A stretch of DNA of 64,000 nt, taken from contig CAVZJJ010000002.1 of NCBI GenBank assembly GCA_963775555.1, positions 647,397 through 711,396 of the forward strand, written 5' to 3'. The position numbers were made by a program, and so were the translations under genes. The notes below the pieces were generated by a model. That model worked only from the letters and a program-made list of their open reading frames with translations. It had not been told where the DNA came from and ran no database searches. The DNA comes from an uncultured Bacteroidota bacterium (GTDB lineage Bacteria; Bacteroidota; Bacteroidia; AKYH767-A; 2013-40CM-41-45). This document shows, piece by piece, positions 1-64,000 of the stretch (its first letter is position 1; every line of letters starts with the position of its first letter).

Positions 1-473
1 TAAGGATCACCGGGTAGCCCACTTCCTTCGCAATTTTCATTCCGCTCTTTAAATCTTTGAGCAAGCCTTCGGTTCCGGGAATTGTTGGCACGCCGGCTTT
101 CTTCATCGTTTCTTTCGCGTTGGCTTTATCTCCCATCTGATCTATCTGAAAAGGAGTGGCGCCGATGAATTTAATTCCGTGTTCTTCGCAAATTGCGCTG
201 AACTTTGAATTCTCAGAGAGAAATCCATAACCGGGATGGATAGCATCAGCATTGGTAATTTCTGCCGCGGCTATAATTCTTGAAATATTCAGATAGGAAT
301 CCCTGCTTGGCGGAGGACCAATGCAGACTGCTTCATCCGCGAAGCGAACATGCAGACTTTCTTTGTCGGCCGTACTATACACCGCCACCGTATGAATGCC
401 CATCTCTTTGCAAGTGCGTATGATCCGTAAGGGCAATCTCACCGCGGTTAGCGATCAATATTTTTTTGAACAT
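1..473 (-). CDS. accC: acetyl-CoA carboxylase biotin carboxylase subunit, 5' part (runs off window; one apparent frameshift near 430)
   Basis: ATG at 473 reads [15 protein letters not shown]; shifted frame continues with [23 protein letters not shown] and [11 protein letters not shown]. Confidence 0.92.
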
Positions 474-607
474 GGTACTAATTTGAAAAGTTGTCCGCCG
501 GAGCGAAAGCATGATTAGGATTGACGATAGTATCCTCTAAGTGATTGGGGAAAACCCGGGATTAATCTTGTTGGAAAAATCCAGGATATATCCTGGTTCT
601 TCGGATA

Positions 608-1149
608 TCAACTGGGGTCTACAAGAAACAAGGGCTGATCGTATTCAACAGGTGTTGCATTGTCAACCGAGTACCTTTACGATCTTGCCGCTTATCTCGC
701 ATTCAATTTCATTAAATAATTTCATTGCTTCAATAATGCACAGCACCTTTCCGGGTTTAACTTCATCTCCTACATTCACAAAAACTGGTTTCTCGGGAGT
801 TGAGGAGCGGTAGAAAGTTCCGATCATGGGTGATTTGATCGTAATGTATTTGCTGTCAGTTTCAGTAACGGCTGCTTCAACAGGCGCAGCCATTCTTTCA
901 ACGGGAGAAGGAGTACTTACCGGTGTATGTGCTGTGAACAAACTGCTGTACCGGTGCCGCATGAACCTGGCTACTGATACCTCCGTGTGTTGTCTTGATT
1001 GTAATTTTAAAATCCTTCTGCTCCAGACTCACTTCACTAACCCCGCTGCTTTGTACAAATTTTATCAGTCTTTCGATTTCAGGTAGGTTCATGGATGAGG
1101 GTATGGGCTCGACTTTCAATTTAGCAACTGGTGCTTTTTTGCTTTTCAT
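608..1149 (-). CDS. accB: biotin carboxyl carrier protein (apparent frameshifts)
   Basis: ORF pieces MNLPEIERLIKFVQSSGVSEV, SPMIGTFYRS, biotinylation motif IEAMKLFNEI; C-terminus VEYDQPLFLVDPS* read by hand. Confidence 0.9.
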
Positions 1150-1362
1150 TACGAAATTTTATGTTCTTGGCAGGCCCGAAGGCCGGGAACAGAATTCAAA
1201 CCTACATGAAATTTCAAAAAGAGCAAAATTCTTTATAGACTCGGGCTCAGCCGCATGGCCTGAATCAGTGAGTTTCAGCTTTTTCCTTCATAATATCTGT
1301 CTGGCCTACGAAGAGATTCTTAAGCACAAAATCATTGAAAGGGCCACAAAACCTTATTATAT

Positions 1363-1402
1363 GAAAAAAAACGGGAAACGATATTTAATCGTTTCCCGTT
1401 TT
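1363..1402. terminator. intrinsic terminator-like hairpin downstream of the FadL-like gene
   Basis: AAAAAAACGGGAAACGAT-loop-ATCGTTTCCCGTTTTT inverted repeat with A/T tails. Confidence 0.6.
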
Positions 1403-1545
1403 TCTGTTTATGAAATGAACCCGAAGGAGTCAGTTAAATATTTTTATGTTGTTAAAAATTAACCGATTACGATTTTTATAATCACAAATTCCCAACACCT
1501 ATCCGATCTGTTCATAAATGTTAGATCGGATCAGATGATTCCTTT

Positions 1546-2859
1546 TTAGAAACTCAGATCAATACCTAATGCAAAGGCATTCATAGAATTGTTCACTTTC
1601 ACACTCACATCCAGCGGTTCAGCAATTTTTGCCTGGATTTGTTGGTCCTTTGCCCAGAATGTATGCATATAACCGATATTGACGCGAATGGCCTTTGATG
1701 CTCTTACTGCAACTCCGGTATTGATGTTGTAGTTATTATCCTGCATCACTTCGTAGGTTCCCATACGTGTGTAGTATCCTTCTTTATCTTTCCATGCATA
1801 ATTAGTGTATCCACCACCGATACTGCTGGTGATCAGCGGACTTATTTTATATTGTATACCCGCTGCTACTGTAGAAGCATTTCCTGCCAACTCCGACCAG
1901 TTTTGGTCGTTGGTGATCGCGGATGATTTTCCCCAGTTTGCATTTTTCTGGAAGTAGTAATTATAATCGGCAAAGGCGCGGAATTTTTCAGAGAAATTAT
2001 AGGAAGCTCCGAAAGCAAGTACAGCCGGTAAGTCACGACGATTTAATTCACCATCAACGGTTGCACCGAAATCGTCGGTGATTTGATTGGTTTTAAAATC
2101 AAGGTTCACTTGTGATTCATAGCGTGTGGAAAAATTTAATTTTTCTGTAGCATCGACATTTATTCCGATCACTACTCCCATTCCACTGGCCGTTTCTTCT
2201 GTTTCAAGCGCGAGCGGCATATCCTCCAGGTCGAATCGGAGAAGTAGTTAAAGTCATGCCTGCTTTTGTTTTGTTTTTTGCACTGATATATCGTATAGCT
2301 GTGGCGAAGGAAATGCTTTTACTTACCTGATAAGTTCCTCCCAGAGTAGTAGTCAGATAATATCGAACTCGCTTTGAGGGAAGGATCTTTAATTTCTGCA
2401 TAGGCTCCACCTGCACCCATCAATGCCTGCAGGCCGATGAGATCAGTAGTAATCGAACCGGTAGGATAATTCATCGTTGCTCCGCCTCCGGAAATATATA
2501 CACCGGTAAACAAGGCCCAATTGTTCTTTTTAAATGCTGCATAGAAGTTTGGAATAAAAGCATCAGCTCCATCTTGTGAATAGCTTTGTGTTCCTTGCCC
2601 AAGACCCAGGTCATAAGAGTGGGATGGTTTGCGGAACAAACTCTGATTGCTAAGGTTCACATGGAAACCGTTTGAAAGTTTGGTGATACCCGCCGGATTA
2701 TATACCACGGCATCAGTTGCATCCGTTGAAGCATTTCGTGCTGCCGGTGCGAATCCATTCAGCACTCATGTTGGCAAGATTATCCATCTGTGCCTTGGCG
2801 ATGGTTACGCCAAACATTGAAAGAAGGATCATAATGATCCACTTGTTGTTGTTTTTCAT
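1546..2859 (-). CDS. FadL/OmpP1-family outer-membrane transport protein (split by frameshifts)
   Basis: Signal peptide from ATG 2859; ARNASTDATDAVVYNPAGITKL N-terminal motif; beta-barrel ending in C-terminal Phe (GIDLSF). Confidence 0.75.
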
Positions 2860-3363
2860 TGGATAGATTTACAGTTTGTTCTTGTCTTTAACTGCATTCC
2901 CTTAGATCGGTTTATCGAATCGTAGCCGATTTCTTACAGTTTTATATTGGAAAAATTAACGGAAAAAGGAGTGTGATTAAGCAAGATCACATCTCCTGGC
3001 CCAAAAAACAGTTTTTAAAACCGGGATTTATGACAAGGGCTACTGAATAATGAAGTCGTATTAATTGGGCTTCTTGCTATTAAATATGCTTTTTTCACAA
3101 GAAATATTTTTACCACGGAGGCACAGAGAAAAAGAAGATCAGGGAGATTAATTATATAGGATTAGTCATTTAGCTCCAGAATGCTCAACCACAAAGGCCT
3201 CAATTATTAATGACTCACTTCATAATTTTTCCTTGATGAAAAATTATGCAACGTGTCCGCCTGCTGGCGGAATAAATCAAGACCAATTGATCCTGCCAGC
3301 CGCTGCTTCCCGCGCAATTGGTCCGGCCCACGCGCCGCTATGAACAAGTATAGCAGGAATGAA

Positions 3364-4359
3364 TTAAATTGCCCATTTCACCCAGATACTTCCCCAGGTA
3401 AATCCACCACCGAAAGCTGCAAGAATCAGGTTGTCGCCTTTCTTCAATTTCTTTTCCCAGTCCCAAAGACAAAGTGGAATCGTTGCCGTTGGTCGTGTTG
3501 CCGTACTTTTGTATGTTGAGCATAACCTTGCTGTCATCAAGCCCCATCCGGTTGCGAGGTTGCATCAATGATGCGCTTGTTTGCCTGATGTGGAACAAGC
3601 CATGCAATATCTTCCGACTTTCAAATTATTTCTTTCCATGATATCTGCAGATACCTGTGCCATATTCACAACAGCGGCTTTAAAAACAGGTTGTCCATCC
3701 TGAAAAACGAAATGCTCTTTTGCATCGACTGGTTTTATGCGAAGGCGGACTCACGGAACCGCCGGCTTTTTGATGAAGATGAATTCTACCGGCCCCATCG
3801 CTTTTAAAATGGAGTCCAATGATGCCATAATCCTTCTGTATTTGGTTCCAGCAATACAGCACCGGCACCGTCACCAAAAAGTACGCAGGTGGTTCTGTCG
3901 GTATAGTCAACAATGCGCGACATTTTATCTGCACCTACGACAACTACTTTTTTATACTGTCCTGATTCAATATATTTGGAACCTGTCACCAAAGCAAATA
4001 AAAATCCTGAGCAGGCAGCAGAGATATCAAAGCCAAATGCATTTTTTGCACCTACTTTATCGGTGATGATATTTGCGGTGGCGGGAAATAACATAGTCAG
4101 GGGTTGTTGTGGCACAGATCAGCAAGTCAATTTCTGATGGGTCGATGCCGCGTTTTTTACACATCTCCAAAACAGCAGGGGCAGCAAGATCTGAGGTACC
4201 TTTTCCTGCACCTTTCAATATTCTGCGTTCTTTAACACCAGTTCGGGTGGTGATCCATTCGTCTGTGGTGTCCACCATTTTTTCCAGGTCGCCATTACTC
4301 AAAACAAATTCGGGAACGTAGCCACCGACGGCAGTAATCGCAGCTGTTATTTTTGACAT
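3364..4359 (-). CDS. fabH: 3-oxoacyl-ACP synthase III (frameshifted in this sequence)
   Basis: [32 protein letters not shown] and KYGNT motifs across adjacent frames. Confidence 0.92.
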
Positions 4360-4456
4360 TGTTATGGAATTGGGTAGCGAAGTTATAAGATAAATTTGAA
4401 ATTCATAATTCGTCCCAGCAGATAGCTTAAAAAACCATTCGTAAAATGCGGTAAAA

Positions 4457-5417
4457 TCAGGAAACAATTTCTTTGCTGAATGCTTTCGCAATTTTTCCTG
4501 CTAAGCCGGCTTCGCATACTTCTTGGACTAGGAGGATCATGTTCTTAATGGCCTTTGCCTTGCTGATACCGTGAGCGATGATCACCGCGGAGTTGATTCC
4601 CAGAATGGGTGTACCACCATAATCTTCATAGTCAAAGCGGTCGAAGTAAGCATCTTTAATGCCTCTTTTTCGAATCATTGTAATAAAATGATTCGGCTTG
4701 TTTAATAATAACGTTACCTGTAAATCCATCGCAGACGATTACATCCGCTTGTATCATTGAAGAGATCACGTCCTTCTACGTTGCCGATGAAATTTATATC
4801 CTTTGTTTCTTTGAGCAACTGATGTGTTTCTTTTACCAGGAGATTTCCTTTTTCTTCTTCTTCGCCAATGCTCATCAATCCAATACGAGGGTTTTTTATA
4901 TGCAAAAGGTTCTCGGCATAGATCGACCCGAGAATAGCAAACTGTTGCAGGATCTTCCGGTTTGCAATCTGCATTCACTCCGACATCCAAAATTAATCCC
5001 CAGCCACCATCTTCCTTCGGCAAGAGAGAAGCTATGGCAGGCCGTAGAATTCCGGGAATTGCTTTCACGCGTAAACATTGAACCCACAAGCATGGCACCT
5101 GTGTTTCCTGCAGAAGCGAAAGAATCAATGCGTCCTTCTTTCAGCCATTGAAAACCGACAACGATACTGGAATCTGTTTTTTGTTGAAATGCTTTTGTAG
5201 GATGATCCGACATGGAGATCAGACCGGGGGTGATGTACAATTTCCATCGCATCTTCCGCGACACCTTCCTGCTTCAGAATAGGAAGAATCATATCCTTAG
5301 TTGCCAAAAAGTACAAGCTGGATTTCGGAAGGCAATTCCCGCCAGGCCGCAATTGCACCTAAGAGTTGTTTGTTCAGGAGCAAAATCGCCACCCATTATG
5401 TCAACGCCTATTCTCAT
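4457..5417 (-). CDS. plsX: phosphate acyltransferase PlsX (frameshifted in this sequence)
   Basis: [14 protein letters not shown] start; [33 protein letters not shown] and GGTPILGI motifs. Confidence 0.92.
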
Positions 5418-5531
5418 GATACGCTTTGCGTTTTCAATTCATTGTATCAAAATAACAGAATAACAAAAAGCAGCTGACATACCGGCATTCCGATTTTGTC
5501 AACTGCTTCATGTCAATTTGTTTGATCACGC

Positions 5532-5723
5532 TTACGCGCTGGCACTTTTTTCCATCACCACTTTTCCTTTATAGTACAATTTACCTTCGTACCAGTGTGC
5601 GCGGTGATATAAATGAGGTTGACCTGTGGTTGGATCAGTAGCAACAGTAGGAGCTTCTGCTTTCCAGTGGGTTCTTCTTTTATCTCTTCGTGATTTCGAA
5701 TGTCGGTGTTTCGGATTTGGCAT
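5532..5723 (-). CDS. rpmF: 50S ribosomal protein L32
   Basis: [21 protein letters not shown]; located between DUF177 and plsX. Confidence 0.95.
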
Positions 5724-5785
5724 GGTATTGTGGTATTATTGCTTTTCGTTAATTTATCTGTTTAATTTCGATTTCCGCTGAGATA

Positions 5786-6321
5786 TTAATTCAGGTTAAT
5801 GTTTTTTAAAATATCCCAACGAGGATCTGTAGGATGTTCTCCCTCGGTATTCAATCCGTGTTTCCCAAGTTCTTTCAGTACCTCCGGATCGCAGGAAGGA
5901 TTTCCGTTTTCGTCTTCGTGTACATTTCGCATCGGAATCAGACAGCGTAATGTATTCGTAGATGAAACGGGATATATCCAACTCATTTTCTTTTGCGGGA
6001 AGAATAAGAACATCTTCAGACACTTCCTGTTCTTCTTTCACATCACCGAACTTTACAATCAGTTCGTTGAAGCTTTCCATCTCCAATTCAAGATCTTCAA
6101 GACAACGATCACATGCAAGAATCAATGCACCTTCCATGGTGAAATCAAGCAACAACATGTTGTCTTTTTTCTCTACCACTACCAGAACATCAACATCACC
6201 ATTTTGAACAGGTGAATGTTCAAATTTCTGAAAGAACGAATCGTCAATGCGGTATTCAAACTCATGCTCACCTTCTGCCAAACTTCCGAAATTGATCACA
6301 AACTCTCGTCTGGCCGGTCAT
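5786..6321 (-). CDS. YceD/DUF177 family protein (frameshifted)
   Basis: CDRCLE motif, DPRWDILK C-terminus, upstream of rpmF. Confidence 0.85.
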
Positions 6322-6489
6322 GAAAATCCTCCCAATTTTTAAGGGCGACAAAGGTAGAAATAAAAGGCTTCGAATCAATCTTTTCGATCGATTTTCTAAA
6401 TCAATTGATTGCGCATGTATTCCTTACCTTGTATCTGGGGTTTTTCATTTGACCCAGTATTAAAGTATTGATTAACATTAAATTGTAAA

Positions 6490-7326
6490 TTGTTCGCTAA
6501 AAAAAACGACCGCTATTTCCTTTCCTCTTATTACATTCGCCGTCCGGTTCTAAAAGTGAAAAAACTCTCAAAATATCTTCTGTTTCCCTTCCAATGGCTG
6601 TGGCGTTCATTCTATTTTATTAATGCTGTCATCACTTTTTTCGTTTTTTTTCCATTTTTTGGCATTTTGCTCCTGCGAAGCGAATGGTTTCCGCTCGTTT
6701 TTAAGTTAAAAAAAATCTGGGCTCATTTCATCCTTTGGCCGGCTCTGGTATTCTATAAGATAGACAGCCGATTTAAGCCGAAGCCGGGTCAATCCTACGT
6801 ATTTTGCCCGAATCATACTTCTTACCTCGACATCATGCTCATATATATAAGTATACCTGTATACTTTCATACCATGGGTAAGGCCGAATTGAGGAAAGTG
6901 CCCTTTTTTCGCCATTTTTTCGATAAAATGAATATTCCGGTAAACAGAAAAAGCAGAATGGATTCTCACCGCGCCTTTCTGAGAGCCGCATCTGATCTGG
7001 AAAAAGGAATTAGTATCACTTTATTTCCGGAAGGAACCATTCACCACAACGGTCCACGAATAGGCCGGTTTAAAAATGGACCCTTCCGCCTGGCCATTCA
7101 GGCGCAGGTTCCTGTCGTACCTATCACGTTTTTAGATAATTGGGTGCTGCTTCCCGATGACTTTAAGAAAAGAACCGGTCACCCCGGAATTTCACATGTG
7201 ATCATACACAAGCCAATTCCGACGAAGGGAATGACTGAGGCCGATATGGAGACCCTTAAGGCTAAAGTGTATCAGGTGATGAAAGACCCTTTAGCAAATA
7301 AATTTCCGGAAGAATTTCCTGCTTAA
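6490..7326 (+). CDS. lysophospholipid acyltransferase (PlsC family); true start may be downstream
   Basis: NHTSYLD and FPEGT motifs. Confidence 0.88.
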   Translation: MFAKKNDRYFLSSYYIRRPVLKVKKLSKYLLFPFQWLWRSFYFINAVITFFVFFPFFGILLLRSEWFPLVFKLKKIWAHFILWPALVFYKIDSRFKPKPGQSYVFCPNHTSYLDIMLIYISIPVYFHTMGKAELRKVPFFRHFFDKMNIPVNRKSRMDSHRAFLRAASDLEKGISITLFPEGTIHHNGPRIGRFKNGPFRLAIQAQVPVVPITFLDNWVLLPDDFKKRTGHPGISHVIIHKPIPTKGMTEADMETLKAKVYQVMKDPLANKFPEEFPA

Positions 7327-7350
7327 GTATTTGTTAATCTGTTGGTTAGA

Positions 7351-7767
7351 TTAGCAATATTCTTCAAATGCTGCCTTCAGATTTTCGGCAATCATTTCTG
7401 CAGAACGTCCTTCAATATGATGACGCTCAAGGAAATGGACCAATTTTCCATCTTTAAATAAGGCAATCGAAGGAGAAGAAGGCGGATAAGGCAGGGTGAA
7501 TTTACGTGCTTCAGCTGTCGCTTCAAGGTCCTGTCCTGCGAAAACAGTAGTTAATTTGTTAGGACGCTTTTCACTTTGCAGGGACAATCTTACTCCCGGG
7601 CGGGCTGTTCCGGCAGCACAACCGCAGACGGAATTCAACACGAGAAGCACAGTTCCTTTACTGGATGGAATTGTATTGTCAACATCTTCAACGGTTTTCA
7701 GTTCTTCAAAGCCGGCAGCGGTTAGTTCCTGGCGCATCGGCGCACAGATATATTCAGGATATGGCAT
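7351..7767 (-). CDS. BrxA/BrxB family bacilliredoxin
   Basis: NSVCGCAAGTARPG and PPSSPSIALFKDG motifs. Confidence 0.9.
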   Translation of the reverse strand: MPYPEYICAPMRQELTAAGFEELKTVEDVDNTIPSSKGTVLLVLNSVCGCAAGTARPGVRLSLQSEKRPNKLTTVFAGQDLEATAEARKFTLPYPPSSPSIALFKDGKLVHFLERHHIEGRSAEMIAENLKAAFEEYC

Positions 7768-7998
7768 TCTTATAGGTTTTTATTGTTTTCTGATACAAAA
7801 TTACGATGAAAAATGTCACACATGACCGGCTCCCAATGATTAATACCGCGTTCTGTTGCTTTTTTCAATGCCTTCAACAAATGTGCTTTCGAAAAGTTCA
7901 GATTCTTACATATGTCAGAGTGGACACTTATTCACGATCCCCCACCTTCCTTGTCGAGTACTTTGCATGTAATCAACATGACATTCATTTCACACCGC

Positions 7999-8427
7999 AT
8001 GACACGGAAAACTTTAGTTTTTTTATTTTTATTCTGTTCCTGCAAGCACTTGCTCTTTGCGCAAGACGTACTCGACAATAAAATATATAGGGTAACGGCT
8101 TATAAAAATGGGAATAATCAGATTACCAGTACTTCAAATTATGCCGAAGTAATTCCTCCATTGAACATATACATTCCCAATGCTTTTACCCCGAATGGTG
8201 ATGGAATGAATGACACCTTTGGAGTGAAAGGAGAAGGAATCAGGAATTTTCGTTTGTACATATACAATCGTTGGGGAGAAAAGATATTTGAAACGACCAA
8301 TCCTAAACAGCAATGGGATGGCTATTATAATGGGCAACCCGTTGAACAAGGCACTTATGTAGTGCAGGTTTTCGCCTATGGTTTGTCAAAAAAGGCCAGC
8401 AATGCTTCCGTCACCCTTGTGAGATAA
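7999..8427 (+). CDS. small secreted protein made almost entirely of a T9SS type B (gliding-motility) C-terminal domain
   Basis: Signal peptide MTRKTLVFLFLF; IPNAFTPNGDGMNDTF, IYNRWGE, WDG and VTLVR end. Confidence 0.8.
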   Translation: MTRKTLVFLFLFCSCKHLLFAQDVLDNKIYRVTAYKNGNNQITSTSNYAEVIPPLNIYIPNAFTPNGDGMNDTFGVKGEGIRNFRLYIYNRWGEKIFETTNPKQQWDGYYNGQPVEQGTYVVQVFAYGLSKKASNASVTLVR

Positions 8428-8546
8428 ACGATATCCTTAAATTTCAGGCTAGAGGTGATTCTGCCCAAGAGGTGGTGTTTTTTGTCCTATATTAAAAAGA
8501 ACAGGTTCATTCTTTATTTCTATTTTTACGCTCAAATACAATTTTT

Positions 8547-8948
8547 ATGAGCCCCTCTTCGCGATACCCGGTAGTGATGTTGATCGATGATAATGAATTG
8601 GACAATTTCATCAACAAGAAACTGATCGAAAGTGAACACTTTGCAGAGAAAGTACTGATTCATGCTTCGGCGCAATCTGCCCTGGAAGAATTAAAAAGGA
8701 TATCGAACGAACCTGCTTCACTGCCCTCAGTTATTTTTCTTGACATCATGATGCCACATATGGATGGTTTCGGGTTTTTAGAAGAGTTCAATAAGCTGCC
8801 TGAATCCGCCAGGAAACAATGCAAGATCGTGATGCTTTCCACCTCCGAGAGCTTTAAAGACCTCAACAAAGCCAATCAGGATAAAAATGTTTATAAATTC
8901 CTGAATAAGCCCCTGAACAAAGCCGTTCTTGATGCAGTGAATATTTAA
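8547..8948 (+). CDS. single-domain response regulator
   Basis: LIDD, IFLDIMMPHMDG, FLNKP receiver motifs. Confidence 0.9.
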   Translation: MSPSSRYPVVMLIDDNELDNFINKKLIESEHFAEKVLIHASAQSALEELKRISNEPASLPSVIFLDIMMPHMDGFGFLEEFNKLPESARKQCKIVMLSTSESFKDLNKANQDKNVYKFLNKPLNKAVLDAVNI

Positions 8949-9117
8949 TTCAAGTATGTAGCCCTTGCAGCTTTATAAGCGGAAGATTTATTGCCGGATC
9001 GACATCCTCCTGCTTTCCCGAAACCCCAGTAAAATAGGTGCTTTCCAATGCTTTTGAGAATTGATAGACGGAATAATTATCCTTACATTTGCGCGGATTT
9101 TTATTCTTTTATCTCTT

Positions 9118-9552
9118 ATGTCTGCCCATTTATTTTCATTCAACCAGGTCCTGCTTGTTGATGATAGCGAAATCGATGTTCTCGTAAATCGCCGTCTGAT
9201 GGAGCTCACTTCATTTTCCGAAAGAGTCATCGTTACAGGTTCGGCTGAAGAAGGGATGCGTTATCTTCAGGAAGAATGTCGTAATGCGGAGGATGCTCCA
9301 GACTGGATTTTTTTAGATATGCATTTGCCCGGTAAAAGCGGCTATGATTTTATTGAAGAATTCAGCTCGCTCCCTGATTATATACGACTGAAATCACGTA
9401 TTATTATTCTCTCTGTTTTTCAAAAACCGGAACATCTTCAAAGGGCTTTGGAATCTCCTTTTGTTCATGGCCAAATGGACAAGCCACTTACACAACAAGC
9501 ACTTCGTGAATTATCGATTGCTTACTCCAGGACAATCAGCGCTTCTTTTTAA
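9118..9552 (+). CDS. single-domain response regulator
   Basis: LVDD, IFLDMHLPGKSG, DKP receiver motifs. Confidence 0.88.
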   Translation: MSAHLFSFNQVLLVDDSEIDVLVNRRLMELTSFSERVIVTGSAEEGMRYLQEECRNAEDAPDWIFLDMHLPGKSGYDFIEEFSSLPDYIRLKSRIIILSVFQKPEHLQRALESPFVHGQMDKPLTQQALRELSIAYSRTISASF

Positions 9553-9988
9553 AAAAATCTTTTAATAGTAAGGAGCATTCATCAGCCAGCACACCACCGA
9601 AAATTTCAGTCTTAGGATGTAATATCGAAGATGAAGTAAGAAGGAATCCTCTCTTTTCATCACTGGCGCCGTAAACGATACCGCCGATTTGTGTCCAGTA
9701 ACTGGCACCTGCACACATCACGCAGGGTTCGAGCGTAACATAGAGAATGCACTCATTCAGATATTTTGCACCTAAAAAATTCGCGGCAGCGGTAAAGGCC
9801 TGCATCTCGGCATGTGCAGTTACATCATTCAGTGTCTCTGTGAGGTTGTGGCCACGGCCAATGATCCGGTTCTGACAAACCACTACAGCACCCACAGGCA
9901 CTTCATCTCTTTCCATCGCAAGCCGGGCTTCCTTCAGGGCTTCCCCCATGAAACGGACCATATCTGTATCTGAGAATTTCATTTCCAT
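9536..9988 (-). CDS. tadA: tRNA adenosine deaminase / nucleoside deaminase
   Basis: EVPVGAV, HAE and TLEPCVMC zinc-deaminase motifs. Confidence 0.85.
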   Translation of the reverse strand: MEMKFSDTDMVRFMGEALKEARLAMERDEVPVGAVVVCQNRIIGRGHNLTETLNDVTAHAEMQAFTAAANFLGAKYLNECILYVTLEPCVMCAGASYWTQIGGIVYGASDEKRGFLLTSSSILHPKTEIFGGVLADECSLLLKDFFKKKR

Positions 9989-10144
9989 TTGTAAATTTAA
10001 CGAATGTATGGAATCGGAAGTGGATTTTATCTTCCGTGTTCTGAAGGACAGGATTGCCTTCCGGAAAATTCCCCCCTCAATATCGCTGGTGCAAGCCCCT
10101 CCCGCAAAATATTTTTACCTTCGCCTTTCAAAATTCTGTATAAC

Positions 10145-11893
10145 ATGTTAAGGACCCATACTTGCGGTGAATTGAAGTTAAACGATGTAAGCAAAGAGGT
10201 AATATTGTGTGGATGGGTACAACGCTCGCGTGACCTGGGAGGGATGACCTTCATAGACCTGCGCGACCGCTATGGCTTGACACAACTTGTTTTTAATATG
10301 GAAAGCAATGCTGCCTTGTGTGAGTCGGCACGTAAGCTGGGAAGGGAATTTGTTATCCGCGCACATGGTATTGTTACTGAAAGGAGCAATAAAAACTCCA
10401 AGCTTCCAACCGGAGATATCGAGGTAACTGTTTCGACTTTTGAAATACTGAATGCATCACTTACGCCTCCTTTTACCATCGAAGAAAATACGGATGGTGG
10501 TGATGACCTTCGCATGAAATACCGGTATCTTGATATCCGCCGTTCAATGGTAAAGGAATCTTTGATGTTGAGGGCTCGTATGGCAGCTGAAACAAGGAAT
10601 TACCTGAACAGCCAGAATTTTGTGGAGGTGGAAACTCCGGTACTGATAAAATCCACACCGGAAGGTGCCCGTGATTTTGTGGTTCCCTCACGCATGAACC
10701 CCGGAGAATTTTATGCCTTACCTCAATCACCGCAAACATTTAAACAGCTGCTCATGGTGGCAGGTTTGGATAAATACTACCAGGTTGTGAAATGTTTTCG
10801 TGATGAAGACCTGCGTGCCGACCGCCAACCGGAGTTCACACAGATTGATTGTGAAATGAGTTTTGTGGAACAGGAAGATATATTGCAAACTTTCGAGGGC
10901 CTAGTCACCCACCTTTTTGATAAAGTCAAAGGAGTAAATATGAAAGGGCTTCCCCGCATGACCTATGCCGAAGCAATGAAGCAGTATGGGAATGACAAAC
11001 CCGATATACGGTTTGAGATGAAGCTTCATGAAATGAATCCGCTCGTAAAAGGAAAGAACTTCAAGGTCTTCGATGATGCAGAAGCGGTACTTGCAATTTG
11101 TGCGAAAGGTTGCGCGGAGTATACACGTAAACAATTGGATGAATTAACGGACTGGGTGAAGCGACCACAACTCGGAGCGACAGGATTGGTGTATGCCCGG
11201 GTTAATCCCGATGGTTCTGTCAAATCTTCGGTCGATAAATTCTACTCACCCGATGATTTGAAGCAATGGGCACATTTTCTTCAGGCCTCTCCAGGCGACC
11301 TTATTCTTGTTTTAGCAGGCGTTGAAATAAAAACGCGCAAAGCAATGAGTGAGCTGAGACTGGAAATGGGGGAACGTCTTGGACTCAGAAGTAAAGATGT
11401 ATTTAAAGCACTTTGGGTACTTGACTTTCCTTTGCTGGAATGGAACGAGGAAAGTAAACGATGGCATGCGATGCATCATCCATTTACTGCACCTAAACCG
11501 GAGGACATGCCCTTGTTAGAAACTGATCCGGGAAAAGTTCGTGCCAATGCTTACGACATGGTCATTAATGGTGTGGAGGTGGGCGGAGGTTCTATCCGGA
11601 TTCACAACAAAGAACTTCAGCAAAGAATGTTTGCCACCCTTGGCTTCAGCAAAGAAGATGCTCAGGCTCAGTTTGGATTTTTAATGAATGCTTTTGAATA
11701 TGGAGCGCCTCCGCACGGTGGTGTTGCATTCGGCTTCGATCGATTGTGTTCACTTTTTGGCGGATCAGAATCTATACGTGACTATATCGCCTTCCCAAAA
11801 AATAATGCCGGGCGGGATGTGATGATTGATTCCCCTTCCAGCATTTCAGAAGAACAACTAAAGGAATTAAGTATCCGGGTTGTTAAGGCTTGA
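10145..11893 (+). CDS. aspS: aspartate--tRNA ligase
   Basis: [10 protein letters not shown] start; [37 protein letters not shown]. Confidence 0.97.
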
Positions 11894-11924
11894 TAAAAAG
11901 AGACAAAGGTTAAAACGGCCGGGC

Positions 11925-12918
11925 TTATAGCTTCATCCTGATTTGACCTTCTTCTTCTTCCAGCATCCTGAAGGGTTCACTTTTCACCAACAGGAAACTG
12001 TCGAGGTCCGCATAATCGCACAGCGAACATAAATGCAATCCGGAGGATATTCCAAGACTGGTTTCCACCATGCATCCAATCATGGTTTTCATTCCTGCTT
12101 CACGCGCCTTTCTCAGTAGTTGAATGGCCTTGTGATAGCCGCCTGCTTTCATCAATTTCACGTTCACTCCATGAAACATTCGTTTTAATTCTCCGAAGTC
12201 GGCATGGTCTAATATAGACTCATCGGCAAATAAAGGAAAAGAAGTATGCTTTTTCAGATACCTGTATTCTTCGTCCATGCCTGCCGGCATTGGTTGCTCG
12301 ACGAGATCAATGGAGAATTTTTTAATTTTTTCTAAGAAATAGATACACTCCTCTACATCTTTGAATGCTTCATTCGGATCGAGAAGAATCACCTGCTTGC
12401 TAAAGCCGGACAGGTGCCGGATGATTTCGAATCCTTCTTCAGTATTGATTTTTACTTTGAGATAGCGGAATCTGGATAAGTTGTTCTCCTTATAAAATGC
12501 AATGAGTTTTCCGGGATCCATGATCGGAATCGTATATGAAGTATAAACCGATCCCGGATCCGGCAAATTCAGTTGAAGGGGAACTGATATTTTCTTTTTT
12601 CCGGCTTCCAAATGCTGCCAGGCAGATTCAATGGCAAAGCGGAGAGCATTCGCCATCTTTTGCTGATCCAGAAATTCATTCAGGGCATCTCCGGATTGAA
12701 ATTGTTCAGGAACCGTCTTGAGGAAATTGTCAAATTGTTTCTGAAGTAAGTTCCGGTGTTTCTTCATACCTGATGTTCGGAGCCGCTTCCCCTTGTCCCT
12801 TAAGAAACCCTTCTGCAACACTTACAATCAGGTTGACCTTCTGATCAGTTGCATTACGTGAAATTTTCCAGGTATACTTTAAATCGAGTACGATTGGCTG
12901 AATTGACCAGTGTTGCAT
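11925..12918 (-). CDS. dipeptide epimerase / muconate cycloisomerase family enolase (one frameshift near 12820)
   Basis: GEAAPNIRY, KVK, DPNE, EQP, ADES, NVKLMKAGG, GCMVET and DLD motifs. Confidence 0.85.
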
Positions 12919-13029
12919 GAGTAAATAAGCTGAATGGCTATTGAATATGGGGAAGGATTCATCCGCTGAGATGATTAATGCGGCCTCCATACTCCCCGGA
13001 AATTGAAGGATGGCATGGCTTTAAACGCG

Positions 13030-13060
13030 AAAGTCCCCCGATTGAAAACCGGGGGACTTT
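13030..13060 (-). terminator. GC-rich hairpin downstream of the Lys-rich microprotein
   Basis: AAAGTCCCCCG-9 nt-CGGGGGACTTT perfect 11-bp stem. Confidence 0.7.
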
Positions 13061-13094
13061 TTGCGAACCGCTTTCGAAGCGGGAAGCGTGAAGA

Positions 13095-13193
13095 TTATTT
13101 CTTCTTCTTCTTAGCTGCTTTTTTCTTAGTAGCTTTCTTCTTAGTTGCTTTTTTCTTAGTTGCTTTCTTAGCAGCTTTTTTTGCTTTTGCCAT
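13095..13193 (-). CDS. 32-aa Lys/Ala-rich histone H1-like microprotein
   Basis: MAKAKKAAKKATKKKATKKKATKKKAAKKKKK; A-rich leader; synonymous variation among repeats; terminator downstream. Confidence 0.65.
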   Translation of the reverse strand: MAKAKKAAKKATKKKATKKKATKKKAAKKKKK

Positions 13194-14010
13194 TGTTTTT
13201 AGTTTTTGAATGTTATGACTAGTCAAACTTAATAAAATTAAAAAGGTTACACCGTTTTGTGAAAATATTTTCTTAACAATGGTTTGTTGATTTCGAAAGT
13301 ATAAAATTTCATCATCGATGGATAAAAAAAATGTGTGAATAAAAAAAAGTGTATCCTTGGAAACAAGCATGAATAAAGGTGTTCCAGCGTTTTTGTTTTT
13401 CTCGTGTGCAATGTGTTCATAGAAATTTTGCGCAAGACATGATCGGCACCCAAAATCGAAATTGTTGATAACCATGTCCGGTCAGGAACAATCAACAGTC
13501 ATTTTTTCCGGTCGGCAAGAAATAATTTTCCTGTTTTTGGTCCGGTCTGAATCATTTTTAGGTAGGAATTAAATCCCTTTCCTCTTTTATACAAGTTCAT
13601 CTCATCGTTTTACTCCATATCATGTTCAATCAGCATCTCCTTTCAATAGTATTTCGTTGTTGTGAAGTCCTGCCATGTGCTTTTATTTTTCGATCATCGC
13701 AAGATCCTGATCTCATCGAGTACTCTGTAGTATCAGGACAGGAGCACTCTGTCTGACATTGTGGTTTTTACAATTCCACCATACCATGACCGATCCGGAA
13801 GCTGAATACAAATCTGTAATCTTCTGTTGTCATTTAATTGACCTCGCTTAATTTTTGATACTTTTGCACAGGGAGAAGGAGCAGTAAATTAAGAGGAACG
13901 ATGTTGATGCCGGGCAATACACCTGCCGGGATTTCACAGTTTACCGTTTGGAAGCATGATGGAACCGCCCTTCTTTTGATTTTTTCAAAATCTTTTTTGA
14001 ATCAGGGATC

Positions 14011-16041
14011 ATGCTTACCGCTTTTAAGGACAAATTGAAATTTAATGAGCTTCGAAATTTACGTTCACTGAACGTACTGGCTTCCATTTCTGTCACGGCG
14101 ATGGGCTTTCTCTTTGAATTTGCTTATCACGATGGTTATATTCTGGTTTCCGGCCTGGTGGTTTCAATTTTACTAAGCTCCAATTACTTTTTATCTTATT
14201 ACAGTACTTCATACAGGGAGCATTTTACAAACATTACCTATGCTTCACTATTTTTAATTCACTTCTGGGCAGTGTATGTTACCCTGCTTCGAAATTTTGA
14301 AATTGACTTCCTGCTCCCACTTTCAATTTCGATCTTTACCTTTTCCCTGATATTTGACCGCTTTTATAAAAGTCTTATTTTCATCTTCACCATTACGACC
14401 CTCTTGTTGGTATTGATGCTCACCGGGGGGGATTGGAAACCGGAACATACCATTGCCCTGGTCACGCTTTATGCAGGGGCGCTCCTTTCCAATCAAATCC
14501 TCCAGCGAAAAGAAGAGTATCAGTCCGAGATCCAAAAACAGGAAATGCGTTACCTGGATTTGGTGGAAAACATGAACGATGGTTTGATTTATGTCGATAA
14601 TAACCGGGAGCTTGTTTTTGTGAATGACCGTTTTTGTGAAATCACCGGTTATAATCGGGAAGATCTTGTAGGCAGATCCGTTTTCATATTGGCTCCTAAA
14701 GGAGATGGAGAGGAAGTTATCGCCGGTTTTTTCGAAGACATGAAATCAAAATCTTCCATCCGACTGGATTGCGAACTCATTCAAAGAAATAAAAGCTCGG
14801 TGTGGGTTCAGATGACGGGTTCCCTGTATCAGGGTCAGGAAGCATCTGCGATGGGAGCCATGATCGTCTTTACCGATATCACCAAACTGAAGCGCGCTCA
14901 ACAATTGCTGAAAGAGAAAGAGGAGGGTTACCGTACTTTTATTGAACAAAGTGCCGTTGGAATATGGAGGGCCGAATACAAGAAAGCTATTTCCGTGAAC
15001 TTACCGCTGGACGAACAGGTGGACCTCTTGCTCGATACAGGCTTGATCGCCGAATGCAATGAGTTTATGGCAAAGATGTATGGATATGCTTCAACGGCTT
15101 CATTGGTCGGAAAAAAAATACGCGAGTTTTATCATGTGGAAAACAACTTTGATGAAGCAAAGAACCCGTGAACTGATCACCTCCTTCATCCGAAACAATT
15201 ACCGCATCAGCAGTGCAGAGTCAAAAGAGCTGGATCGTGAGGGGAATGTGCGGTATATGCTGAACAATAATATTGGTGTGGTAGAAGACGGTTTTCTGTT
15301 ACGGACATGGGGCGTACAAACCGACATCACCGACCGGAAAAAAATCGAAAAGGAATTGATAGAAACCAATCATGAATTGGACACTTTCTTTTATAAAGCT
15401 TCCCATGATCTGAAAGGACCGCTTGCCAGCGTGATGGGTATTGTAAACCTGGCTCGTCTTGAAAATAAAGATGAAGATGCAGGAAAGTTATTTTGCCATG
15501 ATCGAAACAAGTGTGAAGACGTCTCGACAGGACTTTGCTCGATCTCATCGAACTTGCCCGGACACGCAGGGGGGCAAGTAAGATAAGTACGATCAATATG
15601 AAGGAGCTCATGAATGAGATATTGAATTCCCTGAAACATCTTCCGGATTTCAACCGGATTAATTTTGAGGAAAAAATAGACCAGCATATTGAAATACAGG
15701 CGGACAAAGTCCTGGTGCTCTCTGTTTTTCAGAACCTGATCCACAATGCGATCAATTATTGCAATCACCAGAGCCCTTGGATACGGATCAAGGTTGAAGA
15801 GAATGAGGATGGAATTGTGGCTGAAATAGCTGACAATGGAAAAGGCATCCCTGAGAACATTAAAGGAAGAGTCTTTGAAATGTTTTACCGTGGTCATCCG
15901 GATTCGAGCGGATCAGGTCTGGGTCTGTTTATTGTAAAGAATGCTCTGGAAAAAATGAATGGGAAAATCCGCTTTGAAAGCGAGTTAAATAAGGGAACCA
16001 CATTTTTTGTGACAATACCTAAAGCAATAATCGAATCCTGA
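14011..16041 (+). CDS. membrane PAS-domain sensor histidine kinase (two apparent frameshifts)
   Basis: TM helices, PAS (VNDRFCEITGY), HisKA (KASHDLKGPL), HATPase (NLIHNAI, DNGKGI, GSGLGL). Confidence 0.88.
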
Positions 16042-16080
16042 TTTCATTATTGCCTATCTTTATAATCAAATTCACCGACA

Positions 16081-16485
16081 ATGATTCTTCGAATAGAACA
16101 TCTTGGTATTGCCGTTAAAGACCAGCAAAGGGCCAACGAATTATTTTCATTTCTCCTTGGGACTTCACCCTATAAATCCGAGTCTGTTTCTTCTGAAAAA
16201 GTCAACACTTCGTTTTTTAAAGTAGGGGAGTCAAAAGTAGAATTGTTGGAAAGCACAGATCCATCCGGCCCTATTGGAAAGTTTATTGAGAAAAGAGGAG
16301 AAGGAATTCATCATGTGGCTTTTGAAGTGGACAATATTTTCCAAATGATGAAGGAATTGAAAGATGCCGGCTTCCAGCTTCTTTCAGATGAACCTAAACA
16401 GGGTGCGGATAATAAATTGATTTGCTTCCTCCATCCAAAAAGCACGCAGGGGGTATTGGTAGAGTTGTGCCAGGAAATCCGATAA
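16081..16485 (+). CDS. mce: methylmalonyl-CoA epimerase
   Basis: IEHLGIAV, GEGIHHVAF, FLHPKSTQGVLVELCQ. Confidence 0.93.
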   Translation: MILRIEHLGIAVKDQQRANELFSFLLGTSPYKSESVSSEKVNTSFFKVGESKVELLESTDPSGPIGKFIEKRGEGIHHVAFEVDNIFQMMKELKDAGFQLLSDEPKQGADNKLICFLHPKSTQGVLVELCQEIR

Positions 16486-16517
16486 CATTTAAGTTTGATT
16501 AATTCTTTGCTCTGGTC

Positions 16518-17132
16518 TCAGAGAATTAAATCCCCTACCCACTCCGTATTTTTCAGCCACTTCGTTTGGAGCCCTGCCTTTCGAGCACCTTCCACATTTT
16601 GTGGAGAATCGTCAATGAACAAAGTCTGTTCCGGCTCGAGTGCGTTTTCTGAGATTACTTTAAAAAATATTTCCGTGCCGGGCTTTCGAAGATGAATGCG
16701 GTGCGAGAGGTACACTTTTTCAAAGAGCTCATCAAAAATATTTCGTTTGTAACTGTCCATAATCATCGCACTGTAAGCCAATTCGTGGATCTCATTGGAA
16801 TTACTAAGCAAAAAAAGCCTGTATCGGCCTTTCAGACGAAGCAACAAGTCGACATTCTTCTGAGGAAAACCTATTAAGAGAGAGTTCCAGGCAGCATCAA
16901 TTTCTGAATCTTGAAAATTTCTATTTCCAAGACTCCTAATCCTGTTTCTGAACTCTGAAGAACTGATAGAGCCCGTTTCTAACTGGTCAAAGAGGTGATC
17001 CTGTTTGAGTTGCGTATAGAGGGAGTCAAAGTTGACAAGGCCCAGATTTTTGAAAGCATTGATGGTGTTTTGGTATTTAATATCAAAAAGTACTCCCCCG
17101 AGATCAAAAATTATATTCCGGATCACCTTCAT
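16518..17132 (-). CDS. HAD-family phosphatase
   Basis: FDLGGV, LSN, RKP and FIDD motifs. Confidence 0.9.
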   Translation of the reverse strand: MKVIRNIIFDLGGVLFDIKYQNTINAFKNLGLVNFDSLYTQLKQDHLFDQLETGSISSSEFRNRIRSLGNRNFQDSEIDAAWNSLLIGFPQKNVDLLLRLKGRYRLFLLSNSNEIHELAYSAMIMDSYKRNIFDELFEKVYLSHRIHLRKPGTEIFFKVISENALEPEQTLFIDDSPQNVEGARKAGLQTKWLKNTEWVGDLIL

Positions 17133-17230
17133 GTTTTCAAATTTGAATGCAAAAATATAACTTCGTCGACTTTTTGATCACAATATCTTTTTTCATTTTG
17201 TGATAAAGAGACCAGAATAATAGAATTTCA

Positions 17231-17304
17231 GGGCCCTTAGCTCATTCGGTTAGAGCAACAGACTCATAATCTGTGGGTGGTTGGTTCGATTCCAACAGGG
17301 CCCA
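17231..17304 (+). tRNA. tRNA with CAT anticodon, most likely tRNA-Ile2 (lysidine-modified)
   Basis: Acceptor stem GGGCCCT/AGGGCCC-A; D arm; anticodon stem ACAGA-CTCATAA-TCTGT; T loop GGTTCGATTCC; lacks initiator-Met features. Confidence 0.93.
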
Positions 17305-17308
17305 CTTT
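17292..17308 (+). repeat. left att core (tRNA 3' end)
   Basis: CCAACAGGGCCCACTTT, identical at 39678. Confidence 0.9.
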
Positions 17309-17482
17309 ATTTATTACATAAAGTACAGTAAATCAGTATATTAATGTTAATTTTGATATGATCGACTGAAACTATACTGAAACAAATCTGTGTTAAAGTA
17401 TAGTTCCGGCTTGGTTTAAATTATGTGAAACTACATGTTCTACCAATTTTACCCTTAAAGATTTCAATAGAAAGTATTGGCA

Positions 17483-18544
17483 ATGAAAAAAATTCGCACC
17501 CTTTATCATCAATTACTTTCAGGTGATAAGCCGGATTTAGTGTTATGGCTTTTCCCAATTGTAGGTTTGTTGCTCCTCTGTCTTTTACCATTAATGTTGA
17601 CCCAGTCAGGTTGGGGAATGTTTGATTTTTCAAAGACTGGAGAGATTGGTGATACAATTGGAGGGATTTCGGGACCGTTTATTGCGTTTATTGCAGCAAT
17701 GCTAACATTTCTGGCCTTCTGGATTCAGGTAAAAGCAAACAAGGTGCAGACTGAACAATTTGGTAAACAGGACTCAGATACAAAGATTGATCGCTTTGAA
17801 AATAAATTTTATGAACTTATAAAGCTTCATAAGGCGAATGTTTCAGAGGTTTTTATCGACGATGATGTAAATAATAGATTGGCCTTTAAGAGTATCTTTG
17901 AAGAGTATAAAATTTGTTACTATACATTGGCAAGTGTCATTAAAAGAAAAAGAAAAAACTTGACCCTAAAAAAAGAACTTTCATTAAATGACTTAGTCAA
18001 GATTTCATATGTGGTTTTTTTTATTGGAATTGAAAAGGGTACGGATGAAATAACGAAGGAATTATTAAAAGACTATGATGAGGATTTAAAGTCGGAATAC
18101 ATTAGTGAACTTAAAATGCTCAGCGGATCAAGGCACTTTGGATTTCCGGATCTGAGTGAGTTTAATTTACCTAAATTTATTGTCACCGTTGAACACAAAT
18201 TGTTCAGAGGATATAGTTCAATGCTAGGTCATTATTACAGGCATCTTTTTCAAATTGTCAAATTTGTTGTTAACCAGGATCCGAAAATGGCATTGGATAA
18301 GTATGAATATTTGAAAACATTGAGGGCTCAGTTATCAGATTATGAACAGTTACTTCTATATTATAATGGACTCACCCCTTTTGGTAAATCATGGATTCTC
18401 AATAATTATTTCACGGATTTCAGAATGATAAAAAATTTACCACTTCCACTTGCTGTCTTAGGACCTAGACCAAAAGATGTTTTGGGAGAAAAAAACAGCT
18501 TAGGTAAATTTCTATTTGAATGGGATGAACGTATATATAGTTAG
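17483..18544 (+). CDS. putative phage abortive infection protein (putAbiC-like) with two N-terminal TM helices
   Basis: GDTIGG, FENKFYELIKLH, LGHYYRHLFQIVKFV and LRAQLSDYEQLLLYYN motifs. Confidence 0.75.
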   Translation: MKKIRTLYHQLLSGDKPDLVLWLFPIVGLLLLCLLPLMLTQSGWGMFDFSKTGEIGDTIGGISGPFIAFIAAMLTFLAFWIQVKANKVQTEQFGKQDSDTKIDRFENKFYELIKLHKANVSEVFIDDDVNNRLAFKSIFEEYKICYYTLASVIKRKRKNLTLKKELSLNDLVKISYVVFFIGIEKGTDEITKELLKDYDEDLKSEYISELKMLSGSRHFGFPDLSEFNLPKFIVTVEHKLFRGYSSMLGHYYRHLFQIVKFVVNQDPKMALDKYEYLKTLRAQLSDYEQLLLYYNGLTPFGKSWILNNYFTDFRMIKNLPLPLAVLGPRPKDVLGEKNSLGKFLFEWDERIYS

Positions 18545-19495
18545 CCTGAAGGAGGGCAAATTTGTATCAATAATTTGTTACTCAGAATATTTAATTTAAG
18601 CCTTTAATGTTGCATTATAGCTTAAGCGAAGGGGGTCGGTTTCCAGAAATCGATTTTGCTTTTGCAAATATGCCCCCAATAAGTAAGTACTAAGTTTGCA
18701 TTGAGATGCGACCACTGGTTTTACTTCTTTTGAAGTTTTATATAAGAATTTTTAGTAAACCGGAACAATAGGCTATAATCCGATCCATTTTCAGGACTTG
18801 TTTTGACTAAAAAATATTTATGGAAAAAAGAAGGTCATTTTGTTAGGTAAATTAGGTGTTAATTTCGTTTTTTTCTTTGAATTTTAGATATTTTGGGGCT
18901 TTTTGTTGGACAAATTAACTGAAAAAAACAGAAAGGTCAATTATTTCAGAAAAGAGTTGATTTTGTCTAAAAAAGCAAGATGTTAGTACGAAGGTTCTTA
19001 ATAGTGGTTATAAACCTAAGTTCTCAAACAGACCGACGCGTTTTTTTTTGAATCTCCAATTCAACTTGATCAGGATCGACAATTTCTGTACTTGAGAATT
19101 ATCCATTTAGATTTGGAAAAGGATATATTTGATTATTCAAATTCAAAAAGCCTTTATAAAATTCATGACACCAATTATAAGCAAATGAAATATTCCCTTC
19201 TTATAAGTTTGATATTCTATGCAACAACGTCTTGCTTTGCTCAATCAAATGCGGATCTCTATAATAGTGGAAACAATAAAGCCAAACGACAAGATTTTTT
19301 GGGTGCCATCTCTGACTACAACTTGGCAATTATTATTGACCCTCTTGACCCAAGCTGTTATCTTAATGTTTATTCCAGCGAAGCTGACCCCCATTCCGGG
19401 CATCCTGACCCCTCTGTAAAAGTTAATTCCGGCATATTGACCCCACCTTTTTGTTCTGATAGGATGAGGTTATTTCAATGAACGATGCACTGTTT

Positions 19496-20221
19496 TTATT
19501 TCTTTTTTCTAAGTGATTCGCCGTTTAGTTCGACGCGGTGCGCATTGGAAACGATCCGATCCAATATTGCATCGGCTAATGTCGGTTCACCGATTATTTC
19601 ATACCAGATCGATGATGGTATTTGTGATGCAATAATAATAGATTTTCTGCCATGACGATCTTCGACGATTTCCAATAAATCCAACCGTGCCATTTCATCG
19701 GGTTTTTGCAGGCCAAAATCATCCAAAATCAACAGATCGTGCTTTGCGATGTGCTGCATCTGCCTTCGGTGGGTTCCATCCAGTCTGCCTAAACGAAGCG
19801 ATTGATATAATTTCTGTGTGTTATGATAAGTGACCTTGAAGCCCAACTGACAGCACTGATGACCAATGGCTGATGCTATATGACTTTTGCCCACTCCGGT
19901 AGGGCCTGTGATGATCAGATTTTCGGATTTTTCTATCCAGGCACACGTACTGATTTTTGCCAGGAAGTCAGCCGTCAGATTTCTTTTGGGATCGGGTGAG
20001 ATCTCTGCCAGAGACGATGTGTAACGGAAGCGTGCGCTCCTTGTCAACCGCTCTATTTTTCTGTTATTCCTATCATCCCATTCCTGTTGAAGTAGTAGCG
20101 ATAATAATTGATCGTTTGCAAGGGCATCGGTTTTCTTTCCTTGCACGATTCCTTCCAGCGCAGCCTGCATGCCATACAACCTGAGGTTTTGCATTAATTC
20201 AATGGATTTTTGATAACTCAT
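19496..20221 (-). CDS. istB: IS21 helper ATPase IstB
   Basis: GPTGVGKS Walker A, LLILDDFG Walker B, ADAILDRIV. Confidence 0.95.
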   Translation of the reverse strand: MSYQKSIELMQNLRLYGMQAALEGIVQGKKTDALANDQLLSLLLQQEWDDRNNRKIERLTRSARFRYTSSLAEISPDPKRNLTADFLAKISTCAWIEKSENLIITGPTGVGKSHIASAIGHQCCQLGFKVTYHNTQKLYQSLRLGRLDGTHRRQMQHIAKHDLLILDDFGLQKPDEMARLDLLEIVEDRHGRKSIIIASQIPSSIWYEIIGEPTLADAILDRIVSNAHRVELNGESLRKKK

Positions 20222-20247
20222 GAGTTCAGTTTTTAAGGGTTAAACAA

Positions 20248-21785
20248 TTATTGATAAGTGGATGAGCCACGTATGTTTTCATGCTTTGGCAATGGTTTTT
20301 CTTCAGGGAAAAATGTTCTGTTTGCATATTTACCCGTTGCGATGCGGACAATTTGTGAGTACGTGCAGACGTTGAACTCCAAAGCGATCTGGCAGGCATC
20401 GATCAATGTTTGAACTGATGTCTTTGAGGCAAGAGATAAAATGCCCTGACAGGTTTTATAGGCCTGCTCTGCGTACTTACTTTTCTTTAGTACCGTTTCG
20501 ATTACCTGTAAAACCGGCTCACCATAGGTCGCTGCACGTTGTCGGAGCAGATCGGCATTCATGCCTTTCAGTACAATCTGATGATGCGAGGGAAGGTGTT
20601 GTTCCTCGGTAATATATTTCCTTGTGGAGTTGGAGACATGCGTAGCAACACATTGCCCGCGATAATAAATATTGACTACTGTCGCTGTAATTACAACCTG
20701 TACCTTTTGACCAATCAACCGGTAAGGGACACTGTAGTATTTTTTCTGACTGCTTACATAAACATGGCAGTTTTGCTGAACGGTTAATAGAAGGTGCTTT
20801 TTAAGCTCATATGGATTGGAAGGCAACGGTTTTAACAATGATCGCTCATCCCTCTCCAGCATTACACTGCGAGAACATCCGTATTGTTTCATCACCCGGT
20901 TATTCAATTGCTTTACTGCCTCCAAGAGCGCCTGATTTAACTCCTGCAAGCTGCGGAATGTGATTTTTCGTAAAGGAGCAAACAAACGCTGATACGTGAT
21001 TCGAACCGATACCTCAACTTTGGCTTTATCCCTTGGCTTTCGTGGTCTGGCCGGAAAAACGGTCATACCGTAGTGATTAGCCAGATCCAGGAACAGAGAG
21101 TTAATGACCGGTTCATATCGATCGGCAAGAGTAACTGCTGATTTTAAATTATCAGGAACCACAGCCTGTGTGCAGCCACCGATTTGTTCAATCACCGATA
21201 CAGTTGCATGTAAGACATCGTGGAGTTTTTGTGAGTGTACGGCCTGTACAGCGATGTAATTACTGTAGCCCAGTGTGCCAACAAATATTTCGCATTCGAT
21301 CTTTAACCCCGTATCATCGATGTAATACATTTTATCCCCTGTAAAATCCAGGAACAGTTTATCTCCGGGCAAGGCTCTTTTATCAGTACCGCGTTTTGAC
21401 TGCGATCATACAATTGCAGGTAATAACAAAATCGGGAGTATTGATATCCTTGAGGATATTCCCTTTTGTATTCTTCCCAAAGCAGTTGACGGGTAACATG
21501 TCGCTTTTTCTCTTCTTGGTGAAAATATTCCAGGCGTGATAATAAATCACAATGTCGTTCCTGTTCGTACTTTACTGGAGTTCGCAAGAGATGTTCCAGC
21601 TGAGGATCTTCAAGGCTCAGAGCCTCTTCGAGACTTATTCCTTTGCTTTCAAGATTACGCAAATACCCCTTTATCGTGTTGCGTGCCACACCCATCTGGC
21701 GTGAGATTGCTTTCAGTTTATATGATTGACTGATTAAGCGTAAGATCTGTTTTAACTGACTCATAAGAATGGTTGTTCCGGACAT
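20248..21785 (-). CDS. istA: IS21 transposase IstA (one frameshift near 21372)
   Basis: N-terminal HTH and YSRFC in the first ORF; PGDKLFLDF, VPDNLKSAV and PRDKAKVE in the second. Confidence 0.9.
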
Positions 21786-22660
21786 AGTTCGCGTGATTTG
21801 ATGGTTCGTACATCAAATCACTTAGAGAAAAAACCATCATCCAAATGGAATTAAAAGGCGGGGGTCAGTATGCCGGAATCAAATGTTAATGCCGGGGTCA
21901 GTATGCCGGAATGATGAAATTTCGGGGGGTCAGGATGCCGGAATAGAATTCTCCGCAGGGGTCAGCATGCCCGGAACAGGGGGTCAGGATCGCTGGAATG
22001 AGGGGTCAGGATGCGATGGAGTAAACAATCTTAATAGAGGTCATGCAAAATCTGATCTTGGAGATTATAGAGGTGCTATAGTTGACTACAACAAGAGTAT
22101 ATCTATTGACCCCAAAGAAGCATCTGCATTCTTTCTACGTGGATATGCAAAATCTAATATTGGTGACAACCAAGGTGCGATTATTGATTTCACTAGTGCC
22201 TTAGAACTTAACCCGGATTATGAAGGAGCTTATATCAGTCGTGGACTCTGTAAGAGCCTTTTTGGAGACTTCATAGGATCAATTGCGGATTTGAACTTAG
22301 CAATTAAACTCAATCCTCACTCGGCTTTTGCTTTTCATGCCAGAGGAATTTCAAAGGCTCGACTAAATGATTATCGAGGCTCGTTGCAGGATTATAATCG
22401 AGCTATTGAGATTGATCCAGAATATGCAGATGCTTATATGGGTCGAGGTATTGTAAAAATTACATTAGGGGAGAAAGAAGGTGGTTGTTTGGATTTAAGC
22501 AAGGCTGGCGAACTGGGGGTTGCCAAAGCATATGATGAGATTAAAAAGTCTTGTTACTAATCTAATATATTAGGGCGTTAAATTCAGATTGAAATCATTT
22601 GTTATCTACTTTATTCCGAATGAATATTTACCTAACTTAAGGCATTGATATTTATTTTGT

Positions 22661-22987
22661 TCATTTATTTTTAATATTCAAATCAATAGTTTGTTTTGTT
22701 CCAGTAGGCTCACCTCCGTCAATTTGTTGCAATTTCCCCCATGAGTTAAAATAAAAAAACTTTGTGTCGGTGCGAGCCCCAGTCCACGCGTCGTAATCAT
22801 TCATTCTATAAATAGTCCATCCATTGCCGATAGACTCCAATTTTGCTTTTCTTCCAGCCTTTTCTTTAAATTCTTGAATTGACATGCCAATGTATGCACT
22901 ATTGCTAACATGTGAAGCTTGGTTATAAGTGCCTGCACAACTATACAATAGCAATTGACATATAAAAATTGAAAGAGCTTTTTTCAT
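22661..22987 (-). CDS. small lipoprotein
   Basis: MKK plus hydrophobic stretch plus LYSC lipobox; IGMSIQEF. Confidence 0.75.
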   Translation of the reverse strand: MKKALSIFICQLLLYSCAGTYNQASHVSNSAYIGMSIQEFKEKAGRKAKLESIGNGWTIYRMNDYDAWTGARTDTKFFYFNSWGKLQQIDGGEPTGTKQTIDLNIKNK

Positions 22988-23098
22988 GGATAGGAATTTA
23001 ATATTATTAGTGCTTTTTTATAAGACTATTGAAACTGGGAACTATTGTTAAAGCTAACATTTAAATTTATATTTAAACGGATTTAATTTTAATAGAAC

Positions 23099-23968
23099 TC
23101 AACCTTTACTCAACTGGCTCCATAACTGAATAGAATTTTGTAAGGCAGTAGGATATGTTTTGAATGTGATCTCAGCAGACGTATAAGTTTTTGTGTAAAA
23201 TAATATGGAATTTGCAACTAGCATTTTTATAACTTTAATGCATAGGTTAATATTGGCGTTATTAAACTCATTTTTCTTATTAAGCGATAGTTGACTCAAC
23301 TGCAAGACACTTAAATACTCGGTATGAGCATAGATAGAGGATAGAGAGTACAAATTAAAAAAAAGTTTCTTATTCAACCCGCATTCCGTAATTAGGTTAT
23401 GCCATGAAATAACTCGAGGTAGACCATGCAATTTCAGGGCGTTTAATTTCCGGCCATTCAAGTGACTATATTCAGGCATGTTTTTGATTTCTTGCAAAAT
23501 ATTGTCAACAAGAACTTTCTCAGATTCTTTCAATTTAATTATCTCCGGCTCTGAATTGCTTTCAAAATTTTGTCTTGAAATTAATCCTGAAACTTCCCAC
23601 AGTTTGTATCTAAAAATCTGTTCCTCTTCGTCAAGGTTGTTATTATATATGTAGCACAATGTTAAATAGTTTTCAATCAAAGCTCTTGTCAAAATGAAAA
23701 TACTTGAACTATCCACAATGTGAATTTTATCGTTCCGTTGATACAATCCGAACTCAAAACCTTGTGATATGTGTAGAATCGAATGTGAGTTGTATGTAAT
23801 CTTACTGACCATTGTTTGGGACAAAAATCTCCACTTAGGGACATGAACTTTTGAGTCTGCTACAGATTCTTGTAGTCCAGCAAGAACTTCAATTATTTCT
23901 TTTGCCGAGACATTTTCGGCTTCTTTTACTGAATTAAAAATTGCTTCAAAGCTATCAGGAATTTTCAT
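23099..23968 (-). CDS. DUF5677-like helical protein
   Basis: ILTRALIENY and YSLSSIYAH motifs; AT-rich island ORF. Confidence 0.6.
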   Translation of the reverse strand: MKIPDSFEAIFNSVKEAENVSAKEIIEVLAGLQESVADSKVHVPKWRFLSQTMVSKITYNSHSILHISQGFEFGLYQRNDKIHIVDSSSIFILTRALIENYLTLCYIYNNNLDEEEQIFRYKLWEVSGLISRQNFESNSEPEIIKLKESEKVLVDNILQEIKNMPEYSHLNGRKLNALKLHGLPRVISWHNLITECGLNKKLFFNLYSLSSIYAHTEYLSVLQLSQLSLNKKNEFNNANINLCIKVIKMLVANSILFYTKTYTSAEITFKTYPTALQNSIQLWSQLSKG

Positions 23969-23995
23969 GGGTTCATCTTATCATACAATTCATAA

Positions 23996-26900
23996 TTAAA
24001 AATCATGCTGGATAGAATCAATCTCTTTCATTATTCGATCAGTTTCTGAAAGCGCCACAATAATTTTCTGATAGTGCTGTATATCCTCATACGAAAGCAC
24101 ACTGTCCTTCCGGTCTTTCAGCCATTTCTGCGCAGGCTGATATCCACCGATGTAAAACTCCCACGCAACTCGAGGAACGCCGGAAAAGTACTGTGTTTCA
24201 TTGATCCAGACTGAACCATCTTTATATTTCAATTTCCCGACTTTGTTATCTCCGTCCTCGGGATACTTCGTGATGAATTTATCTACCACCGGACTTTCTA
24301 ATAGGTGGATTTGTCTCAGTTCTCCACCCAATTTTACTAATTGCCAAAATGTGTCTTTGTCCTCCGGATAGGGCACTCTTGGGAAATCTATTTTTAGGAA
24401 CTCTTTGTATTTTTCTCGGTACGTTGAAGAGTGAAGCACAGCGTAGATATAGTCTAAAATGTCAAGAGGTGCAAAAGTGTTCTTGGTTGGTTCTTTTTCG
24501 TTGGAAAAAGATAAACCTAATTTCTCTGCTATCTGATTTACAATGACAGATTCTAAGTTTGGCTTTCTTCCAGAAAATTTATCAATGGTTTGTTGACTAC
24601 TTATTTCAGGATACAAATAGAGGGGGAATACTTGATTAGCTTCTCGACTTGTAGTTGAAGTGACGCAATCATTCGCTGGAAGTTTGGTAATAAAGCAGTG
24701 ACGAAATCCTTCTACGGCCTGTTGTTTTGAATTTAATAAGCAGATGTTGTCCTTGTTTAATACGTGTTGCAATAATTCCTTTCGCGGTCTATCACATATA
24801 GCTTTATTCAAGATAGCATACTGATTATCAAAAGGACGATAAGAAGTTAAGGAGATAAATGACTTCAGGTTCTTTTCACCTCTCAAAGCTTCTCTTTGTT
24901 TGCTAAGTACCCAATCATTAGATTCGTTAATATGATACTTGCTTTTTAATTTGGTGTCATCAATATTCAAATCAATAAAATCATTTAATCTTCTTGTTAA
25001 TTGGTTTAATTCCACATCAAGTGCAAATTTGTCTCGATGTGTTTGGTAGCCTAAGACATTAATTTTCATCAAATCATTCAACATAAATCCTAGATCATAT
25101 TGCTTTTGAACAGTCCGATCTTTTTCTACAAAAAAGTAATTTGGAGAAGTGTTTGTTAGTTTCGTAAATAGAATGCTGTTAAGTGAATTGTTAATAAGAA
25201 AATCATATTTTAATTCTCGTTTTCCATACATTTCAAAATGAAATACTTTAGCCAACTCGTTGCTTTTTTTCTTTCCGGTTTTTACAAATACATTTATAGA
25301 AACACCCTGCATAATGTCAAATACATTCACATCAGGACTGCCATCTGGTGCGGTTTCCTTTTTTTTGGCATTCCCATGTAGGTCGATTGTATAAATTTTA
25401 TCATAGGTTTTTAATAAGTTCCATCGCATGCCTCTAAATGTAGGATTATCTAAAAACCCGTGTGGATTAATAAAGGCTAAAATTCCGGAGCTATTTTTTT
25501 CTATAAAATATTGTCCATAGCGTAAGAATTTTACATAATCATCGTTAATCCATTTTGGATTTCGTTCTTTCAATTTCTCCTTGCCACCTGGTTCTTTTTT
25601 ATAATCTTCCATCAAGGTCATAATCCATTCGCCCTTGTTCGCACTTTCGCCACTATAAGGCGGATTGCCCATAATAACCATTACTGGAGTATCCCTTTTC
25701 ACATGATTCGCCTCATTCGCCTCATTACTCAGCCATGATGCAAAGAGAGTTCCGGTTTCAGGATGATGTTCTTCAAGTGAGTTTGTGAGATATACTCGAA
25801 GACGTTGATCTTTTTTGGGTTTGAATCCTGTTTCAGTCAGAAGAAGATCTAATTTCAAATGAGCCATAGCATATGATGCCATCAGAATTTCAAAACCATT
25901 GAGCCGTGGAATCAAATGATCTTCGACATAATTATTCCAAATGCCTTTTTGTCCTTCAAACTTTGAGTGAATTTGTTTTATAACTTCTGCGAGGAAAGTT
26001 CCTGTGCCGGTTGCAGGGTCAAGAATCTGAACTTTATGTACTTCCTTCTCCACTTTCTTTCCGTTTACAATAACTTTGATTTTTGTTTTGCTTGTATCAG
26101 CCAAACCTTCTTTTAAATCAAATTCTGATTTTAGAATATCATCTACCGCACGGACAATAAAATTCACTACTGGTTCAGGAGTATACCATACTCCACGACT
26201 TTTCCTGAGTTTAGGATCATATTCCGAAAGAAAGGTTTCGTAGAAGTGAATGATCGGGTCGGTTTGTTGTGTTGCCTGTCCGAAGTTTTTCAATAATGCA
26301 GAAACATCAGTTGCCCGGAATATGTCTGCTAGATCATCCACTATCCATTTAATCCGGTCGTCGAGATCATATCCGGCTATGTACTGAAATAGTTTCCGCA
26401 GGAATGGGTTTGATTTTGGAATCAATTCTGCTGCCTCTTGCCTTGAAAATGTGTCGAGGTTCGGGTCGTGCAATCTTGCCGCGAACATTCCATAGGCGAG
26501 AGTCTGAGCGTATATATCAGCAAACTCCTTGGCATCTATGTCATGAATGAGAATCTGCTGAAATGCCTTTAGCTGCTCTTGTAGCGTATTATCTCCAGGT
26601 TCTTGTGCTTCCGGATGTTCAGGGTCGTAAACCTTTGTTAATGCCTTTTCAATTACCTCCGCTAACAATTTCGCCTTAGCTGCCATCATCTCCGCCAACT
26701 TTTTCGGAGACTTGATTGTCTGGCCTGTCTGGGTGGCAAAGCTTTTAATGTGATCTGTAAAGGAGTCAAAGTTCTGAGATAGGGGAGTGACCTTTTTTCC
26801 GTCTATCTGAGCGAGTTCAATTTTAAAAAGTAACTCACCATCCCGGTAAAAATGAAAATCGATGTAGTTTGTAAAGACGATGTTTCCGAGTGAGGCTTTG

Positions 26901-27163
26901 TATCTGTCGAATTGCTCCTTGTAATTCTTACTATCAAGGTTTGCCCCTAAATCCTTTGCCTCAATATATCCCAGCGGTATATTTTTCTTAGTCAGGATAT
27001 AGTCAGGCGCACCACAGGCGACTCTGGAAGGCTCATTGGTCACCATGACTCCGGTTAACATAGATTCCAATAAGGTCTGTAAATCGCCCCGGAAAGTATG
27101 CTCTGTAGACAGTCCGGTCTTATATCGGTTACCTATTGTTTTAATGTATTCGTCAAGGATCAT
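23996..27163 (-). CDS. single-chain restriction-modification enzyme (nuclease + N6-adenine MTase + type ISP-like specificity domain)
   Basis: PDY...YIEAK nuclease motif, GVWYTP, ILDPATGTGTF (motif I), NPPY (motif IV), C-terminal IGGYQPAQKWLKDRK. Confidence 0.88.
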   Translation of the reverse strand: MILDEYIKTIGNRYKTGLSTEHTFRGDLQTLLESMLTGVMVTNEPSRVACGAPDYILTKKNIPLGYIEAKDLGANLDSKNYKEQFDRYKASLGNIVFTNYIDFHFYRDGELLFKIELAQIDGKKVTPLSQNFDSFTDHIKSFATQTGQTIKSPKKLAEMMAAKAKLLAEVIEKALTKVYDPEHPEAQEPGDNTLQEQLKAFQQILIHDIDAKEFADIYAQTLAYGMFAARLHDPNLDTFSRQEAAELIPKSNPFLRKLFQYIAGYDLDDRIKWIVDDLADIFRATDVSALLKNFGQATQQTDPIIHFYETFLSEYDPKLRKSRGVWYTPEPVVNFIVRAVDDILKSEFDLKEGLADTSKTKIKVIVNGKKVEKEVHKVQILDPATGTGTFLAEVIKQIHSKFEGQKGIWNNYVEDHLIPRLNGFEILMASYAMAHLKLDLLLTETGFKPKKDQRLRVYLTNSLEEHHPETGTLFASWLSNEANEANHVKRDTPVMVIMGNPPYSGESANKGEWIMTLMEDYKKEPGGKEKLKERNPKWINDDYVKFLRYGQYFIEKNSSGILAFINPHGFLDNPTFRGMRWNLLKTYDKIYTIDLHGNAKKKETAPDGSPDVNVFDIMQGVSINVFVKTGKKKSNELAKVFHFEMYGKRELKYDFLINNSLNSILFTKLTNTSPNYFFVEKDRTVQKQYDLGFMLNDLMKINVLGYQTHRDKFALDVELNQLTRRLNDFIDLNIDDTKLKSKYHINESNDWVLSKQREALRGEKNLKSFISLTSYRPFDNQYAILNKAICDRPRKELLQHVLNKDNICLLNSKQQAVEGFRHCFITKLPANDCVTSTTSREANQVFPLYLYPEISSQQTIDKFSGRKPNLESVIVNQIAEKLGLSFSNEKEPTKNTFAPLDILDYIYAVLHSSTYREKYKEFLKIDFPRVPYPEDKDTFWQLVKLGGELRQIHLLESPVVDKFITKYPEDGDNKVGKLKYKDGSVWINETQYFSGVPRVAWEFYIGGYQPAQKWLKDRKDSVLSYEDIQHYQKIIVALSETDRIMKEIDSIQHDF

Positions 27164-27246
27164 AAATTTTCAATTGCAAATCGTAAATATCAAAGAAAGG
27201 AAATTTGAATGAATAAACTCCTGTCTGTCAGATGAAATCTTATCTG

Positions 27247-28209
27247 TTACACCTTAATCCACGCCTCAATTTTATCCACTAATTTCCCCTCCAATTCTTC
27301 TGCTGATTTATAAATGATCTGCTGAAGCTGTTTAATATCAAAATGTGCATTAGGAAATTCAGCTTCTGAACAAAGATAAATAACTGGTTTTCCGAGCCCG
27401 AGTGCAAAACCACTCTCAAAGTAAACTCCATGTCGGTGGAAACTGAAATCTGAAATACAAAATTTTGCCTTTTTAATACTTGCAAATATTCCATCTGGAA
27501 TCGACTTGTCACTTGACAAGTGTTCCTCGTCGATAAAAATAAATTTAAAGCCGGTTTTTGATAAAGCCCTCTTAATCGCCTCCCGTACAATCTTTGTTTC
27601 CTCCAGAAATGCCATAGCAATGAAACACTCATTTGAGTTTATACCTTCTAAACTAAGTTCAACAACTTTATTAAGCCCTGCATGTGTAATTGTAAGGGCA
27701 ACATTGGTCAATCCATTGCCATTGTCTATTAACCTAATTAAACCACTTTCTTCCAACCCCTTTAAATAGAAAAAGCATTCAGTTGAACTTTGAAAATAAT
27801 TAATAGTATAGAATTTATCGTCCTGCAAATTAATAGTAATTCGTTGCCCATCCTCCTTCTGTAGTTTGAACAAATTAAGCAGCAAATTATCAAGTCTTTC
27901 TCCAGCATTCTTTGGAAAGTAAATGGTACTCAAATAATCTTCGACAACTAATGTAACACTATCAACTGGAGGCGGAAAACCATCGGCATGACTGCTGGAA
28001 ACAACAAAGGATCGATCTGGCCATTTACCATTTGCAATGAGGCCCTTTATAATGTGAGAAGGTGTGCTTATGCTTATTTCTGATTTACACTGGCTGCAAA
28101 TAAACACCTTAACTTCCTTTTCAGCAACCTTTAAAGAATAGCCAATAAAATTTGTATACCTTTCTATTTTAACATCCTGGCCAGTTAAAATACATTTAAA
28201 TTCACTCAT
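27247..28209 (-). CDS. protein with C-terminal nucleoside 2-deoxyribosyltransferase/TIR-like domain
   Basis: CFIAMAF, ISDFS, GVYFESGFALGLGKPVI and HFDI motifs; N-terminal Cys residues (CxxC) and wHTH-like middle. Confidence 0.72.
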   Translation of the reverse strand: MSEFKCILTGQDVKIERYTNFIGYSLKVAEKEVKVFICSQCKSEISISTPSHIIKGLIANGKWPDRSFVVSSSHADGFPPPVDSVTLVVEDYLSTIYFPKNAGERLDNLLLNLFKLQKEDGQRITINLQDDKFYTINYFQSSTECFFYLKGLEESGLIRLIDNGNGLTNVALTITHAGLNKVVELSLEGINSNECFIAMAFLEETKIVREAIKRALSKTGFKFIFIDEEHLSSDKSIPDGIFASIKKAKFCISDFSFHRHGVYFESGFALGLGKPVIYLCSEAEFPNAHFDIKQLQQIIYKSAEELEGKLVDKIEAWIKV

Positions 28210-28237
28210 ACAATAAGTTTAAGGTGATGGTTGCCGT

Positions 28238-28393
28238 TGCGCCTAACGAAGAAGGGATTAAAAAAGTAAAAAAAAGAAGGGTTTAGAAGCACAACTGTTC
28301 GTTTACCTGCACTGTTTGTTAGAATCACAACTCTTTGTTTACCTCTCAAAGCCCTTCTTTTTTTTATTTCTTTTAATCTTTGTGTTATACGCA
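28238..28393 (-). repeat. attC-like imperfect palindrome
   Basis: Minus strand TGCGTATAAC...GTTAGGCGCA outer cores; ~30-bp inverted arms at 28256-28284 and 28348-28378; two 36-bp-period repeats in the loop. Confidence 0.7.
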
Positions 28394-28434
28394 TACTCTA
28401 CTCTGCATTCATGGTGTCATCTCTGCTGTAGTTC

Positions 28435-31400
28435 TCATTTTATGAAATATTTTATATAGAGTTTTGCAAGTTCAGCATCAAATATTTCTTTCAATGCTTT
28501 TTCAATTTTCTTTTTCAATGCAGAAATATTTGCGAATCGTTTATAGAAAATATCTCTATCACCAATTAGATGAAGCCACTCAACTTTGAAGTTTGTGTAG
28601 TCAAACTTCTCAGGGTTAAGATAGAACTTCATGTAATCAACAAGATTTGTGAACGTTTCAAGGCGTTTATCATCACTTTTCACATTCATGTTATAAATGA
28701 AAATCATTGCATTGATGAAAACAAAACTTTGAAATTTTGGTTTGCCAGCATTCATCGTGTAACTGCCGTTACCTTTTGTGTTGTTTATTTCTGAAATAAA
28801 TTGCTCAAAGTATTTGTTGAAATCAATTATGTTTTTAAAAGCTGCATTGGTGTATAAATCACTATTGAATTTCTTATCAAGTTTTTCAGTGATTTTGTTT
28901 TTCAATTCATCCTTTATGGCATTGTCAGAAATAGCCCACAAATAAACCTGAGTATCTGTTTTTCTATCAGAATGTTTTGATAGAGAAAGAATATTAAAAA
29001 TCAATTCTCTGTCAGAGATTCCGTCAAAGTTATTTTCTTTAAAGATGAAAGCAATGGTGCGAAGCAATGCGCCATCATTGTAAAAATTCAACTTTGCAAG
29101 AGCTGATTTTAAAAGTGCTATTAAGTTGTCTTTAGAAAAAAGTTGATTATTTTTATACATGAATGCACTTAGGAAATCTATTTCCTTTCTGTGCAAGAAA
29201 GTTTCATGTTGAATGAAGTCAAGAAGATTTTGAACAAGGTCAGGTGCTTTTTCCTTAGTGAGATTCATTCCTGAAAGCAAAAGGAAAATGTTATTGAATT
29301 TTTTACGGCACTTATCTTCAAAAAATTCGCTGCTCATTTGATTCCTTGTAAGTTTATCGGCATGAGTGGTTCTGCCAAAGAATTTATTTTCTTCAAAAAA
29401 TGATTTGAGAAAATTATTCACTGTTTCAAGAATTAGGGGTAAACTCGGTTCATTAAAAACAATTTTATTGATTTCGTATTTCTGCGTTATCGCTTTTACT
29501 TCTTCGGCATCGCAATAAAACACAACCACATCAAAGAATAATTTGTTGAACTCTTTTATTTTCTCTTTGTAATCATCATTTGTTGCAAAACTGATTAAAA
29601 GTGCTTCAACTCCTTTTTTGCAAACTCTTGAAAAATTGATAAACTCATCTGCAACAATGTAATTATTGGTATAAAAAGAAATGATTTTGTAGAGCTCAAT
29701 TTCTATTGCTTGCGGATAGAAAGGACCACTTGTCCACCTCGTGCCAGTTTTATATCCATCATAGACATTCAGAACCTTGTCGTAAATTTCATTGATTTCT
29801 TTTTCTGCTTTGTGCAAGACATCATCATCACGAATCATTTTAAGTAACTCATATTCCTTTTCACCCATGTAAGGAACTTGTGAAAGCAGTTTATCAAAGT
29901 CCATATTATCCAACTTCCGAACAATCCTTTTCTTTTTTTCTTCATTTAAAGTTCTTTCAAAGAAATTAATAAGGTTGCGAAGAGTTTTGATGTTATGTTT
30001 TGCGATATAGTAAGAGAAATATTTCCCTGCCTGCCATGCTTTGTTTGCGACTTCTTCAAACAATCTAAATGACTGACTAAAATTACCGATTTTGTAATTC
30101 GCATAAGCAAGTTCAAGGTCGGATTGAATGCTTGATGTTTCGTTAATCGTTAAAACCAATGTGTCAGCAATGACACTACTTAACTCAAAACGATTTAAAC
30201 GGCAATTAAAACAGTTGCACTTCGGTGAGGTTTTAACTTTTAATCTCTTTGATGTTTCAGACCAACCATAGTTACCAAATGAATCAGGAGAGTCGTTCTG
30301 TCTGAATATGTGAAAAATCAAACTGAAATTCAATGCAAGGATTATCTCTCTCAATTTACGTTCAAACTCTTTTATTTCTGCGGCTGAAAGATTCAAGTCT
30401 GGTGGCGGTTTGAATCTTACTTCCTCATCAATATATTCAATTTGATTAAAGAATAAATCATAAAGGTTGCGGTTTGTTAAGACAAGGGAATATGATTCAT
30501 AATCGTGAGCATAGTGTTTTGAAGCATTGAAAGGATAAAGGTTAGCCACAAAATCAGGAGTAAGTGATTTAAATTCTGAAAATCTGCTAAGTGATAAATG
30601 AATTTGGTCTATAACATTTTTCTCAGTTAACGCTTCATTGAACTTGTCATAAGTAGAAATGAAAACTAAGAAGTCCAAAAGATACTGTCCTCTTTCTGAT
30701 AAGTTTTCCCCTTTTATAAAATGAACTTGATTTAAAGCATTATGCCCTTTTAAGTAATCAGTAATGTAGTTTGTTCCATCTCCAATTTTTGCATCAAAGT
30801 AATTCAATACATTAATTCCTTTGTTCTTGAAATATTCTCGCTGTGTTGGATGCAAATATTCATCTACTGAAAGCAAGTAGGCATTTTGAAATTCCTTTCC
30901 TAAAATGTTTCTCACAGTTTGAACAATCATTTTTAGATTGATGTCAGAAAAACCATAGCCAACGAACAGAACAACCTTTGAGGCAAAAACAGATTTCAGA
31001 AATGCTTCAATCAAAGGATGATTCAAACTGTAATCAAGGTAATCATCTTCCTTTAAAACAATGTCGGTATCGTTCAAGTCACCATGAACTTTGACAAGAA
31101 GATTTGTATTAAGAGCATAAGGAAATTCTTTGTCTTTTGAAACAACGGAAAATGGAAGTGATTCCTTTTTGATTACCTGTTCAAGCAAATCATCATAATT
31201 TGTTGTTAAGATGTGCTCAGGATTCAACTTGAAAACCCACTCATGAATTTCATTGTATTTAACTTTCTTGTGTTTAAGAACTGCACGAACTTTATCAATG
31301 TATTCTTTTTGCTGCCTTTCGTTGTAATACATCTGAGCAATTCGCAAATAGTCCGCTTCATTGGGTGGGATTGCAATTTCAGATTTCATTTCATCAATTA

Positions 31401-31521
31401 AAGCTCCCCAGTTCGGAATACCTGCATCAACGGAAATACCTGCACCTGCAAACACAACCAATTTGTTTGTGTCAATTGCATTGCGAATGTTTTTTATGTC
31501 GGTAAAAAATTTCTTGCTCAT
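28435..31521 (-). CDS. DSR2-like defence-associated sirtuin (SIR2 NADase plus long helical C-terminus)
   Basis: FAGAGIS, YLRIAQMYY, ILTTNYD, KVHGD, VLKEDDY, LFVGYGFSD; 1028 aa, similar layout to B. subtilis DSR2. Confidence 0.82.
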   Translation of the reverse strand: MSKKFFTDIKNIRNAIDTNKLVVFAGAGISVDAGIPNWGALIDEMKSEIAIPPNEADYLRIAQMYYNERQQKEYIDKVRAVLKHKKVKYNEIHEWVFKLNPEHILTTNYDDLLEQVIKKESLPFSVVSKDKEFPYALNTNLLVKVHGDLNDTDIVLKEDDYLDYSLNHPLIEAFLKSVFASKVVLFVGYGFSDINLKMIVQTVRNILGKEFQNAYLLSVDEYLHPTQREYFKNKGINVLNYFDAKIGDGTNYITDYLKGHNALNQVHFIKGENLSERGQYLLDFLVFISTYDKFNEALTEKNVIDQIHLSLSRFSEFKSLTPDFVANLYPFNASKHYAHDYESYSLVLTNRNLYDLFFNQIEYIDEEVRFKPPPDLNLSAAEIKEFERKLREIILALNFSLIFHIFRQNDSPDSFGNYGWSETSKRLKVKTSPKCNCFNCRLNRFELSSVIADTLVLTINETSSIQSDLELAYANYKIGNFSQSFRLFEEVANKAWQAGKYFSYYIAKHNIKTLRNLINFFERTLNEEKKKRIVRKLDNMDFDKLLSQVPYMGEKEYELLKMIRDDDVLHKAEKEINEIYDKVLNVYDGYKTGTRWTSGPFYPQAIEIELYKIISFYTNNYIVADEFINFSRVCKKGVEALLISFATNDDYKEKIKEFNKLFFDVVVFYCDAEEVKAITQKYEINKIVFNEPSLPLILETVNNFLKSFFEENKFFGRTTHADKLTRNQMSSEFFEDKCRKKFNNIFLLLSGMNLTKEKAPDLVQNLLDFIQHETFLHRKEIDFLSAFMYKNNQLFSKDNLIALLKSALAKLNFYNDGALLRTIAFIFKENNFDGISDRELIFNILSLSKHSDRKTDTQVYLWAISDNAIKDELKNKITEKLDKKFNSDLYTNAAFKNIIDFNKYFEQFISEINNTKGNGSYTMNAGKPKFQSFVFINAMIFIYNMNVKSDDKRLETFTNLVDYMKFYLNPEKFDYTNFKVEWLHLIGDRDIFYKRFANISALKKKIEKALKEIFDAELAKLYIKYFIK

Positions 31522-31627
31522 TTAGCTGCTTCAATGATTTTTATTTTTGCTGCTGCGGTCAAGTTTCAAGTTTGCACTACCGTTCAATCGGAGCGAAAGA
31601 GTTGGGTATAACATTTATTATCAGAAA

Positions 31628-31635
31628 CAAATTTA
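31628..31635 (-). promoter_or_regulatory. Bacteroidota -7 promoter box upstream of the defence gene run
   Basis: TAAATTTG (TAnnTTTG consensus) on minus strand ~16 bp before the GTTATAC core; no clear -33 box. Confidence 0.5.
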
Positions 31636-32281
31636 AAATTTATTTCGTGAAGCCGAAAAGTAATCTGCAAAACTACCGATGGTTTGGAGAACTTCTGCTT
31701 TCGTGTTATTAGGATTGGATTGCTTCGCAGGCTTGTTACTTGGGGAAATCAGTGGTATAGCCTATGGTTTATAGCTTACAGGTTTCGCTGGCTCACACAC
31801 ATTGAAAGTGCTATAGTCTATCACTCACAGGTTCCTGTTTGAGGTTCTATGAGTAAAAAGAGTGGCAGGAAAAACACAGGATTCCTGCTGGATTTTGTCG
31901 GATAAAGACGGAAGTACATCGAAAACAGACAAAAATCACTATTCTGGATATCTTTTACTTAGCTCCTGTAAGCGGTTCAGGTAAGGTTCAAATGTCCAGT
32001 TGTTAGGGTTGGCCTTCAATATAGCAAGGTGGCCAGTAATCATTTTCGGAATGTCTACTATTTCGGTATATGGATTCAGAAAAATGGAGTGGGAAGGTAA
32101 TGCTATTCCGGTAAAGAAGGTCTCCAGATCCATAATATCCTGTTTTAATCCTCCGGCCCGTGGTGTTTCGGGGTTGATAAAAGAATATGTTGGTTCAAAG
32201 TGTTTCAGCTCGACCATTGGCTGAACACTTGGGAGCTTTACGGTAGGTTGTAGTTTTAAAAAAACACCCAAATCTTTGAAT

Positions 32282-33401
32282 TGCCGTGTTCAACCAATAA
32301 GTGCAATTTAAAGATTTAAACTTTCACCTTGGGACTTTTAATTGTCCCAGGTGAAAGTTAAGCTGAGAAGCTTCATCTTTGGATTGCTTATGTCAAAAAA
32401 CTACACCCATCTCAACTCTGAACAAAGATATCAGATTGAAGCCTTATTAAAAAGCGGAATCGCTCAAAAGGATATTGCGAAAATTGTAAATAAATCGCCA
32501 TCCACGATAAGTCGAGAACTTAAACGGAATATACCAAAACGTGGAAGAGGAGCTTTGGTTTACACAGCTGAAAATGCACAACGGAAAACGGATCATCGGC
32601 ATCAAATCAAAATGAAAAAAGAAAGATTTACCGATGAAATGAAAGTGTGGACGCGTCTCTGGATGAAGAGTATAAAATTCAGTCCGGAATTAATTCATGT
32701 CGTTGGCAAAAATGAGTTAGGGGATTTTGTCAGCCACGAGACCATTTACAAGTGGATTTGGCGTTGTAAGCAAAGTAATTGTAAGGAAGATAGACAAGAC
32801 AAGAAACTGTATATGCACTTAGCACATGGACGTAGAAGAAGAAAGCGCGGATTAAGAAGAGATAGCCGGGGTATTATTCCAAACCGAGTGTCTATTGAAA
32901 ATCGTCCGAAAATCGTAGATAAAAGAAAGCGCTTGGGAGATTTTGAAGTAGATCTGATGATGGGAAAAAATCATCAGGGAGCTTTGCTTGTAATGACGGA
33001 TCGGGCATCTCTGAAAACCAAACTCACAAGGTTAGCCGGGAAAGACAGCATCATAATAAAGCGCGAAATTAAACGTAGATTAATCTCATTAAAGGGAATT
33101 GTTAAAACACTTACATTTGACAACGATAAGGCATTTAGTAAACATGAATCGATAGGAAAATCGCTGAATGCTACTACCTATTTTACCCGGCCTTATACCT
33201 CACAAGATAAAGGAACTGTAGAAAACAGAATAGGATTAATCCGCAGATTCTTCCCAAAGAAAACAGACCTATTGAAAGTACCTGACATAGATGTTCAAAT
33301 AGTAGAATCAATAATTAATAACAGACCAGTAAGAAAATTTAATTATCAAACACCTAACCAAGTCTTCTCACAAAAAATTGCACTTATTACTTGAACTTAC
33401 A
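32282..33401 (+). mobile_element. IS30-family element, copy 1 (1120 bp)
   Basis: TG...CA ends sharing GTTCAAnnAATAAGTGCAATTT; 2-bp AT duplication. Confidence 0.93.
32390..33394 (+). CDS. IS30 transposase
   Basis: STISRELKRN HTH, GDFEVD, TFDNDKAF, KGTVEN, NNRPVR. Confidence 0.95.
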   Translation: MSKNYTHLNSEQRYQIEALLKSGIAQKDIAKIVNKSPSTISRELKRNIPKRGRGALVYTAENAQRKTDHRHQIKMKKERFTDEMKVWTRLWMKSIKFSPELIHVVGKNELGDFVSHETIYKWIWRCKQSNCKEDRQDKKLYMHLAHGRRRRKRGLRRDSRGIIPNRVSIENRPKIVDKRKRLGDFEVDLMMGKNHQGALLVMTDRASLKTKLTRLAGKDSIIIKREIKRRLISLKGIVKTLTFDNDKAFSKHESIGKSLNATTYFTRPYTSQDKGTVENRIGLIRRFFPKKTDLLKVPDIDVQIVESIINNRPVRKFNYQTPNQVFSQKIALIT

Positions 33402-34381
33402 ATTGTAAAAAGTCCCTTAGGTCGTATTTCTGTTTTACCAGTTCACTGTACTCAATTCCGTTTTGTTCAGCAAAAATTAAAGCATTGGTTTTAATCAGTT
33501 GAGAAACTTGAACTGTCAGACCGTAACTTCTTAGTATTTCAGCTTTCTGTTCCCAGTCGTAGTGAGCATCGATGTCGGGGTATAGTATTACATTTCGTCC
33601 GTTCAATACACTGCATTTCTCCTTTTCAGTCCATTTACAGCCGTTACTTCCGCCAGTGGCAAGGCATACACTATCAGGGTAAAAAGGTGCTGCGTAGGTC
33701 GCAGTAGCTTCGCTTTCGAATATCCTCACCTTTTTGCTGTTTCCTCTCAATAGATGTTCCCCATAAAAACAACGAGATGTATTTGCCTCAGGATTGTTTA
33801 GTATCTCTTTACCGATATACCTGCATTTTACAAATGGCTCTTTTATTCGTTTGCCAGTGGATGGATTGTAATCCATTGCTTTAATATCGCGTACCTTTCC
33901 ATTTATATCAATATAGGGGAACAATATCCAGCCTTTGTATTTATCTTTATTCGAATTGGCTAAAAAGTAATCCTGAATTATTCTTTCTAATGTATTGACA
34001 TCAAACGCAAAATCTCCCCTTTCGGGATTAGCCAACCATTGTATAAAATGGTTTTGTCTATAAAGAGGTGTGCCATTATTCAACTGCTTCATAAAAATAT
34101 CATCGGGGATAAACTGAATCTTAGGTTGCGGCTTGACCATTGGTATAATGAATCTTTTCGGTTGTGGTTTTTTCCATTGTTCAGACTGTGGTAACTCAGG
34201 TAAAAAAGTTTCTCCGCATGAATGACAATACCCATAATTTTCATGACCAACATAAGGAGCAAATTTGCCGTCTTTGTTGCTTTTTCCGCAAGGACAGGTT
34301 TTTATTCGAAGTCGATTTTTGTCAAACACAAGTTTTAGTAATGTATCGATCATAGAATAGTTCATTTTCTTAATCGTAGTT

Positions 34382-34468
34382 TGGCACATGGCACAAGCGG
34401 CATTTGTGGCACAAGTGGCATTTTGTTTGTGCCGTTTGTGCCATTAGTGCCGTAAATGCCAAATGCCA
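34382..34468. repeat. mirror-symmetric GGCA/TGCC iteron array (candidate replication origin)
   Basis: GGCA at 34383, 34390, 34399, 34408, 34417 and TGCC at 34430, 34439, 34448, 34457, 34464. Confidence 0.75.
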
Positions 34469-34473
34469 TTTGA

Positions 34474-35961
34474 TTAAATACGTTTTTCATATTCGCCCCT
34501 GCTTGTCCGGTTAAATAATTCCTTATCGTTCAGAAACCGTTTGTAAGTCCTTTCAGCAACTCCCAAACTTTTAGCTATTTGTAAGCCCGCTTCAGTTGTA
34601 AACGTGTCAGGTAATGCAATGTAAAGGGTTTGTTTGTCGGATGGGTGTTTATCCAAGGGGCTGGCATTTGAAATAATAGAATTTACTTTTATGGCTGAAT
34701 TTTTGAAATACTCAACCAGCTTTAAAGCCCCCTGCATTGCCTCAACGCTTATCGCTTGTTTGTTGCTTTCATTACAGGCATACTTCATCATTTCAAGTAT
34801 TAAAGCCAACCGAACAGCGTACATTTCCATTTTGCTATAAATACCGCTTACCGCTTCGTTTTCGGCATCATTACTTTGGTCGGTGTTTGCTTTCTGCCAT
34901 TCAAACAATATCCTTTTGGCTTCGGGTGTGAACTTCAATATTTCGGGGCTGGGGTTTAGTGTTTCATCATAGGTAATTGATAAGCTCAATAAGTTTGAAA
35001 CAATGTTTTGCCAACTCTCAATAACATCGGGGTTCAAGTCCTTTTCAGTCCAGTATGTTTTTTGTATGTTATCGGGAATTACAAACAGTATCCTATCAAT
35101 AAAACCGTTTTGGGTTCGGCTCTCTTTTGCAAGTTCGTTTAGTATCCCGGTTTGAATAGTTCCACAAACTGAAATAAAAGGTAAGGGAATAAATACGGGT
35201 TCTCCTGTTTTTCGGTCAATATTTATAGGCTTACCGCTCCAGACAGATAACCAAAATTCCATTTCGCTGCCTTTGTTGTATCGGTTGAAGTTCTTAAACC
35301 AACCTGCCAACTCATCAGCATAAACCCCGATACCCCGTTTATTAAATTTGTGAACTTCGGCAAGAGCTTCGGGTGTGAAATCTGATAAAAGAAACTTTTG
35401 CCAAACGGGTTTTATGGGATCGTCAATAGAATTTAATTCTCTTTCATTTTTTGATAGGCTTGCAGCCTTTCTATATTCCTGCCTTTGCTGTTCGTATTGC
35501 ATGTAAGTCCTTTTATCCTGCTCAACTATGGGTTGAATGGCAAAACTTAACGGGTGGCTTTTATTCGTTCCTGCACGGGCTACAATGGCAATATATAAAA
35601 CCGGACTTTCCAGCCAACCTTTTTTTACTTCAACCCTGTGGGTATTTCCAATGGCAACCGAAACAGCGTAAAGTATTGAAGCCCCGATAAAATCAATAGG
35701 GAAATTTAAGTTTTCATTTGTGGCTGCAATTATTTGCTGAATAGGCAACGGGAATACCTCAACCGGGAATCGATTTATCTGATTTGCTTTAGCTTCGATG
35801 AATAACCTTGTCAGTTGTTCGTCTTCGTTGATTATGTCTTCAGTACCAATCCCAGTTTTCACAAAAACAAATACTGGCTCCAATCCGTTTAATTTTGCAC
35901 CTCTTTTTATGCCTTGTTCGGGATTATTTGAATTGTCAAGGGAACTCAAATGGTCTTTCAT
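34474..35961 (-). CDS. DUF3987 domain protein (P-loop-like replication protein of integrative elements)
   Basis: FPVEVFP, ARAGTNKSHPL, DFTPEAL, DELAGW, GTIQTG and GFIDRILF motifs. Confidence 0.82.
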   Translation of the reverse strand: MKDHLSSLDNSNNPEQGIKRGAKLNGLEPVFVFVKTGIGTEDIINEDEQLTRLFIEAKANQINRFPVEVFPLPIQQIIAATNENLNFPIDFIGASILYAVSVAIGNTHRVEVKKGWLESPVLYIAIVARAGTNKSHPLSFAIQPIVEQDKRTYMQYEQQRQEYRKAASLSKNERELNSIDDPIKPVWQKFLLSDFTPEALAEVHKFNKRGIGVYADELAGWFKNFNRYNKGSEMEFWLSVWSGKPINIDRKTGEPVFIPLPFISVCGTIQTGILNELAKESRTQNGFIDRILFVIPDNIQKTYWTEKDLNPDVIESWQNIVSNLLSLSITYDETLNPSPEILKFTPEAKRILFEWQKANTDQSNDAENEAVSGIYSKMEMYAVRLALILEMMKYACNESNKQAISVEAMQGALKLVEYFKNSAIKVNSIISNASPLDKHPSDKQTLYIALPDTFTTEAGLQIAKSLGVAERTYKRFLNDKELFNRTSRGEYEKRI

Positions 35962-35976
35962 TTACAGTTCCCTTCT

Positions 35977-36270
35977 TTAATTAGAGAACCTTTTGACGAA
36001 AGCATCAATTGTAGCCTTTGAGAAAAGCACCTTGCCTCCGAATGATATTGCAGGGAGATCCCCGCTATTTCGATACTTCCAAAGAGTTTTAGGGCTTTTG
36101 ATTTTTAAAATTGCCATTGTTTCTTTTGGAGTGAACAACTTTGCATTTTCATCATCCACGTTTTTTTCAGATAGGATTTTAGAAAACTTTGCCACCTCTT
36201 CTTTGATATCATTCAAATCTTTCTGATTCACTACTACCAATTGCGTACTTTCATTGTGGTTTGCTTCCAT
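35977..36270 (-). CDS. HTH_17-type excisionase / DNA-binding protein
   Basis: FTPKETMAILKIKSPKTLWKYRNSGDL...GGKVLFS; position near the integrase. Confidence 0.8.
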   Translation of the reverse strand: MEANHNESTQLVVVNQKDLNDIKEEVAKFSKILSEKNVDDENAKLFTPKETMAILKIKSPKTLWKYRNSGDLPAISFGGKVLFSKATIDAFVKRFSN

Positions 36271-36368
36271 TTGCTTTTTTTTAAAGGTTCTATGGAGCAA
36301 AAATTCGCCTTTTAATGATTCCTAAGGTAGGAACAAATCAAATTAATTTTTTCAGAAAAGTTTCTAAG

Positions 36369-37488
36369 TGTAAGTTCAAGTAATAAGTGCAATTTTTTGT
36401 GAGAAGACTTGGTTAGGTGTTTGATAATTAAATTTTCTTACTGGTCTGTTATTAATTATTGATTCTACTATTTGAACATCTATGTCAGGTACTTTCAATA
36501 GGTCTGTTTTCTTTGGGAAGAATCTGCGGATTAATCCTATTCTGTTTTCTACAGTTCCTTTATCTTGTGAGGTATAAGGCCGGGTAAAATAGGTAGTAGC
36601 ATTCAGCGATTTTCCTATCGATTCATGTTTACTAAATGCCTTATCGTTGTCAAATGTAAGTGTTTTAACAATTCCCTTTAATGAGATTAATCTACGTTTA
36701 ATTTCGCGCTTTATTATGATGCTGTCTTTCCCGGCTAACCTTGTGAGTTTGGTTTTCAGAGATGCCCGATCCGTCATTACAAGCAAAGCTCCCTGATGAT
36801 TTTTTCCCATCATCAGATCTACTTCAAAATCTCCCAAGCGCTTTCTTTTATCTACGATTTTCGGACGATTTTCAATAGACACTCGGTTTGGAATAATACC
36901 CCGGCTATCTCTTCTTAATCCGCGCTTTCTTCTTCTACGTCCATGTGCTAAGTGCATATACAGTTTCTTGTCTTGTCTATCTTCCTTACAATTACTTTGC
37001 TTACAACGCCAAATCCACTTGTAAATGGTCTCGTGGCTGACAAAATCCCCTAACTCATTTTTGCCAACGACATGAATTAATTCCGGACTGAATTTTATAC
37101 TCTTCATCCAGAGACGCGTCCACACTTTCATTTCATCGGTAAATCTTTCTTTTTTCATTTTGATTTGATGCCGATGATCCGTTTTCCGTTGTGCATTTTC
37201 AGCTGTGTAAACCAAAGCTCCTCTTCCACGTTTTGGTATATTCCGTTTAAGTTCTCGACTTATCGTGGATGGCGATTTATTTACAATTTTCGCAATATCC
37301 TTTTGAGCGATTCCGCTTTTTAATAAGGCTTCAATCTGATATCTTTGTTCAGAGTTGAGATGGGTGTAGTTTTTTGACATAAGCAATCCAAAGATGAAGC
37401 TTCTCAGCTTAACTTTCACCTGGGACAATTAAAAGTCCCAAGGTGAAAGTTTAAATCTTTAAATTGCACTTATTGGTTGAACACGGCA
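36369..37488 (-). mobile_element. IS30-family element, copy 2 (1120 bp, inverted relative to copy 1)
   Basis: Same ends and identical transposase protein; 2-bp AG duplication. Confidence 0.93.
36376..37380 (-). CDS. IS30 transposase
   Basis: Protein identical to 32390-33394. Confidence 0.95.
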   Translation of the reverse strand: MSKNYTHLNSEQRYQIEALLKSGIAQKDIAKIVNKSPSTISRELKRNIPKRGRGALVYTAENAQRKTDHRHQIKMKKERFTDEMKVWTRLWMKSIKFSPELIHVVGKNELGDFVSHETIYKWIWRCKQSNCKEDRQDKKLYMHLAHGRRRRKRGLRRDSRGIIPNRVSIENRPKIVDKRKRLGDFEVDLMMGKNHQGALLVMTDRASLKTKLTRLAGKDSIIIKREIKRRLISLKGIVKTLTFDNDKAFSKHESIGKSLNATTYFTRPYTSQDKGTVENRIGLIRRFFPKKTDLLKVPDIDVQIVESIINNRPVRKFNYQTPNQVFSQKIALIT

Positions 37489-38274
37489 AGATATTTTTTC
37501 AGATTTCGCATTCTTTTTAAAATAGCCTTTCACTGCTTGTTGTAGCACGAGGTCTTTCTTTGTCTTTATAGACCTAATATCCTTTTTTTGTGATTCTACA
37601 GGAGCCTCAGCAAGCTTTAATTTTCCGGATAGGTAAAGAACCCAAGCGCATAAAATTTCAGATATGTTTTTTGATTTTCCGAGACTACTAAAATAGTCGA
37701 AACATTCATTGGCGATAAGTCTTCCCAAATATGTTTGTTTGACACGGCCAAGGATATGTGTCGGACCAAGGTCAGATTGCTCCCATTTGTAACCCTTAAT
37801 TAGTTTTTTGATCCGTGTAATAATCCATGTGTTATCAATTATTATTTTTGTGTTCTTATGCTTAATTCTGAAAGAAATATTATCGATATCAGATTCTACA
37901 ATTTTATCAAGTTCGTCTTCTCTGGAGTTCACTCTGAACCTATCATCAATTTCGCCATCTATATTCAAACACCGGGTTCTCATATAATTCATTATTTGAG
38001 GATGATCATCCCCACATGCATAAAACAGGAGGAAGTAAAAATTTAAAATGTACTTTTTTAAGTCATACCGTTCAAGTAGCTTGATAATCTCGTCATTGTG
38101 GGTAAGGGCTTCGGCGAATTGTTTAAAATGTTTGGTGGGTTTTTCTAATTCTTTTTCACAATGAACAGTTTGATATTCCTTCCCCCAGGAAAGAAAGTCA
38201 AGGAATGATTCTTTTTTAAACTTGTTAGCCTTAAACTTGCTGAGCAATTCAGCCGGGTTAGGGTTTTCTTGCAT
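37459..38274 (-). CDS. hypothetical island protein (IS30 inserted at its stop codon, adding 10 aa)
   Basis: 271-aa ORF directly after the integrase; pre-insertion sequence ends AKSEKIS-TAG. Confidence 0.7.
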   Translation of the reverse strand: MQENPNPAELLSKFKANKFKKESFLDFLSWGKEYQTVHCEKELEKPTKHFKQFAEALTHNDEIIKLLERYDLKKYILNFYFLLFYACGDDHPQIMNYMRTRCLNIDGEIDDRFRVNSREDELDKIVESDIDNISFRIKHKNTKIIIDNTWIITRIKKLIKGYKWEQSDLGPTHILGRVKQTYLGRLIANECFDYFSSLGKSKNISEILCAWVLYLSGKLKLAEAPVESQKKDIRSIKTKKDLVLQQAVKGYFKKNAKSEKISCRVQPISAI

Positions 38275-38278
38275 AGAA

Positions 38279-39496
38279 TTAATATTTTAAAATTGAGGCG
38301 TGAGTATCATCAAGTGTCTGGGTGTTGAAGGAGTTCAAATACTGTTCGGTGACTTGTTTACTGCTATGCCCAAGTAGTTCTGAGTTCTTTTGAAGTTCTA
38401 TTCCACTCTGTTTTGCCAGATTTGCAAAAGAATGTCTCGCCACATGACTGCTTAGGTTTTTTTTGATCCCAGCTTTTTTAGCAATTTGTTTCAAATACTT
38501 ATTGATTAGGGCCTCTTGCCTACTTATTTCGTTATGCCTCTTATGAGGATCTTTCATATCTGCAAAAGAATTGATGATAGGGAATATATAACCTTTAGTT
38601 TTTAATTTACCTCCCCTGTAATGGTTGAGAATTTTTAATGACTTGGCAAAGACTTTCACAGACATTAATTTGCCTGTTTTGTTCATTCTGTATTCTATTC
38701 GCTCGTTAATTAGATTGCTCCACTCCAATTCCATTAGGTCTCCGATGCGAATACCGGCACAATAGAATGAAAACAAGAAGTAGTTTTTACAATGCCAAAT
38801 CAATGAGTCAGGTTCAAGAATTAGGGCTTCAAGACTTTTTATTTCTTTAACGGTTAATTTCTCTTTACTCCCAGGCTCGGTTTGAAGCTTAAAATTGAAG
38901 AAAGGGTTTCTTTCTTGAGTTGCTATTCCTTCATTAATTGCCTGATAAAACAAGGCTTTTATAGATTTTAAATTGCTGTGAATAGTATTCTTTTTATTTC
39001 CAAGTTTTGTAAGGTGATGTTTATAGTCTGTTAAAAAGGTAACTGTAAGGTCTTCAAATAAGAGGTGTTTCCCTTTGTGGTAATCCCTTAGCTTGCCTAC
39101 TATTGATTTATATTTTTTATATGAAGAAATTCTCCCCTCCTCCAAGGTCATTTGAATTTTTTTTTCGGCAAATTGAAAGAAATCCGTTGTATATCCCTTG
39201 TGGTGGGCTAAAATTGCCGTCATTGTAGGATTAGGTGTATCTTTCTCAATCTCAGAAAGGGATTGCTCGACCTCCTTTAACTTTCTTTTCAACCGATTGT
39301 TTAATTGTGAGTGTTGGGGATTGCTGGTACGGACCCAGTTGCCATATTTGGCTTTTTTATTAAATTCGCTTGCCCTTAGAAAGACACCAGTTGAGATTCG
39401 GCGATGTCTTCTGTTCTGAGTGATACGAATGAGTATGCCGGTGGTTTTATCCTCTTTAGGCTTAGAGTTTAGTTCTAAATTGAATGTAGTAGTCAT
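38279..39496 (-). CDS. tyrosine recombinase / integrase with Bacteroidota arm-binding and SAM-like domains
   Basis: ILIRITQNR...ISTG arm domain; catalytic GIRIGD, K, HVARHSFA, LLGH and Y intact. Confidence 0.93.
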   Translation of the reverse strand: MTTTFNLELNSKPKEDKTTGILIRITQNRRHRRISTGVFLRASEFNKKAKYGNWVRTSNPQHSQLNNRLKRKLKEVEQSLSEIEKDTPNPTMTAILAHHKGYTTDFFQFAEKKIQMTLEEGRISSYKKYKSIVGKLRDYHKGKHLLFEDLTVTFLTDYKHHLTKLGNKKNTIHSNLKSIKALFYQAINEGIATQERNPFFNFKLQTEPGSKEKLTVKEIKSLEALILEPDSLIWHCKNYFLFSFYCAGIRIGDLMELEWSNLINERIEYRMNKTGKLMSVKVFAKSLKILNHYRGGKLKTKGYIFPIINSFADMKDPHKRHNEISRQEALINKYLKQIAKKAGIKKNLSSHVARHSFANLAKQSGIELQKNSELLGHSSKQVTEQYLNSFNTQTLDDTHASILKY

Positions 39497-39677
39497 GATT
39501 CTTATTTTAATATCCAAAGCAAAGATAACTAACTTGAGTACTACTGTAACAATACTGAAACAAAATGTAAATTCAAATAATTTTGGATGCCTTAAAATAC
39601 TAATACAAGTGCTTGTAAACCAAAGAGAATAATGAAATGTCGGGTATTTGAAATTATTCCAATATCTCATTTGTAGG

Positions 39678-39694
39678 CCAACAGGGCCCACTTT
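39678..39694 (+). repeat. right att core (duplicated tRNA 3' end)
   Basis: CCAACAGGGCCCACTTT, identical to 17292-17308. Confidence 0.9.
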
Positions 39695-39783
39695 TTTTCT
39701 TTCGACTATTTTCATGTTCCTGATCCAATTGAATTAGACCGTTCCGGATCAGTTTTCTGAGATATGAAACCGGTGCCGCCGGT

Positions 39784-40644
39784 TTAAAAGTTTGCAGAGA
39801 ATTGGAGGCCCCAAATCGCATGATTCGATTGTTTGTGATATCCAACCGGTGACATGCTTAATTGTGCTTTGACTTTTTGCTTATATCCCAATCCGTCTAA
39901 AATAGTATTGAATGGATCCATGAAAAACAAAGTAGAGACGCCTAATAATTTTGACCTCAATATTTTCGAATTGTGTCTTAAGATTTCTTTTTTAGCGAAA
40001 TAAAATCCTTCACCTACCACGGAGCCAATGATGGGTGTTACAACAATATCCTGGTAGGAAGGAACTTCTGCAAAGGCCTCGATGCCATATTCCCAAAAAA
40101 GTGTTGACATCACCGTAGAATAAAGAAAGGATTCTAACCTGTTGAATCCGCTGCTTCTGGCTGTCATATAATATACTCCACCTGCATAAGGATGTGTGAC
40201 GTAATTGAAAAAGAAATTATCCTGGTCCATAATCGGACCACTCTTCACGTTTTGTTCCCATTTTCTAGATATGCCGTTGTTTTTCATATCCTTTTTATCC
40301 CATCCGGAAACATTCTCCGGACACAAATACAATACTCCAAAAATAACCGCGGCAGCGCCGAAGTAGAGCGAAGTATTGAGGGTTAATTTTCTAAAATCTC
40401 TTGAAGAAGGGGGATAATCAATTATCGCTTTACGATGAGATGAAGAGGATGGGCGAAGGGTGCTATCGCTGCTCGGAGATTCATCATCAATATTTATATC
40501 AGAATTCAGTTCAACCGAATTGTCAATAGATATGTTTGGCTGCGTTTGATTGTCGTTATAGCATAGTGGGAGTGATTGAGTAAAGGAATTACTCCAGAAA
40601 AACAAAAACAGAAAACTTAAAAAAAACGTTTTGGAGTTAATCAT
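39784..40644 (-). CDS. DUF3943 domain outer-membrane protein
   Basis: NYVTHPYAGGVYY, WEYGIEAFAEVPSYQD and DPFN motifs. Confidence 0.75.
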   Translation of the reverse strand: MINSKTFFLSFLFLFFWSNSFTQSLPLCYNDNQTQPNISIDNSVELNSDINIDDESPSSDSTLRPSSSSHRKAIIDYPPSSRDFRKLTLNTSLYFGAAAVIFGVLYLCPENVSGWDKKDMKNNGISRKWEQNVKSGPIMDQDNFFFNYVTHPYAGGVYYMTARSSGFNRLESFLYSTVMSTLFWEYGIEAFAEVPSYQDIVVTPIIGSVVGEGFYFAKKEILRHNSKILRSKLLGVSTLFFMDPFNTILDGLGYKQKVKAQLSMSPVGYHKQSNHAIWGLQFSANF

Positions 40645-40984
40645 GTCCGCCTTTCAACTCTGCAAATATCAGTACTTTAAAACAATTATTGATCGTAAAG
40701 TAAATAATTAGCTATGACTATTCGAATAGAAAGTGGAAAATTATCAATAGAAAGCATAGGGATTTCCGTGCATAAACAGATTGATTCTGCTAATTCTACT
40801 CCTTATTTGTCTTTAGATATGCCGAAATACCCTAAACCAGGATCTTTCATCTGAAAAGTCCTGTGCCAGGTGGGAAGAATAATCGTTCCCTTTTATTCAG
40901 TATTAATAATTTAAGTAATATTGTTGCAGGTCAGTTTTGCCATAGATTCCAAACAAGGATAAGCTGCCTTGAAAATCAACATTC

Positions 40985-41695
40985 ATGTATAAGTCAATAA
41001 ACCCCCGGCCTGCCAGACAAAAAATCATTTTATTCGTTCTTCTATTTGTTTTTGCTTCCGGCTATTCTGCTTTTTCCCAATCAACGCCATCTTTGAAAGC
41101 GGTATCCTCCATGCAGGATAACCTCATTGTTTCTATAGGTATGGCAAGCTGGGTTTCAGTGCCTGAAGAGGTAGAAATAGAAACGCTGCAGTCAAGAGAA
41201 TTTGGGGTGTTTCTTATGGGAGAACGAATGATCCCATCAGGAATAGCGGGTCTTGGTTTTGGTTTGGGATTCACTTCGCAAAATGTGAACAGTGATGCAA
41301 CATTGGAGGAAAGTAATGATGGAGCTTTTACTTATTTCTCCAAAATTCCTGATAGCATCTCCTATTGCCGGAATAAAATTTCGCTCAATTTTCTGGATGC
41401 ACTTTTAGAGATTCGATTGCATTCACAACCCAATGCGGATCGAAAGCGATTCAAATTCAACGCAGGATTCAAAGCCGGGATTTTGGTTCAAAGCCATGTC
41501 AAATTTAAAGACGAAGATGCTACATACAAACAATCCCTGATTTCGCATCTTAATAAATATCAATACGGACTGACTACCCGCTTCGGATATGGGAATGTGG
41601 CTATCGGAGGATATTATTCTTTGCTCGGAATTTTTAAAACGGACGAAGGTCCCGACCTGATTCCTTATTCGATAAGTATCTTTCTTACCCTCTGA
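40985..41695 (+). CDS. outer-membrane beta-barrel (porin family) protein
   Basis: Signal peptide; amphipathic strands (FKFNAGFKAG, YGLTTRFGY). Confidence 0.65.
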   Translation: MYKSINPRPARQKIILFVLLFVFASGYSAFSQSTPSLKAVSSMQDNLIVSIGMASWVSVPEEVEIETLQSREFGVFLMGERMIPSGIAGLGFGLGFTSQNVNSDATLEESNDGAFTYFSKIPDSISYCRNKISLNFLDALLEIRLHSQPNADRKRFKFNAGFKAGILVQSHVKFKDEDATYKQSLISHLNKYQYGLTTRFGYGNVAIGGYYSLLGIFKTDEGPDLIPYSISIFLTL

Positions 41696-41747
41696 GTTAT
41701 TGATTCAATTACTGACCGGAAAATAGTTCGGTCCTATTCGCGATTTT

Positions 41748-42356
41748 TCAGATACTGAGGATGAGGTATTCGCAAAAGAAGCCCACAAAAAAACCTGCAT
41801 AGATCTGTAAAGAGTTGTGCGCACCTACAGTAAGCCGGGCCGATCCCAGTAAGCCTGCAATCAGAAGACTAACAAGGATGGCAAATCGCAGATCAACGAG
41901 TAAAAAGTGTGATAAACCAAAGAAGGTTCCTATAAGGGCTCCCATCCCTATCATGTGAATGCTGATTTTCCATTTCAGGTTAATGATGATGGCAATGACC
42001 ACTGAGGCAGCAGCTCCGAGTATCATGAGATAAAAAATCTTAGGCACCATAAGACTGCGCATGAGATAATAAGCAACAAGCAATAGGATCGTGTTGCTGA
42101 TATAGGGAACAATTCGTTCTTCCTTCTTAGCCATTTCAAAAGAATGTATCCACCCGCGGCGGACAAGAATATACGAGATAAGTATAGGAAGTGCCAGCGT
42201 ATTCATTAGTATAATTGAATACAATGCCGTCTTCTCATAATAGGAAGTTGTGGTAGCGAAATAGGTTGTGTGATTCAACAGAAAATAGAGGGCATAGGTA
42301 GGCATTAGCACCGGATGCAGCACTACAGAAAGAATCCTTGCCAGTTTGATATTCAT
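41748..42356 (-). CDS. PAP2-like integral membrane protein
   Basis: WKISIH and SARLxxxAH motifs; downstream of rpoN. Confidence 0.7.
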   Translation of the reverse strand: MNIKLARILSVVLHPVLMPTYALYFLLNHTTYFATTTSYYEKTALYSIILMNTLALPILISYILVRRGWIHSFEMAKKEERIVPYISNTILLLVAYYLMRSLMVPKIFYLMILGAAASVVIAIIINLKWKISIHMIGMGALIGTFFGLSHFLLVDLRFAILVSLLIAGLLGSARLTVGAHNSLQIYAGFFVGFFCEYLILSI

Positions 42357-43825
42357 AATTCCTTTCGTAAACGGGCTACAGGAATGTCGAGCATCTCCCT
42401 GTATTTTGCCACTGTCCTGCGTGCAATATTGTATCCTTTTTCATTCAGAATTCCTGTCAGTGCATCGTCTGTGAGAGGTCTGCGTTTATCTTCAGTTGAG
42501 ATGGTGTCGGTGAGAATTTGCTTCACTTCCTTGCTGGAGACTTCCTCACCGCTGTCTGTTTGCAGTCCTTCGGAGAAAAAACTTTTAAGAAGAAAGGTGC
42601 CAAAAGGAGTTTGCACATATTTACTATTCGCGACACGCGACACGGTAGAGATATCCATTCCGATTTTTTCTGCAATGTCACGCAGTACCATCTTTTTTAA
42701 TTTCCGCTGGTCACCTTCCATAAAATACTCTGCCTGGTAATCCATGATTGTGCGCATGGTCTCAAACAAAGTATGTTGCCTTTGTTTCATTGCATCGATG
42801 AACCATTTGGCGGCATCAAGTTTGGATTTTACAAACTGGATTGCATCCTTATTGCTTTTCGCATTTTTTTTATCCTTGCTGTAATGATCCAGCATTTCCT
42901 TGTAATCCCTGCTGATGCGCAATTCAGGAGCATTCCTTGAATTGAGTGTGAGCTCCAGTGTTCCATCAGTATTAGTGATAATAAAATCCGGGATGACATG
43001 TTGTGAGGAACGGGTTCCCTGGCTGGCGGTATTTCCGGGCCGGGGATTCAATTTTAAAATTTCGCCGATGCCGTTCTTTAATTCATCTTCGCCAATGTTC
43101 AGGTCCCTGGCAATTTTTTCATAATGTTTTTTGGAAAATTCATCAAAATATGTGCTGAGAATCTGAACAGCCAGGTCAATGGAAGGGCGTTTCGAACCTT
43201 TGCGTTTTAACTGGAGCAGGAGACATTCCTGGAGCGAACGTGCCCCTATGCCGGGTGGATCGAGCGACTGGATTCCCTGAAGAATTTTTTCAAGTTCCTC
43301 GTGGTTGGTATTTATGTTCTGTGCGAAAGCAAGGTCGTCGACGATGGCCTTTAGATCGCGACGCAAATAACCATCATCATCCAGACTACCGATAATTTGT
43401 TCGGCAATATGATATTGCTTGTCGTCCAGATCTAATTGATAGACTTGTGACAGCACCTGATCCTGAAAATTTCCCTGGATGCTGAGCGGAATCTCTTTTC
43501 GTTCATCATCAGCGGAATTATTGTTGGAGGAAAGTTTATAGTCGGGTGTTTCGTCATCACTCATGTATTCATCCAGACTCAGATCCTCTTCCCTTTCCCC
43601 AATCTCTTCATCATCATCTGCCGACGGGATTTCTTCGTCATCACGCGTATCATATTCTTCCTCTGCTTCGTGGCCTTCTTCCAGTGCAGGGTTTTCCTGT
43701 AGTTCTTCTTTTATGCGTTGTTCCAGATTGGCCACAGGAACCTGCAACAGCTTCATCAATTGAATCTGTTGAGGGGATAGTTTTTGTAATAATTTCTGGT
43801 GTAATCCCTGGCGAAGTGAACTCAT
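42353..43825 (-). CDS. rpoN: RNA polymerase sigma-54 factor
   Basis: LSPQQIQLMKLLQ, STVSRV, RpoN box ARRTVAKYRE. Confidence 0.97.
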   Translation of the reverse strand: MSSLRQGLHQKLLQKLSPQQIQLMKLLQVPVANLEQRIKEELQENPALEEGHEAEEEYDTRDDEEIPSADDDEEIGEREEDLSLDEYMSDDETPDYKLSSNNNSADDERKEIPLSIQGNFQDQVLSQVYQLDLDDKQYHIAEQIIGSLDDDGYLRRDLKAIVDDLAFAQNINTNHEELEKILQGIQSLDPPGIGARSLQECLLLQLKRKGSKRPSIDLAVQILSTYFDEFSKKHYEKIARDLNIGEDELKNGIGEILKLNPRPGNTASQGTRSSQHVIPDFIITNTDGTLELTLNSRNAPELRISRDYKEMLDHYSKDKKNAKSNKDAIQFVKSKLDAAKWFIDAMKQRQHTLFETMRTIMDYQAEYFMEGDQRKLKKMVLRDIAEKIGMDISTVSRVANSKYVQTPFGTFLLKSFFSEGLQTDSGEEVSSKEVKQILTDTISTEDKRRPLTDDALTGILNEKGYNIARRTVAKYREMLDIPVARLRKEL

Positions 43826-43900
43826 ACGATAACCGGAATTCAATAAAATTCCGTTACAAAAATAAGAAGAAAAGCCGAGTCCGGGTTCAGGGAAAGGCGC

Positions 43901-44977
43901 TTAATTATGCCATATCCAACCTTCTGCGTTTTGTTTACGCAAACTGTCTAAAAGAGCAAGGGCGGAAGTACGGTCGCTGAATGAATTGTAACTCACATAG
44001 TTTAAGATCCCTTTGTGAATGATATGGGCATTTGTGAATCCTTTACTGTGCAGGCTGTTCTTGCAACCTTCTGCGTTTTCAGGAATTTTAAACGCTCCTG
44101 CAATCACGTGATAAGTTGCAGATTCATCTGTATAAGTTGAAGCAGTCGGAGAAGTTTCACTTTCTACCAAAGTGCTCAGCGCTGACTCTTCTGTTTTTGG
44201 TGCATGCGTGTCTGAAACTTCGGCAAGGGGTTCTGTACTGGCCACGAAAACAGTTTCTACTTCTTGCTTTTCTGCGGGAGGTGCCACAACAGTGTTTGCG
44301 TTTTCTGTTGTAACCGAAGTGAGTGCTTTGTTTGTATCAGAGCTAAATGGATTCAGGGAGCCAAGGGTTCCGCCACCGGGTTTTATGAGAAATAAATTGA
44401 AGGAGAACCACAATAATGTACCTGCGATGGCAAGTACTCCCAGCATTTTATAATTAAATTTCCTTCCTGCCACGGGAATGCGTCCGCTTTTTACCGAAGG
44501 TCGCGCTTTCATCAGTTCGCGGCGTTGTTTTTCAATGCGGTTTCCTGAATCCTCTCTGTCAATAGGAAGAAACTGAATGGAGCCCAGACCGAAGGCATCT
44601 TTCCTGAATTGACTCTGACGGAAGGGCTCAAAAAGCAGGTGTTTTTCTTTGTCGTAATAAATTGTGCCAACCCGTTCAACAATTACTTTACGGTGTTGAT
44701 CCAGTTTTGAAAAGCAATCCTGCACATAGGCCTCGATGCGTTGTATGGCTTCGGGATAACTCACACGATCGTATTCCACAAGGTGATTGGCCAGCAAGCC
44801 ATCATTTTGCCGCAGATAAATATTGAAAGCAATTTTTCTGCGCGGAGGTAAAATCGTGTGCTGCGCAGGATTCAAATTGGCCTGAACGTTAGATGCGAGA
44901 AATCCGCCCAGAGAAGGAACGATCACACAATCGTGGTCGTAGAGCAGTTCACAGATATGTTCGTCGATGGCTGACAA
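43901..44977 (-). CDS. HU-CCDC81-like / SPOR domain protein
   Basis: LLYDHDCVIVPSLGGF, NDGLLAN; TM segment; YHVIAGAF SPOR motif. Confidence 0.8.
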   Translation of the reverse strand: MSAIDEHICELLYDHDCVIVPSLGGFLASNVQANLNPAQHTILPPRRKIAFNIYLRQNDGLLANHLVEYDRVSYPEAIQRIEAYVQDCFSKLDQHRKVIVERVGTIYYDKEKHLLFEPFRQSQFRKDAFGLGSIQFLPIDREDSGNRIEKQRRELMKARPSVKSGRIPVAGRKFNYKMLGVLAIAGTLLWFSFNLFLIKPGGGTLGSLNPFSSDTNKALTSVTTENANTVVAPPAEKQEVETVFVASTEPLAEVSDTHAPKTEESALSTLVESETSPTASTYTDESATYHVIAGAFKIPENAEGCKNSLHSKGFTNAHIIHKGILNYVSYNSFSDRTSALALLDSLRKQNAEGWIWHN

Positions 44978-45164
44978 GGTTCAGGAGATCGGACTAAATT
45001 AATCCAAAAAAACCAAGCAGGGAAAATTATTTTGAGAAGAAATGAAAATGTACCTGTTAAGGATTAAAAAGCAGATATTTTACTCCGTTCTGTTTTGTAT
45101 TAATTACAGCAATAACTGAAGGAAAAGGCATTTCTTTTTCCTCTGTGAAAATAGTATCCGGAAA

Positions 45165-45614
45165 TCACCCCCGCAGCTGATCCAGCAAAAGGTTGAGTTG
45201 TTTTATTTCCTCCGGTTTCAGGTTTTTGAATAGTGCTTCAAAAGTAACATCCTCCTTGTCGATAAGAGAGAGGAGGTCCATTCCTTTTTGGGTGATCCTG
45301 ACCTCACAGGAGCGTCTGTCTAAACCGGAGATCTCACGCTCCAGTAGTGCTTTGGTGCGTAATTTTTCTACAATCCGGGAAGCATCGCTCATTTTGTCCA
45401 ACATCCTCTCCCGCACAAGCTTTATATTGGCAGGAAGGGGATGTTGCCCGCGTAAAATCCTCAACACATTATATTGCTGTGGAGTGACTCCGAATTTTTT
45501 TAGCAAAGTGGTTTGAAAAGCATCCAGCCAGTTAAAGGTATAGATGATGTTTACACCCAGCTTATGTGCGTCGTTGATAAACTTGCTTTGTACGATTTCG
45601 TCTTCCAGCCTCAT
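45165..45614 (-). CDS. MarR family regulator
   Basis: QQYNVLRILRG, SRIVEKL, DRR. Confidence 0.9.
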   Translation of the reverse strand: MRLEDEIVQSKFINDAHKLGVNIIYTFNWLDAFQTTLLKKFGVTPQQYNVLRILRGQHPLPANIKLVRERMLDKMSDASRIVEKLRTKALLEREISGLDRRSCEVRITQKGMDLLSLIDKEDVTFEALFKNLKPEEIKQLNLLLDQLRG

Positions 45615-45644
45615 CAGATTCGAATTTTTTCAGACTCAGTTTGA

Positions 45645-46355
45645 TTAATTCATTGGGACATCTACAATCATTATTTCTGCCGACTCCAATGCAGAAATAT
45701 CAAACTCAGAGGTGGATGAAATCCCAATGGCATCACGTTGATTCAGCGATTTTCCGTCTATTTCAATTTTACCTTTGATCACCATGACATAAGCTCCATT
45801 GCCATTTTTGGCAAGAGAATATGAAACGACTGTTCCTTTTTCCAGGTTTCCAAGTGATATTACAGCATCCTGATGGATATAGAGTGCATTATCTTTTTCA
45901 AATCCCGAAGCAACCGCTTGGATTTTATTCTTGCGTTCAGCCGGACTATAGGTTTTCTGATCGTATCGTGGTTTGATTCCTTTCTCTTTTGGAAAGATCC
46001 ATAACTGGAACAGGGTGGTTTCTTCTTCAGCGGAAGGGTTGAACTCCGAATGGTATACTCCTGTACCTGCACTCATCACCTGCACATCACCCGGTCGGAT
46101 TACCGAACCATTTCCCATATTATCGCTATGCTCCAGGGCGCCGGAGTGAATAATTGTGATGATCTCCATGTCATTGTGAGGATGCATCCCAAACCCTTGT
46201 CCTGCCGCTACTTTATCATCGTTCAGCACACGGAGCATCCCGAAGTGCATGCGTGTAGGGTCGTACCAATTGGCGAAACTAAAACTGTGATGTGCATCCA
46301 GCCAGCCATGATTTGCATGCCCGCGCTCTCCTGCACGATGAATGATGGTTTCCAT
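45645..46355 (-). CDS. pirin family protein
   Basis: HSFSFA, GFGMHPH, MSAGTGVYHSE. Confidence 0.92.
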   Translation of the reverse strand: METIIHRAGERGHANHGWLDAHHSFSFANWYDPTRMHFGMLRVLNDDKVAAGQGFGMHPHNDMEIITIIHSGALEHSDNMGNGSVIRPGDVQVMSAGTGVYHSEFNPSAEEETTLFQLWIFPKEKGIKPRYDQKTYSPAERKNKIQAVASGFEKDNALYIHQDAVISLGNLEKGTVVSYSLAKNGNGAYVMVIKGKIEIDGKSLNQRDAIGISSTSEFDISALESAEIMIVDVPMN

Positions 46356-46429
46356 GATTTCGTTTTTAATCAGCATATATTCTCAATGAATGTTCAAGAT
46401 AAATTATTTTTTTGGAATACACCGGACTC

Positions 46430-46855
46430 TTAGCTGTCCAGTACGTTTGTTTTTCTGTGTGAGGCATCGCAGAAGGGTTTATTCTTCGATGCTCCGCAAC
46501 GGCATAAAGCGATACTTCCTTCTTTAATTTCTTCGTTTCCGTCCTTGTCGACCATTACAAAATTCCCTTTTACCAGATAAGGGCCTTTGTCTGCAACTGT
46601 AATTCGGGTATTGGTTTCTGTATTCTCCATAGTTGATATTTTTGTTTGCTTGGTTTCATAAGTAAGTGCCCCGGATGGACATTTTTTTACCTGGGCAATA
46701 ATTTCATTTGCTGATGCTGCGGTTGGCTTTACCCAGGGCCGCTCAGCAGGGTTGAACACATGCGGTAATCCATGAAAACAGATAGCTGAGTGTATGCAAA
46801 GAGCAGGTTTCCAGATAACGGTAAGGTCTTCGTGGGTGTATCTTTTAGTGGCCAT
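46430..46855 (-). CDS. (4Fe-4S)-binding plus CDGSH iron-sulfur domain protein
   Basis: CIHSAIC, CPSGAL and LCRCGASKNKPFCDASH. Confidence 0.88.
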   Translation of the reverse strand: MATKRYTHEDLTVIWKPALCIHSAICFHGLPHVFNPAERPWVKPTAASANEIIAQVKKCPSGALTYETKQTKISTMENTETNTRITVADKGPYLVKGNFVMVDKDGNEEIKEGSIALCRCGASKNKPFCDASHRKTNVLDS

Positions 46856-46914
46856 GACTGATTATTTTTCTTAGTCGCTATGCAATAGATTTTTTACTGT
46901 TGCATAGTTGAAGA

Positions 46915-47319
46915 TTATGCAAATTCCCTGATATGGATGGGAGAAGTTAATGTTTTGTGAACCGGGCATTTTACGGAAATCAGGAGCAAGCGTTTTTTCT
47001 GGTCCTCATCAAGTGCCCCGAAGAGTTCAATACGCTTATAGATCACTGTACTTTCTCCATTGTCATCAGGATTTTTTTCCATATTCAAATGAATTTCCAC
47101 TTTTTGCAGGTCCCATTTTTTTCGGTTGGCATACATTCTCATTGTAATTGCCATGCACATACCAAGGGCGCTTAACAGGTATTGATGCGCCGTTGGTCCT
47201 GTATCTGTCCCACCATGATCCAGGGGTTCGTCGCTTACAAGGGTATGATTGCCGGTGTATGCGTGTGTGGCATATTCAGCGCCGTCATTGATTACAAGGA
47301 TGTTTTTTTCGAATTTCAT
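46915..47319 (-). CDS. OsmC family protein
   Basis: DEP..GG...GP, ALGMC, KCPVHKTL. Confidence 0.88.
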   Translation of the reverse strand: MKFEKNILVINDGAEYATHAYTGNHTLVSDEPLDHGGTDTGPTAHQYLLSALGMCMAITMRMYANRKKWDLQKVEIHLNMEKNPDDNGESTVIYKRIELFGALDEDQKKRLLLISVKCPVHKTLTSPIHIREFA

Positions 47320-47461
47320 TTGCTGTTCTTATTTGAGTTTGAGCGACCACGGAAGAACTATGTTTGTCAATTTTCAAGAAGCAATTTGTATTTGGCTAAT
47401 TCCTGATCATGGATTTTCAAATGTTGAAAAATCTATGTACACATTAATATCTGGCCGATTG

Positions 47462-47500
47462 AAAAAAGCCGGCACCTCACACTACGTGATGCCGGCTTTT
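47462..47500 (-). terminator. intrinsic terminator after yceI-like gene
   Basis: AAAAAAGCCGGCA...TGCCGGCTTTT hairpin. Confidence 0.65.
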
Positions 47501-47519
47501 ACACACACACAGACAATGA

Positions 47520-48098
47520 TTACTGTTTGATCAAGACGGCATCTAAAGTGAAATCGATGATATCGCCAACTACTGCTTCACCGGTTGCTGCTGCATCTTT
47601 GTATTTCAAACCAAATTCTTTACGGTTGATACTTCCGGTAGCCTTAAAACCGGCTTTTGTATTTCCCCAGGGATCTACAACCGTTCCTCCATATACAAGA
47701 GGGAATTCAACTGTTTTTGTTACATCACGGATAGTAAGTTCTCCGGCGAGTATATATTTATTATTACCCAGATTTTTTATCCCTTTGCTTTTAAAAGTAA
47801 TATTGGGAAATTTCTCGGCATTGAAAAAATCATCTGAAATTAAATGCTTGTCTCGCATTTCGTTCTCAGTATTGATGCTGCCAACTTCCACTGTCATCGC
47901 AGCTTGTAAATCTGACCAGTCTGCTTTTGAAGAATTGAATTCTCCATCAAACTTTTTAAACTCACCTTCTACATCCGATATCACAAGATACTTGGCGCTG
48001 AAATGAATTTTGGTATGTGCCGGATCAATTTTCCAATTTTGTGCTGATGCTCCCAACATGAGGAGCAGGCCTGTGAGAATTGTTATCGATTTTTTCAT
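47520..48098 (-). CDS. YceI family protein
   Basis: WKIDPAH, RDKHLISDDFF, GELTIRDVTK, DPWG. Confidence 0.92.
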   Translation of the reverse strand: MKKSITILTGLLLMLGASAQNWKIDPAHTKIHFSAKYLVISDVEGEFKKFDGEFNSSKADWSDLQAAMTVEVGSINTENEMRDKHLISDDFFNAEKFPNITFKSKGIKNLGNNKYILAGELTIRDVTKTVEFPLVYGGTVVDPWGNTKAGFKATGSINRKEFGLKYKDAAATGEAVVGDIIDFTLDAVLIKQ

Positions 48099-48225
48099 CT
48101 ATTTAGAATTTTTTTTGAGTTTTAATTATGCATGCAAATATATGTTAAAACAATAGATGTTACAACATATAAACAACTCAAATATGCTATAATACTGAAA
48201 TTCAGTATTATAAAATTAATATTAA

Positions 48226-49224
48226 TTAAATCTGACGGATTCCAATGGCCTTTCTGGCTTCTCTGAGGGTGGCCGAACTGCTTTCCCGGGCTTTTTCAGC
48301 ACCCCGGGCAGCCACCTGATGTACTCTTTCCTTATCACTGGATAGGGCAAGGATTTTTTCGCGGAAAGGATGTGTGAAAACGATCATGTCTTCCGCCAAC
48401 TGTTTTTTCATGTCACCATAGCGTATCTTCATGGTGCTATATTGCTCTTCAAAAAAAGCGAGTGTATCTCTGGAAGAAACGGCTTCCATGAGGGCGAAAA
48501 TATTTTTAATGGCTTCAGGTTTTTCCTGATTTGTAGCAGTGGGACCGCTGTCAGTCACCGCCCGCATCACTTTTTTACGTATCACCTCCGGGGCGTCTGC
48601 CAGAAAAATTGCATTTCCTTCTCCTTCACTTTTCCCCATTTTCCCTGATCCGTCCAGTCCAGGAATTTTTATGAGCTGAGTACCAAAATTGAAAGCATAG
48701 GGTTCCGGAAAAAGTTCTGAGTTGTACATGCGGTTGAAGCGGTTACCAAATGTACGTGCCATCTCCAGGTGTTGCTCCTGGTCTTTTCCAACAGGGACCT
48801 TTACCGCCCGGTGGATCAGGATGTCTGCTGCCATTAAGGTAGGATAGGTGAGTAAACCGGCATTGATATTATCAGGTTGCTTGCGGATTTTTTCTTTGAA
48901 AGAAGTGCAGCGTTCAAGTTCACCCACATAAGCATTCATATTGAGCAAGAGGTAGAGTTCTGAGATTTCAGGGATATCACTCTGTATATAGAGTGTGCAC
49001 TTATCGGGATCAAGTCCGCAGGCAAGGTACTCCACCAGCACGGTTCTTACATTCTGGTGAAAATCAACCGGAGAAGGATGTGTGGTAAGTGAATGATAAT
49101 CTGCAATAAAGAAAAAACAGGTGTATTCTTCCTGCATCTTGATAAAATTCTTCATCGCACCGAAATAATTTCCAAGATGCAGATTTCCGGTACTGCGTAT
49201 TCCACTCACAACGATTTCTTTCAT
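48226..49224 (-). CDS. trpS: tryptophan--tRNA ligase
   Basis: HLGN, VPVGKDQ, KMGKS. Confidence 0.96.
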   Translation of the reverse strand: MKEIVVSGIRSTGNLHLGNYFGAMKNFIKMQEEYTCFFFIADYHSLTTHPSPVDFHQNVRTVLVEYLACGLDPDKCTLYIQSDIPEISELYLLLNMNAYVGELERCTSFKEKIRKQPDNINAGLLTYPTLMAADILIHRAVKVPVGKDQEQHLEMARTFGNRFNRMYNSELFPEPYAFNFGTQLIKIPGLDGSGKMGKSEGEGNAIFLADAPEVIRKKVMRAVTDSGPTATNQEKPEAIKNIFALMEAVSSRDTLAFFEEQYSTMKIRYGDMKKQLAEDMIVFTHPFREKILALSSDKERVHQVAARGAEKARESSSATLREARKAIGIRQI

Positions 49225-49351
49225 GTGACGAAAATAAGCAAAGAGGCAATTACAACCTATTCAATAATAGCAGAAAAATCAAATTTTCAGCTGACTAGAT
49301 ACATAATCAAAAGACGCATAAAATCGTACTTTAGCGCAATAAGAAAATTCC

Positions 49352-50893
49352 ATGAAGAATAAATTAAAGGATCTCGAGGAAAAGAACGCTGAGGCCCGCC
49401 TGGGTGGCGGGAAGAAACGCATTGAGTCACAACATAAAAAAGGTAAACTCACCGCGCGTGAACGCATTCACTTTTTGGTGGATGATGGCAGCTTTGAAGA
49501 AATCGGCATGCTGGTTACTCACCGCTCCTTTGAGTTTGGAATGGAGAAAGAAAAGTACCCGGGCGATGGAGTCATCACCGGGTATGGCACCATCAATGGC
49601 AGAATGACCTATGTTTTTGCGCAGGACTTCACCGTTTTTGGTGGCTCTTTATCAGAAACTCATGCTCAGAAAATTTGCCGTATTATGGATCTCGCCGTGC
49701 AAAACGGAGTTCCTGTAATCGGCTTGAATGATTCCGGTGGTGCACGTATTCAGGAAGGAGTTGTTTCGCTGGGTGGTTATGCGGATATTTTTTACCGAAA
49801 CACAATGGCCTCCGGAGTAGTACCGCAAATCTCGGCAATCATGGGACCCTGTGCAGGCGGTGCTGTTTATTCACCAGCGATCACTGATTTTATCATGATG
49901 GTGGAGAACACTTCCTATATGTTTGTTACAGGTCCGAACGTGGTGAAGACCGTGACGCACGAAGATGTGACCTCGGAAGAATTGGGTGGTGCCATCACAC
50001 ATGCAACGAAATCAGGAGTGACACATTTTACCTGTGCCAACGAGATGGAATGTATAAGTTTCATTAAAAAACTGATGACTTACATTCCCCAGAATTGCGA
50101 AGAAGATGCGCCTTCCTATCCCTATGAAATGGGGAATGAGAGTCGTCCTGACTTGAATAATTTTATTCCGGAGAATCCAAATCAACCCTATGATATGCAC
50201 GAAGTAATTGGTGCCATTGTCGATGAAGAATCTTTCCTGGAAGTGCATAAGGATTTCGCGGAGAATATAATTGTCGGTTTTGCCCGCCTTGCAGGAAAGA
50301 GTATCGGTGTGGTAGCCAACCAGCCGGCACATCTGGCCGGTGTTTTGGATATTCATTCATCAACAAAAGCCGGTCGCTTCGTTCGTTTTTGCGACAGCTT
50401 CAATATTCCATTGCTTGTGTTCGAAGATGTTCCCGGATTCTTGCCCGGCACCGATCAGGAATGGAACGCGATTATCACCAATGGAGCAAAATTGCTTTAT
50501 GCCTTTTGCGAAGCGACCGTTCCAAGGGTCACAGTAATCACCCGAAAGGCCTATGGTGGGGCTTATGACGTGATGAACTCAAAACATATCGGTGCCGACA
50601 TGAATTATGCCTGGCCTTCTGCCGAGATCGCCGTGATGGGAGCGAAGGGTGCCGCTGAAATTATTTTCAAAAAAGAAATCACGGAGTCAAAGGATCCTGA
50701 GGCCAAACTGAAAGAAAAGGAAGCGGAATATATTTCACTCTTTGCCAATCCGTATAAAGCGGCAGAGCATGGATACATCGATGAAGTAATCAGGCCTGAG
50801 GATACCCGCAAAAAACTGATTGCTGCTTTTCATATGTTGCGCAACAAAGTCGCTAAGTTGCCGCGTAAAAAGCACGGGAACATTCCGCTTTAA
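49352..50893 (+). CDS. pccB: acyl-CoA (propionyl-CoA) carboxylase beta subunit
   Basis: [40 protein letters not shown]. Confidence 0.9.
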
Positions 50894-51002
50894 TCTGAAC
50901 GATTCAGAAGAATAGAATAAAAGCAATGACTGAATCGAATTCATTCATTGCTTAGGACAAGAGGATAAAGAATGCATCTAATTTGGAAAACTTCATCAGG
51001 AA

Positions 51003-52952
51003 TTAATAGTGAATCTTTCCGTTGATGCATTCAACCGCATTGCTGAAAGAATAATAATAAAATCCGGGACTAAGATTTTTTACATCTACTTCGATAAGGT
51101 TAATGCCTTTTCCGGTGTGTTGTACTTTTTGGTAATTGGTCTTTCCCAGCGCATCTCTGATGACGCACGTCAAGGGTCCGTCTTCCCTGCTTTGCAAATA
51201 GAATTTAATCATATGCACCGAGGGGTCGGAAAGAATTTTTAACATTTTAAAATCTTTCTGTCCGGTATATACCGGAACAATTTCAGAATAATGTTTTAAG
51301 CCGTCAAAGTCAATTTGAAGGAGCCGATAATAGAGTAATTTTACTTCGGGAACTTCTGTGTCGATGAGGGAATAATAAATTGGCTGCGTGGAATTTCCTC
51401 CTCCTTTTACTTTTCCAACCTCTGAAAAAAGTGTTCCATCAGTACTTTTTTCAACCATGAAATAATCATTATTGATTTCGGAAGCGGTTTCCCATTCAAG
51501 TAGAATCGTATTGTTCTCCAGACTCCGTGCAGAAAAAGAAATAAGTTCAACAGGCAAATGGCTAAATGTTACCGGACACAATGTGCTTGTGTCAATACCT
51601 GTTACCATGGAATTCAATACCACATTGGAAGCGTTGATTCCACTGATGCTTGCAGGAAAACGATTTTGAACCAGTATACCGGGAACGATTTCGACAAGTA
51701 CCGCAGGTGATTTACAGGGTACAAGTCCGATAAAATCTGTTTTTAAAAGAACGGATCCTGCCATTTGTCTTTTGCCGGTAAAAATATAGCAGCCATCACT
51801 TGTGCTGCGTCCCGAGCGGGAGCCCATCGTGGCAATTCCATCTAAGGTGTAGGACCTTGACCATTGCATGTTGAAGTTCACGTCAGTTTTAAGAATTTGG
51901 GCCTGGTTTCCGAAGCCACCATAGCCTCCCATGCCGGTAAACAAAAACCCTCCATCCGGACATTCTTCGACGGAAGAAAAACCACTTTGGAAGGATTCCG
52001 CAGGAATGGAAGTATAGATGGCTGCCCGGATTAAAGAGCCTGAAGCATCTAATTTGAGGATATATGGGTAGTTATATTCCATTGCATTGTGGTCCTTGTC
52101 CATCGAACCGGCAATGACAAGATCTCCGGCAGCATCTTCAATAATATCCAGGCCGAGTGAAAACCGATTTACGCTATTGTCGTGTTCATAGGATTTTGCC
52201 CACAGCACATTTCCGGCAGAGCCGGTGCGGATCACATAGAGGTCCGCCTGATGAGCGCCAACAGTGGTCCCGGCGAGAACAAATCCGCTGTCGGCCGTTT
52301 GACTCACCACCCAGGGCAAGGATTCGCCTGTGTCAAGGTCGCGTACAGCCAGCTCGTACATTTTGTCCCATTGCACATTTCCGTTTGCATCTGTTTTGAT
52401 GAGCAGGGCGTAAGTATTACCAACAAGACTTGTTGGCACTTCATCATGAAATCCGGAAATGATATATCCGCCATCGAATGTTTGTCGGACACAATAACCC
52501 AGTTCATCTTTTCCGCTGTCGATAATTTTTGACCACTGAATAGTACCATTCAAATCACATTTGATTAAAAGCACATCGTTGCTGTCGGGGGGCCAGATGG
52601 TTTCCTTATTGCTATGGCCGGTAATAATAAAGCCCCCGTCCTGTGTAGTTTCCATCCATGTGGCCAAAGTTCGTGCACCCGGCTGATTGATGATTTTTTC
52701 CCATAATAGTGTGCCATCATCCATGCTTTTGAAGAGGTGTACATTCGTTGTCGCGATCGAGGATTGGGTAAACCAATGGAAGTTGTAATAAAAATCGGTA
52801 GCCCCTGCCACCACGTAGGAATTGCCATTCAGCTCACGCACGGCATATCCGCTATTTCCGTTGCTGTACGATTTAAGAAAAGTGGAGGGTTGGGACATAA
52901 GTTCGCCGGAAACCAGAATTACAAAAAATATCAGGAGACCTGTTTTTCGCAT
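51003..52952 (-). CDS. T9SS type A cargo protein with DGG/W beta-propeller-like repeats
   Basis: Repeated xTxDGGF/Y...LIKxD..G..xW units; LPVEL...WETASEINN Ig-like domain; C-terminal sorting domain. Confidence 0.8.
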   Translation of the reverse strand: MRKTGLLIFFVILVSGELMSQPSTFLKSYSNGNSGYAVRELNGNSYVVAGATDFYYNFHWFTQSSIATTNVHLFKSMDDGTLLWEKIINQPGARTLATWMETTQDGGFIITGHSNKETIWPPDSNDVLLIKCDLNGTIQWSKIIDSGKDELGYCVRQTFDGGYIISGFHDEVPTSLVGNTYALLIKTDANGNVQWDKMYELAVRDLDTGESLPWVVSQTADSGFVLAGTTVGAHQADLYVIRTGSAGNVLWAKSYEHDNSVNRFSLGLDIIEDAAGDLVIAGSMDKDHNAMEYNYPYILKLDASGSLIRAAIYTSIPAESFQSGFSSVEECPDGGFLFTGMGGYGGFGNQAQILKTDVNFNMQWSRSYTLDGIATMGSRSGRSTSDGCYIFTGKRQMAGSVLLKTDFIGLVPCKSPAVLVEIVPGILVQNRFPASISGINASNVVLNSMVTGIDTSTLCPVTFSHLPVELISFSARSLENNTILLEWETASEINNDYFMVEKSTDGTLFSEVGKVKGGGNSTQPIYYSLIDTEVPEVKLLYYRLLQIDFDGLKHYSEIVPVYTGQKDFKMLKILSDPSVHMIKFYLQSREDGPLTCVIRDALGKTNYQKVQHTGKGINLIEVDVKNLSPGFYYYSFSNAVECINGKIHY

Positions 52953-53274
52953 GGCTGTCGGTGAATTTATTTTCCGATGATTTACAATACTGCCTCTTCT
53001 AAAGGTAGCGAATTCTATATTGAAAGAGAAAATACGAATTGATATTTTCTGATATCGCCGATTTATTTTGGCCAATGGCATATTTTCATAGATCAATGGA
53101 AGGCATTAATGAAGTTACAGGATTAAACCCGATACAGGAAAAAAATCCTTCTTATTAGTTTCTCTCTTTGGTTTAAAGATTATGCGCTTATCATTCTGTC
53201 AATTGGAAAAATTACAAGGTGGACAAGAAAACAGATTGAAAGAAGTTATATCTTTAATAGCTAATTCTAAAATT

Positions 53275-55344
53275 ATGAAACACCTGCTATTTTATTCGCT
53301 ATTTATTATTTTAATTCAATCTTCCAAAGCAAACACATTTACAGTTTTGAATGCCAATGCAAGCGGAGCCGGCTCCTTGTTGGAGGCTATTGACAATGCT
53401 AATTCAACCGTTGGGAATGATGTTATTGAATTTAACATATCCGGAACTCCGCCGCACATAATCCCATTGGCTACCACCTTTCCCATATTGATAAGTGAGG
53501 GCCTTACGATTGACGGCAGTACACAGCCGGATAATGGCTATACGGGTGCCTGTCCGAAAATTGTGCTCGATGCTGCCGGAGTGGATTCAAGCGTCAATAC
53601 TCTGGTTAGTATTGTCTCTCAGAATGTTTCTATTTACGGTTTATGGTTTAAGAATTTTTCAAAATCAAACTCTGAAGTTTTATATGTCACTGAACAAAAT
53701 GTTATCATTGGCGCGCCAGGTAAGAAAAACCTGTTTACCAATAATTTCAATTCAGTTGCACTCATTGCTGCAAACACGGAGATAAATTCAAACTATTTTG
53801 GCTGTAATTGTGAGGGTACAGCTCTTGATCCCAATCTGGGAATAGCAGTGGTTACCTACTTGCCTTCAGATAATCTGACTATAAAGGATAATTTAATTTC
53901 CGGAAACACTTATGGAATCATATTAGGATCAGGAACCGCTCCTTCAAATAATATTGTCATACAGGGGAATAAAGTCGGGACTGATATCACAGGAACAGTA
54001 GCATTGGGAAATCTACAAACAGGAATCAATCTTACGAATTTAAGGAACCTCACTTTGGGAGGTGCAGGAAGTGGAGAAGGAAACCTGGTTTCTGGTAATG
54101 GTGATGAAGGATGTTTGCTCGTTTCCTGTTCAGGAACTGTATTTGGAAATAAAGTTGGAACTGATATCACCGGGACAGACACTTTGCCAAATGATCCATT
54201 TAATAACCGGTATAATACAGCATTCAATTGCAACGGATACAGTGGCATTGTTTGTAGTCTGATAGTCGGTGGAACGGGGCCCGGGGAGCAAAATGTATTT
54301 TTTGGAAATGATATTGCCTGTAATGTTGCGGATTTCAGCGGCCATTACGAGTTCAATAATAATCTCATGGGACAAACGCTCAGTGGTTTGGTTTCTCCTT
54401 TTCAATCGACAGGATTTCAATTATATTATGATACACTCGAGGTGCTGGTAAGGAACAATTATCTTTTTGGAAATAGTACCGGTTTTTTTGCACAGCAAAC
54501 CAGTAACTTTTTAGCGGAAGAAAATATTATTGGACATGATATCAATGGTGATGCGTTGAGTTTGTTGACTGGATTTTCGGTATACATTGCTGATTCATTT
54601 GTCATTCAGAATAATAGTATCAGCAATTGTTACTATGGCGTCCATTTCGTCGATGGCAATGAAGCTCTAATTGCACAAAATACCATCCAGACCTGCGGAA
54701 TACCGATTTCTTTGCAGGTCGGTGTTGATTCTTGTCATCATATTAAAATGTACAGAAATCCTATGTTGTTTAATACGTATACGGTGGATCTGAATAACGG
54801 ACTTCCAAATGCAGCCAATGATGATATTCTCCCTCCAGTCATTGAAGGGTCTGATGCAGACAGCACCTGGGGAACTTCCCTTCCTTATGCTCTGGTCGAT
54901 CTCTGCCGCGATACTACGTTGTTAGCTGCTTACCCTCAGGGTTATGATTATTCCATCCCACAAATTACAGCGGATGCTTCCGGACACTGGGTGTATATCG
55001 GTGCTCTTACCAATCCGAACGATTATACCGCCATGCAAACTGATCTGGATAATAATTCTTCTGGTTTTTCAGAGCGGCTGACTTTGGGAGTCGCTAAATC
55101 TGAAAAAAGTTCAATTCGGATTTACCCTGTTCCGGCCATGGAGTTCTTTGTTGTGGAGAATCTTTCCGGTGCTGAAATGAGAGAGTGGCAATTATTCAAC
55201 TCAATCGGAGTCTTGGTTCTGGAAGGAACTATGAGTGGCGGGTCAAATGAGAAGATCGATGTGAAAAAGCTATCCTCCGGATATTACTTTATGAAGGTTT
55301 CTTCAGACCATGAGTCCTTTGTAATGAAATGTGTGAAGGAATAA
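53275..55344 (+). CDS. T9SS type A cargo protein with parallel beta-helix repeats
   Basis: GSLLEAI..AN, repeated GNKVGTDITG and NLISGN; YPVPA...GYYF CTD. Confidence 0.82.
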   Translation: MKHLLFYSLFIILIQSSKANTFTVLNANASGAGSLLEAIDNANSTVGNDVIEFNISGTPPHIIPLATTFPILISEGLTIDGSTQPDNGYTGACPKIVLDAAGVDSSVNTLVSIVSQNVSIYGLWFKNFSKSNSEVLYVTEQNVIIGAPGKKNLFTNNFNSVALIAANTEINSNYFGCNCEGTALDPNLGIAVVTYLPSDNLTIKDNLISGNTYGIILGSGTAPSNNIVIQGNKVGTDITGTVALGNLQTGINLTNLRNLTLGGAGSGEGNLVSGNGDEGCLLVSCSGTVFGNKVGTDITGTDTLPNDPFNNRYNTAFNCNGYSGIVCSLIVGGTGPGEQNVFFGNDIACNVADFSGHYEFNNNLMGQTLSGLVSPFQSTGFQLYYDTLEVLVRNNYLFGNSTGFFAQQTSNFLAEENIIGHDINGDALSLLTGFSVYIADSFVIQNNSISNCYYGVHFVDGNEALIAQNTIQTCGIPISLQVGVDSCHHIKMYRNPMLFNTYTVDLNNGLPNAANDDILPPVIEGSDADSTWGTSLPYALVDLCRDTTLLAAYPQGYDYSIPQITADASGHWVYIGALTNPNDYTAMQTDLDNNSSGFSERLTLGVAKSEKSSIRIYPVPAMEFFVVENLSGAEMREWQLFNSIGVLVLEGTMSGGSNEKIDVKKLSSGYYFMKVSSDHESFVMKCVKE

Positions 55345-55363
55345 AATTTCGGAATTACATCAA

Positions 55364-55390
55364 CCAGGCAGGACGTAAAACCCTGCCTGG
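55364..55390. terminator. hairpin between convergent genes
   Basis: CCAGGCAGG...CCTGCCTGG followed by T-rich tail. Confidence 0.6.
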
Positions 55391-55404
55391 ATTTTTCTTG
55401 AATA

Positions 55405-55761
55405 TTATTTTTTCTTTTTACTCTTTTTACTTTTGGAAGCTTTCGCATGCTTGTTGAATTTCACACAAAGATCTATCCAGTAATCAAATTCCTTTTTTGT
55501 TTTCATTCCATCTGCACTCACGTACACATAGCCCTTCATGGGTTTTCCAGTAAAGACCATTTCCCGACATCCTCGTTTTTCCAATGCTGCCTCATAGGCT
55601 TCCGGCCCGATACGGCACATCATTTCATCCTTCACTACACCCACACACATTTTTCCGTTTAACATGTAACAAACACCGCCAAACATGAGTCGCTCATCCA
55701 CTTTAGGTAAATGAGCAATTGCCTCACGGATCCGGTCCGATAATTTTTCAGAGTAGGGCAT
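55405..55761 (-). CDS. TfoX/Sxy N-terminal domain protein
   Basis: MFGGVCYMLNGKMC and FTGKPMKGYV. Confidence 0.85.
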   Translation of the reverse strand: MPYSEKLSDRIREAIAHLPKVDERLMFGGVCYMLNGKMCVGVVKDEMMCRIGPEAYEAALEKRGCREMVFTGKPMKGYVYVSADGMKTKKEFDYWIDLCVKFNKHAKASKSKKSKKKK

Positions 55762-55763
55762 GC

Positions 55764-56165
55764 TTATATTATTTTTCTAAATTGTTCATCAATCAATGCT
55801 GCTTCAAAAATATAGGTTTTCAGAAGATCCCGGTCAATTTCCCTGATATTCTCAAATCGCTTCACTGTAACGTGCTTTCTTTTTCCTTTCTCGAGATAAT
55901 TCAATTCATCATTTAAAAGATACCCATAAGAAAATCCAAGTAATACTCCTTCGTATGCCTTTTTCTTTCCCCAAAGCACAGATGCCGGCCAAACGAAACA
56001 AATGTTTTTATTTATTTTATAGAAAGGCACATTGTAAGATAGTTTTTCGGTACAATTTGGGAGGCAAGATAAAATGATATTTCGGAGTGATTCAACGATC
56101 ACCAATTCTTCCGCTGTAAGGAAATCAAGAAATTCTTCCATATCCCGGAATGATACATTTTGCAT
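55764..56165 (-). CDS. DUF1801 domain protein
   Basis: LRNII...EKLSYNVPFY, LGF..G..L. Confidence 0.75.
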   Translation of the reverse strand: MQNVSFRDMEEFLDFLTAEELVIVESLRNIILSCLPNCTEKLSYNVPFYKINKNICFVWPASVLWGKKKAYEGVLLGFSYGYLLNDELNYLEKGKRKHVTVKRFENIREIDRDLLKTYIFEAALIDEQFRKII

Positions 56166-56299
56166 TTTAACAGATTCGATTTTTCTGTGTCACATCTTCA
56201 TTTACATATTAACCATCAGGCAAATTATTAAAAACCCAATAAATGTTTAATTAATTTACGTAAAAGCATTTTTGAAAAATTCAAATGCTGATTTTTTTA

Positions 56300-57288
56300 T
56301 AGGATTAATCACTTAGTTCCATAACGACACACTTTGGCGTAGTGGATGCTTTTCTTTGTAGAAAAGATATCGCTATGCAACTATTTAAAAGTACAAATTT
56401 AATCGAGTTTACAGAGAAATTTCAAACTAATAATGACTGCTATCAATACTTGGTAGACCTCAAGTGGGGCAAGGGTTTCCGGTGTAGTCGATGTAAATGT
56501 AAGACAGCAATGAGGAGTAAAACCTGGTATTATCGTAGGTGTAAAGAATGCTTATATGATGAATCAGCAACTTCCGGTACATTATTCCACAAATTAAAGT
56601 TCCCATTAATTAAAGCATTCCATATTTTATTTAGAATTAGTATCAGTAAAAAAGGGATATCGAGTGTTCAAATTGCAAAGGAATATGGAATTCGTCAAAG
56701 AACAGCTTGGTTTTTCAGAAGAAAAGTACAAATAGCAATGAAAAGTTCAGGCCATACTATGCTTACCGGAAAAGTGAATGTTGATGAATTCACAGTGGGC
56801 GGTCCTGAGAAAGGAATGCAAGGTCGAAGTGACTCCAGTAAAAACAAGGTGATAATTGCCATTGAGCTCAGAGGCAGGAAAAAAAAGCGCAAGATCGGCT
56901 TAGCCTACGCCCAGTGCATTGAAGACTATAAAACTGAAAGTTTTCGTCCTTTCTTTAAAAACACAATAAACAGAAACGCTAAAGTTGAAACAGATGCATT
57001 CCCTTCGTATGCACCATTGAGCAAAGAATATCATCTAACACAATATCTATCGGACAACGGTAAAAGTTTTCCGGAAATTCATCTCATCATTATGAATTTT
57101 AAATCATGGCTTCGCGGAATTCATCATAAATGTCAATACCGATATCTGCAAAATTATTTAGACGAGTTTATTTTTAGATTTAATCGACGAAATTCTGAAA
57201 AAGGAATATTTAATACCTTAGTCAATCGGTTTATGGAAGAATCTCCATGGCCATGGAAAAGGCTTTACGAACTAAATGATTAATCCTA
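56300..57288 (+). mobile_element. IS1595-family insertion sequence
   Basis: Terminal IR TAGGATTAATCACTTAGTTC / GAACTAAATGATTAATCCTA; 8-bp duplication TTTTTTTA (56292-56299, 57289-57296). Confidence 0.92.
56375..57283 (+). CDS. IS1595 transposase
   Basis: Zn ribbon CSRC...CKEC, GTLFH, VDEF, TD, YLDEFIFRFNRR. Confidence 0.94.
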   Translation: MQLFKSTNLIEFTEKFQTNNDCYQYLVDLKWGKGFRCSRCKCKTAMRSKTWYYRRCKECLYDESATSGTLFHKLKFPLIKAFHILFRISISKKGISSVQIAKEYGIRQRTAWFFRRKVQIAMKSSGHTMLTGKVNVDEFTVGGPEKGMQGRSDSSKNKVIIAIELRGRKKKRKIGLAYAQCIEDYKTESFRPFFKNTINRNAKVETDAFPSYAPLSKEYHLTQYLSDNGKSFPEIHLIIMNFKSWLRGIHHKCQYRYLQNYLDEFIFRFNRRNSEKGIFNTLVNRFMEESPWPWKRLYELND

Positions 57289-57422
57289 TTTTTTTATTTA
57301 TATTGGATTTTGGCATGAAATCGGTGTTTATGCAACATTAACTGTTTATACTTGAACTTCAAATTTATCATCTAATTTATTTATTTAGTACCTTTGCCAA
57401 CTCCGGAAAAATCTACAAAATC

Positions 57423-60403
57423 ATGAAAATAAAGCTACTTCTAATTATTTGCCTGCTTATGAGTTCGCAGGGTTTCGCTCAATTGAACGGGACCTATACC
57501 ATTGGTGGAACAACACCTGACTATCCAACATTTGGTGCCGCGGTGGTGGCACTGGTTCAGACCGGTGTTTCCGGACCTGTCACATTTAATGTTCGCAATG
57601 GGGTTTACCAGGAAAAACTTATCATCAGCGACATTCCTAATTCTTCCTCCGTGAACACAATTACATTTCAATCGGAAGATCATGACAGTTCTGTTGTTAC
57701 TATTCAGGACTCTTCAAGCACAATCTCAACAAACAACTTCCTCATACAGTTGAATGGAGCAGATTGGGTTACATTTAAGCAATTAGGTTTTCGTCGTCCC
57801 GGCAGTAATACTTATGGAACCGTTTTCAACATTGGAAATATGTCAACGAATAACAGCTTCCTGAATAATTACATTGAAGGAAATGCAGCCACTACATCTA
57901 CAACAAATTCCTGCCTGATGTATTCTACAACAGGAACCACCTCTAATGATTCGAATACGGTAATAATGGACAATCATTTTGTCGGTGGGTCGTATGGAAT
58001 ATATTTTATGGACCGAGCACCATTATCCTCGAAATGGGAACGGTTATTCAAAATAATATTTTCGAAAACGGATATGCCAGGGCAATCACAATTGGGAATC
58101 AAAATGCACCCCAGGTTATCAATAATGACATTGTCACGAACACAACTTATGCAACATTTTACGGAATCTATTTATCCGCTTGCTCCAACAACGTACTTCT
58201 GAGTGAAAATAAAATCAATTGCCCTCTGGGTGGTTATGGACTTTATTTAACCGGTAGCAATGGAGCTGCGGGTTTACCAATCAATGTAATTAACAACTTC
58301 ATTAGTGTCGGTGGTACAGGAACAGCTTATGGAATTTATATTACAACAAGTTCTAATGCAAATTTCTGGCACAATTCGATCAACGTGCACTCTACGGGTG
58401 CTACATCCCGTTGCTTCTACATGACTAGTGCAACTACAATAAAGGTAGTTGTACAGAATAATCTACTGGTAAACACTGGTGGGGGTGTAACTTTTTATAT
58501 CGTTACTTCCGCGTTGCCGGGGCTGAGTATTTCCAATTACAATGATTTATACTCCACTGGCGCGAATCTTGCTTTCTGGGATGCTGCCAACGTGGCTACC
58601 CTGGCAGATTGGCAAGCAGCTACTACGAAAGATGTTAACTCGGTTTCTGTAGATCCTATTTTTGCCTCCCCAACTGACCTGCATGCTTTTGGATCAGGAA
58701 TAGATAACCTTGGCACACCTCTCGTCGCTGTCACAACTGATATAGATGGAGATCCAAGAAGTGCCACAACACCAGACATTGGTGCTGATGAATTTGTACC
58801 ACTCGCTGATAATTTGGCCATCATAGCTCTTACCCAACCTTCTGCACTAGGGGCTTGTGGACAGACAGGTGTTTCTTTTGAGATATCAGTTACCAATCTG
58901 GGAAGTAATTTACAGTCGTCCATACCTGTTGTAATGGAAATTTCAGGTGCGGCATCAATGACAATACTTGATACTATCCCCGGACCGCTGGCTCAAAATA
59001 CAAGTGCAACACATACTTTTTCACAAACAATTTCCACTATAGCCGGAGGGGAATACTTCCTCAAAATTTATTCTTCTCTTACGATTGATCAATTCCGCGA
59101 TAATGACACCATTAATGCAAAGAGAAGTTTTTACGCCATTCCAAATGATCCGACAGCTGTTTCGCCTCAACAAGGTTGTAATACAAGTGTTGGAATTTCT
59201 GCAACACCAGACTCCGGTGACATTGTATTGTGGTATGACGCTGTAAGTGGAGGAAACCTGGTTGGAATGGGAAGTCCACTCACTATACCTATCACATCTG
59301 ATACAATCTTTTATGCTGAAGCTCGTGAAGGTGGCGGTTCCGGAGGTTGTCTGAGAATCGTAGAGTGTGAATTAGGCAACACGGATTTTCTGGAAATTCA
59401 AAACCTAAGTGGATCAACTTTCGATGCCACCGGATGGACAGTTGCCGTCAGCGATAACTATAGTAATATAAATGCGGTGAACAGTCTCATATGGAATCTG
59501 GGAGTTTTTGGTCCAGGCGAAATTCAGTATAAGTCGGATGCCTCAAACGATAACTACTGGGGAAATAATATTTTGTGGAACCCGGGTAATAATGGATGGA
59601 TCGTTTTACTTGACGCCGGAAATAATGTACGGGATTTTGTTGCTTTCCTCTGGCCTGCTGCTGATATTCAGACGATGGCTCCTGTGATAAACGGAGTTCC
59701 GATTACTATAGGTACCGAATGGGTTGGCGATGGTGTGATAAATTGCACAACAACATTTACAATCGACCGTACAGGAAATTCAGATAATAATGATGCAACT
59801 GATTTTGCTTGTGAAACTGCAACAAAAGGTGTTCAAAATATAAATTTGAGCCCTTCTTTTTCAAACTGTGGTCTTGGTCTGTGTGGAAGTAGTCGTATAG
59901 CCGTTCAGGTGAATATGGTAACAGGTGTAAGTACAAGCCTCGGTCCGGATACTACTTTGGTGAGTCCTTTCTCTTATTTACTTGATGCCGGAACCGGTTT
60001 CATTGCTTACGAATGGTCCGACGGAAGTACAGGTCAAACTCTTACTGCTACGGCCCCCGGAATTTACTGGGTCAGTGTTTCCGGCAGCAATGGTTGCTCT
60101 TTCACCGATAGTGTGGAGATCAGCATTTTCACCGGCTTACAGGTAATTTCAACGACAGACCGGGTTCAGGCATATCCTAATCCTGCGAATCAACAGTTGA
60201 CTGTTAATTATGCCGGGACGGAAGCACTCGTTCGTATTGTCGATATCAAGGGCCGAATAATTTCAGAACAGATGATGGAAGCCGCATCAGGTTTGTCTTC
60301 CGCTTCTTTTGATCTTTCAAGTGTGGAATCAGGATTGTATTTTATTCAAGTATTGAATAAGGAAGAAGTTCTCACGATGAAATTAATTGTTCAACATCCT
60401 TGA
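57423..60403 (+). CDS. large T9SS type A cargo protein (beta-helix, Ig-like domains); one frameshift near 58010
   Basis: LNGTYTIGG...GVSGPV, TDIDGDPR..PDIGADE, WYDA..GG, YPNPA CTD. Confidence 0.8.
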
Positions 60404-60430
60404 TGAGACAAATGTTAATCTGATAATAGA

Positions 60431-60460
60431 ACAGGCTGCCTCAAAAAGGCGGCCTGTTTT
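60431..60460 (+). terminator. intrinsic terminator
   Basis: ACAGGCTGCC-loop-GGCGGCCTGT followed by TTT. Confidence 0.6.
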
Positions 60461-60520
60461 GTTCTCTGAGAACTGAGAAATTTCTTTCCTTTGTTATCAA
60501 TTCTTCTAAATTAATTCTTC

Positions 60521-61798
60521 ATGAATATTCTGTTGATCGGTTCGGGTGGTAGGGAACATGCATTGGCCTGGATCATTTCTTCCAGTCCCCACTGTACGCA
60601 ACTTTACATCGCTCCCGGAAATGCCGGTACGCCAAACTGCGGGATCAATGTTCCGGTTTCGGTTTCTGATTTCCCTGCCTTGAAAAAGTTGATCATGGAG
60701 AAGAACGTGGGACTTGTTGTTGTAGGTCCGGAAGAGCCTTTGGTAAAAGGTCTCAGGGAATTCCTGAAAGCAGATAGTCTCACAAGAGATATTTTATTTC
60801 TCGGTCCCGGGAAAGACGGGGCTCAACTTGAAGGAAGCAAGGATTTTGCAAAAGCATTTATGCTTCGGAATAATATTCCAACAGCGGCATACCGCAGCTT
60901 TGTAAAAGATACATTGGCGGAGGCCTTTATATTTCTTGATAGCTTAAAAGCCCCCTATGTATTGAAGGCCGATGGATTGGCTGCTGGAAAGGGAGTGATC
61001 ATTTCTTCTGAGGTCAATGAGGCGAAAGCGGCCCTTGAAAATATGCTCAAAGAGCGGGCCTTCGGAGCCGCCAGTGATAAGGTGGTGATTGAAGAGTTTC
61101 TTCATGGTATCGAGTTGTCTGTCTTTGTGTTGACAGATGGCAGGAAGTATATCGTTCTTCCTGAAGCGAAGGATTACAAACGCATTGGAGATGGTGATAC
61201 CGGACCTAATACCGGAGGTATGGGTGCTGTTTCTCCTGTGCCATTTGCAGATGCCGCGTTTATGAAAAAAGTGGAGGACAGAATCATACGGCCTACCATC
61301 GATGGCTTTATCAAAGAAGGTATCGATTACCGCGGATTTGTTTTTATCGGATTGATGAACGTAAATGGAGATCCTTATGTTATTGAATACAATGTTCGGA
61401 TGGGTGATCCGGAAACAGAAGTTGTTATCCCACGTATTCAATCCGATCTTCTTGAATTTTTAATAGGAGCCGCTGCCGGAGACTTGAAATCGACCAAACT
61501 TGAAATTGATCCCCGCTTTGCATTAACGGTGATGATGGTGAGTGGAGGCTATCCAGGTGAATATATCTCAGGAAAAGAAATAAGAGGAATTGCAGATGTC
61601 AGTGAAAGCAGAGTGTTCCATGCCGGAACAAAAGCAGGGGAAGAAAATCTAATTCTGAGCAATGGAGGACGTGTACTGGCAGTAACTTCACAGGCAAATT
61701 CTATTCAAGAGGCAAGAGAGAAAGTTTACCGCGACATTGAAAAAATCTCTTTTGAAAAAATGAATTTCAGGAAGGATATTGGATTGGATCTGCTATAA
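60521..61798 (+). CDS. purD: phosphoribosylamine--glycine ligase
   Basis: GSGGREHA, LEGSK, KADGLAAGKGV, GPNTGGMG, GDPE. Confidence 0.97.
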   Translation: MNILLIGSGGREHALAWIISSSPHCTQLYIAPGNAGTPNCGINVPVSVSDFPALKKLIMEKNVGLVVVGPEEPLVKGLREFLKADSLTRDILFLGPGKDGAQLEGSKDFAKAFMLRNNIPTAAYRSFVKDTLAEAFIFLDSLKAPYVLKADGLAAGKGVIISSEVNEAKAALENMLKERAFGAASDKVVIEEFLHGIELSVFVLTDGRKYIVLPEAKDYKRIGDGDTGPNTGGMGAVSPVPFADAAFMKKVEDRIIRPTIDGFIKEGIDYRGFVFIGLMNVNGDPYVIEYNVRMGDPETEVVIPRIQSDLLEFLIGAAAGDLKSTKLEIDPRFALTVMMVSGGYPGEYISGKEIRGIADVSESRVFHAGTKAGEENLILSNGGRVLAVTSQANSIQEAREKVYRDIEKISFEKMNFRKDIGLDLL

Positions 61799-61827
61799 GA
61801 TAAATTGGTGCTCAGTTGGTTTTGGAG

Positions 61828-62087
61828 TAGAACGCAGAAACCGCAGAATCATTAAAATGAAACAGGATTTAAAACTGTTTAAAGTAATCTTAAAAACTAA
61901 TTTATTTTCAAATGATTAGTTTGGGATTCATTGAACAAAAAGTTCGTTAAAATCTTTGTTTTCCTGAACAAATCATTCGGACTTTGAATGTTTATCTGGG
62001 ATTAATTTTTTATTTCTTCGCAAACTTCGTTTTGGCTTTAAGAATTTATCTGTGATAATCTTTATTTTCTGCGTTATCTGCGTTCTA
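61828..62087. repeat. 260-bp element bounded by 21-bp imperfect inverted repeats (MITE-like remnant)
   Basis: TAGAACGCAGAAACCGCAGAA versus TTCTGCGTTATCTGCGTTCTA, 19/21 match. Confidence 0.55.
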
Positions 62088-62164
62088 GATATCGACCAAT
62101 AAAAAATCCTGTATGAATGAACATACAGGATTGAATGCCTTAAAGGCAGGTCAGTAGATATCTA

Positions 62165-62332
62165 TTAGTCGAATTTTTGCTCCTTTTTCTGCTTGCTCAT
62201 GTACGAGAGCCAGAGAAAGAAAGCCACAAATCCAATCACGATCAGCATTTTATTGAACCAGAGTCCAAAAAAGGGAACAAATTTAAAAATGCCCTTGAAA
62301 AAGCTTTCAAGAAAGTACCAGAATGCGTCCAT
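62165..62332 (-). CDS. 55-aa membrane protein (DUF6341-like), below the ORF track cutoff
   Basis: MDAFWYFLESFFKGIFKFVPFFGLWFNKMLIVIGFVAFFLWLSYMSKQKKEQKFD*; next to purD and DUF6427-like gene; hairpin at ~62105-62132. Confidence 0.7.
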   Translation of the reverse strand: MDAFWYFLESFFKGIFKFVPFFGLWFNKMLIVIGFVAFFLWLSYMSKQKKEQKFD

Positions 62333-62411
62333 GTTTTTGATTGTTTATTTCAGGGCAAATATAGTATGAAATCCGGAACCACAACAGCGAAAATTCTCTA
62401 CTTTTAAGGCC

Positions 62412-63392
62412 GTGATCCGCTTTTTTAAAACTACCCAACCGGCAGCTTTGTTTTCCATTCCACTCATTGTCATTGTGTTGTGGGGGCAGCGCTTCTTAAA
62501 TTTCCCGGTATACAATGATTCTTATTCCATGCCCCTCTGGGACATGCTGCAAGATGTTTTCCTGGTGCTTCCTTCCTGGTTGAATCTCCTGGTTTTTTGT
62601 GCCATCATTTCTCTGGAGGCCATTTATTTTAATCTCCTCCTCAACAAACACGACGTACTCTATAAGAATTCATACCTGCCCGCTTTATGTTTTGTGCTTT
62701 TCATCTCTTCGAATCCCGCATTTCTCGTGATTCATCCGGTTCATTTAGTGAACTTGATTTTACTTAGAATTTTTGATAAACTTTTCTCTTTTTATAAACA
62801 GAACAAAGCCATTGCATCGATTTTTGATTGCGGTTTCCTTGCGGCCCTTGCGGCTTTGTTATATTTCCCGGCGATTCCTGTTCTATTGCTTTTGATGTTT
62901 GCTCTTGCAATGATGCGCCCTTTTAATGTGCGCGAATGGCTCGTGATGCTGATTGGTTACCTGGTTCCCTTTATGTTTTTAAGTGTTTGGAATTTCTGGA
63001 ATCATGAATTGCATCTTTTCTGGAAAAACTTTTTTGCTCACTTCAGAGCGCCCGTAAAGGCTTTTCAACTTCCTCCATCTCTTGCTCTACAGTTTATGGG
63101 AGGGGTGCTGTTGCTGCTCTTGCTCTTGTCTTTGTTTCGCTTACGTAAAAACTATTATAAGAACATCATCCGTGTCCGTGGTTATCAGCAACTTCAGTTT
63201 CTGTTTTTTCTTCTGGGATTGCTCTCCATTTATTTGTCGAAGGAATTGAGCTGGATCCATTTTGGAATCCTGGCTATCCCCTGGGCACTTTGGTTTTCCT
63301 ATTTCCTGTTGAGCCAAAAAAGAAAAATGTGGATGGCGGAAGGATTGTTGTGGTTACTCATCGTGGCCATAGTTTGGAATCACGTTGCCTGA
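62412..63392 (+). CDS. DUF6427-like polytopic membrane protein
   Basis: Many TM helices; NSYLP, FDCG..AALAALLYFP. Confidence 0.7.
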   Translation: MIRFFKTTQPAALFSIPLIVIVLWGQRFLNFPVYNDSYSMPLWDMLQDVFLVLPSWLNLLVFCAIISLEAIYFNLLLNKHDVLYKNSYLPALCFVLFISSNPAFLVIHPVHLVNLILLRIFDKLFSFYKQNKAIASIFDCGFLAALAALLYFPAIPVLLLLMFALAMMRPFNVREWLVMLIGYLVPFMFLSVWNFWNHELHLFWKNFFAHFRAPVKAFQLPPSLALQFMGGVLLLLLLLSLFRLRKNYYKNIIRVRGYQQLQFLFFLLGLLSIYLSKELSWIHFGILAIPWALWFSYFLLSQKRKMWMAEGLLWLLIVAIVWNHVA

Positions 63393-63415
63393 ACCAGTTT
63401 GTTTGAATCGCCCGT

Positions 63416-64000
63416 TCATAAGGCAGCCAAGGGTACATAAGACCACGTCAGTCGTTTTGTACTGATGTCATGGTAAAAGAGGAGAGCCCGATTGTTGCTC
63501 CCGCTGAAATTAATTCCCGAGGCGAGAAAGTCAATTCCTTCCGGACTTTTATAGGAATATTCTTTCACATTAAAACCGATGTCGCCGCTGACACATATTA
63601 CAGCAATTCCTCTTTGCTTTACAGTCAAAAGTTTTGGGTAAATGTCTTCGTAAAAGTTATTTGGATTTATGCAATAAAAACAAGAGCCAAAGCCGCCATT
63701 TGTTATTGCAGAAATTTCTGATTCGAGTTCGGTGTTCCCAAACATCCAGATTAACTTGTGCATTAACACTACCAGGTGTGAGGATTCCTGTATGGTATCC
63801 ACAACGTCATTGAAAAAAATCTGTTGGTCACCAACAATATTACTCAGACTGTCCTGAGTGTCCAGTACAATAAAGGTGATTCCGTTTTTGTAAGCAGCAT
63901 AGTAAGCAGGCCGGTGTGTATACATGGTGATCCTTGGCAGATCATCGTAATCATGGTTTCCAAGAGACCAAAGTGTGTTAGAACTCCCTAAATTATAAAT
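63416..64000 (-). CDS. metallophosphoesterase-like protein, 3' part (5' end outside window)
   Basis: LGNHD near window end, FIVLDT, VLMH, SGD. Confidence 0.65.
   Translation of the reverse strand: MYNLGSSNTLWSLGNHDYDDLPRITMYTHRPAYYAAYKNGITFIVLDTQDSLSNIVGDQQIFFNDVVDTIQESSHLVVLMHKLIWMFGNTELESEISAITNGGFGSCFYCINPNNFYEDIYPKLLTVKQRGIAVICVSGDIGFNVKEYSYKSPEGIDFLASGINFSGSNNRALLFYHDISTKRLTWSYVPLAAL

What the first reader, a model, noticed from the sequence alone, without database searches (positions are those of the whole stretch)
28238..31612. DSR2-like anti-phage gene packaged as an integron-like cassette with an attC-like site
Seen: on the minus strand the unit starts at G|TTATACCCA (31612-31603), carries one gene, and ends in a ~155-bp imperfect hairpin. 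The hairpin opens with TGCGTATAAC (28393-28384) and closes with GTTAGGCGCA (28247-28238). The inverse core GTATAAC is the exact reverse complement of the cassette-start GTTATAC (9/10 over 10 bp). It matches the closing GTTAGGC less well. Established: this is what an integrated integron cassette looks like, where R'' pairs with the cassette's own start and the following R' comes from the next cassette or target. Inference: a ~3.37-kb mobile defence cassette of a Bacteroidota integron-like system has been inserted into a separate integrative element. The site is longer than most attC sites and there is no IntI-type gene in the window, so the recombinase would act in trans.
Basis: partly seen in the sequence, partly recalled or inferred. 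Interest (0 to 1): 0.9.

Follow-up and report, generated by a model that had tools for sequence, protein, structure and literature searches.

The report
DSR2-like defence gene, integron-like cassette
A large DSR2-type anti-phage gene sits inside a mobile island as a single gene cassette of an integron-like system that is common in Bacteroidota, whose likely recombinase lacks the domain that defines integron integrases.

Summary
The ~155-nt hairpin (28238-28393, minus strand) belongs to a multi-copy family of sites. It occurs in 33 of 54 genomes of the same family, where it alternates with co-oriented ORFs in arrays. Its 25-pair stem shows compensatory changes.

The window's own genome has an ~80-kb array of 58 related sites on another contig. 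There the reverse complement of each site's inner core (R'') equals the 10 nt that follow the preceding site (10/10 in 34 of 46 cases). This is the integron G|TT crossover signature.

That array starts ~95 nt after a 347-aa tyrosine recombinase gene. The recombinase is XerA-like and lacks the extra domain of integron integrases.

In the window, homology to cassette leaders starts exactly at G|TT (31612). Homology to an attI-like, recombinase-proximal region of a congeneric genome ends there. The cassette (31611-28247, 3365 bp) carries one gene. Its predicted fold matches DSR2 over its full length.

It lies in the cargo of a 22.4-kb integrative element in tRNA-Met. No empty site, circle junction or recombinase activity was seen. 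Capture of an attI-plus-cassette block by another route is not excluded.

The parts
28247..31611 (-). The cassette as a recombination unit (3365 bp). It runs from TT of the G|TT junction at 31612/31611 to the G of the closing core GTTAGGC at 28247.
   Evidence: Homology to cassette leaders begins at G 31612, and homology to attI-like regions ends at 31607-31609. The R'' complement matches the start 9/10. The same rule holds in arrays.
31609..31713 (-). attI-like region left of the junction (~105 nt, not a hairpin).
   Evidence: It is 84% identical over 104 nt to G052:C88:10573-10676. It is also homologous to the stretch between the stop codon of a cassette recombinase and its G|TT junction in G052:C53. 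Folding z-scores are -0.9 to -2.0.
31522..31611 (-). Cassette 5' leader (TTATACCCAAC..TTTCGCTCCGATTGAAC..GTGCAAACTTGAAAC), conserved among leaders that follow site-A hairpins in arrays.
   Evidence: Comparison with sequences downstream of site A in L029, L051, L049, L045 and others. BLAST hits from G031, G035, G007, G013 and G008 start at query 327-329, which is 31612-31614.
28435..31521 (-). DSR2-like SIR2 defence gene, 1028 aa.
   Evidence: Pfam SIR2_2, E 1.3e-23. The best solved relative by sequence is DSR2, E 8e-40, for residues 9-269. An AlphaFold2 model (pLDDT 81.7) matches DSR2 chains over about 1100 alignment columns, E 1e-21 to 1e-17, TM 0.55-0.63.
28238..28393 (-). attC-like site of family 'A'. 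R'' is TGCGTATAAC (28393-28384), the long imperfect stem has arms 28346-28373 and 28260-28287, and R' is GTTAGGCGCA (28247-28238).
   Evidence: Family alignment of 21 copies: 25-pair stem, 93.4% of cells paired, 10 pairs with compensatory changes, 0 of 500 shuffles as good.
27247..28209 (-). TIR-like gene that directly follows the site. It may be a former next cassette that has lost its own site.
   Evidence: PADLOC TIR effector, E 5.7e-8. A 39%-identical homolog in G040 is a bona fide cassette in an array. No hairpin follows it in the window.
17292..39694 (.). Host integrative element (~22.4 kb) in tRNA-Met. It is bounded by a 17-nt direct repeat, CCAACAGGGCCCACTTT, at 17292-17308 and 39678-39694.
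   Evidence: tRNA-Met at 17231-17305. Direct repeat. Low G+C across the element. The backbone is shared with elements in Ferruginibacter and Solitalea.
38279..39715 (-). Island tyrosine integrase (Arm-DNA-bind_5, SAM_5, Phage_integrase). It is not the cassette recombinase type.
   Evidence: It is only 27% identical to the G052:C53 cassette recombinase.
32342..33394 (+). IS30-family copy that splits the island's DUF6371-DUF6965 gene. A second copy lies at 36376-37428 on the minus strand.
   Evidence: Pfam HTH_38/rve with identical scores for both copies. DUF6371 and DUF6965 form one ORF in L126 and L127.

Best explanation
The 3365-bp stretch 31611-28247 (minus strand) is one gene cassette of an integron-like system of Bacteroidota. 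It consists of a short leader, one DSR2-type NADase defence gene and a ~150-nt attC-like recombination site.

Shown:
- The site belongs to a structured family that punctuates unidirectional cassette arrays.
- In such arrays each cassette's inner core is the complement of its own first bases. This means the units are cut and joined at G|TT and pass through a circular form.
- Arrays begin ~90-130 nt downstream of a XerA-like tyrosine recombinase gene.
- The window's left junction joins an attI-like sequence to a cassette leader exactly at G|TT.

Inferred:
- The recombinase folds one strand of the site, recognising a conserved GAAAT/ACTTC A-C mismatch, a frequent extra base on the 5' arm and an asymmetric spacer.
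- It excises the cassette as a circle and inserts it at an attI-like site. Here that site is an orphan one in the cargo region of a 22.4-kb tRNA-Met integrative element, which can then carry the defence gene between hosts.
- The recombinase acts in trans. The same genome has one at C4:1868747-1869790, heading a 58-site array, but it is only 42% identical to the type whose attI resembles the window's.
For: Family and arrays:
- Site A was found in 33 of 54 family genomes and 8 of 10 genera.
- G035:C3 shows site-ORF-site-ORF five times, all on one strand.
- In 21 aligned copies, the 25-pair stem has 93.4% of cells paired and 10 pairs with compensatory changes. Covariation beats 500 of 500 shuffles and all slid controls.

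Crossover rule:
- In G000 C4:1788590-1868164 there are 58 anchored sites.
- Of 46 testable sites, the R'' complement equals the 10 nt after the preceding site 10/10 in 34 and >=9/10 in 43 (mean 9.59).
- The same comparison with the site's own following R' gives a mean of 6.80, and random partners give 6.75 (sd 0.22, maximum 7.46 in 2000 draws).
- Of 30 distinct pairs, 21 are 10/10.
- The rule also holds in the site-A array of G035:C3 (9, 10, 5 and 10 of 10) and in the G040 array.

Recombinase link:
- The first cassette of the G000 array starts at ..ACAAG|TTAGCGGTT, ~95 nt after the recombinase stop codon, and this matches its R'' 10/10.
- Homologs occur in 25 of 54 family genomes, many at contig ends.
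- In a phylum sample, R''/R' chains of 10/10 were seen in L149 and L168 and 9/10 in L145.

Window junction:
- BLAST hits from the left end at query 332-334, and hits from the right begin at 327-329. G 31612 is query position 329.
- A 105-nt homology to G052:C88 and C53 ends at AAATG|TTA.

Gene:
- The fold matches DSR2 over the full length.
- Homologs in two metagenome loci are also followed by attC-like sites.
Against: - No empty site, circular junction or polymorphism was observed. Related islands have unrelated cargo at this place, and only two runs held 5% of the words.
- The R''/start match is 9/10, not 10/10.
- The attI-like sequence has no recombinase gene beside it in the window.
- Its closest copy, in G052:C88, lies after AbiE genes and before a gene with no visible attC-like site. 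It could therefore be a promoter module that travels with genes.
- The recombinase whose attI it resembles (G052:C53) is only 42% identical to the one in this genome.
- The SIR2 homologs in L090 and L091 share nucleotide similarity only over the ORF. They carry a different site type and have no site upstream.
- The TIR-like gene downstream has no site of its own.
- The link between recombinase and arrays rests on adjacency alone. In my crude scan, upstream control flanks (both strands) gave hits in as many loci, 17 of 29, as downstream flanks.
- The recombinase lacks the IntI domain known to contact the extrahelical bases.
Confidence: 0.8

Rival explanations
1. Block capture. The sequence is of integron origin, but it did not enter the island by cassette recombination. 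A fragment holding the attI-like region, the first cassette and the start of the next one was moved into the island's cargo region by illegitimate, homologous or IS-mediated recombination. The cassette may never have been mobile here.
For: - The attI-like 105 nt begins just where the recombinase stop codon lies in G052:C53, but no recombinase gene or remnant is present.
- The same orphan piece sits in another defence context in G052:C88.
- The TIR-like gene has a cassette-type start (GTTAGGCGCAAC) but no site of its own.
- IS30 and IS21 copies lie in the island.
Against: Orphan attI sites can still be used in trans. The junction is a clean G|TT join, and both flanks are intact up to it. Nothing marks the outer ends of such a block.
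Confidence: 0.3
2. Canonical integron. The sites are ordinary attC sites served by a true IntI (with the extra domain) that is missing from these assemblies. The adjacent Xer-like gene would be a bystander.
For: - The cores fit RYYYAAC/GTTRRRY, and the G|TT logic is classical.
- G000 is only 81.6% complete.
- NCBIfam names relatives of this protein 'tyrosine recombinase/integron integrase'.
Against: - No TIGR02249 match over the cut-off in 146 of 146 genomes of the order, which include one single-contig genome (G040) and some in only a few contigs, nor in G000.
- The Xer-like gene lies ~90-130 nt from the first junction in several genera, and in G040 a cassette array runs downstream of it.
Confidence: 0.08
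3. The hairpin is only a terminator or a REP/MITE-like repeat that accumulates downstream of genes. The gene is ordinary island cargo.
For: - The site lies between a stop codon and the next start.
- It has a G+C-rich clamp followed by a T run.
- Two copies in the genome lie in intergenic DNA.
Against: - A terminator or MITE does not explain why each R'' matches the bases after the preceding site.
- It does not explain the fixed orientation in arrays.
- It does not explain conservation ending exactly at TAAC and GTT, or the attI junctions next to a recombinase.
Confidence: 0.03

Closest known systems
Sedentary chromosomal integrons (for example the Vibrio cholerae superintegron with its VCR attC sites)
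   Same: - Long unidirectional arrays of mostly single-ORF cassettes, separated by imperfect hairpin sites of 120-150 nt with cores ..TAAC/GTTA...
- Crossover at G|TT, so that R'' complements the cassette's own start.
- An attI next to the recombinase gene.
- Tandem duplicated cassettes and insertion elements that target the sites.
   Different: - The adjacent recombinase is XerA-like. It has 20 residues where VchIntIA has the 62-residue stretch holding the IntI-specific domain, and it carries a ~70-aa N-terminal extension.
- The recombinase is co-oriented with the cassettes.
- Cassettes carry a conserved leader.
- Several site families (A, B, D) coexist in one genome.
- That VCR sites look like this is recalled, not tested here.
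CALIN (clusters of attC sites lacking an integron integrase), as defined for IntegronFinder
   Same: The window has one site and no integrase. By IntegronFinder's rules the arrays would probably be called CALIN, because the integrase lacks the IntI signature (passages of 10.1101/2022.02.28.482270).
   Different: Here a dedicated recombinase is adjacent to the arrays, so they are probably not decayed integrons. I could not run the IntegronFinder attC model.
Defence genes as integron cassettes (Vibrio chromosomal integrons as defence biobanks; phage-defence cassettes of mobile integrons)
   Same: An anti-phage gene packaged as a single cassette. I saw the abstracts and some passages of 10.1101/2024.07.02.601686, and the abstract only of 10.1101/2024.07.02.601719 (search listing).
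   Different: Those are in Pseudomonadota with canonical IntI. The first preprint has no occurrence of 'SIR2' or 'DSR' in its main text. This cassette is unusually large (3.4 kb) and sits in an integrative element of a Bacteroidota genome.
DSR2 (defence-associated sirtuin 2 of Bacillus subtilis)
   Same: - Same length class and the same fold over about 1100 alignment columns.
- The SIR2 domain is the closest solved relative.
- N108 and H146 are nearly invariant in the family. They align by offset with the DSR2 catalytic pair; H171 is named in PDB titles, while N133 is recalled.
   Different: Only 18-19% identity. The C-terminal domain is not detectable by sequence. No PADLOC Dsr2 hit was listed. 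The trigger (a tail tube protein in DSR2) is unknown here.
Xer/XerA recombinases and the elements that use them
   Same: The best solved relative of the array recombinase is Pyrococcus XerA, 4a8e, 155 bits in one stretch.
   Different: Xer acts on double-stranded dif-type sites. This protein is linked to arrays of folded hairpin sites with integron-type crossover logic.

Membership tests
Integron (sensu stricto) | An integrase of the IntI clade carrying the IntI-specific additional domain | tested here: not met
   - No TIGR02249 hit over the cut-off in G000, in 5 array-bearing genomes or in 146 genomes of the order.
- The array-adjacent recombinase scores 201 bits against a cut-off of 265, in two stretches.
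- Aligned to VchIntIA (2a3v), it has 20 residues opposite chain residues 182-243.
Integron (sensu stricto) | attC sites: imperfect hairpins bounded by inverse core RYYYAAC and core GTTRRRY | tested here: met
   - The window has GTATAAC ... GTTAGGC.
- Conservation in the family ends at ..ATAAC and CGTTA...
- The stem shows covariation.
- The canonical attC covariance model itself was not available.
Integron (sensu stricto) | Crossover at G|TT, so each cassette's R'' complements its own first bases | tested here: met
   - 34 of 46 sites are 10/10 and 43 of 46 are >=9/10 in G000. Random partners give a mean of 6.75.
- 3 of 4 site-A cassettes in G035:C3 obey the rule.
- The window cassette scores 9/10.
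Integron (sensu stricto) | Arrays of co-oriented, mostly single-gene cassettes next to an attI and the integrase gene | tested here: met
   - G000 C4 array of 58 sites starts ~95 nt after the recombinase stop codon.
- G040 array.
- The window itself holds one cassette beside an attI-like sequence and has no recombinase.
Integron (sensu stricto) | Extrahelical bases and an unpaired central spacer on the folded recombinogenic strand | tested here: inconclusive
   - Types A, B and D share an A-C mismatch (GAAAT opposite ACTTC) and a spacer that is longer on the 3' side.
- One extra base on the 5' arm is present in types A and D but not in B, and it is missing in 2 of 21 site-A copies.
- Which strand recombines is unknown.
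Integron (sensu stricto) | Recombinase-dependent excision and integration of cassettes | not testable with these tools
   This needs an in vivo or in vitro assay. No reads were available.
DSR2 | N-terminal SIR2 NADase domain with catalytic Asn/His | tested here: met
   - PF13289, E 1.3e-23.
- DSR2 chains, E 8e-40, over residues 9-269.
- N108 and H146 are >=90% conserved in 37 homologs.
- Part of this domain (residues 107-175) is modelled with pLDDT below 50.
DSR2 | Large helical C-terminal sensor domain with the overall DSR2 architecture | tested here: met
   In Foldseek against the PDB, the listed top hits down to rank 49 are all DSR2 chains. Full-length alignments span 1092-1138 columns with TM 0.53-0.63.
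DSR2 | Activation by a phage tail tube protein, and protection from phage | not testable with these tools
   No assay was possible.
tRNA-targeting integrative element | Tyrosine integrase at one end, with a direct repeat of the tRNA 3' end at both ends | tested here: met
   - tRNA-Met at 17231-17305.
- A 17-nt repeat at 17292-17308 and 39678-39694.
- Integrase at 38279-39715.
- Backbone genes shared with elements of Ferruginibacter and Solitalea.

The most novel reading that the evidence does not exclude
Bacteroidota possess their own, so far undescribed integron lineage. In it a XerA-like tyrosine recombinase without the IntI insertion (but with an N-terminal extension) recombines folded attC-like hairpins at G|TT. 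It builds arrays of up to at least 58 cassettes. Orphan attI sites on integrative elements let single defence cassettes such as this DSR2 homolog shuttle between chromosomal arrays and mobile islands. This would mean that the single-strand hairpin recombination thought to depend on the IntI-specific domain either evolved twice or predates that domain.
Probability: 0.45. Interest if true: 0.9.

Novelty: new variant of a known kind. Interest (0 to 1): 0.78.

Why it matters
Integrons are considered rare or absent in Bacteroidota. Passages of the IntegronFinder 2.0 preprint report only In0 elements earlier and one complete integron, in Salinibacter. A passage of the Vibrio defence-biobank preprint lists Bacteroidota among clades previously found without integrons.

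Here a whole family of genomes shows large cassette arrays with the integron crossover signature. Relatives of the adjacent recombinase occur in 34 of 400 other sampled Bacteroidota genomes. The arrays are headed by a recombinase that fails the defining IntI test.

If this recombinase is active, three things follow:
- The range of integron-type gene capture widens.
- We gain a natural experiment on which protein features are needed to recombine folded DNA.
- Full-size defence systems (3.4 kb, DSR2-type) are shown to circulate as cassettes and to be loaded onto integrative elements.

It also flags a blind spot of current integron finders, which require the IntI signature.

Tried and rejected
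- Rfam scans of the window (27000-32400) and of the second locus gave only chance-level microRNA or sRNA hits.
- My first generic hairpin scanner, with enforced outer pairs and a -18 kcal threshold, missed known sites and was dropped. The later duplex scan is crude. At -13.5 kcal, upstream control flanks (both strands) gave hits in 17 of 29 loci, the same number as downstream flanks. I therefore rely on the R''/R' identity chains and not on hit counts.
- RNAalifold on the site-A alignment predicted only the central 12 pairs. The longer structure was supplied by me and then counted.
- SIR2 gene homologs in the 53 other family genomes: none at E <= 1e-20.
- Empty site: related islands from genome contigs (3 loci from 25 pattern matches) share the backbone but have unrelated cargo after the DUF6371-DUF6965 gene. 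The predicted empty junction could not be checked.
- The TIR-like gene's stop region (GTGTAAC AGATAAGATTT) looked like a truncated site-A start. Its complement matches the gene's own start only 5/10 by my own count on the sequence, so I dropped that idea.
- The 105-nt attI-like region was tested as a degenerate attC. It does not fold better than shuffles, so that reading was rejected.
- Sequencing runs: only two soil-metagenome runs held 5% of the sampled words.
- Literature searches for a description of such arrays in Bacteroidota and passages read found none. Supplementary tables are closed and may list CALINs in Bacteroidetes. Subscription journals are not covered.
- Not used: read laying, complex prediction, the search of protein representatives, build_rna_model, viral-contig scans, the look-up of encoding contigs (closed).
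I sent it again with the field corrected.

Full report
**Observation**

On the minus strand the order is:
- GTTATACCCA (31612-31603);
- a 90-nt leader;
- one ORF of 1028 aa (31521-28435);
- TGCGTATAAC (28393-28384);
- a long A/T-rich imperfect stem with arms 28346-28373 and 28260-28287 (28 nt, 86% complementary);
- GTTAGGCGCA (28247-28238).

Both strands of 28230-28400 fold better than shuffles (z -2.70 and -2.87).

**The hairpin is a member of a structured, multi-copy family**

The same genome (G000, 4 contigs) holds a second copy at C4:2819888-2820089. It has identical outer motifs and a different, compensated stem interior.

In the 54 genomes of the same family, 33 genomes (8 of 10 genera) have matches. 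Matches are often several per genome and lie in register on one strand. In G035:C3 the order is site-ORF-site-ORF five times.

Twenty-six unique near-full-length copies show conservation that starts at ..ATAAC and stops at ..CTTCGTTA. In 21 aligned copies:
- the 25-pair stem is paired in 93.4% of cells;
- 10 pairs show compensatory changes;
- covariation exceeds all 500 shuffles, and 87% of cells are paired against at most 59% when partners are slid.

RNAalifold alone predicted only the central 12 pairs.

**Other site families and a very large array in the same genome**

Next to copy 2, downstream of the rplM-rpsI-rpsB-tsf-pyrH-frr genes, lie three unknown ORFs. They are separated by site A and by a second family, 'B' (~126 nt, 4 copies).

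A TAAC..GTT duplex scan of the whole genome gave 573 hits at <= -12 kcal and 148 merged hits at <= -15. It revealed a dense run on C4:1788462-1868168. After anchoring on motifs, this run holds 58 sites, 54 of a third family 'D' and 4 of type B, all read on the minus strand.

**Integron crossover logic**

For the 46 sites that have a canonical ..AAC inner core and a preceding site, I compared the reverse complement of the 10-nt R'' with three partners:

| Partner | 10/10 | >=9/10 | Mean identity |
|---|---|---|---|
| 10 nt starting at GTT after the preceding site | 34 | 43 | 9.59 |
| The site's own following R' | 5 | 8 | 6.80 |
| Random partners (2000 draws) | not counted | not counted | 6.75 (sd 0.22, max 7.46) |

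After tandem duplicates are collapsed, 21 of 30 distinct pairs are 10/10 and 27 are >=9/10.

The rule also holds in other arrays:
- In the site-A array of G035:C3 the scores are 9, 10, 5 and 10 of 10, once a ~115-bp inverted-repeat insert sitting exactly at GCG|TT is read through.
- It holds in the array of the single-contig genome G040.

This is what is expected if each unit is cut at G|TT, circularised and re-inserted. It is not expected of terminators or MITEs.

**The recombinase**

No match to the integron-integrase model TIGR02249 reaches its cut-off in G000, in five array-bearing genomes or in 146 genomes of the order.

The G000 array begins ~95 nt after the stop codon of a co-oriented 347-aa tyrosine recombinase (C4:1868747-1869790). 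The junction reads ..ACAAG|TTAGCGGTT and matches the first cassette's R'' 10/10.

Properties of this protein:
- Its best NCBIfam hits are XerA_Arch, 'tyrosine recombinase/integron integrase' (213 bits, cut-off 220), and TIGR02249 (201 bits in two stretches).
- Its best solved relative is Pyrococcus XerA (4a8e).
- Against VchIntIA (2a3v) it has 20 residues where the chain has residues 182-243, so the IntI-specific domain is absent.
- It has a ~70-aa N-terminal extension.

Distribution:
- Homologs are in 25 of 54 family genomes, many at contig ends. A ..G|TTA.. junction with a typical cassette start lies 90-130 nt downstream in many of them.
- The family is abundant in Bacteroidota records, under names such as integrase/XerD and 'tyrosine recombinase/integron integrase'.
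- In an even sample of the phylum, 34 of 400 other genomes have it at E <= 1e-70.
- Within 1.5 kb downstream I saw R''/R' chains of 10/10 (L149, L168) and 9/10 (L145). The crude site count (17 of 29 loci) was matched by the upstream control.

**The window's junctions**

The 105 nt to the left of G 31612 are 84% identical to G052:C88:10573-10676. They are also homologous to the stretch between the stop codon of a 323-aa cassette-type recombinase and its junction in G052:C53. All these alignments end at AAATG|TTA.

Conversely, hits to cassette leaders of G031, G035, G007, G013 and G008 begin at query 327-329, which is G 31612. The leader is of the kind that follows site A in arrays.

The 105-nt piece does not fold, as expected of an attI rather than an attC.

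No recombinase gene or remnant is next to it. The closest relative of the C53-type recombinase in G000 is the array recombinase, at 42% identity.

In G052:C88 the piece follows AbiEi/AbiEii genes and precedes a 649-aa DUF4209 gene with no visible site. So orphan copies exist, and a promoter-module reading cannot be dismissed.

**The gene**

- Pfam finds SIR2_2. PADLOC hits are to the ThsA and Dsr1 N-termini.
- The best solved relative by sequence is DSR2, for residues 9-269 only.
- With 36 homologs (21-92% identity to the window protein over the whole alignment), the AlphaFold2 model has mean pLDDT 81.7. Residues 107-175 are below 50.
- Its best Foldseek matches in the PDB are all DSR2 chains, aligned over 1092-1138 columns with TM 0.53-0.63 and 18-19% identity.

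Two metagenome loci carry 78% and 73% identical proteins. Nucleotide similarity there is confined to the ORF (31525-28432). A different, B-like site follows the gene, then a Schlafen/AlbA_2 ORF with a canonical B site.

The TIR-like gene downstream (27247-28209) has a 39%-identical homolog that is a cassette in the G040 array.

**Host element**

The cassette lies in a 22.4-kb element. One end is the 3' end of tRNA-Met (17292-17308). The other end is a 17-nt repeat of it (39678-39694), next to a tyrosine integrase of a different type.

The element's DUF3987 and DUF6371-DUF6965 genes are 65-80% identical to those of elements in a Ferruginibacter MAG, another Bacteroidetes MAG and Solitalea agri. 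The cargo of those elements is unrelated.

**Literature**

In the passages I read:
- IntegronFinder 2.0 reports only In0 in Bacteroidetes earlier, and one complete integron in Salinibacter ruber.
- Two Ghaly papers list Bacteroidota among phyla with integrons.
- The Vibrio defence-biobank preprint places Bacteroidota among clades previously without integrons.

Six searches found no description of these arrays or of an IntI-less integron. Supplements were closed.

**Verdict**

The finding is real and the cassette reading is well supported. It is best filed as a new variant of the integron kind, because the defining integrase feature was tested and not met.

What remains inferred is that the adjacent recombinase does the work, and that the cassette entered this island by site-specific insertion rather than as a captured block.

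Noticed in passing
G000:C4:1789134-1856080 (12 places; example L096 = C4:1829700-1832450): An IS encoding a 522-aa DDE transposase (DDE_Tnp_1_6/DUF772) is inserted at the same position of 12 type-D sites. It sits right after TAACATTGG, with ATTGG repeated on both sides. It looks like an attC-targeting IS, analogous in habit to IS1111-attC (that analogy is recalled).
   Followed up: partly
L051 (G035:C3) about 905-1022, 2165-2282, 3312-3424: A ~115-bp element with inverted ends (CAGACTGGGCAAAAAC...) sits exactly at the GCG|TT crossover point of three successive site-A sites. The R' half-site resumes after it. It is a MITE-like insert that targets the recombination core.
   Followed up: partly
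window 32342-33394 and 36376-37428: Two IS30-family copies with identical Pfam scores, in opposite orientation. The first splits a gene that is a single DUF6371-DUF6965 ORF in related elements.
   Followed up: partly
G000:C4:2818185-2824095 (L009 8185-14095): A mini-array of three cassettes (sites B, A, B) lies directly downstream of the frr gene. It is followed by vsr, a dcm-type methylase and an EcoRII-type endonuclease.
   Followed up: partly
G000:C4:1815525-1836879: Runs of an identical 549-bp unit (a 133-nt site plus 416 nt) are repeated in tandem, which means duplicated small cassettes.
   Followed up: no
window 31563-31575 and leaders in L024, L026, L029, L034, L045: Cassette leaders share a motif, GTGCTAACTT(T)GAAAC, about 40 nt after the core. 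It resembles the Bacteroidota -7 promoter element TAnnTTTG (that consensus is recalled), so cassettes may carry their own promoters.
   Followed up: no
G000:C4:2819970-2820035 (inside site A copy 2): The loop of the second site-A copy holds a nested, near-perfect hairpin of about 65 nt ending in a T run, which makes that site 215 nt long.
   Followed up: no
L084 (G009:C16), L070-L078 and others: A second form of the recombinase (529-565 aa) has a ~270-aa N-terminal extension with no Pfam match. It is about 40% identical to the G000 enzyme and is often at contig ends.
   Followed up: partly
L141 (G052:C88), about 8555-11738: The same orphan attI-like piece sits between AbiEi/AbiEii genes and a 649-aa DUF4209 gene followed by a PIN-domain gene. 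A second copy of its first ~17 nt follows the PIN gene.
   Followed up: partly
window 17477-27163: The rest of the island cargo is defence-rich. It holds an AbiC-like gene (17477-18544), a Type IIG/ISP restriction-modification enzyme (23996-27163) and a DUF5677 gene, with an IS21 pair (19496-21785) in between.
   Followed up: no

Follow-up and report, generated by a model that had tools for sequence, protein, structure and literature searches.

The best-described systems resembling the locus reported here are the replication origins of SaPIs. In the sections of PMC9371898 on which we draw, SaPIs carry 6-12 penta- or hexanucleotide iterons immediately downstream of rep, arranged as two opposed sets flanking an AT-rich region and recognised by a self-loading helicase of SF3 or SF6 through its winged helix, and the SaPI Reps are described as 3'-5' enzymes. 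Excerpts of a more recent preprint (bioRxiv 10.64898/2026.10.17.759575) report that the 7-nt iterons L2-L4 of SaPI5 are separated by AA, which by our own arithmetic gives a 9-bp pitch, that the C-terminal domains of adjacent subunits bind successive iterons, and that the central AT-rich region of SaPI origins measures ~100 bp. In PriRep5, the only solved complex of this kind, base reading falls to the wing according to these excerpts, while the helix contacts the backbone.

For the DUF3987 family itself, the passages of Kazlauskas et al. (2016) relevant here place the family in SF6 as distant kin of MCM, and remark that it has a C-terminal winged helix and is linked to primases (PMC4889955). 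In 2025 AgaPH, a PriCT-DUF3987 protein from a flavobacterial island bounded by an integrase and a tRNA, was reported to be a helicase that forms oligomers, unwinds 5'-3' and binds its primase-polymerase, and the authors proposed that both form the replication machinery of the island (PMC11724360, main text). That main text, taken apart from its supplements, does not contain the terms "iteron", "inverted repeat", "winged" or "intergenic", and uses "origin" only in unrelated senses. Our search of openly accessible main texts on DUF3987, DUF6371 and Bacteroidetes iteron origins returned no description of the array reported below, nor of the replication site and mode of DUF3987 islands.

Short inverted sites that direct the assembly of a hexameric helicase-initiator, pentameric or octameric in sequence, are also familiar from the SV40/polyomavirus large T core origin and from the alpha/ori-crr system of phage P4. 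Both SV40 large T and P4 alpha are SF3-type helicases with other origin-binding domains, and P4 alpha is a fused primase-helicase-binding protein, whereas the helicase and primase considered here are separate proteins. The iteron origins of theta plasmids (RepA, pi, TrfA) are built from direct repeats of ~17-22 bp bound by a non-helicase WH1-WH2 Rep; this type of origin was rejected for our locus, where the units are 5 bp long, follow a 9-bp pitch and form inverted sets, and where the candidate binder is a helicase.

Here we describe an 85-bp array of ten inverted pentamers between a DUF3987 helicase gene and a primase-like gene in an uncultured Bacteroidota bacterium. By analogy with the SaPI systems, we regard it as the probable iteron-type replication origin of a ~22.4-kb integrative island at tRNA-Met, and as the site at which the helicase would load itself.

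The tRNA-Met island and its inverted pentamer array

The window, by which we mean the whole 64-kb stretch of DNA analysed, contains an island of ~22.4 kb that lies at tRNA-Met and is bounded by 17-nt direct repeats. On the minus strand the order is integrase, 271-aa protein, IS30, HTH_17, DUF3987, array, primase-like gene, IS30 and DUF6965, with the following features.

17292-17308, no strand: attL, 17-nt direct repeat over the 3' end of tRNA-Met (17231-17305)
31939-32271, minus strand: DUF6965 ORF (Pfam DUF6965, E 7e-18)
32281-33409, plus strand: IS30-family copy A, interrupting the primase-like gene
33410-34365, minus strand: primase-like gene, Zn-ribbon and DUF6371 (mechanical ORF 33397-34389)
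34383-34421, no strand: iteron arm on the side of the primase-like gene, five GGCAY on the plus strand
34422-34428, no strand: AT-rich centre between the innermost inverted iterons, TTTTGTT on the plus strand and AAACAAA on the gene strand
34429-34467, no strand: iteron arm on the side of the helicase stop codon, five RTGCC on the plus strand
34474-35961, minus strand: DUF3987/MCM-like (SF6) AAA+ helicase, 495 aa, apparently intact (assigned from Pfam, PHROG and fold)
34477-34656, minus strand: C-terminal winged-helix domain, residues ~436-495, proposed iteron reader (DSSP order H-E-H-H-E-E)
34537-34539, minus strand: R475 codon, CGG on the gene strand, co-varying with iteron base 1
35977-36300, minus strand: HTH_17/excisionase-like small DNA-binding protein, upstream of the helicase
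36361-37489, minus strand: IS30-family copy B, between the HTH_17 gene and the 271-aa protein and integrase genes
38279-39715, minus strand: tyrosine integrase (Pfam Phage_integrase, SAM_5 and Arm-DNA-bind_5)
39678-39694, no strand: attR, second copy of the 17-nt repeat, upstream of the integrase

Since attR falls within the 5' extension of the mechanical integrase ORF, the true start of the integrase probably lies inside that ORF. The 271-aa protein between the integrase and IS30 copy B is without a family match. The two IS30 copies are inverted with respect to each other, 1129 bp long and 100% identical; the genome has at least 22 full, identical copies of the family to which they belong. 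The remaining genes of the island comprise an AbiC-like gene, an IS21 pair, DUF5677, a Type ISP restriction-modification gene and genes for a 320-aa protein and a 1028-aa SIR2 protein.

The primase-like protein is recognised by Pfam DUF6371 (E 1e-35) and by PHROG phrog_47 "DNA primase" (E 3.9e-9); a search of PDB sequences with it gave no meaningful match. Its start is likely the ATG at 34365, where the conserved N-terminus of the downstream protein begins; the upstream ATG at 34389, which opens a 330-aa ORF, lies inside an iteron and was rejected. IS30 copy A has removed the C-terminal part of the gene, with the boundary at 33409/33410, and an intact homolog of 405 aa in one relative (L027) extends beyond the end of the window protein. 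Given this disruption of the primase-like gene, the island as it stands here may have lost the ability to replicate. The DUF6965 ORF is probably the severed C-terminal part of the same gene: the long homolog in another relative (L014) has a C-terminal stretch that, by eye, resembles it.

The array itself occupies positions 34383-34467 and consists, on the plus strand, of five GGCAY units followed by five RTGCC units. GGCAC begins at 34383, 34390 and 34408 and GGCAT at 34399 and 34417; beyond the centre, GTGCC begins at 34429, 34438 and 34447 and ATGCC at 34456 and 34463. The sequence-only reading of this DNA had described a mirrored set of five plus five units around a short T-rich centre, situated between a DUF3987 gene and a primase-like gene. 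Every element of that description holds: the start-to-start spacing is exactly 7,9,9,9 and then 9,9,9,7, the centre is TTTTGTT, and the identity of both flanking genes is borne out by the Pfam DUF3987, DUF6371 and phrog_47 matches. A repeat finder reported the same feature as an inverted repeat with arms of 39 nt each (34382-34420 and 34430-34468), 72% complementary and 9 nt apart.

The array is not a chance feature. A two-unit pattern, GGCAYNNNNGGCAY, has six matches in the window, all within the array, against an expectation of 0.32 and a maximum of 3 in 100 dinucleotide-preserving shuffles. A three-unit pattern is confined to the array in the whole 4.2-Mb assembly (two forward and two reverse matches), so that this search found no second copy in the genome, and the reversed three-unit pattern, used as a control, has no match in the assembly. 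Among sequencing runs, a search listed two DNA runs, with shares of 0.07 and 0.06, and no RNA run. The array takes up all of the space from the helicase stop codon to the start of the primase-like gene, and the closest iteron core ends 7 nt from that stop codon. Over the array the G+C content in 100-nt windows is 42%, slightly higher than in the flanks, and no long AT-rich unwinding region was found at the array, the centre being only 7 nt long. A mechanical ORF of 42 aa covers the array (34362-34490), and we rejected the reading of this stretch as coding sequence.

Conservation of the array and co-variation with the helicase

The helicase matches Pfam DUF3987 over residues 88-426 (E 1.4e-66; 225.6 bits against a cut-off of 27) and phrog_2373 "DNA helicase" (E 1.1e-66). 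No NCBIfam model matched the helicase, the primase-like protein, the 271-aa protein or the DUF6965 ORF. Residues K134, D216 and E217 are invariant across 55 helicase homologs; following the description in the main text of PMC11724360 and our own reading of the sequence, K134 is assigned to Walker A and D216/E217 to Walker B. Foldseek searches with the full-length AlphaFold2 model (pLDDT 86.2, pTM 0.80) returned MCM2-7 subunits, SsoMCM, SCCmec Cch, ComM and RuvB; by sequence, a profile of the helicase family found no PDB chain at E <= 1. Cch (PDB 5dgk), a self-loading helicase encoded by a staphylococcal mobile element, shares the MCM-like AAA+ fold and was ranked 11th (E 9.8e-4), but its TM-score is only 0.30 and its Pfam family is DUF927, as stated in the portion of PMC5862659 used here. 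The C-terminal domain modelled alone (pLDDT 90.9) has the winged-helix domain of human MCM8 as its best PDB match (TM 0.70/0.66, rmsd 2.2 A, Foldseek E 0.07), followed by the winged helices of MarR/SlyA, IdeR and DpnI. The helicase is thus predicted to combine an MCM-like fold with a C-terminal winged-helix fold, in which R475 would lie in helix 3 (residues 470-476).

Among 8,000 scored candidates, 1,654 clusters are relatives of the helicase at E <= 1e-30. Only one of 53 other genomes in the window's own family has a helicase homolog at E <= 1e-20, and the survey was therefore widened to species-wide and metagenome collections. This provided a genome set of 80 loci, drawn from contigs that represent each species by one genome (42-82% identity, with a Bacteroidota label on nearly all), and a metagenome set of 80 loci, taken from 466 metagenome relatives. 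The helicase stop codon falls within the available DNA at 146 loci in all, including 76 of the 80 in the genome set. Inspected by eye, most loci in both sets have an inverted array of 9-bp pitch just past the helicase stop codon, before the next gene starts. A de novo array parser that is blind to the repeat word gave the same picture: scores of 24 or more were reached by 102 of 124 distinct downstream regions and by 5 of the 234 control segments taken from these loci, and scores of 28 or more by 78 of 124 as against none of 234, the array of the window scoring 44. The array is therefore conserved and is placed directly after the helicase stop codon, so that the survey downstream of DUF3987 genes that had been suggested from the sequence bears the expectation out.

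The other 22 of the 124 downstream regions scored below 24, and five of these scored zero (L038, L063, L106, L113 and L118). Despite that score, L063 and L106 have a one-armed RTGCC run. At L113, L118 and L120 the helicase ORF reaches up to the next gene; L120, a close copy of L118, likewise has no array within the 1.5-3 kb available.

The repeat word varies by lineage. GGCAY/RTGCC is the word of the window's group and TGCAY/RTGCA that of others, including a Muribaculaceae group, and further lineages have GTCCT/AGGAC, GTCAC/GTGAC, GGCAA/TTGCC or one-armed GKCGGTTTT repeats (GKCGG). In 55 parsed KGCAY arrays, with between 3+3 and 5+5 units, the spacing is 9 bp in 253 cases, 7 bp in 68 and 8 bp in four, and the first unit begins 4-16 nt on, counted from the stop codon's first base. 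For 38 of the 55 the inner gap, taken modulo 9, equals 7 or 8, from which it follows that the two arms keep phase. Some relatives, for example L019, have a spacer of ~110 nt. A+T content in these arrays is 81% in the spacers and 71% in the inner gaps.

The change of word between lineages is accompanied by a change in the helicase. The position concerned was first suggested by an alignment of protein tails sorted by array type, after which all columns were scanned. Arrays were classed as GGCA-major or TGCA-major with thresholds set after the pattern had been seen, which in the combined set of 130 loci gave 61 GGCA, 34 TGCA, 5 mixed and 30 other. The R475 column is the top helicase column in the genome set (MI 0.88, next 0.65), and in the combined set its MI is 0.92 out of a class entropy of 0.95 bits, with the next column at 0.35. 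In the two neighbouring proteins, scanned as controls, MI peaks at 0.32 for the upstream HTH_17 protein and at 0.49 for the downstream primase-like protein, in the latter case at a hypervariable column. Co-variation of the arrays with the C-terminal domain had been suggested from the sequence as a check, and these values bear it out.

Arginine occupies the R475 column at 60 of 61 GGCA-class loci, the exception being a lysine that goes with the word GGCAA, and at none of the 34 TGCA-class loci, where Tyr (18), Asp (9), Asn (2), Ser (2), Lys, Glu and Val (one each) are found instead. The metagenome set, which was examined after the idea had formed, has Arg at 32 of 32 GGCA and 0 of 15 TGCA loci, a replication that is only partly independent because some loci repeat records of the genome set (by eye, for example L153 and L035). 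Counted by unit, arrays of the Arg type contain 349 GGCA and 10 TGCA (97% GGCA), those of the Tyr type 32 GGCA and 115 TGCA, with both mixed in 17 of 19 arrays, and those of the Asp type 1 GGCA and 47 TGCA. Protein pairs that are 86% identical differ in array class and in R versus Y/S at this position, within a helix that is otherwise identical (ERTFK-x-FLNE).

On a tree from which the C-terminal domain was left out, there are 10 class changes in total. Independent pairs on supported branches number six, with 5.9 residue co-changes, none in the opposite direction and a median p of 0.031; the genome set alone provides five independent pairs (p 0.0625). When nine iteron positions were paired with all columns of the C-terminal domain, R475 with iteron position 1 accounted for 0.90 of the entropy of that position and the next pair for 0.47, and nothing convincing besides R475 emerged as a further protein-base specificity pair in the winged helix. 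Together these comparative results strongly, though indirectly, support the winged helix of the DUF3987 helicase as the likely reader of the iterons, and they suggest a new rule in which Arg would go with G, and Tyr, Asp, Asn or Ser with T, at iteron position 1.

The array as a candidate replication origin

The model that we favour for the array is as follows. On the excised circle, helicase hexamers would dock through their flexibly tethered C-terminal winged helices, each winged helix reading one KGCAY pentamer and Arg475 in helix 3 specifying the first G. One arm would serve one hexamer, its five sites, at a 9-bp pitch with the outermost at 7 bp, engaging at most five of the six winged helices. 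Two hexamers would be loaded in opposite orientation by the opposed arms across the 7-nt AT-rich centre, the A+T-rich spacers and the centre would melt, and the Zn-ribbon/DUF6371 primase encoded immediately downstream would prime synthesis on the circle. The array, its conservation, the change of word, the co-variation and the folds were computed here, and it is by analogy with SaPI Rep/ori that they would amount to origin function; the stoichiometry of docking, the melting and the replication are likewise modelled on the SaPI case. In PriRep5 the wing reads the bases, whereas the co-varying residue here lies in helix 3, so either the mode of reading differs or our supposition of a direct contact is wrong.

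The likeness to SaPI Rep/ori, as far as the cited sections describe it, is closest for the SF6 Rep2/SaPIbov1 type. Shared features are short opposed iterons immediately 3' of the helicase ORF, a helicase-initiator with a C-terminal winged helix (whose reading of the iterons is here suggested by co-variation), a primase encoded alongside, an island bearing an integrase, and the 9-bp pitch. The present locus is nevertheless distinct from the SaPIs in several respects: the candidate origin spans 85 bp rather than ~300 bp, the AT-rich centre is 7 nt rather than ~100 bp, so that an extended melting region is absent, and the primase gene comes after helicase and ori, whereas in SaPIs the order runs pri, rep, ori. 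The present island has a host from the phylum Bacteroidota, carries anti-phage defence as its cargo, and shows no evident helper phage or packaging genes.

In the main-text account of the AgaPP/AgaPH pAgo islands (PMC11724360), the integrase at one end, the tRNA at the other, the defence cargo and a DUF3987 helicase with a small C-terminal domain beside a primase all recall the present island. AgaPH, however, has an N-terminal PriCT and an upstream AEP PrimPol, whereas here the primase is of the Zn-ribbon/DUF6371 type and lies downstream. AgaPH also unwinds 5'-3' (PMC11724360), as opposed to the 3'-5' direction given for SaPI Reps in the cited part of PMC9371898.

Counterpoints to this reading include the lack of a long AT-rich element, the 5'-3' polarity of AgaPH, the relatives in which the array is missing and the small number of independent switches (six pairs).

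It had also been claimed that an origin bound by the DUF3987 protein would give this DUF a function. This has been partly overtaken, because the helicase assignment was made in 2016 and helicase activity was shown in 2025; what is new is the proposed role as an initiator that reads the origin, together with the site itself.

We consider it unlikely that the array is an operator and nothing else, bound by the winged helix of the helicase or by another island protein to control transcription or translation of the primase gene or to autoregulate the operon, while replication starts elsewhere or never. In favour of an operator, many initiators autoregulate through their own sites, the array fills the intergenic space completely, its first unit lying 4-16 nt past the start of the stop codon in the parsed arrays, and no long AT-rich unwinding element adjoins it. 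However, an operator would need fewer sites than the ten present here, which form two opposed sets with a fixed pitch, the same layout is an origin in SaPIs, and a scan that covers sigma-70-like but not Bacteroidota-type promoters found none. An operator role could, moreover, coexist with a role as origin.

A function as a docking pad for partition-like tethering, excision control or DNA packaging, rather than for replication, appears to us very improbable. Such a function has in its favour that the data point to the probable binder and not to the consequence of binding, and two sets of five repeats likewise occur in plasmid centromeres, for example parC of R1. Neither partition nor packaging genes were found among the island ORFs scanned, though, and the likely binder is an MCM-like helicase encoded beside a primase, while the published homologous design is an origin.

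The symmetry of the array also raises the question of a hairpin. Folded as single-stranded DNA it reaches -25.8 kcal/mol (z = -4.58, 200 shuffles). In the parsed arrays the complementarity between arms is 0.79 for the cores and 0.55 for the spacers, yet spacers are nearly as complementary to non-partners in the other arm (0.51) as to their mirror partners (0.54). Because spacers match non-partners equally, a selected hairpin is unsupported and repeated protein sites are favoured, the partial complementarity of the arms being explained by the shared consensus of the units and not by selection for a stem. There are no terminator-like sites at the array, and Rfam yielded only matches to eukaryotic miRNA hairpins far below gathering scores, which we rejected as generic hairpin likeness; an identity as an intrinsic terminator or structured RNA was rejected on both counts. 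A hairpin or cruciform acting as a single-strand initiation site, origin of transfer or RNA attenuator, with the repeats secondary, is accordingly the reading to which we give least credence: the stable fold and the 72% complementary arms would suit it, but the spacer pairing lacks register, no relaxase was found among the island ORFs scanned, and a hairpin leaves the co-variation of a winged-helix residue unexplained. The view put forward before these analyses, that protein-binding sites fit the array better than a hairpin, is in line with the spacer result, and the more specific view of sites read by the DUF3987 protein draws support from the conserved position, the R475 co-variation and the spacers.

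Implications for Bacteroidota defence islands

Together with its probable reader and the proposed one-residue rule, the 85-bp candidate origin might serve as a small, and perhaps orthogonal, replicon part for Bacteroidota genetics.

Several further propositions may be combined with the origin reading: that a single winged-helix residue sets origin specificity, that Tyr marks a promiscuous intermediate, that the array is a minimal pad for a double hexamer, and that a geometric rule governs its pitch. We offer this combination tentatively, and suspect that it will not hold in its entirety. If it were true, Arg475 would demand G, Tyr would relax the choice, and the arrays of the Asp type would represent the completed switch to TGCA. 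Islands would then change origin specificity by way of a promiscuous intermediate, avoiding cross-talk with co-resident relatives. An array of 85 bp and 5+5 units that lacks any long AT-rich element would represent a minimal loading pad for a double hexamer, and a 9-bp pitch held in common with SaPI5, whose helicase belongs to a different superfamily, would point to a geometric rule in the way hexameric self-loading helicases read DNA.

Islands that are bounded by an integrase and encode a primase beside a DUF3987 helicase occur widely among the Bacteroidota, and defence genes are carried both by the island described here and by the published flavobacterial island, according to the main text of PMC11724360. 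Judged by analogy, the array most likely extends the SaPI-like origin with a self-loading helicase to the defence islands of Bacteroidota, and the self-loading helicase model would then reach past the staphylococcal satellites.

The island and its insertion sequences

The candidate origin lies in an island that is bounded by direct repeats, carries two copies of an IS30-family element and ends within the mechanically called integrase ORF.

Features of the island (window coordinates)
17292-39694: island, about 22.4 kb, with a 17-nt direct repeat at both ends, at tRNA-Met
32281-33409: IS30-family element, copy A, 1129 bp
36361-37489: IS30-family element, second copy, 1129 bp, identical to copy A and inverted relative to it
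38279-39715: integrase, mechanical ORF with an implausible 73-residue N-terminal extension, within which attR lies

The integrase probably begins instead at the Met around 39496. The cargo is mostly of anti-phage type, and the island genes include those for an AbiC-like protein, a DUF5677 protein, a Type ISP restriction-modification enzyme and a 1028-aa SIR2 protein, together with an IS21 pair and a 320-aa protein whose weak match is nucleoside deoxyribosyltransferase-like; no relaxase was seen among those island ORFs that were scanned. The assembly holds at least 22 full, identical copies of the same IS30-family element, suggesting a recent burst. The primase-like gene downstream of the array is cut short by copy A. 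The island keeps the gene order of relatives, and there has therefore been no net inversion between the two IS30-family copies.

Arrays that are expanded, rearranged or replaced in relatives

Among the homologous DUF3987 loci of other genomes and metagenomes (L-numbers, each with its own coordinates), several carry larger arrays. Two of them, L019 (4342-4760) and L114, have a tandem triplication that takes in the helicase-proximal arm (5 x GGCAC) and the final bases of the helicase gene. An A-rich stretch follows each copy, and after the third come a spacer of ∼110 nt and the opposite arm, which occurs once; this is an expanded version of the candidate origin that is more SaPI-like. Nested or doubled arrays extend over ∼200 nt at L025 and the L131-L146 group, where a pair of three-unit helicase-proximal arms is followed by two opposite arms. 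At L106 the arms (at 1344, 2897 and 3541) flank the helicase gene, with GGCAC x3 upstream of its start, RTGCC x3 directly past its stop and a second RTGCC x3 arm ∼650 nt beyond, an arrangement that may have arisen by rearrangement.

The array is missing at L113, L118 and L120 (about 2880-2910), where the helicase ORF is ∼15 residues longer and continues straight into the primase-like gene at its conserved start; no KGCAY (GGCAY or TGCAY) triple was found elsewhere in the locus DNA examined. At L007 (G022:C15) the stop of a 40%-identical DUF3987 gene is followed by three direct TACAT repeats (spacing 9 and 8 bp) in place of KGCAY units, and the next gene is a different small one. The second homolog in that genome, L006, has a GGCAT array.

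Unit layout and likeness to the SaPI5 iteron

In loci with Tyr at the helicase position matching R475 of the window (L010-L012, L036, L092-L097 and others), GGCA units occupy inner positions of the helicase-proximal arm rather than being scattered, and the distal arm is almost entirely TGCA. As described in a preprint (bioRxiv 10.64898/2026.10.17.759575), the iteron of the staphylococcal island SaPI5 is TGCAACC plus AA, which the distal-arm unit of TGCA-class arrays, RTGCAACAA (e.g. L010, L012), resembles in both word and 9-bp pitch. Despite this likeness, the SaPI5 initiator PriRep5 is an SF3 helicase. The similarity could reflect coincidence, convergence or common winged-helix ancestry.
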